Of a DNA stretch of 64,000 nt, positions 1 through 64,000 are shown in pieces (position 1 is the stretch's first letter; every line of letters starts with the position of its first letter). The notes under the pieces were generated by a model that saw only the letters and a program-made list of their open reading frames with translations, was not told the DNA's origin and ran no database searches. Both the position numbers and the translations under genes were made by a program. The stretch is from Antechinus flavipes (lineage: Eukaryota): the NCBI RefSeq assembly GCF_016432865.1, contig NC_067403.1, positions 200,074,001 through 200,138,000 on the forward strand, in the 5' to 3' direction.

Positions 1-108
1 GACCGGCTGATCCTTCGCGGCGCCCACCTCACAGCGCAGGAGATGCTCGCAGCCTTCAGTTCTCGAGTCCTGGCCAAGAGCACCACCTCTTCCGGGCAGA
101 AGGGCTGA
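1..108 (+). CDS. MRPL53: Mitochondrial ribosomal protein L53, 3' part of last coding exon (gene starts before the window)
   Basis: Frame 1 reads DRLILRGAHLTAQEMLAAFSSRVLAKSTTSSGQKG* (TGA 106-108). This matches the recalled MRPL53 C-terminus (HRLIMRGAHLTALEMLTAF) and the synteny upstream of MOGS. Confidence 0.92.
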   Translation, partial: DRLILRGAHLTAQEMLAAFSSRVLAKSTTSSGQKG

Positions 109-155
109 GGGTCTTGGCGTCCGGGGAGATGGGGGCATGGGCTAGGGAAGGAGCA

Positions 156-161
156 AATAAA
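156..161 (+). terminator. MRPL53 poly(A) signal AATAAA
   Basis: Canonical hexamer 47 nt after the MRPL53 stop. Confidence 0.75.
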
Positions 162-229
162 AGTGAGCCATTGCGATCTGCGCCTGTACCCTTGTGTCTG
201 TCTGGGTTACGGAATGAGAGAGGCAAAAG

Positions 230-374
230 ACGCTGCGGACCTTGAGGAGGTCTGCACGCGAGCCGGTGGGCGGGGCAACGCGCCACTTCCGTTTACTGAG
301 CTCGAAGACTTCGGTCTTCCTGGCTGCAGGTGTGTGGCGGTCTCCTGAGCCGTCTGGTGGCCTCGGTGCCCAGG
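230..374 (+). promoter_or_regulatory. MOGS CpG-island promoter / 5' UTR
   Basis: GC box GGGCGGGG (~268-275) and ETS-like ACTTCCG (~284-291) in CpG-rich DNA just before the MOGS ATG. Confidence 0.55.
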
Positions 375-3300
375 ATGGCAAGGGGAGAACGCAAGCGCCG
401 GGCGGGTCCTCCCGCGGAAGCCCCCGGGCCGCGAGCTCCGGACAAGGCCGGCAGGAGGCGGGAGGGCCGGTTTGGGGTGGGGCCAGGCTCGGGGCCCCGG
501 CGTGGGCCTGGAGGTCGCGGCGCTGGGAGCCAGGGGCCGGGGACCGCGGCTCTGGCCGCCCTGGGCCTGGCGCTGGCGCTGGGTCTTGGCCTGGGCCTGT
601 CCTGGCGCGGAATCGTGGCGTGGCAGCGGGCGAGGCGCGCCGTAACCCTGCACCCGGCGCCTCCCGCGCTGCCGCCCAACAGCTCCAGCGCCGCGGCCGC
701 CCCGGACCTTTTCTGGGGCACTTACCGGCCACACGTCTACTTCGGCATGAAGACCCGCAGCCCGCGCGCGCCCGTCACGGGTAATCCCGGGGGACTGGGC
801 GGGCGGGAGGACTGGGCGAGGGAGGGACGAAGGACGGCAGCTGATCTCGCCTGCCTCCCCCCGAATCCCCAGGCCTGATGTGGCTGCAGCAAGGGACCCC
901 CCCAGGAATGCCGGGCCAGCTCCGGCACACGTGTGAGCAGGGAGACGGGATGGGCCCCTACGGCTGGGAGCTGCACGATGGGGTCAGCTTCGGGCGGCAG
1001 CGGCTGCACGACGGACCCCTACTGCTCACCACCGAGTTTGTGAAGAGGCCGGGCGGAAGCCACGGCGGGGACTGGAGCTGGAGGATCACGGCTGAGCCCC
1101 AGGTCAGACCCCTCCCCTTCTGGGACCGCCGCAGATTGGGTGTGAAACGCGTCCCCGGGGGTTCTACCGCATCTCCTTGCCTCCCCCCCAGCACCCCCAC
1201 TGCATTAATGCGTTAAAACACGAGGTCCCAGTAGAAATCAGAAACAGGACCATTTCCCTTAGTTTTCCCATTTAAAGCAAGGGGGGTGGTGAGAAGCTGC
1301 TTAGGGCTTGCAGCTGTGATGCCTTTTTCCACATCTCGTTCCCAATTTCCACCTTTTCAGACTCGAGAGAGCCCTGTGCTACCTCTGCTCTCTTTGTTCT
1401 TCTACGTGGCCACTGACGGACAGGGCACATTGAGGCCAGAGCCCGGGACAGGGGGGCAGCTGAATGGCATTGATGGCCACACGGAGGAGCTTGGTGACTT
1501 CCGCCTCATCCTTCTTCCCCCTACCAATGTCAAAGGGACAGCCTTGAAACATGGCAGGTAATGGCAATGCAGGATTTGGTCTCCAGCTCCCTTGGGGATC
1601 CTGGTCCATTTTTCTGTCCCGTCCCTTCATGTCAACCTGCCTTCTAATGTTTTCCTCTCCTCTGCCCTATCTTTCTCCCCTATCCTCTTGTCCTTTTCAG
1701 TTTCTCTTCTTCCCAACTGACTTTTTCCTTGTTTTCCATAGCTACAACAGTCTCTGGATGCCCAGCCCAGGGTTGCATTTGTTGACGGAAGCTGTGAAGA
1801 ATCGGCTAAATCGATGGTTTCAGCACCGCCCCCCTGGTGGTTCTCCAGAGCGATATCTGGGCTTGCCTGGATCCCCTCAGTGGGAAGGGGAAAGCCTGAA
1901 ATCAGGCCATTCAGCACAAGGACAGATTGTGGTCCAGCAGCTGACGCTAAAGCCACCCTTCCGAGTTGAGCTGGTTTTTGAATCAGGAAGCGTGGGCTGG
2001 GGGGAATCTCGTCCTGGGGGTCGTCTGGCTGGGCCAGTATTATCCCAGGCCCTGGACACCCATGTCACAGCTTTCACAGACCGATTTGAGGATACCTTCA
2101 GGCTGGGAGCACGAGGCCTGAGTGCAGGAGAGCAGGCTCTGGGTCAAGCAGCCCTAAGTGGGCTCTTGGGGGGCTTTGGCTATTTCTATGGACAAGGCCT
2201 GGTGCTACCAGATCCTGGGGATGATGAAGGACCTGAAGAGGACCCGGCCCCAGCCCCATCCCTTTTTCCTCCAGCTCCACTCTTCACAGCCGTCCCTTCA
2301 AGATCCTTTTTCCCTCGTGGCTTTCTGTGGGATGAAGGTTTCCACCAGCTTGTGGTGTATTGTTGGGAGCCACGTTTGACCAGGGAGGCCCTGGGCCACT
2401 GGCTCGGACTGCTTAATGCTGATGGCTGGATCGGGCGAGAGCAGGTGCTGGGAGATGAGGCCCGGGTCCGGGTCCCACCACCGTTCCTAGTACAGAGAGC
2501 AGCCCATGCCAATCCCCCAACTCTCTTGTTGCCTGTGATGCGCATGCTGGACAGTGGAGACACTGCTGATATGGATTTCTTACGTACAGCTTTCCCCCGT
2601 CTCCAGGCCTGGTTCTCTTGGCTCCAACAAAGCCAGGCAGGCCCTGTTCCTTTGTCCTATCGCTGGCGAGGACGCGACCAGGCTGCTCCTGGTCTGCTGA
2701 ACCCCAAGACATTGCCCTCAGGCCTGGATGACTACCCTCGAGCTTCACACCCATCACCAGATGAGCGACATTTGGACCTGCGCTGCTGGATGGCACTTGG
2801 TGCCAATATCTTGGCCCAGCTGGCACAAAAACTTGGGAAGACTCAGGCAGAGACTGAGTTGGCTGAGCTTGCAGCCAAACTGAGGGATGAGAGCGGTCTG
2901 GACTCATTGCACTGGGCCCCCGAGTTGGGTGTCTTTGCAGATTTTGGGAATCATACAGGAGCTGTTCGCCTTGCAAGGGGTCCCCAGGGGCTGGTCCGAG
3001 TGGTGGGCCGTCCTCCCCATCTACAGTATGTTGATGCATTGGGCTATGTCAGCTTCTTTCCACTGTTCCTCAGACTGCTGAGTCCCACCTCCCCACACCT
3101 AGGCCCCCTGTTGGACCTGCTGGCAGACAGCCGTCACTTATGGAGTCCTTTCGGTTTGCGCTCACTGTCTGCCTCCAGCCCTCTCCATGGACAGCGAAAT
3201 TCAGAGCACGACCCACCATACTGGCGAGGGGCTGTCTGGGTTAATATTAACTACCTAGCATTGGGTGCCCTATTTCACTATGGGCACCTGGAGGGGCCCC

Positions 3301-3488
3301 ACCAAGCCCAGGCATCACAACTCCACACCCAGCTGCGAACCAACCTTGTGGGTAACGTGTGGCGACAGTACCGGGACACAGGCTTTTTATGGGAACAGTA
3401 CAGTGATCGGGATGGTCACGGCATGGGCTCCCGGCCATTCCAGGGCTGGACCAGTCTTGTACTGCTTGCTATGGCAGAGGACTATTGA
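375..3488 (+). CDS. MOGS: Mannosyl-oligosaccharide glucosidase (ER glucosidase I, GH63), 859 aa, 4 exons
   Basis: Exons 375-780, 873-1102, 1361-1557, 1742-3488; all GT-AG with compatible phases (2580 nt). Arg-rich start MARGERKRR, a TM anchor, and motifs [61 protein letters not shown], end AMAEDY*. Confidence 0.98.
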
Positions 3489-3794
3489 TCCCCACCATTC
3501 TTCCACATAATCCTTCCCATGTCAACTCAGGACCAACTCGCTGCCCAGCCTTCCCCAAACCACCACCATCCATCCTAGGCCTGCTAGGAAATGACCCATC
3601 TACCACTCCCTTGGGCCCTCTTTGCTGCTGCTGCTGGGGGTCAGGAGCCTCATGTGTGGTGCACGGGAGGGAGATGGGCCGGGGAGCGGGCTCCTCTGCT
3701 CCAGAGCTCCTGGGTCCCATGCCTGGAACGCATCTCAGGGGTTACCCCACCCATCTCCATTAGTCTTGGTGGCAGATGGTGGTGAAGTCAAGAG

Positions 3795-3813
3795 TTTATT
3801 TTTCTAAAATAAA
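3795..3813. terminator. Crossing poly(A) signals: WBP1 (minus, 3795-3800) and MOGS (plus, 3808-3813)
   Basis: Plus strand reads TTTATT...AATAAA between two convergent stop codons. A further minus-strand ATTAAA lies at 3947-3952. Confidence 0.65.
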
Positions 3814-4101
3814 AATTGCCTTCCTGTGACTCATAGTCCTTTATGGTCCCCCTACTCTCTTCTAAATGCCCCTCATTTGAATCTTTTTTCTACCTTCTAC
3901 CCAAGGCTGAAAGTAATTCAAATTCACACCTAGCTAGTTAAATTTCTTTAATAAGGAGACCTGAGGTGTTGGGTATATGTATGGGAAGGGCAATCACCAC
4001 TCTTTTCCTATATGTGATTGCCATAGTCAGAATCCCATCCACCGGGGGCCAGACTTGCCTGGCAGAAACAACTGGGGATGAGAGGACCGAGTTCCAGGTC
4101 C

Positions 4102-5968
<1,867 letters not shown>

Positions 5969-5976
5969 GCTGCTGC

Positions 5977-6087
5977 CTACAGGCCCGGGCAGGAAACTGC
6001 CACCTCCACCGCCGGGCAGCCTGCCACTGCTTTCCGGACCGCAACCACCATAGTCCCGGCCCGGACCATAGCCGCTACCGCCGCCAT
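5977..6087 (-). other. 36-aa AUG uORF in the WBP1 leader, with an internal in-frame splice donor
   Basis: MAAVAAMVRAGTMVVAVRKAVAGCPAVEVAVSCPGL*; three in-frame ATGs, the first in GCGATGG context; stop 8 nt before the WBP1 ATG; GAG|GTGGCA donor after 6004. Confidence 0.6.
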
Positions 6088-6129
6088 CGCTATCCGGACT
6101 CACAGCGACCGAGCCTTGGAGCCTCCCAG

Positions 6130-6336
6130 CCAATCAGCAACTGAGTTGCGTCAGATTGCCACCAATAGGGAGTCGTTTCTTCAGGATCGGCCAATGGGAA
6201 CAGCCTGACAAGGCACTTCCGGAGACCAATGCGCTGCCGCGTCTCCTCCACTCACCCAGACAACAGGGGCCCAGAGACAAAGAGTGAAGAAGCAATCGCC
6301 CAAAGACTGTGATCGGCAGCACCAACCACCAATAAA
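6130..6336 (-). promoter_or_regulatory. WBP1 promoter: CCAAT-box array plus ETS site, lying in the INO80B 3' region
   Basis: CCAAT at 6130, 6162, 6191, 6226 and 6329; CACTTCCGG at ~6214-6222. Confidence 0.7.
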
Positions 6337-6591
6337 AGGCATTAGTCCCCCTTCGTGGGAATCAAGCCCACCAACGAGTGTTCAGAGTCGCTAGAGAGGG
6401 CTGCTTTTTGCGAGAGAAGTCTCAAGGATTGGCTGAGCTTTGCTCAGCAACATGGGCAAGAGGTGGGGAAAAGGGGAACCCGAGGTGAGGTAGCCTTCGG
6501 GGAGGCGGAAAGGCCTCCAGCTCCGCCTCCAGCCGGGAGGGGCCGAGGCCGAGTCGCGGGGGCAAGGGAAGGGGGCGGGGGGCGGGGGTGC

Positions 6592-9002
6592 TCAGGTGGC
6601 CACGATGGGGCTGGGCGGGGCAGCGCCGGCGCCCTCCGGCAGCCCGAGCTGCAGCTGCAGGTTGAGGCGGTAACACTGCAGGCTGCAGAGGGGCTGGCCC
6701 GTGCGCGAGCAGGCGTAGCGCCGCGGGTGGGGACAGCCTGGCACAGAGCAGCGAGGCCGAGGGCCCGGGGGTGGTGGGGGCGGCGAAACGGGGGCCGGCG
6801 TGGGCACACCCACGGGGAAGGACAGGGTGGCGCCGCGCGCTCCGCTGCTATAGCGGACCATGGGCGTGGCGGCGGGTGGCCGGCCCCCTCGGCGCTCGCC
6901 ACGCGCGGCCCCTCGGCCGCCGCGGCTGCTGGGGGCCGCCGTCTTGGTCAGCCTCTCGATGGTCTGGTTTTTGTGCTCCTCCGCCCGGCGGGCCGCCTGC
7001 AAGCGCCGCTTTCGGGCCCGCTCCTCCCGCTTCATCAGCATTTCCTCTGTGAGCTTCGGAGCCCCCGCGGCAGCCGGCAGGGCGAGCATGGGCGACGGCT
7101 GGCTCCGAGCCTTCTGCAGCAGGGCCCTCTGCGGGGACAACGAGGAGGGGCCAGATCGTCAGGGGCCGCCCACTCAGACACTGCCGGCTCCCCGCCCCGG
7201 TCCTCACCTCCGACCCTATCCACCCACCCACCTGGCGAGCTGTGAGCAATCTCTCGTTGATCTCCTTCTTCAGGTCCCCATTGTCATCCAGCTCCCCCTT
7301 CTCCAGTGCATCCAGCCAGCGCTGTTCTTCCTCATCTTCTCGGCCTCCAAGGCCTCCAGCCAATTCCCCGAGAGGGGAGGGAGACAGGTTACTGTCTTCA
7401 TCTGGGGACAAAAGTGCACAACTTGTATCCAGGCAGAAGAACAGCCAAACTGGGGGGGTGGGGGAGAGGCCGTCAGCCAATCCCTGAAGGTGCCTTACCC
7501 AGCCAGGCGCGATACTGCTCAATGGGGACCCCTTCCATTGGCTCCTCTTCATTGTCCACAACCATGAGGGGAGAAGGGGACCGGGGCTCCTCGGGGATCA
7601 CAGTGAAAGTGGGAACACTGGAGAAGAAGAGTGAGAAGCTTGGCCAGCCTGATCCTAGCTCCTTTCCTACATTCCACATGCTGGAAATCAACAGGTCCAG
7701 TCTGTGGGCATTTACTGAGCACCTTCTATGCACCAAGGACTGCACTTATAGTGTTGGGGAATCCAAAGAAAAGCAAAAATAGTGTCTGCTTTGGAGCAGG
7801 AGCTCACATTCTAATAATGGCCACTATCAACCAGTCCAATCTCCTGCCTCCCACCACAGTCCCATAGTCATTTTGGTGCTGTGGTTAGAGCCCCGCGCTA
7901 GGAATCAGGAACACTCCTCGAGTTCAAATACAGCCTCGGACACTTCCTAGCTGCATGACCCCCGAAGAGGCACTTAACCCTGTTTGCCTCTGTTTCCTCA
8001 TTTGCAAAATGAGCTGGAAAAGAAAATGGTCAATCATTTTGCTAAAAACACTCCTGATCTCACCCCAAAGGCTGATCAGACCCTCTTCCCAGTGGAAATA
8101 AGGGACCTTTTTTAACTTTCCCTGATTCCTAGACTTCCAACCCAACTCCCTAGGCAGTATGGCCAGACTCCCCACCAAAAGCCGACCAACTCCAGGTCAG
8201 CACCCATGGGGAGTCCTTGGTTGTCAGCACAGCCCATGAGGTCAGGGGAGCTCGAGTGCTTTCTTGGGAGGGCTTGGCCCTGGCTGGCCCCCCGGAACCA
8301 CAGAACCCCGACCCGGGTCTTCACGCTTACCTCTTGGTGCCCAGGACCTGGCCACCCAGCTTGATCCTGAGCTTCAGCTGGGCAGGAGCTTGGGCAGGGC
8401 CAGAGGCAGAACTGGGCAGGGGGGGGCCGGGCCCTTCCTCCTGGTGCTGCTTTTTCTTGTGTTTCTTCTTGTGCTTCTTATGCTTCTTCTTATGGCCACC
8501 GTGGCCGTGGCCACTCAGTTCCAGCTCTTCTCCTGAGGGTCAGCGCCGTTAGCTGGGGGTCGGGGCAGGGGCAGCACCCGGGGCACACAACTTGGGTAGG
8601 CACCGGGGGCCCTTCCCCGGAGCTGGGGAGAGGGGAGGGGATGGAAGGGGGGCTGTGGCTAGGACGGGTCGTCTCCATGGCAACCAAGGAGGCGCCACTC
8701 GGAGCTGGGGGAAGGGAGAAGGGAGAGTGTCCGTTGCCTTGGAGATCGCGCGCACGTTGGCCCACTGACTAGACGAGACCAGACTGGCCCGGCCCGGCCC
8801 GGCCCGGCCCGTAGAGGCTCCTAGGAGGAAGCGCTCCAGACTCCCACCCGCACCGCCCCTCGCAGGCCTTCAGCTGCGGACGCAGGAACTCTGAGAAGCG
8901 GGCCCCTTCCCACCTAGGTCTGATCCCTCCGGGGCAACACCTACCGGGTTCCGACCCCTCCGCGGCCCCGGAGGCGCCTCCGCGTCTCCACAGCTTGCTC
9001 AT
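6592..9002 (-). CDS. INO80B: INO80 complex subunit B (PAPA-1 and zf-HIT domains), 361 aa, 5 exons
   Basis: Exons 9002-8945, 8532-8331, 7617-7499, 7401-7232, 7128-6592 (1086 nt, GT-AG). MSKLWRRG, Lys/His tract HKKKHKKHKKKHKKK, EEEQRWLDALEKGELDDNGDLK, LTEEMLMKREERARKRR, zinc finger CSVPGCPHPRRYACSRTGQPLCSLQCY. Confidence 0.97.
7865..8050 (+). mobile_element. CORE-SINE (Mar1/MIR-like) in INO80B intron 2
   Basis: tRNA-like head (gtggttagag...gagttcaaat) and core acttcctagctg...tgtttcctcatttgcaaaatgag. Confidence 0.7.
8671..8746. promoter_or_regulatory. Two RFX X-box motifs in INO80B intron 1
   Basis: GTCTCCATGGCAAC (8671-8684) and GTTGCCTTGGAGAT (8733-8746). Confidence 0.55.
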
Positions 9003-9250
9003 GAGCAGCCGTAGCTAATAAGAACTGGAAAGGACGAAGACACACGAGAACGACCCCCTTCCGCCCCGCGGAAGCTCTGCTCCCGGAAGTGGAATCACTC
9101 CCCTTCCGCTCGTGCTCAGGGCCGTCAACCATCTTTGTGCGGGGCCGACCCGACGCCCAAATGCCTCCCCCGGAGAAACAGGGCCAGTTTCTGGGAGTCC
9201 GCCTCAGGAGTCTCTGCACGGCCGGGCGGGGCACCTCGGGGCTGAGGAGC
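9003..9250 (-). promoter_or_regulatory. INO80B CpG-island promoter
   Basis: CCGGAAGT (9083-9090), other GGAAG/CTTCC ETS cores and GC boxes upstream of the ATG. Confidence 0.6.
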
Positions 9251-10884
9251 GACTCCGGGTCCCAGCGATCCACTAGGGCTCAGGCAGACAGGCGGTGGGG
9301 AAGAACCTTTATTCCAAGGCAGATTTTTGCTTATTGGGGGGGAGTAAAGGATATCATTTTAAAAGTATTTTTTAACAGTTCAGCCTGCGAAGTGGGAAGT
9401 GCAAGTGCCATTCATTGTTCCCATTTTGCAAAAGAGAAAACTGAGGCCGGAGGCGGGTCACACCGCTGGGGAACGTCGGGTAGCTGTACTCTAAATCAAA
9501 ACATCGAGTGTGTTATCTTTAGAGCCACCCTCCGGTTTCAAAACTTATAGCCACTAAACAAAGCTTTTACATCTTAAAATATAGGATATTGTTACGATTC
9601 CAGGCATGGGTGTCGTTTTTTTTTTTGTTTGCTTTTGTGTGGGTTTGGTTTTGTGTGTGTGTTATTTTTTTGTGTATGTGCTAGAGGCAGAGACCCAAAG
9701 AAACACGACGTACGGACCCTCAGCCCAGAGCTCTTTTCAAAATTTTGATTCCCGGATGATTGGGACGATTTCGGTTTTTTGCATTTCTTTCCCAACCCCT
9801 AACACGGTGCCTGGAAAGTAAACAGTGCTTAATAAAAGCGTTTGATTTGGTTATTTGAATTTTCACTTCCTTTTTTCCGGACCTCAAAACCTCAGTTTCC
9901 TTATCAATAGGAAAGGAAAGACGATCTCTTAAAGTCTTTTTCGGTTCTAAGTTGATTTTAGTATTCTTTTCCCATCCCCACTCCCATGTTCTTTATGTGT
10001 ATACAATCGTGTATACAAAGGCAAGGATTATTTTTGCCTTTCTTCGTATCTCTGGTATTTACCACCTAATTGGCACTTAATAAATTGTTTTTACTTCACA
10101 CACGACCCATGTATAAATAACCACCCTGCCCCACACACCTACACATCTGTAGCCACAAGCAGAGCAACGCTCCCCTCGTTCTGTGTTCACCTGTACGGAC
10201 AGCCGCAGCAGCACCTATGCGCTGTTTTCTTCTCAGATTTTTACTTTCCGCTTTCCAGTCCTAGAGTCCTCCCTAGGATGTCCCTAAACAGATGACAGGA
10301 CCCCTAGGGGATTGGGAAGAGACCTTTTTTTGGCTGAGACTTAGTCCTGGAGAGGGTGGAGCTTTAGCTTAAATGAGCCTCTTTGGACCCGCCCCTGCCT
10401 CAGGTAAGGAGGCCCGCCTTCACCCAGTCTCCAAGCCTTAGTTCAGATTGGATGGTGCTCTAACCAAACTTCGATCTTAATGCGGGGTTGGCTCAGGTGT
10501 GCGCTCTGGGCGGAGCTCTCCTCGAGGTAACTCCGGACCGAGCGTCCCTCCTCTTTCGTGACCTAGGTATACTCTCGGAGGCCGGAGGGCGGGTAAAGTT
10601 TGGGAGTAATTGGGAGATTCCCGGGCTTTGAGAGTGGGTGAGGGGGCCGGGCCAGGCGTGGCTGGGCGTGAAGGGACGGGACAAAGCCAGGCAGGACAGG
10701 ACAGGAGCCCGGAGATGAGAGGAAGTACCAGAGAGGCTTCATGGTAACAGAAAAGAAAGCGAAAAAATTAGCCTACTAACCAACCAAAAAGAAAAAAAGA
10801 AAGAAAAAAGCCTAAAACTGGGCATTCCGGCACAAAAGAACCAGGACAAAGATCTGGTGCGTTCCAGAGTTAGACGATTGAAGA

Positions 10885-13800
10885 ATGTTTTCCCGGAATC
10901 ACCGGAGTCGGGTCACGGTAGCCAGGGGTTCTGCCCTGGAGATGGAGTTCAAACGCGGCCGCTTTCGCCTCAGCCTATTCTGCGACACCCCAGAGGTAGG
11001 AGACCCTCCTCACCCCTCCCAGCCTCTCTCGCCGCCTCCTACGGATCGCCCCCCCCTTCGCCTAGAAGGGGTGGGGCAAGGGGTGGACCTTGCAAGTGCC
11101 ACAAGCTGGGTACCAAGGGTGTTGGCTTAGAATAGCACCAACTCGGCTCCGGCCGACTTTTACCCAGCCTCTGTCGTGTCCGATTGGGCTGGCCCAGTCT
11201 GGGAAAATATCCAAGTTGAGCCCCACTTCAGTGACCTCAATTAAGACTTCAACATTTCCCCGAAGCTGGTCCCTCTTGGCCCACTCAATATCCACATGCA
11301 CCTGTAACCCTTCCGTCATGACCAGGACACCTGGGAACTTCCTCCACACACCAAAACCACCCTCTTAGACCCAGTTCGCAGAAATGTCTCGGACTCCAGA
11401 GAGCCCTCTCTACATCCAGACTTGGGTCAAATTGACAAATGGCAGATGCTTAAGATTGAGACGTAAATAGATCCTACCTCTGGGAGTTGGGATACCAATG
11501 TAAAAGAAAATAGGTGATACGACTTGCTTCCCCATCTTTCCCACTCCCCATCTTTCCGACATCTCTGAATTAGTAGGCACCCTCTCTGGATTCATTTCTA
11601 GGAATTAAGACCAGATTTTGATCGGGGCTGTCCCTAAATGTCCAAGCCGTGATCAGTGCCTTTCTCTCAGAGAGTTCTGTAGCGTGGTGAAATAGTACTC
11701 AGTTCAGTTTAGAGGAGCTGCGTTGACCCAGATTTGGCTGCGTGTATGATGTTGGTCAAGTGATTTCCTTTTGGGTCTTTGGGTTTTCCTAACCTATCAT
11801 CAGCATCGTCCTTATACTAAATCTGTGGTTCTTAAACTTTTTTGCGTGTGTTATGGATCCCTTTGGAATTTTGGCGAACTCTACAGATTATCTTTCTGGG
11901 AATGTTTTTAAATGCATAAAATAAAATGCGTAGGATTACAAAGGAAACCAGGAGTTAGTGATAATCAAAATGTAATATTTTTCTCATCAAATATCTAACT
12001 TCCTTTCCCCTCCAGAACTGAAAAGGGTTACATCTAATGGCTCCACCTGCCCACCCCCTCGTTCCTCCCCAGCAGAGATTCCGGTTGGAACTCTGCTCTT
12101 TCCCTCCCCCTGGGAACAAAGGCCCTATTCTTCTCTCTCTCCTCACCTACTCTTCTCCCTCCGCACAGCTGCCTCCGGGAAGGGAAGGGCTGGGAAGGTC
12201 TCGGCTGACTATTCTGAAATGCCACCCCCAGCTTCTGTACACAAAGGGTCACCACCGTTACGCAGGGGACCCTGGAGTCCGAATCCCGAGAACTAGGAAT
12301 TGCTGAGGTGTTTATTGGGGTGGAAGTTTTTAGCCGCGGAAGGAAAAGGCTGTCTGTCCCCTCCTACCAGTTGAGGCCACCCTAAACTTGGATCCAAGAG
12401 GTGGGGCGTGGATGTGAGGGCGGAGCTGAAAAGGCAGACATCTGCCAGGCTAGGCTGCGGAGTTTGGGAACACAGTCCTAGGCTAGAGGACACCGGACTG
12501 GGGGGGAGGGAGGGGCGGTTGGGCCTGGCCGGGGGATAAGAGGCGGGGCCTGGATTCTGTGACCTTGTGGGTCACTGTGTGTTCTGGTGAGAGGGGGGCA
12601 AAAGCTGCAGCTGGCGGGGGACTGGGGCTGGTTTCCTGTCTGGAAGGGAAGGGGCCCAGTGAAGGGAGTATGTGTGAGGGGGGAAAGAGCTGTACGCAGG
12701 CCCTGCCCCCCTAGCCCCCTCTCTTTGCTGGAAAAGAGTGAGGTAACTGGGGAGAGGCTGGGCTGGGTTGGACTGGGCTGGACCGAGGCGGGGCGCAGCA
12801 GAGCATGGGAGGGACATTTGGAGTGGATGAGGCATTCTCTAGGACTCACCCGTTTCCACTTCCCGGGCTCTGTAACTGCCTCACTTTCTCCGCACATCCA
12901 TCCTCCCCACTAAACAGCTGAACAAGAGCCAGGTTCCCAGTTGGAAACCTACAACCTCCCTCATCCGCTCCTTGGGACCCCTTAACAACCATGTGAAACT
13001 TGCCGCCAAATGCTGCTTGACTCCCCCCCTTGCAAAATATCCCCATTCTGCTTCCCCCCCCCATATCACCACATTCCCCTTCACCCCCATCCCTGTACAC
13101 ATTGGCCCTCTGTCCACTGGGCCAGTGATGTGGGCGGGGGCTCGGGAGGGAATGAAAGGCCCTTTCTCTTCCACAGCTGGGAGAACAGCTGCCATCAGAC
13201 CCAAACTGGATGCTGAACTCTGCCTAGGGGCCCCTCTGCCACCAGCCCCCCTCCCCTCTGTCAGTTCTCCAGAACCTCCCTTCTCCCCTCCCACCTTCCT
13301 TTCCCTTCCCCTCCCTCCATCCCTGGCTCCAGCCCGGGGCGGTGGCAGCGGCCGGGGAGAAAGTTTGTCGTGGCAGCCTTAGGGGCCTGACTCCGGGACT
13401 TGGGGGGTTGAAGGGAGGAACCAGCATTGCTTCAGGGCAGAACTGAGGGCCTCAGAGATGCAGGACAGATTGCACATCCTGGAAGACCTGAACATGCTGT
13501 ACATCCGGCAGATGGCGCTCAGCCTGGAGGTAATACCCCCGCCCCCACCCCGCAGGGGTGCGTGCTCACCCTGCATGGCCTGAGCCTCCTAGAACTGCAG
13601 TTTGCTGGGCCGAGGGATGGGAGTGGGCTGGGGAGGGGAAGGCTAGGGAACTCTCTGCAGCGTCGGCCACCTGCGGGTTGCGTGAGGGTGGGTTTCTACC
13701 CCAGCCCCAAACCCCCCTCTCTGGGCCGCTCTCTGCCCTTTCCCCACTCCCACCTCCACACACTCTGCAAACTGGTTGCTGGTATGTAATGTTTCTGGGG

Positions 13801-16800
13801 ACCAGGAGAGGGGCGAGGATAAGAGACGCACTGTGGGGTGGGAAATGGGAAAGTCGCTTCTCTGGGCCTCAGTTTCCTTGTCTGTGACATGAGGAAGGGA
13901 GGGTCTCCGAGGTTGGGGCCAGATGGCCTCTGAAATTGCCTCCAGAACGAGCAACTCTAACGCTGACAGCGAGGAAGCTAGCTGAGACAGGATAGAATAG
14001 AACGGGGTCTCAAGTGTGACCGCCAGCGTTTGTGTGGAGCTTGGGCACAAAGAGAAGCGAGGGAGGGAACAAGCCCGGGACAATCTAGCCTTGGAAGTGC
14101 CCGTTTCCCTTTCCGCAGCGCATATCCGAGCATTCTCACTGGCTGAAATCATATACGTTGTCTCTGCCCACCATCTCTCCCTGGTGGTCCAGCCCTATGG
14201 GACTTAGGGTGGCCTAAGAAACCGATTGTTAAATTACATGGAATAGCTAGCGTCGCCTTTTCCTTACCTTCCTCTCCACCAAGAGTGCGGAGATGGACTC
14301 CTGAAAGGTGCCCAATGTTTGGGCAAAGGGGTGAAATTAGGGGGAAATGACTCCGAAAGTGACTTTCATGCGAATGAGAAATAGGAATAATAGTTATCCA
14401 CAGGCCTGTCACCGAATCTGAGTGCGAACCTGAGTAAAATGAAGTCTTTGGAAAGCAAATTTCTCCTTTGGAAAATGGGGTTACAGTTACCTGTATTATT
14501 CTCCTCACTAGGTTGCTATTTGAAAAGTTTTACAATCTTTTATAATAATGACCTAGTAGTTGTATTATTGTGTATGGAGCATCCAGGGTAATAGATGGGA
14601 GAAGGGGGAGTTTGAGAAACAGAAGTAATAGTGCTAGACTCTGAAGGGGGTAATGAGGTCTGAAATTGCGGATGCCTTTGGGGGCTGCTGGAGACCGGGA
14701 GTCTGGGACACTGCGTTTGAGAACATGGCCTACAAGAGGTAGCCCATTGTCTAAAGGGAGAGCTAAGAGGAGGAGGGGAGCTAGAGATAGATTAAAAAAC
14801 AAGATTCCTGGCTTTTCCTGGATAGCCGGGGCAGGAAGTGAGGAGGGAGAGGATGTTGGCTTGAGACCGTAGTTTATAGACTTTTGAAAGTCCGACTTCA
14901 GAGTCCAAAGGTGGAAAGCAAAGTGTACAGGTTGTGAGATGTTTGTCCCTCTCGTTGCCCTGGGCATGTTCTCTCCGGGCTAACGAGGAGCTTCCAGGGT
15001 GGAAGGTCTCCCCAGCGGGCAGGACCTCGTTTACACCTTCCTCTGCGTCCTGCCTCTTCCACACCAGACCTTGCGTCCAACAGGTAGAACTTGGCCCCTC
15101 CATCCTTGACTCCCTTGGAGAGGAGAGGATGGTAGCGGATTGGCAGCCAGCCCTTGGCGAGGCGCTGTCTGTGGTGGCCGTCCCTCCCACCCCTCGCTTC
15201 TCCACGCGGGTCACGCCGCGGGTCTGCAGCTCCCCGAGCCCGGGTGGAGACGGCGGGTGGAGCTTCGGGGCGTGACCATCCTGGGGGCGGCGCTCGGACT
15301 GCCGGCGGAATGTTGTGGGAGGGGGCTGCCGCGTTTGAGGAGGGGATCCCCGAGACCCCGGGATGGTGGCCCTGCGGCCTGGGAGAGGTGAAAGGCTGGC
15401 CACATGGCCCCGCTACCCTGGTCTCCCCGCGCCTCGGCTGCTCTCGCGTCGATTTGGAGCTGATGTCACCGGAGCTCCGGAGCTCTGGAGGCGTGGGGAG
15501 GACGCGGGAGCGCTCCGGCCGAGCCTTGCTGAGCCGGCCCGGCGCTGGCCCTCTGGCCTGCGGCGCCACTTAGCTAGCTCCGCACTAGCCCTGGCCCGGC
15601 CGGTCCGAGCTCGGGGGCCGGAGCCGGCGGCGGCAGCATGGATGGAGCTGGGGAAGGACGAGTAAGTGATGCCCGAGGGAGAGCCTCGGGGGAGGGAGAG
15701 CCTGAGCCTGGCGGCCCGGTGCTGCTCTCCGGGGTCTTGTGGCTAAGCCAAGGGGCGGCGGAGAGAGGCTCTGGGGGTAGTCCGCGTCGTATGTACCTGT
15801 GCCCTTTGCGCACGCCCACCCATCCCTGCATAGCCAGCCACTGCAGAGCGCTCGGCATGGCCAGCCCAGGGCATGGGCGGGCAGCGAACAGTGACACATG
15901 GGTAAATCCCGGTGCTCTCGCAGGCGGCTGGCTCCCGAGAGCTTTCCTGCAGAAGGAAAACACGAAAGGGACTTTACTTGGAGAGGAAAGAAAAGGGAGA
16001 ACTCCAGCGGAGACAGTGTAGGTGAAGGGGGCTGTGGGGAGTCTCTAGGTAATGGACTCAAGGGAGGAAAAAAATTGGCTTGGCCCAAGTAAAAGAAGCT
16101 AAAGTTGGGAAGATAAGGGGAAGATAAACAGGAGCTTAGAGTATCTAGAAGAGGAGATTGGTTTGAGGGAGGGGTCAGGGACCTCCACCAGGGAAGAACC
16201 CTATTCTTCTAGTAGCTCTCCTCTCTAAGTTTTGGGTGTGGAGAGGAGCATGAAATGGAGCTGGATAATGAGAACAGCGTGAGAGGTGAGGGCTGGGGGA
16301 TGAGCATGTTTGGGAATGTTACTCGGAATTGCTCTGTGACTCAGACCTGAATCCAAGATCTTGGGGACGCTCACTCACGTCAGCTCAAAAAAAAAAAAAA
16401 AAAAAAGTTGATAGTTTTCCATTAGCTACGGCATAAAAGGCATTCAAGGTCCTCACATGCTGCATTTTGTCACTGCTGCCCTATAGAAAAGTCTTGCTTC
16501 AGGCAAACCGGTCTCCTTGCTAGCTCATTTTCATGACGTTCTTTCCTTGGGAAACTGGTCTGTCTACCCTCATGTCAAAATTCTAGTCATTTTTTAAGGC
16601 CCTGCTGAAATATTCGATCCTATATAAAAACTTCCCCAATTAACTCAATTGGTAATAGGCTTTTGATTAACCTCCAAATTCTTACATAAGTTTTGATATT
16701 TGTATAACAGCTCTAGGACATACTTCCTTCTGTGATAGTTGTATATGTGTGTGTGTCTGTGTGTGTGTGTGTGTGTCTCCCCAGTAAGTCTCAGGAGAAC

Positions 16801-19800
16801 AAAAAACCACCCTTTCCCATGTTTTGATAGCACCTATTGCATCTAAGTGCAGTAAGTTGTGCATGATATATGCTTTGCTGGATAGATGAATCATCCTGCT
16901 TATCATCTGGGCCTCAGTATCTATAAAGTAGGTAGATTATTCTCTAAGACCCTTTTCTATTCTAACCTTTTATTTTTCCTTGCTACTCTAACCAAACCTT
17001 TTGCCTTCTCTCTCCTGGACCCTCCTCAAACTTCTTTTACTCTTCCTTTCATCTGTATTACCCCACTTTCTAGCTTAATCAAAACATCTGTGATTTTCCC
17101 ACTTTCAGTTTCTGAATCGAACTTAACTAAGACTCTCCCCCATCTTCTTCTGGAGGGTCTTCTTGTCCTAAAGTTTCTAAATTCAGACTAATCTTTAGGT
17201 CAAAGGGACCAGAGAATCTGTAGTTTCCTCCCACATCCTACAAAAATATGTCAACATTTCACACATCTCCCCTTGTCAGATTTTTAAAGTAGGAGATTAT
17301 TCCCTTCTTCCATATAGTTCCCCTTTGGATCCAATATTACACAACTCTTAAATTTTTATTTTGTGATATAGGATAGTATGTGTTGTTTTGTGGCAATACT
17401 CATGATCTTTTCAGTAGGTTCAGCCCCCCAGCTAGAGTATAAGCAGATGGAACTTGTCACTTCAGTTGTGTCTGAATCTTCATGACCCTATTGGGTTTTG
17501 CTACTTCCTTCTTCAGCTCATTTTACAAATGAGGAAACTGAGGCATGCAGGGTTAAGTGACTTGTTCTGTGGGTCACACTGCTATAGTAAGTATTTGAGG
17601 TCAGGTCTTTCTGACTCAAGACCCAGTTTTCTATCCACTCCACCACTTGACTGTCTGAAGCAAATGAAAGGGGTGAAAGGGACATGTCATTTCTTTGGTG
17701 ACTTCCCTAGTACCTGATTAATTCCGAATCAATGTTTCATTCATTCAACACCATTTGGTTGTGATCAGGTACCTAGTCTATACAATATAATATTAAGACC
17801 TAAAGATTCAAAAATAACTTAAGACACAATATTCTCTTCTCTCCAAAGGGGAAGATAAGGTACAAACCTTACATGTGTACATGCTTAGAATAAAAGGCAG
17901 TATATGATATGTGCAATATATGATATGTGCAGAAAAGGAGTACCCAAAGATCACTTCTGTCTCAAGAATGAGTCAGCAGAGCATGTGGCTTTGGAGTCAG
18001 GCTGTATCATAAAGGTTTAATAGTTCAATAAGCAGAATTGGGAAGGTAGGCTGGAATATGTTGTTAACAGATTGGAGAAGGCTGTGTATGCTATAAGCAA
18101 AGGGGAACTACTGGAGTTTTTTTTGTATTAAAGCTTTTTATTTTCAAAACATATGCACAGATAATTTTCAACAGTCACCCTTGCAAAACCTTGTGTTCTA
18201 AATTTTTTTCCCTTCTTTCCTCTGATCCCCTCCCCTAGACATCAAATAATCCAATATAAGTTAAACATATGCAATTCTTCTAAACATATTATCATAATTA
18301 TGCTGCACAAGAAAAATCTGATAAAAAAAAAAGAAAATCAATGAGAAAGTAAACAAAATGCAAATAAACAACAAAAAAGAGTGAAAATACTATGTTGTGA
18401 TCCACATTCAGTCCCCACAGTCCTCTTTCTGGGTGCAGATGGCTCTCTCTATCACAAGTCCATTGGAACTGACCTGAATCATCTCATTGTTGAAAAGAGC
18501 CATGTCCATCAGAATTGAGCTTTGTATAATCTTGCTGTTGCCTATTCAATGATTGGAGATTTTTATAAAGCAGGGAGAAGCCACTGCTTTAGGGAAGATC
18601 AGAGCAATGGTTTAAGATACTAACTTTGGTTGTGTGTTTAGAATAGGGGGGAGTAGGAAGAAAGAGGAAGAAGGCAGACTAATTTAGAAAGTCGTAATGA
18701 TAGGTCATTATTTATTTAACTCAATTTCTCCCAGGGCCTTCCTTAACTCTAACATTAGGGAGAGGGTTGGGAATCCTGTTTCTCTAGTCTTACTAGTTGT
18801 TCCTCTCCCCTCAGGATACAGAGCTGCAGCGAAAGCTGGATCATGAGATCCGAATGCGAGAAGGAGCCTGTAAGCTGCTGGCTGCCTGCTCCCAAAGGGA
18901 ACAAGCCCTAGAGGCCACCAAGAGCTTGCTGGTTTGCAGCAGCCGCATCCTCAGTTACATGGGGGAACTGCAACGTCGAAAGGAAGCACAGGTGCTGGGG
19001 AGAACAGCAAGGCGGTGAGCAGGGGGAGGAAGAGGAGCAGACAAATTTTTGGAAGGGGGCCCTCCTGTACTAACCAAATACCATCTGGAGTCAGATTTGC
19101 TCACCGGGGAGCCAGAATTCATTTAGTCAATACATATTGTCAGCTGGGTGTCCAGTGATGTTCAGTTGAGAGGATGGAATGGGATAGGCTAGCGTGGGAG
19201 TATTGGGCAGTAAAGTGAATTTGGTGCATGTGGTGACTAGGACCTCTAGAAAAGCTTTGGAGTTTTGTTCTCCAATGCCTGAGCCCCCAGTGTCCAGAAG
19301 CACATCAGGCTCCTGGAACCTGTTCACTCATTGACTGGAACCTTATAAGACAGCATTCTCCCACAAGCTCTTCCAGAGCAGCCCTGAACATAGAACACAG
19401 TTCCATAGCATTAGATGTGTGCTAACCAAGGAGGCTGGTACTATCCCCACCAACATCCCCCCTTTCCCCCTTCCCCCAGACAATTGGGATTAAGTGACTT
19501 GCCCAGGGTCACACAGCTAGGAAGTGTTAAGTGTTGTAGGCCAGATTTGAACTTCAGGGCTGGTGCTCTATCCACTGCACCACCTAGCTGCTCTCTCCAC
19601 CAACTCTTGATGAGAATGTTAAAGACTTCAAGAAGAGAAGTACTTTGAAGCATTTCAAGCAGTGGGAGCTATTGAGAAAACAAAGTCATAGGGGATTTAG
19701 AGGGGAGGGTATCTGTGCTGTCAAAGACGTGAGATCTAGTGTTAGAGAGACATAAAGCTGCTCCAAATTGAAGACTACAGACACGGGACTTGAAAGAGAT

Positions 19801-22800
19801 GGGTTTATGCAATGTACTCTCTATGTGAGAGGTATCATGGCATTGTGGATAAAGGTAAGAGACTTGGAGAGAGACTAGATTCAAATCTTATTTGAAATTC
19901 CTACTAAAATCCCATTTGAGAGTCCAACTAGCCGTAATGACTAGCTCAGTTTCCCTATCCGTAAAATGAAAAGGGAATAGACTATTGCAAATGGCCTCAA
20001 AAGTCCTTGCCAATTTTAAATCTATAATCTTACTTGATAAAGTTTGATGAGCATTGTAGGACTCCAAAGTATTAGAGATAAGTGTTGATGGGGTAAGGGT
20101 GGGAAAAAAGCTTGAGAGTTTAATTCACGCTAGTGGAAAACTGATTAGCCAAAACACATTGAGAAGTTACTGGATATGGAGGATCAAGGAGAAGTTGGCA
20201 TGAGGATCAATGTGGAATTTACTCCTTAAAAGAATCTAGTTCAACTCTCCAATTTAAAAAATGAAGAAACTGAGACAGACTTAGTAAATTTTAGGGCCAG
20301 GATTCCAACTCAAATCCATTGGAAGGTCTCACCACTTTGGACTACATTGGCAGGTCAGCCAAAAGTTTTAGTACTCTTCCCATCAGTCAGCCTACCAGGA
20401 ATTCCTTATCTTCTGAGTTTCTTTTATGTTCTTCTCTCCCAAACCTTCGCCCCTCCCCTGTACATATAAGCTACATATACAAGAAAGTATAAAAGGGTTA
20501 ATGGGATGTAGGTCAGGGAGGGAGAAGATGGGCAATGTTAGTTGATTAATAAGAAAAATAACATTGATTTTGAATTTGAAAACTTCCCACTTGAGACTCA
20601 TGATAATCCTGATGTTATGTAGATATGATGCTTATTATTATCCCCATTGTATAGATGGGGAAACTGAGTCTCAGAGAAGCTGGGTGACTTGCCTCTGGTT
20701 ATGTAGTCAGACAGCAGGATTCAAACTAAGGTTTCTCTTAGTCCTAAATTTAGCACTTTTTTCCTACCATAGAGGAAGGGACTCAATAAAGATTATTATT
20801 CTTACAAGGCATCTCCAGGGAATGTGTATGAGTTTATATGTGAATCTATAACCCAGTGCATCTACGTGGGCAGAATCATATCAAGTGATCACTGGCACGA
20901 ATAATGAAGTTAATGAGATATATTGACCACTGAAATTAAATTCCCAGGGTCATCCAGTCCCGTATGCATTATCCTTTTATTTCCCCTAGTGTCTGTCACA
21001 TCAATCAGGATGGTCCATAATCCCTGTTTTTCTGGCTAGGATTTGGAAGGGGGAAAGCAGGTTCACTACAATAATTTGCTTATTTCTTCCCCTGCACCCA
21101 AGGCCTTCAGACACTGGGCCCCCTGATGAGCGCTCCCCATGTCGAGGCACAATTTGTATCTCTGGTAAGGAATCCCTCGTTCACCTTCACCGACCCTTTA
21201 CCTCAGCCCATTCTGGCATCCCCTTCTATGCCTGCCCCTTCCCACAGGTTCTGTCCCTGGGGCTAAGGAACGCTGTCCAAGGTGAAAGTTTTCTTGGGGC
21301 ACTTCCTAATCCCCCTGCTATCTCACATCCTGCGTCCCTTCTCCTCTAGATATCCGGATCCCCCTCATGTGGAAGGACACAGAGTATTTCAAGAACAAGG
21401 GAGGTGAGTCTTACAGACAACTATCTTTTCCCCGGGGAGTGGGCTGGGTAATGTCCCTAAGGGCCCATCTGCTCTGTTGATGGAGGTGTCTAGCAAGGTC
21501 TGTCAGCCCACCTACCCTTTCTCCCTAACTGATTGCTGGCTTCTCCCTTCAGACTTACATCGATGGGCTGTATTCCTGTTGCTGCAGCTGGGGGGGAACA
21601 TCCAGGACACAGAGATGGTCCTGGTCGACAGGACGCTAACAGACATCTCCTTTCAAAGCAGCGTTCTTTTGTGAGTCCTTAAACTGGTCATCCTTCTCCC
21701 CCCTCCAACCCAGACCTGCTCCTTGGGAGGGGTAGCCAGAGTATACCTCTGAGGGGAGGTAAGCTCCTGACCCTGCAGCGCTTCCCCCTTTCCCCCACAA
21801 GTCTCCCAGGGAATCCCTCCGCTTCCTCCAGAGCCCTTTCCCATATTTTGCAGTAGTGAGGCAGGACCAGATTTTGAGCTGCGCTTGGAGCTGTATGGGG
21901 CCTGTGTAGAAGAGGAGGGGGTCCTGGCGGGGGCTCCCCGGAGACTGGCCACCAAGCTCAGTAATTCTCTGGGCCGATCCTCGGGAAGGCGTGTTCGGGC
22001 TTCACTGGAGAGCGCTGGGGGTTCTGGGAGTAGCGGTGCCGCCAGTCCCATCCTACTCCCCACTCCTGCTGTGGGGTAAGCATAATCTCTGGGCCCTGCG
22101 GGGCTACCCAGTGTCCCTGAGCTATCAGAGAGCTATCAGGGGAGGGACAAAGAGTACTGGCCCGGATGCAGTATGTGGATCGCCTGAGTGATTCACAGCA
22201 AGATCAAAGCAGAGCAAGACTGCAGAAAAGGGGTTCTGGAGTGAGATTTCTAGTGAAAGAAGAGATGGCTCGGTGGTGAGAGCTGTTTCACCACGGGTCA
22301 GTGACCCACCTCCCTTCTGACACTTTGTCCCTCCCACAGGGGTCCCCGGTATCACCTCCTGGCCCAGACCACCCTTACTCTGGCTGCGGTACAAGATGGC
22401 TTCCGAACCCACGACCTCACCCTCACTAGTAATGGTGAGTGAGGGTGGGTAGGGGCAGGGGGAATGGGGAGGAATGCCTCAATCAGGATGGAGAAGAAAG
22501 GGGCCCAGTTAAAATCCCCCCCTCCCCTTCCCCACCATCACTCTGTTCTCTCTAGAGGAGAACCCAGCCTGGTTGCCCCTCTATGGAAGCGTGTGTTGTC
22601 GCTTGGCGGCTCAGCCCTTGTGCATGACTCAGCCTGTCATGAGCGGCCCCTTCAGAGTGCAGGTGAGGGGGGAGAGGGGAAAGAGAAAGGTTTGGGGGGC
22701 AACAGAGAGAGCAGCAGCAGGAAATGTACGGAGGAGACGCATCGTGAGGAATAAACGCTGGAAACAAGATGAAGGCGACAACAGGATTTGTGGGATCAGA

Positions 22801-25800
22801 CGTGGGGGAGCCTCCCCCTTAAATTAGGCATAAATGAGACGATGTTACTGGGGGCACTGAGGAATGTGGGATGGGAAGGAGAGGGAGGAAGGTGGAGGTG
22901 GAAAGTGACTTCTGTCTTTGGCTTGTTGGCTGCAGAGCTGGGGCCAGGTCCATGGCATCCTGAAAGGAACCAACCTTTTCTGTTACCGACATCCTGGGGA
23001 AGCTGGCACTCAGGAAGACCCATTGTTCACCATTGCAATCAACAAGGTGACGATGGCAGCCGGGGTGCCCTGAGGCGTGGGGGGCTCAGAGAGGAGAAAC
23101 CCTGTTAAACCTCGGAACTGGACCCTGGGCAGAGGCGGCTTCCATTCGTGGAAGGCTTAAGGATGAAAAGTGCCGGACATGGGCCCCCTGACCTCAGGGA
23201 GCCCAGCTTGCCTCCACACAGAGCAACTTCTTGGAAATGAGCCATCCCAGGATGCTCCCTGCCTAGATCCTCTGGTCTCACATCCACCTGGGACCTTCAG
23301 AGTGTGATGTGGCTCCTTACTAGGATTCTGAGGCTCGGCTTCATTACGGAAATGACTTCGGGCCTTTCCTCTGTTTACAAATCTCCAACTTCCTTTGTTG
23401 CTTTGTCTCTCCCTATACCCCCCCCCTTTTTTTTTCTTCCCTCCCTTTCTTTCTCTTGCTTTTTCTCTTTCCTCTTTTCTTTTCCCTCCTCTCCCTTCTC
23501 TCTCTTCCTCTCCCTTTTTCTTCCCCCATTTCTTCTTCTCCTCCTTCCCTTTCTCTTCTCTCCTCCCCTTCTTCCTCTTGCCTCTGTCTCTTCTTCCTTC
23601 TTTCCCCTTTTCTTCCATTTCTTGTCCTTCCTCTTTCTCTTTTTCTCTTCCCCATCTACTTCTTTCCCCCTTCTTTCTTCTACTCTTTTCTTCCACTTCT
23701 TTTCCCTTTTCCCCCACTGCTTTCTTTCTCTTGTTTTTTTCTTCTCTCTTCTTCTTCCCTTTTCCTTCTTTCCTCCCTTTCCCTTTCTCTTGATTTTTCT
23801 TCTCCCTCTTCTTTCTCCCTCCATCCTTTTCTCCTCCTCTATCTCCCCCTTCTTCCTGCTTTCCCCTTTTCTTCATTCTCTTGCTTTTTCTCCTCTCATC
23901 TTTTTTCCTCCTTCTGTCTTCCCTTTACCTTTTCCCCCTCCTTCCATCTCTCTTCCTTTCTCTTGACCTTTTTCTCTCCTACTCTTCTTGTTTTCCCCCT
24001 CCTTTCTCACTTTCTCCCTTCCCATTCCTTCCCCCTTTTTCCTTCTTTCCCCTTTCCCTTCCTTTCTCTTGCTCTATTTCTCCTCCCCATTTCTTCACCC
24101 CTTCTCCTTCCTTTTCTCCCTTCCTCTCATTTTATCTTTTCTCTTCCCTTTTCCCTCCTTTCAGCACTCAATCTTCTGTCACTTGGTCCAATCTTACTCT
24201 TCTAGATTTTCTTCCCTTCTTTCACAGGGATTCCTCAACTATTTTAGGTCATGGTACCTTTTGGCTGTCTGGTGACCTCCTTCTCAAACCCCTTTCTCAG
24301 AGTATCACTCTGTTATATTAAAAAAAAAGAAATTAAACATATAGGATAACAAAGAAAACCACTGATATTGAAATCCAGTCACATTTTTCCAAACAAGCTC
24401 TGAGACCTGGTTTTAGGAGGACCTTAGGAGAGACTGCAGTTGGGTGGCTGCCCTGTTTCTCCCTCTGTTTTGACTCCAGCTCCCTCTTTGGCCTCTCATG
24501 CTCTGTGAAATCTGGGCCTCAGATTTCTTAGCTGTAAAATGTGGGGGATGGAAGAGGATTGGATTTGAGACTTAAAGTCCAAATCTCAGTCCAAATTATC
24601 TTATCCTTCCCTTTCTGTCATGCTTCTTGTCAAATATCTCCTTAACTTCTGATCCTGTCTGGCCTTGGGTTCAAAACTTCTGGTCAGAGAGATGTACTAG
24701 TAACTGATTATGTCACCACTTGGCTGGACACTCCATGGGAGAGGGTTCCCCCCAAAAAAGGGAATCGGAGAGACCAGGAGGTGAATCTGGGACATGGGTT
24801 GGGCCTCAACTTTTACGCTTTCCCCAGGAGACTCGGGTCCGGGCTGGAGAGCGGGACCAGAACCTGGGGGGATCCCTCACCCTCAGCATCAGTAACCGGT
24901 ATGGGGGAGATGAAGTGACCCACACATTGCACATGGAAAGCCGGGGAGTCCTACAGCGCTGGATGGAGGCTTTGTGGCAGCTCTTCTTTGACATGAGTAA
25001 ATGGGTATAGGGTGTTTCTGGGGTGGGGTGGGGGCTAAGGCCTTTGGTGCTCCTAGGGGCCTCCATAGATGGGGTTAATGGTCTACAGCCCTCCCATATG
25101 GAGGCGCTTAAGGGTTGGGAACAGGTCGGGGAGGCTGCAGGGCTGCCTGATCAGCTCCTAAGACTGGAGGACAGCCTGACAGGATTTCTGTCTCTAGTTG
25201 ATTTTTTTTTCCTGGGGTAATGGTGGTTAACTGAGTTTCCAGGGAACTGGGCACACAGCGAGGAAGTGTTAAGTGTCTGAGACCACTGACCAGTTGATTT
25301 TGAAGGGTTTGTTGGAGAAGGAAGCCAGAGTGAGATCTAAGTGGCTGACCCACCACGGCCTGCACCCAATTTCTCCCCTTCTTTAGGCCAGTGGAAACAA
25401 TGCTGCGATGAACTCATGAAGATAGAAGTGCCTCCTCCACGCAAACCTCCCCCTGCGCTGGCCAGGCAAGGCTCGCTCTACCATGAGATGGGTAAGAGGG
25501 ACTCCACTTATGGAAACCGGAGGGAGGTGGGTACTCCCAAGACCCAGGGAATGGAGATGGGGGGATCGAAAGGGTCCCCGGCTTGGGCACATCATCTTTG
25601 AGCAGAAGTGATATCCAGTCCGCTTTCCTTCCTCTCTGGTCATTCTCTCCTCATTCATTCATTCACCTCCAGTTCTATCCTATCCTCGAGACCCATTGTC
25701 ACCTATGACCCCTCAGACCACTTAGTCCCCCACCTCTGACTCTCTTCTCAAACCCACTTACCTCTGACCCTGACCCACTCACTCCACTTCTCTTCGCAGA

Positions 25801-26790
25801 CATACTCACCTTTGACCTTCTCAGACCTACTTACATCTCTACCTCTCTCTTCTCAGACCCTACTTATCCTCTCACCTGACCTTCTCAGACCCACTCACCT
25901 CTGACCCTCTTCTCAGACCATTCCCCTCCCCCCTTACCTCTAACCCTCAGACCCACTCATCCCTCCATCTCTGACCCCCTTCTCAGACCCCATCCCGTGA
26001 CCTTTCCCAGGCCCCTGCTATCACACCACCAGGCCGGTTCCCAGACCTCTCACCGTCTCTGCTCTTGGCTCCCCCCTAAAATGGTTTCTTTCTGTAGAGC
26101 TCTCTAGGCCTTTCCCCCCCTAATGTCTCCTTTTCTGTCTCTTCCTCATGCCGTCTGGCCTCCGGGCCACTTTCCTTTCCTGGTTCCTCCTCTCCCCTCC
26201 CCCTTCCCTCAGCCTTGGTCCCAGGGGGCCCAGGCGAGGGGCTACTGCTCCAGGATAATGCTGTATCAGCCGAGATCCGGGCCCTGCTCTCCTCCTATTA
26301 CAGCGACAGGTGACAGCTGGCCTGCTGGCTGGGAGGGGGCCTGGGGGGTTGGGCTGGTGCAGAGCCAGTCTGGGGCTGAAGCTCTGATGTGTACTCCACC
26401 CCCGCATCCCCTCCCGGTGCTGCAGCTATTGAACCCCTCGATGACATCGCCACAGTGACGGACATCCTGGCAAAGCGGGAGGGGCCCCCCCTGGATGTTC
26501 CCCCACCCTGGCTGGCATTATTTACAGAGAAGCTGCCCTCCTCCAAGCTCCCAGCCCGGGCCCCCAGAAGCCCCTCTCCGCCCCGTGCCTGCCCCGGCCC
26601 CCGAGCCACTCCCTGGGGCCGGCCTCGCACCCTCTCCCTGGACGCTGCTGCCCGAGGCCGCCCTCCTCTTCCTCCCCGCTCCAGCTCGAGTTCCAGCTCG
26701 GGCTCTGGAAGCCCCGCACCCCGACAGCGGTCCCCTCCAGCCCGGGGGTTCCGGGCGAAAGCCCGGCCCTGGCTCCAGTCACCTGTGTGA
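10885..26790 (+). CDS. RTKN: Rhotekin (HR1, anillin-homology and PH domains), 572 aa from first exon 1a, 12 exons
   Basis: Exons 10885-10995, 18815-19014, 21103-21164, 21350-21403, 21553-21670, 21854-22075, 22340-22434, 22556-22662, 22936-23046, 24828-24996, 25387-25491, 26426-26790 (1719 nt, GT-AG, phases compatible). MFSRNHRSRVTVARGS, DTELQRKLDHEIRMREGACKLLAAC, C-terminal PDZ ligand QSPV*. Confidence 0.96.
11820..11995. mobile_element. Old DNA-transposon/MITE-like fragment (hAT-like; family not certain)
   Basis: Shares tttaaatgcataaaataaaat and flanking similarity with 28590-28900. Confidence 0.35.
13458..13529 (+). CDS. RTKN: RTKN alternative first coding exon 1b
   Basis: MQDRLHILEDLNMLYIRQMALSLE then GAG|GTAATA; phase 0 to exon 2; matches a recalled short RTKN isoform N-terminus. 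Confidence 0.9.
15638..15661 (+). CDS. RTKN: Candidate RTKN alternative first coding exon 1c (MDGAGEGR)
   Basis: In a CpG island; AGCATGG Kozak; 24 nt then a GTAAGT donor (15662-15667); phase 0 joins DTELQRK. Confidence 0.6.
16746..16776. repeat. (TG)n microsatellite
   Basis: Interrupted TG run in RTKN intron 1. Confidence 0.9.
18115..18545 (-). mobile_element. L1 3'-end fragment
   Basis: T-rich tail and 3' UTR sequence shared with the L1 ends near 48.5, 49.7 and 63.6 kb. Confidence 0.7.
19478..19592 (-). mobile_element. WSINE1-like marsupial SINE
   Basis: Reverse complement of gagcagctaggtggtgcagtggatagagcaccagccctgaag...gtgaccctgggcaagtcacttaatcccaattg. Confidence 0.8.
20630..20770 (-). 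mobile_element. MIR-like SINE fragment
   Basis: ccccattgtatagatggggaaactgagtctcagagaag...gtgacttgcc core. Confidence 0.65.
23390..24165 (+). repeat. ~780-bp homopyrimidine (CT-rich) low-complexity tract in RTKN intron 9
   Basis: Almost only C and T on the plus strand; it produces the spurious F/S/L/P and K/E/R/G ORFs in the ORF track. Confidence 0.95.
25690..26030 (+). repeat. Degenerate minisatellite, unit ~26-30 bp (CTTCTCAGACCCACTCACCTCTGACC), about 10 copies
   Basis: Recurring ttctcagacc and cctctgacc motifs in RTKN intron 11. Confidence 0.8.
26213..26309 (+). CDS. RTKN: Candidate RTKN cassette exon encoding an alternative C-terminus
   Basis: Strong acceptor ccttccctcag, ~100-nt AG-free pyrimidine zone, donor AG|GTGACA. 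Reads ALVPGGPGEGLLLQDNAVSAEIRALLSSYYSD in the phase left by exon 11, then SY* in the last exon. Confidence 0.7.
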
Positions 26791-27150
26791 GGGCTTGTAG
26801 GAGGGGGTGCTGCTGGAAACAGGGCAATGCTGAAAGAGGAATGGCCTTCCGAGGTCACTCAAGGGAGTGTTGTCAGGGGGTGGTCAGTGGTGCCACTGAG
26901 GAGGGCCTGGGGTGGCCAGCTTCACGCCCGGCTCTGTGGGGCCTGGGTGAGGGCAAACCCTCCCGTGAGGTCCCCACCGGGGGCCTTGTCCACGGCTGGC
27001 TGGCGGACCCCAGCTACTTCCTGAGAGAAAACTGGAACCCCCAGCCCAGATGCACTACCCCACCTCGGGCGAGAGGGAGCGAGGCTCTGGAAGGAGGGAG
27101 CTGGGACGCCAAGAGGGTGCCTGTCCCCCTTGCTCCCCCCCAATGCAGTC

Positions 27151-27167
27151 ATTAAAATCTATTTAAT
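27151..27167. terminator. Bidirectional poly(A) element for RTKN (+) and possibly WDR54 (-)
   Basis: ATTAAA-atcta-TTTAAT between the convergent stops; a more proximal minus-strand TATAAA is at 27312-27317. Confidence 0.6.
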
Positions 27168-27448
27168 GCCATGGAGTCAAGCCTGAGTGTCTTAGAAGTA
27201 GCAGGGAAAGGGGGGAATGAGGAGGAAAAGGGAGGGGGCTCCAGGAAAAGTCCTGTAGTCACCACAGCTTAAAAAAACCAGCCAGACAGAGGTCAGGGGT
27301 CATAGCCTACCTTTATATACAACTGTGGGGGTTACCGCTTCGCAAGTGACAGATGGAGGGGAAAGCCCCCATGCTAATCGGGGCCAGGACCTGGGGGAAG
27401 CCAAGTCAGAGCTGATGTCAGTCCTGTCTGCTGCTCCTCCTCCTCCTC

Positions 27449-30419
27449 TCACACACAGCTGTATCTGAGGATCTCTGCCAGGTCATAGCCAGTCACAGCA
27501 AAGGAGGAGCCCCTGAGGTCGCAGAAGCGGGCTCCACACACCTGAGTGTCAGTCACACATTCTGCATGGCAGTGCTCCACCTGGGGGGCCGGGGAGGGAG
27601 GTCAGAGGCGCCCCGGGGGCCAGGGTCCCTCCCCCTCGAGACGCTGCCCCGCCCCGATACAGACCTCAATGCAGCCGCTGTCGGGATTTCTGCTTAGCTT
27701 CCAGATATGCACAAAGGAGTCTTCAGCCCCCGAGAGCAGCTGTGGGAGAGGGGAAGCGGGGCTGAAGGGCCGGCAGGGTGATGTCCAGGCAGACGCCTCC
27801 AATGGGGCAAGAGGCCTAGAAGGTGGTCACCCAGGGCCCGGGCCCACTCACCTTGCCCGCCTCGGGTGCCAAGTCAAGGGCGCAGATCCCACGGGCGTGG
27901 GCGTTGATCTGGACGTGCAGGGCCCCGGAGCTGGCTTCGTAGATGCGGATCTGCCCGTCCCCATAACCGGCAGCTACACTGCCCTGCCACAACTGCACCG
28001 AGGGGCAGGGGGTCCTGGGAGGAGAGAAGGACTGGGCTGGCCTCCCATCTAATCCTGACCCACCCTGACCCAGCTCCCCTTCTTAAGCCTCCCATACCCA
28101 AATCCTGAGATTCGGGTCAGCAGCTTAAATTCTGGCCCTGACTTCCAGACACACAGAAGGCCGGAGTCGTCAGCTGTCACCACATCAGCTACACAGTCCT
28201 GAGGGAGCAAAGGCAGTGGGTCACCCCCCAGGGTCACCTCCCATCCAACTCATCAGCCACTGACCGCTGACAGATGGACTGACAGCCTTCTGGATTCATC
28301 CCTTTCCCAGCCAGACTTAGAGCAGCAATAGCAACCTTCAGAGCCAGGATTTCCCTGGAATTTCTTAACATTCCTGGAAGATGGCGGGTGCCATGGTTTC
28401 CCTTGGAAAGTAACCCCGAGGCCCAGAGAGAGAAAATGGCCCAAGAGGCCTCTTGGATGAGGACATGGGTTTCTTGAGTTGTAGGCAATCTGAGCTTTCT
28501 CCCACTCCCAATCTGAGGCAGGCGGCGCACTATGGCAAGTATGTGGGGATGCAGCAAGTCTAAGCCATAAATCTGGTTATCTCAATGTCAGGGACTCTTT
28601 GTATTTATTGTGACCCCTTGGCTTCCTTCTCAGAATAATTTTTTTTCTGAATGTATGTTTTTTATTCATTATTGTTTTTAAAATTTAGAAACATTCCAAT
28701 AGTTTGTAATAAATGAATGAAGATAGGTTGGGGATTAAATTGAAATAGGCTATTTACGATACTTATCCTATACTCTATACAATTCTCTATAGAATAATTT
28801 TAAATGCATAAAATAAAATACAGAAGATTACCAATGACATCAATTATTATGACATATGGTGATCAAGATTTTTTTTTAAAGTTTCCAAACCTCCAGGTTA
28901 AGAGCTCCTAATCTACACTGTGAGGCAGAGTACTCTGTGACAACATAATTAGGTACTATGTTGCAGAACATTGACCCTAAGTGAAAAATAGCCATTTCTA
29001 GGAAAGATTATATAAACTGCATTATTGGAACTGTGGTAAATGGAAGGACTGGATGAGAGGGACAAAAATGGGGCCATCACCCTTTGACAGGAAGGTTTTG
29101 GACAGTGAGAGAAAAGACTATGGAATTAACAGCGCTAGCTTAAAGGAGCTCGACCCCTTCAGTGGAAGGACGAGGCAGTTGAGACTTGGCTTTGTCCCAT
29201 GTTCCACTGCTATAAACCAGCCAGGAGCAGAAGGCGGCTCTGTGGAGGCTTTCTCCCCAGGCTCTTTCCATGGAGGGGAAACGTGGTCTAGCAGATTTAG
29301 AGTTGGAAGACCCGGATTCCTAAGCCGGCTTAGACATTTGCTGAGTGACTCTGAGGTTGCATACGTTGTCCTCCCAAGGTCACCCCTGGGATCTTCCCAC
29401 CCCACAGAAGGGGCCCTTACCTGACCCTGAGCAGGCTCTGCCGCGATGTCCGTGATTGGCGCCTGGTGCACATCCAGCTCCTCACTCAGCACAATGTTGG
29501 GCCCTTTAACTGGGACATCAAACACCAGGACCCGGCCAGACCACGTTCCTGTGGCCAGGCCACAGTGAACCTCACTTCCTCTCCAGCCAGCCTTCTACTT
29601 AGTCCCGCCATTAACCAAGCCCTGGGAGTCCCTCCCACCCCTGGGCTCTCCCACCTGGCCCACACCCCTTTCCCATCTCCTCCCCAAGGCCTCCTCACCC
29701 ACACAGATGTAGTGGCCACTGGCAGCAATTCCTCGGGCAAACAGGGCCTGCACTGAGATAGGAGGGTCACTGACTGCTCCTCACGAGCCCAGTCTGTGCC
29801 CCTCGCTCTCCCCTCCCGGCACAGCCCACTCCCCGCCCTTCGGTACCTGGGGAGGCGTCAGTGGAGTCCAGGGCGTGCCAGTACACCATGACAGAGCCAT
29901 CCGACTCATATATCTGGGGTGGGGGGTGACACAAGTGAAAGGTCAGGGGTTAAGCCCTGGGGGGAGGGGAGCCCCCCGGATGTCAGCCTGGCCGTCCCCA
30001 GGTACAAGGAACATGTCCTTTTTTCTGGTTCACCTGTATGCCTCTCTGTGAAGTCAAAACCAGCAGCACCCGGAAGGGCAGCACGCACCAGTAGGCCTGA
30101 GGAGAAATCAATGGGCGTCGGGAAGGTTACAAGGATCGGGCCCCTTGGAAGAACGTCAGGCCCCAGGAGGCTCGGCTTCTCCCGGGTCGGCACTCACCTG
30201 GGTGATGAGCGGGAAGCCCGGCCCGGCCCCATCTTTAGTGTGCAGCTGACGCTGGGACACGGGAAGGCCGTCGGGGGCGGCACTGAGGAGCTGGGCAGTG
30301 GGCCCGTGGACCAACGCAAACTGGGTCAGGCCCGGGGCGGGCAAGGGCAGCACGCAAAGGTTGTTGTACAGGGCCGCGGGGCAGGACCGCATGGGCACGG
30401 GGCGTTCCCTGCGGTACAT
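27449..30419 (-). CDS. WDR54: WD repeat-containing protein 54, 334 aa, 9 coding exons
   Basis: Exons 30419-30198, 30096-30034, 29913-29847, 29752-29699, 29548-29421, 28198-28098, 28014-27852, 27739-27665, 27580-27449 (1005 nt, GT-AG). Motifs NNLCVL, WCVLPFRVLLVLTS, VTADDSGLLCVWKSG, VQINAHARGICALD, FAVTGYDLAEI. Confidence 0.96.
28590..28900. mobile_element. Old DNA-transposon/MITE-like fragment
   Basis: Similar to 11820-11995 (cttctcagaataat, taaatgcataaaataaaata). Confidence 0.35.
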
Positions 30420-30699
30420 CCTGCAGGTGGGGCCCGGGGAGGTGCGGGAAGTCCTGGGGAAACAAAGGCGGGTTCTCAAGCCTGAGAGGCAGCAGGCCGT
30501 GGCAGAGGGCCGGCCACTGTGCTATGAGGCCAGACAGAGCTTATCGCGGCCATTATTCTTATCCCTAAGTCACAGGTTAAAAACAGGGTTAAAGGATTTG
30601 CCCAGGGTCACAATGCTAGTAAGCCCTGAGGCTGGATTTGAACTCAGATCATTTTGACACTAGGTGCAGAGTCCTACCTACTGCACCGCAAACCGGGGT

Positions 30700-31487
30700 G
30701 GGGGTGGGGTGGGGGTATCCCGAGGATGGAGGAGATAGGGACGAGGGTGATTAAATACGTAGAGGGGTCAAAGGGGACGTAGAATGGTTACTCCAGGGGG
30801 GGTGTTTGAGGGCCGGACGGATGAATGAGTTCACGGGGGGGGGGGGGGGGGGGGGGGGCTGTGCATCCGTGGAAGGGGTCTGGGGAACACCAGCCCAGGG
30901 GATGCTGAGGGGGAAAGACACAGGCTTCTGACTGGACACGTGGACAACAACAAGACTCGCACTTGCGCAGTAGGGCCGCGGAGGGACACCGAGGCTGAAG
31001 GGGTCCGCGATTTCGCGGCACCGACTCCCGGAGGGGGGGGGGGGGGGGGTCGGGACTCACGGGAAGGCGACGTGGGAGCGGGAGCTTGAGTCAGACTTGG
31101 GGGAAAGGGAAGGGGACGGTCAGATTAGGGCCCAGACCCCTCCCACCGGAGCGCGGTTATTTCCCCACCTCCCCAGCCCGGGTTAGACTTCCCATCCAGA
31201 CCTTCCTGCTCTGCCCCGGCCGCGGCACCGCGCCTCACTTGGCTAGTCAGTCCCCGCATTCGTCGCCGCCATGGAGACGACGCACAGGGCGCCGCGGTGG
31301 TGTTACGTCATACGCTGGGCTGCCGCGCGGCTGAGCGGGAGCCCGGCAGGGCGGGCCTACGCCTGGCACCGCCCACGGTTGCCGGGTGACCGTTAGGCGG
31401 CGTTGCTGAGGGAAGCGTAGTGAGGGGACTGAGGCTGAGGCCCATAAGGAAAGCCCCAGTCCCACCAGACTCCCGCGGCCGGTGTCC
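30700..31487. promoter_or_regulatory. Bidirectional CpG-island promoter WDR54 (-) / C2orf81 (+)
   Basis: Head-to-head genes; X-box-like GCCGCCATGGAGAC (31265-31278) and GTTGCCGGGTGAC (31378-31390); CRE-like TTACGTCA (31303-31310); candidate WDR54 non-coding exon 1 donor (minus GTGAGT) at 31060. Confidence 0.7.
30835..30858 (+). repeat. Poly-G tract (G24); a second G17 at 31033-31049
   Basis: Read directly from the sequence. Confidence 0.85.
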
Positions 31488-34400
<2,913 letters not shown>

Positions 34401-34485
34401 ATGAAGGCTGTGAGTCCTTCAGTGGCATTCTGATCCCATCTGACACCACGCTGAAACCCAAATCCTACTATGCCTACCTCCCTGC

Positions 34486-34491
34486 AATAAA
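34486..34491 (+). terminator. C2orf81 poly(A) signal AATAAA
   Basis: 85 nt after the stop. Confidence 0.75.
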
Positions 34492-36181
34492 TACTTGTGG
34501 GGCCCTAGATGTTAGGCTGGTGTATCCCTCACCACTATCTCGGTAATCCCCCCAAAAGGGCATTGATCTCTCAAGTCCAAAGGCCCTTCAACACAGTTTT
34601 CCCTGCCTTTAGGTGTCCTCCATTCAAATGAAAGAGACATTCCTCCCTGCCAGCAGGTAAAAAACATCCACACTCATAGGAAACACAGACTGAGTCAAAA
34701 GTATTCCTAATACTGGGAAACCACTATTATGTTAGAGAAACAAAGACTTTGTTGGAAAATGACTACTCAGAGACCATCCAGACAAATCTATTAAAGCAAG
34801 AGTGCCCTTAACATTCCTATTAACCTTTATGTGAAGACCTCTAGGGAAGGGAAGGACTCATTCCACTTTGTGTTCTGACTAATGGTAAGAACTTTTCCCT
34901 TAACATCCTTAAAACCAAAATCCTTAAAACCATTGAAGTCAAGAACAAATATTTGCTCTTCTTTACTAGAATTCAGACACTTGAAAAACAAGTTATATTT
35001 CCAACTATTTTTATACAACATGAACTTTGCTATTCTGGGTGATTTAGCTCTGGATATGTTCTAGTTTAATGTATTTTCTAAAATGTGACCCTCAGAACTG
35101 GACTGCAAACTGGTCTGCCCAGGCCAAGTGAGCTTTTATTGTGTATTCTAGGTACCAGGCCTCTCTGGGTAGCTTAGGGTTCCATTATCTTCTCTAGCAG
35201 TCACGTCATGCTCATCTCCAGCTTTGGTCAGCTAAAATGACTAGATCTTATGTCTCCCCTATTCTCTACTCAGTTGTTTAAAAAAAAAATTATTTGCCAA
35301 TCTACCATCCCTATGTTGAATCCTTCCTTGCTCAAACAATAAAACAGTTAAGCAAGCTTAGCCACAACTATGTGTCAATAGATAAAATATTTTTCTCCTG
35401 AACTCTTTTCTCCTTTTTACAAAGAGGAAATCTCCAAGACCAAGACTGGTAATCATTGGAGTTTATTTAAATTTAGCTTTTAAGAATTTGTCTCAAGATA
35501 GATTCAGTCTATCAAGCTGTGGAGATTTGGATGCAGATTTGACCAAGCTGGTTATCTTCCCAATTTTGTGTTGCCTGTGGAGTTGAACAACATAGTGCCT
35601 TGTACATAATAGATGCATTGTCAAATATCTGTCAAATTATAATCCAAGATTATACATATGTTTAATGTATATAACATATATGTTATATGTAATATACAAC
35701 ATGAAGCCAAATACAGCTACTTGGAGCATTTCATTAGAGGCCTCCCACCAAGCTGACTAAATTTATCAAACAACTTTACCTGAATTCAAAATTGAAACAA
35801 TTACAATCCCAAGAATTTTTACCTCAAATGGCAAGTTTCACTAGTTGTAGTTTAGGATTAGATACAATTTTACTCATGGAGTTGCAATAAAGTTTACCAG
35901 GACACTTACACATATTAGCAGTTTTTTTTTTCCTAAAGTGTAAACGCATACCAGTGTAAAGATCATTAGAAATTGCTTCTATAGAGTATAAAGTTCTCAA
36001 ATTCTCAATAACCCAGTTTCATTGTTTAGGAATTCCATAGCTCATGATAAGCTCTCTTCACAGGACTCGTATCTTTATCCAAACAAGTGGTTTCAGGAAC
36101 CTGACAAATTTATAAAAGGTGAATTGTTTTCTCTACCTTTTCTCACAACCAATTTGAACCTTTTCCCATAATTTTTCTAGT

Positions 36182-36705
36182 TGTAAGGGATGCAGAAGAC
36201 CCTTACCCAAAATGATTACCCAAAAATCACTCAGAAAGCAGAAAGGTTATTAAAATCTCCAGAGGATGAGCCGTCCCATCACAAGATAAGAGAAAGCTCA
36301 TGGTAGGAGAGCTAAAGAAGATACACAGTTTTTATACAAGAGATTACAAGTAAAAGAGCACTGAGAAGGGGAGGGGGAGTCATCTAATTGGTTGTTGCTA
36401 GCCAGAGAGATTAGAATGGAAGGTTTCTGCAAAATCACCTAATTTCTAGGAACAAAATCAAGCCTTCAGGCTTAATCAAGCAGATAGTGGTCAAGCTAAT
36501 AGACTAAATATCGATAAATATCAAATACTGATAAATATCATCTCAGATAAGTAAATATGTTTCTAGATGGCCAAGGTTCAAGTACATATGGGCCTGCACA
36601 TGTTAATACAGGTCATAGGAGAAACACAGAAATAATGAAAATAAAATACGGAAAAAATTCATACATTCCTATAAGTTCTTCACCTTTATCTCTCTATTCC
36701 ACACA
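36182..36705 (-). mobile_element. ERV LTR (3' LTR of a minus-strand element)
   Basis: TGT...ACA termini; a minus-strand polypurine tract (aaggaggggaa) abuts it; its core recurs at 42164-42334 and 43850-44020. Confidence 0.7.
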
Positions 36706-39700
36706 ATTCCCCTCCTTGTAATATAGAATTAATTTCTATTCAAAATCAGTTAACATCTATACATTGTTTATCAAGTTCACCATCAAGATCATCCCTCTCT
36801 AATACATTCTAGCCTTTTCTCTGAAGAATCATTTTAATAGCATCTTCTGTATGCAATATTTTGATAGGGACTGTTAAACTATTCTGGTTACTAATGTAAT
36901 TATACAGGGTAGACATAGTGGCAATAGGATAATACCACTGAGTGCAATAAGTTCATATCATAAAAATTGCTTCCACCAACTAGATTAGAAAGTTATCACA
37001 GAACAGATAGTCATTTGGCAGACACAAAAATACAAAGATAATGACAATCCAAGGAAACTGAGGCACAAGATTACACACTCTCCTCCTGAATATTTGAATT
37101 ATTGAATTACCTCCCCTAGATACCTGGGAGGTCTCAGCCCCATAATTTTGGCCAACACAATGTGAAGCAAATAAACTAGAAGATGCAAGGACTTATGGCA
37201 AAGGCAAGTCTCTTCCTGACAACCCCAGAATTATCAGTAGTGCAAAGGCCCTGATCTCAGCTAGAGAATCCAGTTTGAGATGGACAGTTCACTGTGTTAG
37301 GTGGTCTTCAATCATTTGTACATTAACTCAGCTTCTGCTTATATAGGGAGTAGCAGTACTCAAGACAACCATGCTGCCTATGCTAGGAGGGGCACCCCGA
37401 GTCTGTCAGGGATTCCAAAGGAGGGAAAGAGTGAGGCCTGTTCCTTCTGATAGAACAGGAGCTGCTCCTAGGATCCAGAAAGGATTTCTGAACAGAATAT
37501 GCAGTTAGACCATGAAGGCAGGCAAATCCCGAACTTTAGAGGCTTGATCTCAAAATTGCAATGTCCTTTGAGAATGCTGAAATAGTAATTAAGGAACTGG
37601 GGTTACAGGACTGGAGACTGCCAAGTTCCAAGGTGTATGATTTATCATTATTCCTAAAAGAAATAGTCCCCAAAACTGAGTCTGCCAGGGCAATTCCACC
37701 GAATAAGGGGTTTCAAAGCTGAAGCTTAGTTAAAACAAAAAAGAACTGCTTAAGGACTTCCAATTCAATCTGAACTGGTGAGATAGGGGGTGGGGCAGAA
37801 GTACCCGAGGCAAAGTGAACAGAAAACTTAGGGTTCCCATTCTTTTAGGTATTTTGAGAAAAATCCACCAGTTTCCTTAGTTCCCTATCTCTTCCTCTCC
37901 TTTTTTTCCTCATGGAAAGGAATCATCCAAAAAAAAGTAGTCAAATAACCAATCTCACATATAATTCATTCCAAGAATGAATTAAAGTTCCTATACATAA
38001 CAGATTAGTATAGGAAGAGTTTCCTAAAAAAAAAAAATCCCTCAATTACATATTCTGAAATGAACATAGATATTATAAACATATTACTTAACAGCAACAG
38101 TTACCAATTTTAACAATTTCCATCCTAAATCTTAAACACACAGTAATAGATGACCAAGTCAGGGTTTAACAGTCATTCATGAACCATTACCAAGTCTCCC
38201 ATATCAGTCCATCAGAGGCAGGGGTGATGGTCTTTCATTCAAAAACTGCTTCATGCTGATAAGGGGTGGAGAACTGGCTCTCAGTCTAAGGAGGGGGATG
38301 AGTATAGTGTGTTGACAATGATCAGTGGGTTGATCCAGGTCCCAAAAGCAGGTCAATACAGCTGTAATGTGACCAGAATCTGGAACAAAAAACCAAATCT
38401 AACAGATAAAGATTAGAACGGTCTGGAACTGCCACAAAATGTGGGGAGGCCAGTATAGATCGGCCAGCAGTTCCTATGTGAAGGAACAAGTTTGCTTCAT
38501 AGGACAGGCAGATGGCTATAGTCCCAATAAATAGCAGTTAGACCACTGTGCTAGTTGTCCTCTCATTATTTAGAAATCTTAAAAAAAAAAAAAAACAACT
38601 GAATATTCACAGATACAAATATCCAGTAACAGATAGATGATCAGGGTAAATACTCATTTGCCTAAGTATTTAGGATATAATGATTACATATAACCCAGAT
38701 TGGAAACAGCAAGGTATGATATAATTGAATTGCATTAACAGTTTCCATTGACCATTGCTCTGGTCATAAAAATCAGTCACAGGGGGACTTCTGGCCAAGA
38801 TGGTGGAGAGGAAATACACTCCTGTGTAACCTCCGTGTTTTTCTCTCACTATCCATTTCATTTCATGCCTCTGAATTAATGCTCGACTGAAAAAAAGCAT
38901 ACATTTACTTACCAAGAGAAACCATCCTTGAGACTCGTCAAGAAAGGTCTGTTTTTGCGCGAGGGCGGGGACGGTACTTAAATCGGAAGCAGTCTGCGGG
39001 CAGCAGCTGCAACCAGAGCACAGATAGCAGCTCAGAGCCCAGTAGAGCGGAGAGGGGGTGGGGTGTGATCGCAGCCGTCTCTGCGGGGAGAGCTTTGCTA
39101 CAGGATTAGATACTTTGCTCCGGCAGCAGAGAAGCTAAAAACACCGGGGGTGAAGAATACAGCCCCAAACAGCTGGAGTCTCTCGGGACCTGGCCACCCC
39201 TCCCCCCACAGTGTCTCAGCCCGCTCGGATCTCAGGGCGCAGGCGCCATAGCACAGTAGGACCCGTGCCTCACGAATACCCTCCCCCTCCCCCAAAGAAA
39301 GCAGCCTCCATTCAAGGGTTTTTTTCTTCTGTTTCTTTGATAGTTTGTCTTTGATTATTAGACAGAATGAGCAAGAAGCTGAAAAAGAATTTAACCCTTG
39401 ACAGCTTCTATACAGATAAAGAGCAGATTCCAAATCCTGAGGAGACTAAAAACAAACAGTCCTCAGGTGAATCCCCAAAGGAGGAGATCATATGTTCCTC
39501 AGCACAGATGAATCTCATGGAGGAAATTAAAAAGGCTCTCACAAGGGAGCTAGAAGAAAAATGGGAAAAGGAGAAGGAGGCTTGGCAAAAGAGCCTGGAG
39601 AAGTCAGTTAAAGAGAGAGTGGATAAAGAAACCAAATCCTTGAAAAATAGGATTGGTGAACTGGAAAACAAAATTGGAGAAATGGAAAAAAATTCCACAG

Positions 39701-42700
39701 AACAAAAGAACTCAATTGGACAATTAGAAAAAGATCTTAAAAATCAGTCACAGGAAGAAAAAAATTCAGAAACATAACTATAACATAACATAAGCAGTTA
39801 AAACTTAACTTTCAGCAAAGCAGGATAAAATAGCTTTAATTCATTTTTACTCCTGTTAATTGTCTCACTGTCAGAGGGTGTAAAACTCCCAAATACTATT
39901 AACTATAAGCCCAAGAGATTTTATCTCCAAAGTTTCAGATAAATCCCAAACAGTTATTTACCATGACCTTATATTGGTAACAGTAAGAAATTTATCCCAG
40001 AAAATTCACACAATTCTTACATACCTAACTAGATGTTGAATCTTGAATAAGTTGAATATTATACCAATCATTTTGCTTTTTAAATTCCCAATACACAGAA
40101 AAATCCCAAACTACATATTGTTTACAACAAAAACATTTTCAAAAGGACGAAGGCAAAAACTATTATTCATGGAGTCCCTTTCAGATAATTGGCATCAATA
40201 TGGTCAATTAAAACTTCCTATTTTCACATAAAAAAAATCTGAAAAGTTCTTGAAAACATCAATTAAACTTTTTGAAATAACCCTTTCAAACTATATATCA
40301 CATTTCTGATCCTATTCTTTAAACAAGAAAACCATTATGTGTCTAAAGAAACAAATGTTCAATCAAGTAACAGCTTGTAAGAGCTGCCTGTCCCTTTAAA
40401 TCACAGTTTGCTTTCTTCAGCCAAAAGCGGCTGCAACTTTCCACTGCTGCTCTGCTGCTCTTCCCCACTTCAAAAACAGATCCCGTCTCACAGCCATCTC
40501 TCTGTGACTACCCTTTCCAATCAGTTCCTTCTTTTTCCAATTGATTTCTTCTTGAAATCATTTGCTCCTACTAACCAATCCTTCTTAATAAATCACCTTC
40601 ATTCTCCTGTCCCATCTCTCTGTCTCTCTCCTCCTACTGCCTACTTGTTCAAACTTTCTCCAACATACTTTAAACACTCCCAAACCAATAACCCTTCTGA
40701 CTAAATGCTCCATTTAAACTATTAATTCCTTTTGTAATCAATCTTTCTTTCCTTTGTCTTTAAATACCTCTTTTTTTTAAAACTTTAAACTTTAAGATTC
40801 ACAATTAATTTTGAACCAAATTTCATAAAATTTATAGTTTACAAATTACCCAATACTTCTAGAAAGCAACATATCATTTAAGTAGGGAGATACAAACATG
40901 ATCTCCCCTAATGTAAGCTACTGGCATTTTGTTTAATAACCTATATTTCAATTTGAAGTCCAACCAAATAATAAAAAAAAGTTTTTCTCTTCAGTTGTAA
41001 AGGCCACAATATTCAAAGAGTTCTTAAGATTTTATACTCAGAATAAATCTAACATGTGCAAGGCAACAGTAAAATTATTTCGCCCAATTTCAAAATTATA
41101 GTACCTCTTTAAAATATAGCAAGTTCCCCAAACTCTTAATCAAATGTTGCAGAAAAACAATGACCAAGTTTGGTCTTCTTAAACTTTCTGTTTTCTAATT
41201 CCATGAAAGCAAACTTGCTAATAATGATTTTTCTTTCTTCTCCTGGGACAATTTTAGAAACATGCCACAGGTCCAACAGGTCGGAGAGCCCCCATGTTCA
41301 ACTATTTACCTCTCTTACTCTATTTTTATTCCTCCCTTCCAATAGCTGCAATTTCTTATTTCCAATCTTAATACACATACCAATTTAAAGTTATTTTAAA
41401 ATTAACCAGTACTCTAGCTTGTGAAATTTCCCAAAATCTACCTAGATATTCTATTCAAACTTTTTTTCTTTAGTAAGTCAGGAAAGAGTTAAACACCAAT
41501 CCTTGCTTTACCTTGAGTCCCTCCTCCACACCCCCGGCAGGATTCCACAAGCCTGAATTCTGATAATAGGGCCCCTTGTTTACAGGAGTAATAGCCACTG
41601 TTCTTCTACTTTCTCAAAACTTTCCAAACTTTCAATCTATGTTTTTATTTTTCCCCTTCTCTCCCCTTTCCTGCAAGAGGCAGAGGGAGAGAAAGAGAAA
41701 AAAAAAGATTTTCTTTTCTTGAGAAGCCCCAAACTAGTTCTCAAACTACCTTACTATGATCTAAGACCAATACATTCTGAGCCACTCTGAAAGAATTACT
41801 ACTCTGAATGAATTCCAATTCCCACAATTCAACCTGATATTTTTCTAAGCCTGTAACACAGGGGCTGAATTCTTATCTCTTACTAGCTTGCTAACTTTTA
41901 ACACAGAACAAAAACAATGCAAAGCAGACATACACACACAGACACATGCAGAACTCTATTTCTTGAATTCCCTAGCTAATGTCCTGATACAAATTCTTGG
42001 ACTGCTTCTATCCCATTTTACCATCTTGGACCTAACCCAGTTCAGCTGTTGGCAGAGGCCCTTCATTACCCTCAAGTCCAGAAGTCACCCAACAGCCTCC
42101 TCAGGAAAATCCTTTATCATTGGGGTCGACAGCAGTCCACACCAAAAACAAATTTAGGAGGGCTAAATGTCATCAGCTCAGATTAATTAAATATGTTTAT
42201 TTATTCAAGTAAATATGGACCTGCACATGTAATGCAGGTCATAGGGGAAACACAGATATAATGAAAATAAAATACAGAAAAAAGAATTCACATGTTCCTG
42301 TAAGTTCTTCACCTTATCTCTCTATTCCACACACAGTCTTTATTGAGTTTCATCACTGTTAATGGATCTGACTGGCAGGAGTTTTCTTCTAATTTATTGC
42401 TGCTTAAGCCATGTGGTAGTTATCAACAAGGCTTGAACTTGTCCCATCTGTTAAATAAATTTCTCTTTTTGTAGGGAGGAGCAAGATAGCTCCTAAAATT
42501 AAAATCGAACATAACCTATTCCAAAAATGGGTAGAAGTGTCTTAGTTTACAGCCAGATTTGCAATTTCAAGACACCAACTTATTTTTTAAATGATCAGAA
42601 CTTTAGTTTGTAAAATTCCCTTAGTATCTAATTGGATGCTCTAGTCTTTTGTTTCTTGGTTCACAAACCTCTTTTTTTCATAAGGTGAATGTTAATAATA

Positions 42701-44033
42701 GAGACAGGCAATTTTAAAGTTCCAGTTCTATTTTTTTCTCTAAAACTTCACTAGCAATCTATATAATCAGTGAGATGACTACCTCTAGGTATAAAGTAAA
42801 CCTTTCATTCTAGGGGTGGTGTGAAATGCTCTTGATTCCCTTAAAACAAATTCTAAATATTGACACAATTACTTGCTAGTATTTCAACAGTTGTAAAAAA
42901 CATACAAATCACAATATAGGTCTAAGGGGATAAGTCTCTTCCCAATCCTTTTTAAAATATCTTGTCCTACATTCCAGAATCTGGAAAGAATCTTTCTGAA
43001 AACAAGACGTTTGCATTAGTTAACAAGACATAAATTTGTTGGCAAAGTTTTTCCTTCTAAATTCCATGCATACAATTGAGAGACAAAAAGAACAAATTCT
43101 CAGGGACCCAATTATTAAAAGTTCCTTCTTCCCTTACTAGCTCTCTCTGGAGGCCATGCTATGTATCACATACCCACATGTACAATATACACACAGCCTA
43201 AGAAATAATTGCTCTTTTAAAATTACACCTGTCTTGTTTTTTTTAATATTTTGATCTGTCAATTATATCCCTTCACCTAGTTTTTTCTCTGCCTCTCTGA
43301 TTCAAGCAGTCAGGTAAGGGGGAGAGAAAGAAAAGCTTTTGTTCTTTATCCTGTGATACAGAGGATAATTGCCATTTTAAGGTCTCTCAAGAGTGTTGAA
43401 AGTTCTCATCTTTGCTTAAGCTATAAAATAACACAGTTGGCATATGGGCCTTACCCTTCACCCTGCCTTCCTCCCTTAAGCACATGAAGCCTATCAAGAC
43501 ACAAGCTAATGTATATTTTCTGGCTGTTTCCATACTTGTGCTGCTCAGACCACTCCTTCCACAGACAGCTGGTTGTGGGTTACCAGTTTAAGATTCCACT
43601 CCAGCTCTCATACTGCCTCTCAGTGATGAATCAGCATTACCCCTGCAGAAAGCCTCATTCCCAAGCCCATTTTTTTTAATACCCTGCCCATTATGCCAAA
43701 TATAATGGTGACTCATTCTCCCCTAATTATGCCAATTGTAGGGTGTTACATCATCTGAGTGAATACTGTGATACCAAAGAAGTCATACCAGCTTGGTAAT
43801 TAATTTTGTTAGGTTAATTGGGAAAGCTTACTGAACAGCAGCAAGACAAAATCATGGATCCTCACATCAGCCAGGTCAGGTAGCCTGATAGACTAAATAT
43901 CAATAAATGTCAAATACTGATAAATGTAATCAGCTCAGCTTAAGTAAATATGTAAGTAAATATAGCTGGCCAAGGCTCAAGTAAATATGGGCCTGCACAT
44001 ATTGTACAGGTCATAAATAGAACAATGAAGGCA
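36706..44033 (-). mobile_element. Degenerate ERV internal region with partial LTR copies (42164-42334, 43738-44033)
   Basis: AT-rich with no long ORFs; bounded by related LTR segments; PBS-like TGGCATAATGGGCAGGGT on the minus strand at 43681-43698. Confidence 0.5.
38784..39743 (+). mobile_element. L1 5' UTR plus first ~125 codons of ORF1, 3'-truncated, flanked by a 17-bp direct repeat
   Basis: Starts gggacttctggccaagatgg; CpG-rich UTR; ORF1 ATG 39367 (MSKKLKKNLTLDSFY, coiled coil); TAAAAATCAGTCACAGG at 38767-38783 and 39738-39754. Confidence 0.88.
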
Positions 44034-44311
44034 TAGTACCGGATATCCCAGGGTCATGGCATTTTTTTGATGGGGTAGGTGATGTGTCTTTTGCTGTTTA
44101 CATTTATTCAACATTTTTCTATGGAATCATAGGTCATATTCCCTCTCTGTTTACTGCTATACAGTTTTATCATTGAGAGTACAAACAATTTAATAGCTTT
44201 TGGGGCATAGTTCCAAATTACTTTCCAGAATGGTTAGACGAGCCCAACCCATCTTTTCTCTCAATCCTTTGATAGCTGCTTCAAAAAAAAACCTGACTCA
44301 ATGTGCAGGAT

Positions 44312-44819
44312 TGTTATGAGCCAGAACTTGAAACAAGGTGTTAACTCAATAGAATTGATAGTAACAATGCTTGTGTTTACATCTTTGAGAGTTCACACAT
44401 TGGCTCACACATTGGAGTTCACAAGTCAGGAGATATCCAAGCTTACACCTCCCACAATCCCACAGGAGGAGTCAACCTTTGGATTCACACCTTTAAGACA
44501 TCATACATAAGAAGCTCTCAGTCTCAGCAAGGGTCAGTTGGAGATTGAGAAGCCAGGAATTGGAGTTGAGCTAGAGGCAGAAGCTGAAAGAGCTAAAAGA
44601 CAAGATGCAAGAGCTCTTGGGACCAAGGAGGGAGATAGGCCTCTAAGAAAACTAACCAGGCTATTTTGGAAGAGACAATAAAAGACTGTACTTTAATCCC
44701 TGGCTGCATTTGAGGTGATTATTACTTTGAACTGAAACTAAGGCTGCCTCCAGAAAACCTCTCCAAGAAACCTGTTTGCAGAGAGAATGATCATATTTTA
44801 GGAAAAGAAGAACACTACA
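44312..44819 (+). mobile_element. Solo LTR
   Basis: TG...CA ends, internal AATAAA (~44676), near-identical 6-bp flanks CAGGAT (44306-44311) / TAGGAT (44820-44825). Confidence 0.75.
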
Positions 44820-46204
44820 TAGGATTCTTTTTGGGGGGAGGGGAGGGGGGAGGCGGTTTGGGCTCTTTACCATTACATATTCTAAAATGAAGTAGATATT
44901 TCACCAAATAGCCAGGATACTCCATTTCAATTTTAGGCACTAGTTACTTTTTGGGGAGAGCACAAATTCCTTTACTATATATTTGAAAAGTAAAATTACA
45001 ATCAAGACAAGCCAATAATTTTATTGCTCTGCTTTTGGCAGAAAGACTGAACACTTCAAATATCCAAGTAATTGGAGAGCTGGACTATCATTATTTTGTC
45101 ATCTTTGTCCTTTATTTGTCCTTGTTTCCCTTTTCTTTGGGGGCTGGGGGACAGGCTGTGGGAATCCAGGCAAGTAAGTGCACCAGTGTGGGCAATTCTC
45201 AATGTGGAAATTCCCTCTACCCAATCAGGTCAACAATTTGGCAATTTTATGACTTGTGGTCTTAAAAAAAAATTACTTGGGGCACCGAGAAGAGTAAGTG
45301 ACTCATGGTTATATAACTGGTATCTTCCAGAAGTAGAATTTGAACTCTTTAAAACCAGCACTCTACCTGTATATTGACATCTTCCACGAGAGTATTATTT
45401 GACATATTTAATTCTCCACCTGGACTCTCTTAGCTCAAGTGCTACTTGAGATGAGGTGATACAATTTGGTAGTGAAATATAGTTCTGGATATTGATTCAG
45501 AACACTTAATTTTGGATCATACCTCAGAGACCAGCTGTGTGACCCTGAATAAGGCATCTTTTCTATGCTTTAGTTTTCATTTCTATGAAAGGCTACCTTA
45601 CAAGGTTGTTGGGAGGATCAAATAAGAAAATACCTTTAAAGCATCTTACAAAGCTCAAAGTGCTATAAGAATGCTAGCCATTATTAGTTACAGAATAGCT
45701 TATCATCCTTTTTTCCCTCAAGAGAACTTAATAATTGAGTTGTCAACCAGGTGGCTCTCTACTTGAGCCACCAACCCAGTGAGCTTGTCCATCTCTGTTG
45801 CTTATGTGCAAGTCTTCTTAAAGGTTGCAGTATCCCTGCTTGCCACCAGATGGTGGTCAGCCTGCAAATGGCCAGGCTGGTTTTCCTACTGATCCAGCAA
45901 TGCTTGGCAGGCAGAACTAAGCGATTTGAACCATCCTCTACTAGCTGTATCTAAAAGCAGTCTGAGAAAAGAAATAACTGCATAAAGCAATTGGAAAACG
46001 ATAATATATAATTAGCTAATAACCTTTTCTTCACCTTTGCTACTCATCTGGGCATCCCCCTTTCTGATCAGACTCTTACGTACCTAGGATTTAGATAGCC
46101 TCTTCTGAACTCATAATTTATTGTACATAAATAGAAAGGAAACAAATGAAGCCTCTCTATATAAAAGCATTCATTTCTAGCCATTTCCTAATCTGCCTTA
46201 TCCT

Positions 46205-46564
46205 TGTTCAGTGTTATCAATATTTAGATTATTAAATGCTGTCAGCTCAGTAACCTGAAATTCCTCTCAGAATCAGGGAGACAAAACATTCTGTTCTAAT
46301 CTGCCTTTGACACCAATGGTTAACATTCAATTAGGGGAGAGGGCACATATTTCTCAATGCTCCCCAACCTATGATATAATCCTTTGTAACCAAACTTATA
46401 AAAACTGTATATCTTTCCTAAATCTTTAGCCCTTCTATTGTGAGCTTTCTCTTTCTCTTCTTGCAGTGGAATTGCTCATTCTCATGAGAATTTATTAATA
46501 AATAACTTTTCTGCTTTCTACTGAGTGATCTCTGAGTAGTCATTTTAGGTAAAGGTCTTCTACA
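46205..46564 (+). mobile_element. Solo LTR with TATA box and poly(A) signal
   Basis: TG...CA ends, TCCT flanks (46201-46204 / 46565-46568), TATAAAA 46397-46403, AATAAA 46497-46502. Confidence 0.65.
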
Positions 46565-47644
46565 TCCTTCACATTCCCATGAGGGAGTTTGCCCCTGTTG
46601 GGAATGAAAATCCACTATGATCTCCTTTGTTGAAGATTACACATAGTATGAAATCCAGAAAGCCTGTAAAAAGGTTCAAGGGGATTGCACTTTTAGGGGG
46701 CAGGTTGGTTCCTGAATCCCAGCCCCCAAAACTGTGAATCACAGCACACTAGAGAAGCTAAAGGAATGTTTTATTTATGCAGAATTAAGAAATTGCAAAT
46801 CAATCTTTACTGTTATTTTACTTTCTGAGCAGAACAAAGTTTTGGTTTTTACTATAGTCCAGCCCTCCAACAGTCTGAAGGACAGTGAACTGGTCCCCTA
46901 TTTAAAAAGTCTGAAGACCCCTGGTCTAAGAGAAAGTGTATGTAGAGAACAGTCTAATAGAAAAATCCTTAGCTGTTGCATTTCTTCTGTACCACATGAG
47001 AGAAGTAGCTGGGAAAGGACCATCCAATCCTGGCTGGCATTCCTCTGCTGATGTGGCCTTAATGTTTGTTTCTGTGCTGTTAAATCACAGTCATTCACAG
47101 TAATTTTGTCTTCTTTTGGGTTATGATTGAAGATAAAGCTAGCCCTTGGGTCTTGACTTAATTAGAATTAAAAAGTAATTTTGGCAATTTCTGAGCGTAA
47201 GGTTACCAAGAAGACGAAGCTGTAAATATTGTGGGTGTGGTGATATTAGCTCTGAGTGCATTACTTCTGGCTTAGCCTAGCACCCTATATACAATCTGCT
47301 TTGTGGACATTAGGAAAATGGAGTGGAAAATGCCTTGCCAGTCTCATCTTTCTATTCCATGCTGTCTTCTTATAAGCTTTCTGCCAAAGAGGGGCAGGTG
47401 TAATCCACTACCTTTCCATTTTGTGGTCAGATCAATTGATCTCAAATTTTGCTTTGATTAAAGTCCTAGGTATTTCATTCTTTTGCCAGACCACAAACTC
47501 CTCCCCTTCCATGTAAGGGAAAAATGGGTGTTTCAAATTTGTTAAGGTGGACACTGAACCTGAGATGGCAATGAATGTCTAATCTCAGCTCTTAAACGGT
47601 TTAGATCTCTACCCAGTTTCATAGAGCCACTGGCATTGCTGGAC

Positions 47645-50600
47645 ATGGAGACCTGGAATCTAGACAGTTACACTTCTTATGTCCTTCCTTTCCTCTCTCT
47701 CCTTCTGATTGTGCTATGGATGGTGTATAGAAATGGATCAAGCACCTGGACTCTCCAGAATTGCCCTGTAGATTTAACTGGGAAGACTGCTGTGGTTACT
47801 GGAGCTAACTCAGGTGAGAACTCCCTCTCACTGCCTGGGAATTCCATTCCTCTCATTTCTTCCCTTCCTGGACTTCCCATCCCTCTTCTAGAGAAAACAA
47901 TGTTTTTATTCCTTCCCACTGCAATACACACATACAGACACACACACGTCACATCGTGAGTATAAAATCACCCATTCCTCTTCCTTCCTAGAGTTTCCAT
48001 TCCTTCCATCCTTCTGTGTGCAAGTCCCTATTTCCCCTCTTTCCAAGGTCCTTATGTTTCTCACCATTGCCCTCCCCTTCTCCCCAGCAGTCCCCATAAC
48101 CCAAAATAGAATCTTTTTCTTTTCTTTCCCTCCTTCACTGGTTTGTCCATGGCGGGGAGGGGGGGGGGGGGGGGGAGGGGAGGGGGAGCATTTGTTAATT
48201 ATCTGATAAATTATCTGATATATGCAATTGTTGTTGTTCAGTATTTGTCTCGTCCACATTTGGGTCTCTCTTAGGCCCTTTTGGGATTTTCTTAGCAAAG
48301 ATAGTGTAGATGTTCTAGCTCATTTTATAGGTGAGGAGACTGAGGCAAACAGGATGAAGTGACAATTAGGATTATACAGTAAATACATCTGCTCTGAGGC
48401 CAGATTCGATTGAGTCTTTCTAACTCTCAGGTCTGTGAATCATTTTACTGATATATATACACAAACATATATGTACAGGTATACACACATTCTTTTTTTT
48501 TTTCACTGAAGTCAAATTTTCTTTTTGGTTAGGTTAAGTATTTTTTTTATTAAAGTTTTTTATTCTCAAAACATATGCATGGATAATTTTTCAACATTGA
48601 ACCTTGCAAAACCTTGTGTTCTAACATTTCCCTCTCTTCCTCCTACCTCCTTCCATAGATATATACACACATTCTTTAGAGAGATACAAAATAAAGTGGT
48701 ATTTGAGGTAAAATGGAAAAGACCAGAGACAATTTTATGGGAGGGGTATTGCTTAAGTTGAACTTTTAAGTTTAAGTTCAAAATGGGTAGAAGAAGGAAG
48801 GCTATTATACAAATAAAGTGAGCAAAGGTTTAAAACACAGGAGCGAGCAGGATGTATATAACAGTATATAACTGTGTCCTGTACTACAGTTATAGTCTAC
48901 CTATAGAAGGAAGAAAAGAAATAACATGAAATAAAACGGGAAAAATAGAGTAATGTTAAATTCTAAAGAGCCTTAAATACCATACTAGGTAATGGGAGGG
49001 GCACTGAAAATTTTGGGCAGTAGGGAACATGGATGAGATTGTTGTGTCTGCTTTTTTTTTTTCCAGGTAGATAGAGCATTTATTAAGCATTTACTACATG
49101 CCTCAAAGTTTGACTCAAGAATGAATGTTAATAGCAATTGTTTCTAATTTAGCCAGAAACTGAAGGTCTTTTCCACCCAGATTGATTTTTTTTGATAGGT
49201 AAAAGAGACCATTCTTTGTCTTAGTTCTTATGTAACCTTAATCACTGGTTAATTGGATGTAGCTTCAGAACTTTTCTCTTTTTTTATCTTAAATACAATA
49301 TATGTATACATATTTATACAGTTCACTTGTTCCACAAGAAAAATCATATTTAGAAAGGTAAAAATAACCTGGGAAGAAAAAACTGCAAGCCAACAACAAC
49401 AGAAAGAGTGTAAATGCTATGTTGTGGTCCACACTCATTTCCCAGTGTTCTTTCACTGGGTGTAGCTGGTTCTGTTCATCACTGATCAATTGGAATTGAA
49501 TTGGATCCTTTCCTTGCCAAAGATAGCCACTTCCATCAGAATTGATCCTCATATAGTATTGTTGTTGAAGTGTATAATGATCTCTTGGTTCTCCTCATTT
49601 CATTTAGCATCAATTCATGTAAGTCTTTGCAAGCCTCTCTGTATTCATCCTGCTGGTCATTTCTTCTTTTTTAAAATTATTATAGCTTTTTAATTTACAA
49701 GATATATGCATGAGTCATTTTTCAGCATTGACAATTGCAAAACCTTTTGTTCCAATTTTTCCCCTCCTTCCCCCACCCACTCCCCCAGATGGCAGGTTGA
49801 CCAATACATGTTAAATATGTTAAAATATAAGTTAAATACAATATATGTATACGTGTCCATACAGTTATTTTGCTGTACAAAAAGAATGGGACTTTAAAAT
49901 AGTGTACAATTAACCTGTGAAGAAAATCAAAAATGCAGGTGGACAAAAATAGAAAGATTGGGAATTCTATATAGTGGTTCATAGTGATCTCCCAGAGTTC
50001 TTTTACTGGGTATCTGCTGGTCATTTCTTATAGAACAATAATATTCCATAACATTCATATAGTATAATTTACTCAGCCATTCAGTTTCCAGTTTCTAGCC
50101 ATTACCCAAAGGGCTGCCACAAACATTTTTGCACATACAAGTCCCTTTCCCTTCTTTAATATCTCTTTGGGATATAAGCCCAGTAAAAACACTGCTAGAT
50201 CAAAGGGTATGCACAGTTTGATAACTTTTTGACTATAGTTCCAAATTGTTCTCCAGAATGGCTGGATCCATTCACAACTCGGAGTTGTGTCCCATCAGTG
50301 TCCCAGTTTTTCCACATTCCCTTTAAAGTTCATCATTATTTTTTCCTGTCATCTTAGCCAATCTGACAGGTGTGTAGTGGTATCTCAGAGTTGTCTTGAT
50401 TTGCATTTCTCTGATCAATAGTGATTTGGAACACCCTTTCATACGAATAGAAATAGTTTCAATTTCATCATCTGAAAATTGTCTGTTCATATCGTTTGGC
50501 CATTTATCAATTGGAGAATGACTTGATTTCTTATAAATTAGAGTCAATTCTCTATATATTTTAGAAATGAGGCCTTTATTTCTGTCTGCTTTTGAAGAAT

Positions 50601-51514
50601 AAATCAGAGGCTAGTAATCCTCTTAACAAGCTATTATATTCATCCAGGAGAATGATACTAAGGAACTGGTAGGGAAAGCAGTGAGGATTCCTCCTATTAC
50701 TATCTCAACCCTCACTATTAAATCGTAAACTACATACTTTCAGGAGGTAGACCTGAAATAAATTTTATCTTCCTTCCAGTGCCCAGCATAGGGCTCTGCA
50801 TATTACAAGTGCCCAATTAATGTTTATTGTACTGTTAAATTTGAGATAAGAGAGAAACTATCAACTCAGTTCTAGCTTCCTCCCTTCACTATCCTTCCTT
50901 CCTCTGACTTCTAAACCCACCCATGTCTCCTTTGGCCCAGGGATAGGGAAGGCTGTGTGCTATGAGCTCGCCCGACGTGGGGCTCATGTGGTCCTTGGCT
51001 GCCGGAACCTGACTCAGGGGAGAAAAGCACTTGAGGACATCCAGAAAGCCACTGGGAACAAGAATCTCCTCCTTCGAGAGTTGGACCTCAGCTCTGTGGC
51101 CTCCATCCAGAGCTTTTCCCAGAAACTTCTTGTAGAAGAACCCCACATCCATATTCTGGTCAACAATGCTGGAATCTGTGGTATGTTTTCCCCCCATCCC
51201 AGGTCTAGAGATTGCTCATAATAGAAAATTCTTCCCAACTATACCACAACTACCCATTCTGACTCCCTCTCCTCCTAAGTAACCACACTTCAAAATTAAG
51301 TGTTCCTCCTGAATTTTAAATCCAAATTTCCCAACACACATGCTTTTCACCTTCTCTCATGTAATTCAACTTGGAGATTGTGTGATGACTCTAACCCTCT
51401 TGTATTCTTGCTTTCTTCCAGGGCTACCCTACAAGACTATTACTTCAGATGGCCTGGAATTGACTTTCATGACCAATTACCTTGGACACTTTCTGCTCAC
51501 AAACCTGTTACTGA
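47645..51514 (+). CDS. Short-chain dehydrogenase/reductase, RDH11/12/13/14-DHRS13-like; first three coding exons (partial)
   Basis: Exons 47645-47813, 50941-51180, 51422-51514; all phase 1, GT-AG, no stops. Hydrophobic N-anchor YVLPFLSLLLIVLWMVY, Rossmann TGANSG|IG, LDLSS, LVNNAG, TNYLGHFLLTNLLL. The catalytic YxxxK half was not found in the window. Confidence 0.88.
49250..50580 (-). mobile_element. L1 3' fragments (ORF2 C-terminus and 3' UTR) in SDR intron 1
   Basis: Minus ORF LIYKKSSHSPIDKW...LIREMQIKTTLRYHYTPVR; duplicated 3' UTR segments. Confidence 0.88.
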
Positions 51515-51849
51515 GTGAGGATAAAACACAGCCTTCCCCCAATCTCTTTTCTTCTCCTAGACCCTTATTCTCTGAACAAAGCCATGCTTCAGAAGGGACC
51601 TCAAATGTCATCTAGAAAATCTTTCTCTAAATAGAAATTCTTACATCATTCCCATCCAATGTTCACTTGATGAGTTCTAGTACTAAGAGACTACTACCAA
51701 GAAGAAGCCTATTCTACTTTTGGTTATTAGAAAGGTTTTCTTTATACTGTATTGAAAGGAAATCTGCTTTCCTTTTATATTCTTCTCCTGTTCTTGTTAC
51801 TGTCCTCTGGAGCCAATCAGAACAAACTTCTTATTTTATTTTTTAAGTT

Positions 51850-53370
51850 TTAAAAATTGTTTTATTTTTCTGGTTATACATGTATATTAACTTTTTAAAA
51901 CATTCATTTCTTGATGAATTATGTTGGGAGAGAGAAATCAGGACAAAAGGGAAAAACCAGGAAAGAAGGGGGAAAAAAACAAAAAAAAAAATGAACATAG
52001 GAGTATGTTGATTACTTTCAATATCTATAGTTCTCTTTCTGCATGCAGATGGCATTTTCTTTCCAAAGTTTATTGGGATAATTGGATCACAGAATCACTG
52101 AGAAGAACTAGTCTTTCATAGTTGATCATCATATAATCTTGCTGATACTCTGTACAATGTATTCCTGTTTCTACTTGTTTCACTTAGCATCAATTTGTGT
52201 AAAATTTTCCAGGCTCTTCTAAAATTAACCTGATCATTTTTTATAGAAGAATAATATTCCATTACTTTAATATACCATTACTTATTTAGCTATTCCCCAA
52301 TTGATGGGCATCTACTCATTTTCCAATTCTTTGCTACCACAAAAAGAGCTGCTATAAATATTTCTGCACATGTGGGTCCTTTCCCCCACTTTATGATTTC
52401 TTTAAGATATAGACCCAGTAATGGCAATTCTGGATCAAAGGATATGATATATGCATAGGATATATGCATAGTTTTGTAGTCTTTTGAGCACAGTTCCAAA
52501 TTTCTCTCCAGAATGGTTGAAATTTCTCAACTTCACATGCCCTCCAACATTTTTCATTTTCTTTTTCTGTAATCCTAGCCAATCTGAGGGATGGTACCTC
52601 AGAGTGGTTTTAATTTACATTTTTCTAATCAAGAGTGATTTAGAGGATTTTTTCATATGACTTACATGGCTTTAATTTAATCATCTGAAAATTGTCCATA
52701 TCCTTTGATCTTTTATCAATTGCAAAATGACTTGTATTCTCATAAATATGACAGAGTTCTTTATATATTTTAGAAATGAGGCCTTTTTCAGAACACTGGT
52801 TGTAAAAAAATTTTCCCACCTTGGTTCTTCTCTTTTAATCTTGTTTGTGTTGGTTTTGTTTGTGCAGAAACTTTTTAATTTAATATAATCAATCAAAGTT
52901 GTCCATTTTGCATTTCATAATGTTCTCTAGTTCTTCTTTGGTCATAAATTTCTCCCTTCTCCAAAGATCTGAGAGGTAAGCTATCCCTTGTTTTTCTGAT
53001 TTGCTTATGGCATCACCCCTTTATGTCCAAATTATGTACCCATTTTGACCTTATTTTGGTATGGAGTGTGGGATGTAGGTCTATGCCAAGTTTCTGACAT
53101 ATTATTTTCCAGTTTCCCCAGCAATTTTTGTGAAATAGTGAGTGAGTTATTATCCCAGAAGTTGGAGTTTGGGGATTTATCAACTACTAGATTACTATAG
53201 TCATTGATTATTGTGTCATGTGTATCTAACCTATTCCACTGATCTACCACTCTATTTCCTAACCAGTATCAAATGGTTTATGATTACTGCTTTATAGTAG
53301 AGTTTTGGTCTGCTCCTGCTATGCCACCATCCTTTGCAATTTTTTTTCATTAATTCCTCTGATATTTTTG
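51850..53370 (-). mobile_element. 5'-truncated decayed L1
   Basis: Minus-strand ORF2 remnants (DYIKLKSFCT, VDQWNRL, FIAALFVVAKNWK). Confidence 0.88.
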
Positions 53371-53432
53371 CCATTTTGTTTTTTTTTTTTGGCTGAATAA
53401 ATTGTGATATATGAAAGTAATGGGATATTATT

Positions 53433-53607
53433 TTTTTTTTATTTTATTTAATTTAATAATAACTTTATATTGACAGAATCCATGCCAGGGTAATTTTTTA
53501 CAACATTATCCCTTGCACTCGCTTCTGTTTCTATTTTTTTCCCTCCCTCCCTTCACCCCCTCCCCTAGATGGCAAGCAGTCCTATATATGTTAGATATGT
53601 TGCAGTA
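53433..53607 (-). mobile_element. Short young L1 3'-end insertion inside a plus-strand L1 remnant (~53395-54005)
   Basis: TSD GGGATATTATT at 53422-53432 and 53608-53618; T-rich tail. Confidence 0.75.
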
Positions 53608-54645
53608 GGGATATTATTATTCTATAAAAAATGATGATCAGGTTGATTTTAGAAAGGCCTGGAAAGATTTATACAAACTGATAGCTGAGTGAAACAAGCA
53701 GAATCAGAAATACTATATCAATAACAGCAAGATTGTGTGATGATCAGCTATGAAAGACTTTGTTCTTCTCAGGGATTCAGTGATCCAAGGCAAGCACAAT
53801 AAACTTTGGATAGAAAACACCATTGCATCCAGAAAGAAAATTATGGAGACTGAATGTAAATCAACACATGCTATGTTCCTTTTTTTCTGTTTTTTTTCTC
53901 TCCTGTGTTTTTTTCCCTTTTGTTATGATTTTCATCTCTAAATATGATTCACAAAGAATTGTATATTTAAAAATTAATATACATGCATAGCCAGAGAAAT
54001 AAATAAAATGTTTTTTTAAAAAATCCCAATATATTGTAGCATTCCATTTTAAAATTCACTCTGCTGTTTGCTTCCATTTTATGGGAGAGTTCATCCCATT
54101 CCCATTCATAGTTATGATTATCAGCTCAGAACAAATTTTATCCCTCATCCATGTGGCAAGTCTTCAGATACTTGAAGACTGTAATCATTCCCTATTATGC
54201 TTTCTTTTCTCTGGACTAAGTTAAGGATTAAGTCCCTCTGTTCTTTCAATCAGTCTTCTACATGGCCTATTCTCTAGTCTACTTACCATTCCATTCATCA
54301 TCTGTATACATTCCATTTTGTCTATTCCTTTTTTAATACATGGCTTCTGCAATTATTGCAGAATTCTACTCTAAAGTTCTTCCCTTCATTTTTAATATCA
54401 TTTTGAATTCTTTCTTCATTTCATGCAGGAATTCTAATAGATCTTGTGGTGAAATGGTCATGTTATTGCTGTTGTGGAGTTATTTTCTCTGGATTCTTTT
54501 TTGGTGGATTCATATTTTTTGTTATTTGTACATTCTTATGATTACTAATTTTTTCCAACTTTGTTTCCTTAATTTGGATTTTGTGCTAGAGGCAGGTTTT
54601 TCACATTTTTTGAAAAGTATGGTGGAATAGGCTTTCAAATCTAGC

Positions 54646-54780
54646 NNNNNNNNNNNNNNNNNNNNNNNNNNNNNNNNNNNNNNNNNNNNNNNNNNNNNNN
54701 NNNNNNNNNNNNNNNNNNNNNNNNNNNNNNNNNNNNNNNNNNNNNNNNNNNNNNNNNNNNNNNNNNNNNNNNNNNNNNNN
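54646..54780. other. Assembly gap (135 N)
   Basis: Run of N. Confidence 1.
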
Positions 54781-56459
54781 GAACATTTTTTTCATGTGAT
54801 TATAAATAGTTTTAATTTCTTCATCTGAAAACTTTGTCCATTTATCAATTGGGGAAATAAATTGTATTCTTATAAATTTGACTCAGTTTTCTATATCTTT
54901 AAAAAATGGGATCTTTATCAGAAATACTTGTCATAAAAATTGTTTCCTATCTTTCTGTTTTCTTTCTAATTTTGCTTGCATTGGTCTTCTTTGTAATAAA
55001 TTTTAAAAATTTAACATAACCAAAATTATCCATTTTGTATTTCATAATGTTATCTATCTATTGCTTGATCATGGTCTTCTTTTCTCCATAGATATGACAG
55101 GTAAACTTATTTTTTGCTCTCCTAATTTGCTTATGATATTATCCTGTTTAAAGCATGTATCCATTTTGACCTTATTTTGATAAATTATATGAGATGTTAG
55201 TCTATGCCTACCTTCTGCGATATTATTTTCTAGTTTTTCCAATAGTGTTCTTATACTGAGTTCTTATCTCAGAATCTGAAATCTTTGGATTTATTAAATA
55301 TTAGTTTACTAAAATTATTTACTACTGTGTCTTTTGTACCTAATCTATTTCATTAATCTCTTAGCCAGGACTAAAGTTCTTATGATTGCTACTTTATAAT
55401 ATAGTTTTAGATCTAGTATGGCTAGGTCACCTTCCTTTGCATTGTGATATAATTGGTATAGTATTGAATAAGTAAATCAATTTAGTAGAATTGTCATTTT
55501 TTATTATATTAGCTCAGTCTATGTGTGAGTAATATTTTTACAATTGTATAGGTCTGACTTCATTTATGTGAAAAGTGTTTTGTAATTGTGTTCATATAAT
55601 TCCTAGGTTTGTCTTGGCAAGTAGTTTCTTAAATATTTTATATTGTACATCATTACTTTAAATGGAAATTCTCTTTTTATCTCTTCTTGTTGAGTTTTGT
55701 TGGTAATATATATAAATGCTGATGATTTATGTGGATTTATTTTATATCCTGCAGCTTTGCCAAAATTGTTCATTATTTTATTGTTTTTTAGTTAATTCTT
55801 TAAGTATACCATTATATCATCTGCAAAGAGTAAGAGTTTTATTTCCTCGTTGCCCATTCCAATTCCTTTAATTTTTTTCTTTACTTATTGATAAAGCTAA
55901 TATTTCTAATACAATATTGAATCCCAGTGGTAATAATGGGCATCCTTGTTTCATCCTTGATCTTATTGGGAAACATTTCAGATAATGCTTGCTGATGCTT
56001 TGCTTATCATTTTAAGGAAAACTTCATTTATTTCTATGTTCTCTATTGTTTTTAATAAGAATGAGTACTATATTTTGTCAAAAGGTTTTTCTGTCTCGAA
56101 ATAATCATATATTTTCTCTCAGTTTTGTTACTGATAATAGTCAATTATGTTAATAGCTTTCCTAATATTGAACCAGCCTTGCATTCCTGGTCATAATATA
56201 TTATTCTGGTGAAAATTGCTGTAATCACTTTGCTAATGTTTTATTTAAAATTTTTGCATGAAGAGTTAGGGAAATTGGTCTATAATTTTCTTTCTCTGTT
56301 TTGGCTCTTCCTGGTTTAGGGATTAGCACCATATTTATGTCACAAAAGGAATTTGGTAGAACTCCTTCGCTTATTTCTCCAAATAGTTTATATAGTATTG
56401 GAATTAATTGTTCTTTAAATATTTGGTAGAATTCACTTGTAAATTTATCTGGCCCTGGA

Positions 56460-56617
56460 TTTTTTCTTTTTTTTTTCTTTTTGCTGAGACAATTGGGGTT
56501 AAGTGACTTGCCCAGGGTCACACAGCTAGGCAGTATTAAGTGTCTGATACCAAATTTGAACTCAGGTGCTCCTGACTTCAGGACTGGTGCTCTATCCACT
56601 ACACCACCTAGCTGCTC
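56460..56617 (-). mobile_element. WSINE1-like SINE inserted in L1 ORF2
   Basis: Full consensus-like body with A tail. Confidence 0.85.
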
Positions 56618-57201
56618 CCTCCCTGCCCTCCCCCACTCCCCCGATTTTTTCTTAGGGAGTTCATGATGGTTTGTTCAATTTCTTTTTCTAAAATGGGGTT
56701 GTTTCAATATTTTATCTCCTGTTAATCTGGGAAATTTATATTTTTTGAAAATATTAATTTGTTTAACTTAGGCTGTTAGATATATTGGTATACATTAGTG
56801 CAAAATAGCTCTTAATTATTGCTTTAATTTCCTCTTCATTGATAGTGAATTTACCCTTTTCATTTTTGATATTGGTAATTTAGTTTTCCTTGTTTTAAAA
56901 AATCAAATTAACTAAAGTTTTATCTATTTTATTATTATTGTTGGCCTGTTCCCCCCCCCCAATAAAACCAGCTCTTAGTTTTATTTATTAATTCAATAGT
57001 TTTCTCACTTTCAACTTGAATTTTTCTTTTGATTTTTGGAATTTCTAATTTGACATTTAATTGGGGATTCTTAATTTGTTCTTTTTTGAACTTTTAAAGT
57101 TGTATCCCAATTCATTCATCTACTCTCTCTCTACTTTATTCATATAAGTATTCCCCTAAGTACTTCTTTGGCTATATGTATTCTATAAATTTTGTTATGT
57201 T

Positions 57202-57351
57202 GGGAGCAGCTAGGTGGTGCAATAGATAGAGCACCAGCCCTGAAGTTAGGAGAATCTGAGTTCAAATATGGCCTCAGACACTTGACACTTCCCAGGTGTG
57301 TGACCCTGTGCAAGTCATTTAATCCCAATTGCTTTGGCCAAAAAAAAAAAA
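57202..57351 (+). mobile_element. WSINE1-like SINE with TSD
   Basis: gggagcagctaggtggtgcaatagatagagc...A tail; TTGTTATGTT repeated at 57192-57201 and 57352-57361. Confidence 0.85.
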
Positions 57352-57454
57352 TTGTTATGTTATCTCATTATTGTCATTCTTTTTAATGAAGTTATTATTT
57401 CTATGATTTGTTTTTTGACCCACTCATTTTTTCTTAAAAAAATTTTTTTCTTTA

Positions 57455-57612
57455 TTTCTTTGAGAGTCAGTTGGGATTAAGTGACTTGCCCAAGGTCACA
57501 CATTAAGTGAATAGCCCAAGGCTATTTAGTGTTAAGCATTTGAGATCAGATTTGAACTCAGGTTCTCCTGACTCCAGAGCTAATGCTCTATCTACTGCAC
57601 TATCTAGCTGCC
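57455..57612 (-). mobile_element. WSINE1-like SINE
   Basis: ttgggattaagtgacttgcccaaggtcacac...tgcactatctagctgcccc. Confidence 0.8.
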
Positions 57613-59632
57613 CCTTAACCCACTCATTCTTTAAATGAAATTATTTAGTTTCCAGTTAATTTTTAATCTATCTTTCCATAACTCTTAATTATATGTAATT
57701 TTTTATTACATCATGATCTGAAAAAAGATGCATTTAACATGTCTGCCTTTCTAACTTGATCGTGAAAGTTTTTTGCCCTAATACATGATCAGTTTTTGTG
57801 TAGATGCCATGCACTGCTGAGAAAAAGACATATTGCTTTCTATCCCCTTTCAGTTTTCTCCAGAAGTCAATCATATCTAACTTTTCTAAAATTCTGTTCA
57901 CCTCTTTAACATCTTTCTTGTTTATTTTGTGGTTAGATTTACTTGCTTTTGAGAAGGGGAGGTTAAGTTCCTCCTTAGCATAGTTTTGCTTCTATTTCTT
58001 CCTGTAACTCACTTAACGTCTCTTTAATAATTTGTATGCTGTATCACTTGGTGCATGTATATTTGGTATTGATATTATTACTTCATTGTGGCATCTTTCA
58101 AGAAAATATAGTTTTCTTCCTCATCTTTTTAAAGTAGATCTATTTTTTGTTTTTGCTTTTTCTGAGATCATGACTGCTACCCTAGTTTTTTATTGTGTTT
58201 TGTTTTTTACTTTAATTCTGCTACAGCCTTTTACTTTTACTCTGTATGTGTCTCTGTGCTTCAAATGTGTTTCTTATAAAAACATATTGTGGGATTCTGG
58301 TTTTTATTCTACTTTTTTATTCACTTTTGTTTTATGGGAGAGTTCATCCCATTCACATTCATAGTTATTATTTGCTATGTATTTCCTTCCTTCCTACATT
58401 CTCTCCTTTTTATACTTTATTCTTTCCTTTCACCCTTTCCCTCCTCAGCAGTGTTTTGCTTCTGATCAGCATCTTCCCCAAACTACCCTCCCTTCTATCA
58501 ACCCCCCTTTTCTTCCCCTTTTTTCCTCCTTCCCTATAGGGTAAGATAGTTTCCTCTTCCAACTGAGTGTGTATATTATTACCTCTTTGAGACAAATTCA
58601 AAGAATAAGTTTCAAACAATGCTCATCCCTCTTCTCTTCTTTTCTTTTGTGCCTCTTTATGTAATTTACCCTCTTCTGCCTCCCCCTTTTTCTCTTCTCC
58701 CAGTACAATCCTTTTTTTACATTCCTTAATTAATTTTTTATATTATAGCATCAAAGTCAATTTATACCTACACCCTCTAATTATTTTTCTTCTAACTGTT
58801 CTAATATAGAAATAGTTCTCAGAGTTCCAATATCATCTTTTTGTATAGTATGTAAATAGTTTAATCTTATTGAATACCCTCTTATTGTTTTTTCTTTCCT
58901 GTGTATCTTTTTTATGCTTCTGTTGAGTTTTGTATTTAAAGATCAAATTTTCTGTTCAGTTCTGGTCTTTTCATCAGGATAATTAAAAAAAATTTTATTT
59001 AATTGAATGTACATCTTTTCCCCTGAAAGCTATGCTCAATTTTTATGGGTAGTTGAATCTTGGTTGTAATCCAATCTCTTTTGCCTTCTGAAATATCATA
59101 TTCCAAGCCCTCTGATCCTCTAATGTAGAAGTTCCTAAGTCTTGTCAATACTGACTCTGGTTCCTTGATATTTGAATTGTTTCTCTTTGGCTGCTTATAT
59201 AATTTTCTCCTTGACCTGATAGTTTTAGAATTTGTTTATAATATTCCTTGGAGTTTTCATTTTAAGATTTCTTTCAGGAGGGGATCAGTGTATTCTTTCA
59301 AGAAAATTTTACCCTCTGTTTCTAGGCTATCAGGGAAGCTGTTTTTGATCATTTTTTAAAATCTTTTTTTGATCATGGCTTTCAGGTAGTCCAATAGTTC
59401 TTAGATTTATCTCTCTTAGGTCTATTTTCCTGGACAGCTGATTTTCCAGTGAGGTATTTTATATTTTCTTTTAGTTCTTCATTGTCATTAACTTCTAATT
59501 GCCCAATTCTAATACTTTAAAGAATTATGTTCTTCAGTTAGTTTTTGTATCTCCTTTTCTATTTGTCCAATTCTACTTTTAAAGAAGTTGTTTTCTTCAG
59601 TGGATTTCTCTCCCCAATTTGACCAGCTCTAA

Positions 59633-62600
59633 TTTTTTTAGATTTGCTAAATTTACTTTGAAAATCATGAAACATTTCTTAGAATAGGGCATTACATTCT
59701 GCTTGCTGCTTTGTTTTATTTATTTATTTATTTATTTATTTTTAAATTTTTTATTTAATAATTACTTTATATTGACACTCGTTTCTGTTCCGATTTTTTT
59801 CCCCTCCCTCCCTCCACCCCCTCCCCTAGATGGCAAGCAGTCCTTTATATGTTGGATATGTTGCAGTATATCCTAGATACAATATATGTTTGCAGAACCG
59901 AACAGTTCTCTTGTTGCATAGGGAGAATTGGATTCAGAAGGTATAAATGACCCGGGAAAAAAAACAAAAATGCAGATAGTTCACATTCGTTTCCCAGTGT
60001 TCTTTCTTTGGGTGTAGCTGCTTTTGTCCGTCATTTATCAATTGAAACTCAGGTCTCTTTGTCAAAGAAATCCACTTCCATCAAAATATGTCCTCATACA
60101 ATATTGTTGTCGAAGTGTATAATGATCTCCTGGTTCTGCTCATTTCACTTAGCATCAGTTCATGTAAGTCTCGCCAGTCCTCTCTGTATTCATCCTGCTG
60201 GTCATTTCTTACAGAACAATAATATTCCATAACATTCATATACCACAATTTACCCAGCCATTCTCCAATTGATGGGCATCCATTCATTTTCCAGTTTCTG
60301 GCCACTACAAACAGGGCTGCTACAAACATTTTGGCACATACGGTCCCTTTCCCTTCTTTAGTATTTCTTTGGGATATAAGCCCAATAGAAACACTGCTGG
60401 ATCAAAGGGTATGCACAGTTTGATAATTTTTTGGGCATAATTCCAGATTGCTCTCCAGAATGGTTGGATTCGTTCACAGCTCCACCAACAATGCATTAGT
60501 GTCCCAGTTTTCCCACATCCCCTCCAACATTCATCATTATTTTTTCCTGTCATCTTAGCCAATCTGACAGGTATGTAGTGGTATCTCAGAGTTGTCTTAA
60601 TTTGCATTTCTCTGATCAATAATGATTTGGAACACTCTTTCATATGAGTGGTAATAGTTTCAATTTCATCCTCTGAAAATTGTCTGTTCATATCCTTTGA
60701 CCATTTATCAATTGGAGAATGGCTTGATTTCTTATAAATTTGAGTCAGTTCTCTATATATTTTGGAAATGAGGCCTTTATCAGAACCTTTAACTGTGAAA
60801 ATGTTTTCCCAGTTTGTTGCTTCCCTTCTAATCTTGTTTGCATTAGTTTTATTTGTACAAAGGCTTTTTAATTTGATGTAATCGAAATTTTCTATTTTGT
60901 GATCAGTAATGGTCTCTAGTTCATCTTTGGTCACAAATTTCTTTCTCCTCCACAAGTCTGAGAGATAAACTATTCTATGTTCCTCTAATTTATTTATAAT
61001 CTCGTTCTTTATGTCTAGGTCATAGACCCATTTTGATCTTATCTTGGTATATGGTGTTAAGTGTGGGTCCATGCCTAATTTCTGCCATACTAATTTCCAA
61101 TTATCCCAGCAGTTTTTATCAAATAATGAATTCTTTTCCCAGAAGTTAGGGGCTTTGGGTTTGTCAAACACTAGATTGCTATAATGCTTGCTGCTTTGAA
61201 TGGATGCCAGGGACATGTGGATTCTTGATACTCTTTCTCCCCTATCCTACCCCACCCCCCAAACAAATTTACAGTGATCACAAAGCAAGGTATTCACAAT
61301 AGTTACAAAAGGGGAAAATATTATTATTAATATTTTTACCACCAACAGTGAACAAAAATAAAATTCACTCTCTCTATTGCTGTTTCAAAAATTCAGTGTT
61401 AGTTTTGCACCCTCTCCCTTCTCTTCTCCTCCCTTCCTGCCAATTTGTAAGAAACTAAAGCATTAAATCTGGTGAACAGCAGAAGATTTCCCCATACCTC
61501 AAATTCAGAATACCTATGAAGTAGAGGAATGCTGACTTTTAAAACAGAAGCAGATTAAAAAGAATTGCAGGACTCCTTTTGTTCTTCACTAGTCTTAGAA
61601 AAACTTTTCAGAATACTGCTTCACAACACAGAAAAAGAAAAACACACACACACACACACATATCTTGTATTAGAGTCCTTCAACATCTGCCTAATGTCTC
61701 ACACTGTTTTGCAGTAAATATTGTGCATCCTGTATCTGATCCTATGTTCCTGTAATGGTCATCCTCAGATCCTTCCAAAGGCTCACAATTTTGTTTAATT
61801 TGCTGACCACATTTGCCAATAATAGATCCAGCCAATTTTTGGGAATAGATGCTTGTGTTGTAATAATGGGTCCATGGCCTCCTGCATATGAATAATCATA
61901 TCCAGAATCACCCTGTGGCTCATAAGTCATCTGCATTTGGAAGACTTCCAGGTATCTTTGCAGAATCCTAAGTATTATTAGCACTAAAATCAACTATGTT
62001 TCTGTAATGGTCTGTCATACGCCATAAGATCTCCTCTAGATGGTAATGGTGAAACAGGAATTTTTCAAGCTCTGATATCATCCCTGCCACCACTTCCAGG
62101 AGGAGGAAGCCCTGTGTGAGGGCTTCTGTCAACATAATCTCTTCTGGATGGGGACATAAGACTTCCACCATGACCTGGGGGCATTCTGTCAAAGCTTCCT
62201 CTTCCCCATGGGAAAGCTTACAGGGCATCCTCCTCCATCATCAAATATCATTGTGAAACCATCATAGTCATAGATTTCATCATAGAATTTGGGATTATAG
62301 GATGGTGCATATTTTTTTATGGGAAACTCAGATATAAGATACAGTATAACCTTTATGCACGCCACAACTCCATCAGGCTTTCCATTGATAAGAACAATTC
62401 TTTCCATGGAATGAGGACAGCAGTTCTGGAAAAGTTTGATAGCTGAGAGTTCGATTGAAGTTCTTTGATCTTAGTACTTTTGGCCCCAGTAATTTCTTTG
62501 GCCAGACTCTGGTGAATCGACAGTCTTAACTTGCAGTCAGAGTCTCTTTCTTGGATAATGTTGACAATTTAAACATTCTATAGCATCAGATTCAAGTGGG

Positions 62601-63014
62601 AGTTGACTGGATGCAGTGGGTAATAGCAACTGCAGGCTCCCTTCTGAGGTAGGGATCATTTTCTTCAGAATTCCTCCAATTGTTTCACTATCTGCACTGA
62701 TACTCAATATATACTCAGGGCTACTGCTGTATGAGACTGAAACATCAGCATTGTAGTCTGTATGAAGTGCTTTAATATTTTTGCTTCCTTTCCCAATCAC
62801 TACTCCAGCATTCTTACTTTAAAACAAAATATGTAGTTCAACCCTCTCATCAGTGTCTAGATCTTTTAAAAGCCTGCTCCTCCTCCATATCTTCAGCAAG
62901 CACTTATCAAATTCACCATTGGTTTCAGAATTGGGGAAGGTTTCTTCTGACTGCTCAATCTCCATTTTCTCAGATTAAATGGGTTGACAATTGCAAGAAG
63001 CCACTTCTCTTCTC
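59633..63014 (-). pseudogene. HNRNPK: HNRNPK processed pseudogene
   Basis: Intronless; ATG 62965 (MEIEQSEETFPNSETNGEF); KH remnants ([23 protein letters not shown]); frameshifts and stops; 3' UTR; A7 tail at 59633-59639; TSD TTGACCAGCTCTA (59619-59631) / TTGACCAGTTCTA (63015-63027). Confidence 0.93.
59714..61184 (-). mobile_element. Young 5'-truncated L1 inside the HNRNPK retrocopy 3' UTR
   Basis: About 290 uninterrupted codons of ORF2 C-terminus (CWRGCGKTGTLMHCWWSC); (AAAT)n tail; perfect 14-bp TSD TGCTTGCTGCTTTG at 59700-59713 and 61185-61198. Confidence 0.93.
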
Positions 63015-63029
63015 TTGACCAGTTCTATC

Positions 63030-63187
63030 TATATTTATTTATTTATTTATTTTTGCTGAGGCAATTGGGGTTGTGACTTGCCCAGAGTCACACAGGGAGG
63101 AAGTGTTAAGTGTTTGGGGTCACATTTGAACTCAGGTCCTTCTGACTTCAGGGCTGGTACTCTATCCACTATGCCACCTAGTTGCCC
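63030..63187 (-). mobile_element. WSINE1-like SINE next to the HNRNPK TSD
   Basis: (ttta)n tail then gctgaggcaattgggg...ccactatgccacctagttgccc. Confidence 0.85.
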
Positions 63188-63599
63188 TCGATTCTATTTT
63201 TTAAGGAGTTGTTTTCCTTAGTCAATTTTTGTGCTTCTTTTCCAAGCTGTTGATTCTTTTTTTCATAATTCTATTGCATAACTCACTTATTTTCTCATTT
63301 TTTTCTTCTACTTCTCTTATTTGATTTTTAAGAAATTCTTTTTGAGTTCTTCCAAGAAGACTTTTTAGACGTGAGATCAATTCATATTCCCTTTTGAGGT
63401 TTTCCATGTAGGCATTTTGACATTGTTGTCCTCTTCTGAGTTCAAATTTTGATCTTTCCTATTGTTATAGTAGCTTTCTATGGTCAGGGCTCTTTTTTGT
63501 ATTTTGCTCCTTTTTAAAGTTGAATTCTGCTCCCAAGCTTCTTGCACTGGGGATCAGGGCCCCGGTCACTGACTTTCTGCATTAGTCTGGCAGCTTGCC

Positions 63600-64000
63600 C
63601 TGGGCAAATACATGTAAAGATAATTTTCAACATTCAATTGTGTAAAACTTTGTTTTCCAAATTCCTCTCTCTCCACTCCCCCTACTCTCACCAAAAACAG
63701 CAAGCAATTTGATTTCAATTAAATAGGTGCAATCCTTTAAATATATTTCCATGTTTGTCATGTTGTACAAGAAAAATCAAACCAAAAGTGAAAAAGCAAA
63801 CAATCAAAGAAAAATACTATGCTTCAATCCATATTTAGTCTCCATAGTTCTCTCTCTGAATGTGCATGGCATTTCCATCCCAAGTATATTGGACTTGAAT
63901 CATTGCATTGCTTGCATCAGAGTTCACATAATCTTGTTGTTACTGTGTACAATATTCTCTTGGCTCTACTCACTTCACTTAGCATCAGTTCATGTAAATC
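63600..64000 (-). mobile_element. L1 3' UTR fragment (continues past the window)
   Basis: Similar to the L1 3' ends at 18.1-18.5 and 49.3-49.6 kb. Confidence 0.7.

What the first reader, a model, noticed from the sequence alone, without database searches (positions are those of the whole stretch)
26108..26432. Hidden RTKN cassette exon replaces the PDZ-binding tail with a new 34-aa C-terminus
Seen: a 97-nt exon (26213-26309) behind a ~100-nt AG-exclusion zone with a distant branch-point candidate (CCTAAT ~26119-26124), followed by a 116-nt G-run-rich intron. Inclusion shifts the last exon to SY* (TGA 26430-26432), giving 485 aa ending ALVPGGPGEGLLLQDNAVSAEIRALLSSYYSDSY. The stop is in the last exon, so no NMD is expected. 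The 121-aa tail with RPRTLSLD and the PDZ ligand QSPV is lost. Distant branch points with long pyrimidine tracts are typical of PTBP1-regulated, tissue-specific exons. Inference: a splice switch uncoupling Rho-effector function from PDZ partners. Similar peptides may already exist among predicted isoforms.
Basis: partly seen in the sequence, partly recalled or inferred. Interest (0 to 1): 0.72.

Follow-up and report, generated by a model that had tools for sequence, protein, structure and literature searches.

The report
Known short-tail rhotekin splice isoform exon
The 97-base segment is a real, very old alternative coding exon of the rhotekin gene that swaps the protein's long PDZ-binding tail for a short, almost invariant peptide, but databases already list this isoform for mouse, human and many other vertebrates, and RNA from a close relative of this animal showed no use of it.

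Summary
The sequence facts are correct. 26213-26309 is a 97-nt open segment with an AG acceptor, a GT donor and a 104-nt AG-free pyrimidine tract. It lies in the last intron of RTKN.

It is not chance. The same exon, in the same phase, is present in nine genomic loci from mammals, birds and what look like a reptile and fishes. Annotated isoforms carry it from a basking shark to primates. Its 24-residue core (EGLLLQDNAVSAEIRALLSSYYSD) is nearly invariant while synonymous sites are saturated (dN 0-0.07, dS 0.4-1.4).

It is not hidden. Sources name curated RefSeq isoforms with this tail (mouse isoform f; human isoform d by name only), and over a hundred predicted isoforms of 477-495 aa carry it.

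Assembled RNA contigs show real use. Mouse mRNA contigs join it to the upstream exon but keep the short downstream intron and end ...DR-stop.

In three RNA runs of a close relative of the window's species, the skipping junction had 72-89 reads per run and no junction touched the exon. The tissue is unknown.

PTBP1 control is untested. The long AG-free, CU-rich tract is conserved.

Verdict: real, ordinary, already annotated; function uncharacterised.

The parts
25387..25491 (+). Penultimate canonical RTKN coding exon (...QWKQCCDELMKIEVPPPRKPPPALARQGSLYHEM, phase-1 end)
   Evidence: Sequence. RNA reads end their match at 25387 with the previous exon's sequence as loose end, and the canonical joint leaves at 25491. 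tblastn of a leopard isoform maps here.
25492..26212 (+). Intron upstream of the alternative exon. It contains a 32-nt tandem repeat (25815-25919) and the AG-free pyrimidine tract
   Evidence: It is covered at depth 20-55 in RNA runs, so much unspliced RNA is present.
26108..26212 (+). AG-exclusion zone and polypyrimidine tract (83% C+T) ending in the acceptor cag. Branch-point candidates are CTAAT 26120-26124 and CTCAT 26145-26149
   Evidence: It has the highest pyrimidine content and the highest CU-motif count of the RTKN acceptors compared, though the other acceptor positions were only approximate. An AG-free zone of 79-310 nt is conserved in all orthologous loci.
26213..26309 (+). Alternative coding exon (97 nt, phase 1) encoding (A)LVPGGPGEGLLLQDNAVSAEIRALLSSYYSD(S/R)
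   Evidence: Orthologous exons of 97-109 nt, always 1 mod 3, occur in nine loci. dN/dS is about 0-0.05. It is present in annotated RTKN isoforms from shark to primates.
26310..26425 (+). Short G-run-rich intron (116 nt). Its donor GTGACA overlaps the in-frame TGA at 26311-26313 that ends the read-through form (...SDR-stop)
   Evidence: CAG|GTGA is invariant in all nine loci. Mouse mRNA contigs retain the orthologous intron.
26426..26790 (+). Coding part of the last exon. Skipping gives a 121-aa tail (AIEPLDD...RPRTLSLD...QSPV, stop 26788-26790). After cassette inclusion the frame ends at TGA 26430-26432 (...SY-stop)
   Evidence: The canonical joint 25491>26426 has 76/89/72 reads. The last exon begins (C/T)TATTGA in the eight non-mouse genomes read and CCATTGA in mouse, so a TGA sits there in every genome read.

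Best explanation
26213-26309 is this mammal's copy of an ancient alternative coding exon in the last intron of rhotekin (RTKN). When its 3' splice site is used, translation runs from ...SLYHEM into a 32-residue peptide whose core, EGLLLQDNAVSAEIRALLSSYYSD, is almost invariant across jawed vertebrates. It then stops at once. If the weak donor is not used, it stops at the TGA that overlaps that donor (...DR-stop), which is the form annotated in mammals. If the short downstream intron is removed, it stops two codons into the last exon (...DSY-stop), which is the form in birds, reptiles, frogs, fishes and shark. Both routes give a protein of about 485-490 aa. By homology it keeps the Rho-binding and anillin/PH parts; only anillin and weak PH matches were tested here. 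It loses the roughly 120-aa proline-rich tail and the C-terminal PDZ ligand, and it gains a conserved, probably helical, short tail. Shown: the anatomy, conservation at protein level, existing annotation, and real mRNAs in chicken-like and mouse-like samples. Inferred: that the exon is used in this species, that the switch is tissue- or stage-regulated through the long CU-rich, distant-branch-point acceptor, and that the new tail has a binding function of its own.
For: Anatomy. Gene identity: an Anillin domain in an upstream exon and exon-by-exon tblastn of a 490-aa leopard isoform. Conservation: 16 word-search hits share the peptide. Nine genomic loci keep the acceptor, phase and donor CAG|GTGA. 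dN is 0-0.07 against dS 0.4-1.4 over the 24-codon core. The profile search of 1.84 billion representatives found 27 hits at E<1e-10; all that were read are rhotekin pieces, except one repetitive 2,031-aa protein that was not read. Annotation: 45 proteins of 270-670 aa include rhotekin isoform X6 [Gallus gallus], isoform X2 [Cetorhinus maximus], isoform f [Mus musculus] and X5 [Pan paniscus]. That Pan cluster has 134 members, and the listed names include isoform d [Homo sapiens], rhino, leopard, macaque, manatee, otter, bat and whale entries. Transcripts: 13 Logan contigs of 1.6-2.3 kb carry the full spliced 482-aa chicken ORF; in the six that were read, the exon sits exactly between ...CACGAGATGG and CTATTGACCC. 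Three mouse-like mRNA contigs join the exon to the upstream exon and retain the short intron. A divergent vertebrate mRNA contig ends ...TTYYDS-stop. Loss of PDZ and SH3 partners follows from the domain map in the rhotekin review PMC6073136.
Against: In three stranded RNA-seq runs of organism A (same species label as most holders; its reads are mostly 95-99% identical to the window) there were 237 reads across the skipping junction. No junction into or out of 26213-26309 reached the listing threshold of 3 reads. Depth over the exon (24/22/20, then 7/21/5) was no higher than over the intron before it. Use in this lineage is therefore below roughly 3% in those samples, whose tissue is unknown. 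No short isoform with this species' own acceptor sequence (HEM-ALVPGG...) turned up among database proteins. The structure model of the mouse short isoform was poor (pLDDT 32-44 on the tail), so the helix is only a propensity.
Confidence: 0.8

Rival explanations
1. The exon is an evolutionary relic in this species. It is conserved and used in other vertebrates, but here it is effectively silent, and only the skipped, PDZ-binding form is made.
For: No junction reads into or out of the exon against 237 skipping reads in three RNA runs of a close relative. The acceptor lies 9-12 nt further downstream than in other mammals, and the N-terminal part of the peptide differs (ALVPGG against VLSEPVAPGG).
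Against: The open frame, both splice sites, the invariant core peptide and the termination codons are all intact. dS between this copy and other mammals is about 1.2 with dN 0.04, which is not expected for a disused exon. Only three runs of unknown tissue were read.
Confidence: 0.15
2. The conservation reflects a nucleic-acid element, such as a splicing regulator of the last intron or a retention or detention signal, and not a translated peptide.
For: The last intron is strongly retained in the RNA runs (depth 20-55 against 60-170 on exons). Mouse-like ORFs ending ...HEMGK show the same retention.
Against: Substitutions fall almost only on synonymous sites: 17 of 24 codons vary in sequence but only 3 vary in amino acid. 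Exon length is always 1 mod 3, and the stop follows immediately in every lineage. Full-length mRNAs with the exon in frame exist.
Confidence: 0.03
3. The exon is a poison exon. Its inclusion serves to down-regulate RTKN through a premature stop and NMD.
For: Inclusion shifts the frame (97 nt, 1 mod 3) and brings an early stop.
Against: Both possible stops lie in the terminal exon of their transcript, with no exon junction downstream. The encoded peptide is under strong protein-level constraint, which a pure poison exon does not need.
Confidence: 0.02

Closest known systems
Rhotekin isoform f [Mus musculus] (NP_001397243.1, 490 aa; also isoforms d, g and h with the same tail). By name only: rhotekin isoform d [Homo sapiens] and predicted X isoforms of many mammals
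   Same: Same gene, same position in the last intron, same phase and same core peptide (mouse: EGLLLQNNAISAEIRALLSSYYSD). The PDZ-binding tail is lost in the same way.
   Different: The mammalian models start the exon 9-12 nt further upstream (HEM-VLSEPVA...). They do not use the donor, so they end ...DR-stop with the short intron kept in the mRNA. The window has no AG at the upstream position.
Rhotekin isoform X6 [Gallus gallus] (482 aa) and like isoforms of birds, turtles, snakes, frogs, teleosts and the basking shark
   Same: True cassette use. The exon is spliced on both sides, the frame ends ...SSYY(S/N)DSY-stop two codons into the last exon, and the length is 477-495 aa.
   Different: Other classes of vertebrates. 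The exon is 97-109 nt. In birds the upstream intron is only about 110-170 nt.
[quoted passage not shown]
   Same: The exons up to ...SLYHEM are shared, so by homology the Rho-binding and PH parts are the same. The window encodes this form too, and it is the only one seen in the reads.
   Different: The canonical form ends ...QSPV. According to the review PMC6073136, PDZ-domain partners such as PIST and LIN-7 bind through the C-terminal motif, and vinexin is a further partner. The short form lacks all of this and carries the conserved 24-residue peptide instead.
Exons with distant branch points and long AG-exclusion zones, a class rich in PTB-repressed alternative exons (recalled from the literature, not read here)
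   Same: 104-nt AG-free zone, 83% pyrimidines, CU-rich motifs, and candidate branch points at -64 and -89. The feature is conserved in all orthologues.
   Different: No binding or knock-down data exist for this exon. The tract is richer in C (48%) than in U (35%), so C-rich-tract binders are as plausible as PTBP1.

Membership tests
RTKN short C-terminal isoform (mouse isoform f / chicken isoform X6 type) | The exon lies in the last RTKN intron, between the exon ending ...SLYHEM and the last exon beginning (A/V)I(E/D)... | tested here: met
RTKN short C-terminal isoform (mouse isoform f / chicken isoform X6 type) | Phase-1 acceptor and the conserved peptide EGLLLQDN..SAEIRALLSSYY(S/N)D in frame | tested here: met
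   The window peptide is identical to the vertebrate consensus over the core. Acceptor and phase are conserved.
RTKN short C-terminal isoform (mouse isoform f / chicken isoform X6 type) | Translation ends directly after the exon (DR-stop at the donor, or DSY-stop in the last exon) | tested here: met
   TGA at 26311-26313 and TGA at 26430-26432. The same holds in every orthologue read, with a slightly different last codon in mouse.
RTKN short C-terminal isoform (mouse isoform f / chicken isoform X6 type) | The exon is actually spliced to the upstream exon in mRNA of this species | tested here: inconclusive
   No such junction appeared in three RNA runs of a close relative, against 72-89 skipping reads each. 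The tissue is unknown and only about 6% of each run was read. The junction is present in chicken-like and mouse-like mRNA contigs.
PTBP1-repressed, distant-branch-point alternative exon | Long AG-exclusion zone with a distant branch point and a CU-rich tract | tested here: met
   104 nt AG-free, branch candidates at -64 and -89, and 11 CU motifs in 150 nt against 0-6 at approximately placed other RTKN acceptors. Conserved.
PTBP1-repressed, distant-branch-point alternative exon | PTBP1 binding, and a change of inclusion on PTBP1/2 depletion | not testable with these tools
   No paper in the library links Rtkn splicing to Ptbp1.
Poison (NMD-triggering) cassette exon | Premature stop more than about 50 nt upstream of a later exon junction | tested here: not met
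   Both stops lie in the terminal exon of their transcript.

The most novel reading that the evidence does not exclude
The short isoform may be a developmentally timed, CU-tract-controlled switch. It could correspond to the roughly 50 kDa rhotekin band seen only from E18.5 to P11 in rat brain (PMC6073136). Its invariant 24-residue tail would then be a new docking helix that redirects the Rho effector away from PDZ and SH3 scaffolds to an unknown partner. No paper found here has characterised this tail.
Probability: 0.25. Interest if true: 0.5.

Novelty: already known. Interest (0 to 1): 0.22.

Why it matters
Rhotekin is usually treated as one protein that couples active Rho to PDZ and SH3 scaffolds such as PIST, LIN-7 and vinexin. 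The open literature found here describes only N-terminal isoforms or unassigned Western bands. A short isoform that lacks this whole coupling region has been kept from shark to human, and its 24-residue tail is under extreme purifying selection. That implies a second, unstudied mode of action for the protein. For this scan the finding is ordinary: the exon is correctly seen, but gene annotation already holds it. The useful residue is a clean, testable question about what the invariant tail binds and when the exon is used.

Tried and rejected
- Pfam found nothing on the exon ORF, the tail or neighbouring exons except Anillin and weak PH in upstream exons.
- The exon profile against the PDB gave only chance matches (E about 0.8).
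- AlphaFold2 on the mouse short isoform with 25 orthologues gave mean pLDDT 46. The tail was helical but at pLDDT 32-44, so I did not use the model and ran no fold search.
- Paper searches for rhotekin/Rtkn with splice variant, alternative splicing, Ptbp1 or isoform found no study of this exon. The two Rtkn splicing papers opened do not address it: one concerns an alternative first exon, and the other names no exon in the text read. An intron-retention paper refers to a different RTKN intron.
- Earlier notes of this scan hold nothing on RTKN.
- The idea that RTKN2 carries a like exon got no support: no hit in the representative search was identified as RTKN2.
- The Scleropages model P0033, which reads the exon in frame into the tail, is probably a mis-prediction and I did not pursue it.
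- Reads: the listing threshold is 3 reads, reads that look human are dropped silently, and the runs are from a relative of the assembled animal. The negative is therefore weak.
- Joined step left out: I sent no spliced model of the window's protein to any search tool. Searches used single exons by reference or database proteins. The only joining was a local frame check.
- L002 and L003 are mammalian contigs of unknown species whose peptide differs from the Pan sequence. The human isoform appears by name only and I neither read nor compared it.

Full report
**The observation**

The window carries a mammalian rhotekin (RTKN) gene on the + strand, from about 10885 to about 27200. An upstream exon matches the Anillin domain. 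A 490-aa leopard rhotekin isoform maps exon by exon onto 10885-26310.

- The penultimate canonical exon ends at 25491 (...SLYHEM, phase 1, donor GTAAGA).
- A 97-nt open segment runs from 26213 to 26309, bounded by ccctcag| and CAG|GTGACA.
- A 116-nt intron with five G-runs follows.
- The last exon starts at 26426.

No AG occurs between 26108 and 26210. This 104-nt zone is 83% pyrimidine and holds only four A's, so any branch point lies at least 43 nt upstream.

Inclusion gives ALVPGGPGEGLLLQDNAVSAEIRALLSSYYSDSY and stops at TGA 26430-26432. Skipping gives the 121-aa tail ending QSPV.

The donor itself overlaps an in-frame TGA (26311-26313), so a transcript that enters the exon but does not use the donor ends ...SSYYSDR-stop.

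I did not build the joined protein, so the figure of 485 aa is only approximately confirmed.

**Is it more than chance?**

Yes, by a wide margin.

A word search with the 71-aa stop-to-stop frame (window:26098-26310) returned 16 proteins that all share EGLLLQDN..SAEIRALLSSYY(S/N)DR. Among them are 'Rhotekin [Anas platyrhynchos]' and 'rhotekin-like [Numida meleagris]'.

I fetched nine genomic loci: two unidentified mammals, three bird loci, one contig that looks like a bird or reptile, and three that look like fish. In all of them:
- the exon has an in-phase AG acceptor;
- its length is 97-109 nt, always 1 mod 3;
- the donor CAG|GTGA is invariant.

The last exon begins (C/T)TATTGA in all eight non-mouse genomes read. 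Cassette inclusion there always ends D-S-Y-stop.

Over the 24-codon core, 17 codons vary in sequence but only 3 vary in amino acid. Pairwise dN is 0-0.07 against dS 0.4-1.4. That is the signature of a translated peptide under strong constraint, not of a nucleic-acid element.

A profile of the exon searched against 1.84 billion representative proteins found 27 hits at E<1e-10. All the hits I read are pieces of rhotekin; one repetitive 2,031-aa hit was not read. No other family and no RTKN2 was identified.

**Is it hidden?**

No. I searched with the last 40 residues of a database protein, chicken 'rhotekin isoform X6' (482 aa). This returned 45 proteins:
- Isoforms of 477-495 aa ending ...SSYY(S/N)DSY in birds, a tortoise, a snake, frogs, many teleosts and the basking shark.
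- Mammalian isoforms of 490 aa ending ...SSYYSDR, including 'rhotekin isoform f [Mus musculus]' and 'isoform X5 [Pan paniscus]'.

The Pan cluster has 134 members. The names listed include rhino, leopard, macaque, manatee, otter, marmot, bat, mole-rat and whale predictions, and 'rhotekin isoform d [Homo sapiens]'. I neither read nor compared the human protein.

Mouse also has isoforms d, g and h with the same tail on other N-termini. An orang-utan entry, 'RTKN isoform 13, partial', carries it too.

**Is it really spliced anywhere?**

Yes.

Thirteen Logan contigs of 1.6-2.3 kb, from at least two series of run accessions, carry the complete 482-aa chicken ORF as one open frame. In the six I read, the 106-nt exon sits exactly between ...CACGAGATGG and CTATTGACCC. 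These are the genomic exon borders of the bird locus L005. That is a true cassette.

Three mouse-like mRNA contigs join ...CACGAGATGG to TCTTATCAGAACC... and then run on through GACAG|GTGACAG... and the whole short intron into the last exon. The coding sequence ends ...SDR-stop.

A divergent vertebrate mRNA contig (L019) ends ...AEIRALLTTYYDS-stop.

There are thus two routes to nearly the same protein: cassette use in non-mammals, and in mammals an alternative 3' splice site that lengthens the terminal exon. The donor lacks the consensus G at +5 in every lineage (GTGACA, GTGATG, GTGACG, GTGACC, GTGAAG). This fits its optional use.

**Is it used in this species?**

This is not shown. Public runs holding the stretch fall under two organism labels. 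Organism B holds all sampled words and is likely the source of the assembly or very close to it. Organism A holds 75%.

I laid three stranded RNA-seq runs of organism A (raw reads, about 6% of each read) and one metatranscriptome on 25360-26859.
- The skipping junction 25491>26426 had 76, 89 and 72 reads.
- No junction into or out of 26213-26309 reached the listing threshold of three reads.
- Depth over the exon (24/22/20, then 7/21/5) was not above the preceding intron (about 30-50). That intron is strongly retained relative to the exons (60-170).

Inclusion is therefore below roughly 3% in these samples.

The caveats are these: the tissue is unknown, the runs are from a relative, reads that resemble human DNA are dropped silently, and only one call was allowed. 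The frame, both splice sites and both stops are intact here, and dS to other mammals is about 1.2 at dN 0.04. I therefore still judge use in some tissue or stage more likely than not.

**How it most likely works**

Shown: a choice at the last intron decides the C-terminus.

The long form ends in the proline-rich regions and the PDZ-binding motif. The rhotekin review ties that motif to PDZ partners such as PIST and LIN-7, and it lists vinexin as a further partner (PMC6073136). The short form stops right after the exon and lacks all of this.

Neither stop has an exon junction behind it, so NMD is not expected.

Inferred: the short form still binds Rho but is uncoupled from those scaffolds, and the invariant tail has a binding role of its own.

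The same review reports four rhotekin bands in rat brain that were 'considered splicing isoforms', including a 50 kDa band limited to E18.5-P11. A protein of about 490 aa fits that size, but this link is my speculation.

**Regulation**

The long AG-free zone (79-310 nt) and the pyrimidine-rich tract (68-83%) before the exon are conserved in all nine loci. In the window this acceptor has the highest CU-motif count of the RTKN acceptors compared, although the other acceptor positions were only approximate.

It does not single out PTBP1. The tract is richer in C than in U, and no paper in the library links Rtkn splicing to Ptbp1.

**What led nowhere**

- Pfam and the PDB gave nothing on the peptide.
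- The AlphaFold2 model of the mouse short isoform was poor. The tail was helical but of low confidence.
- The literature holds no study of this exon.
- Earlier notes of the scan hold nothing on RTKN.

**Limits kept**

- I sent no spliced model of the window's protein to any search. Searches used single exons by reference or database proteins. The only joining was a local frame check.
- The N-run at 54646-54780 was left alone.
- L002 and L003 are mammalian contigs whose exon peptide differs from the Pan sequence.

**Verdict**

However, it is already annotated, including under curated RefSeq isoform names. In mammals the annotated product ends ...DR rather than ...DSY. Its use in this lineage was not seen, and the PTBP1 idea remains untested.

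Noticed in passing
window 25492-26425: The last canonical RTKN intron is heavily retained in the RNA runs of the related organism (depth 20-55 against 60-170 on the flanking exons). Mouse-like database ORFs ending ...SLYHEMGK show the same retention. Retention would end the protein 35 codons into the intron, at the TGA at 25599-25601.
   Followed up: partly
window 25815-25919: There is a 32-nt tandem repeat of 3.4 copies inside the intron. The related organism differs from the window here by repeat-unit insertions and deletions, seen as 'joints' 25938>25971 and 25962>25900 in both reads and contig.
   Followed up: partly
L001 (Numida meleagris genome) about 4500-6800: N-terminal rhotekin exons (...DTDIQKKIDHEIRMREGACKLL...) lie downstream of the C-terminal 'rhotekin-like' fragment on the same strand. 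This is either a tandem duplicate or an assembly error.
   Followed up: no
L019:212-520: An mRNA contig of an unidentified vertebrate carries a divergent rhotekin-like transcript with the exon spliced in (EGLVIQNNTVSAEIRALLTTYYDS-stop). This may be a paralogue or a basal lineage.
   Followed up: partly
P0033 (Scleropages formosus model): This gene model reads the exon in frame into the long tail (...SSYYSDSCDDSGTATDVL...). It is probably a mis-prediction that uses another acceptor.
   Followed up: no
window 1548-3485 (+): A long open frame encodes what I recognise from memory as the C-terminal part of mannosyl-oligosaccharide glucosidase (MOGS); no tool confirmed this. In another mammal's contig (L002), WDR54 domains follow RTKN on the opposite strand.
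   Followed up: no
window 25406, 25448, 25484, 26460: There are fixed single-base differences between the window and all RNA reads of organism A inside RTKN coding exons. The reads are mostly 95-99% identical overall. The RNA runs therefore come from a relative or a divergent population, not from the assembled individual.
   Followed up: no
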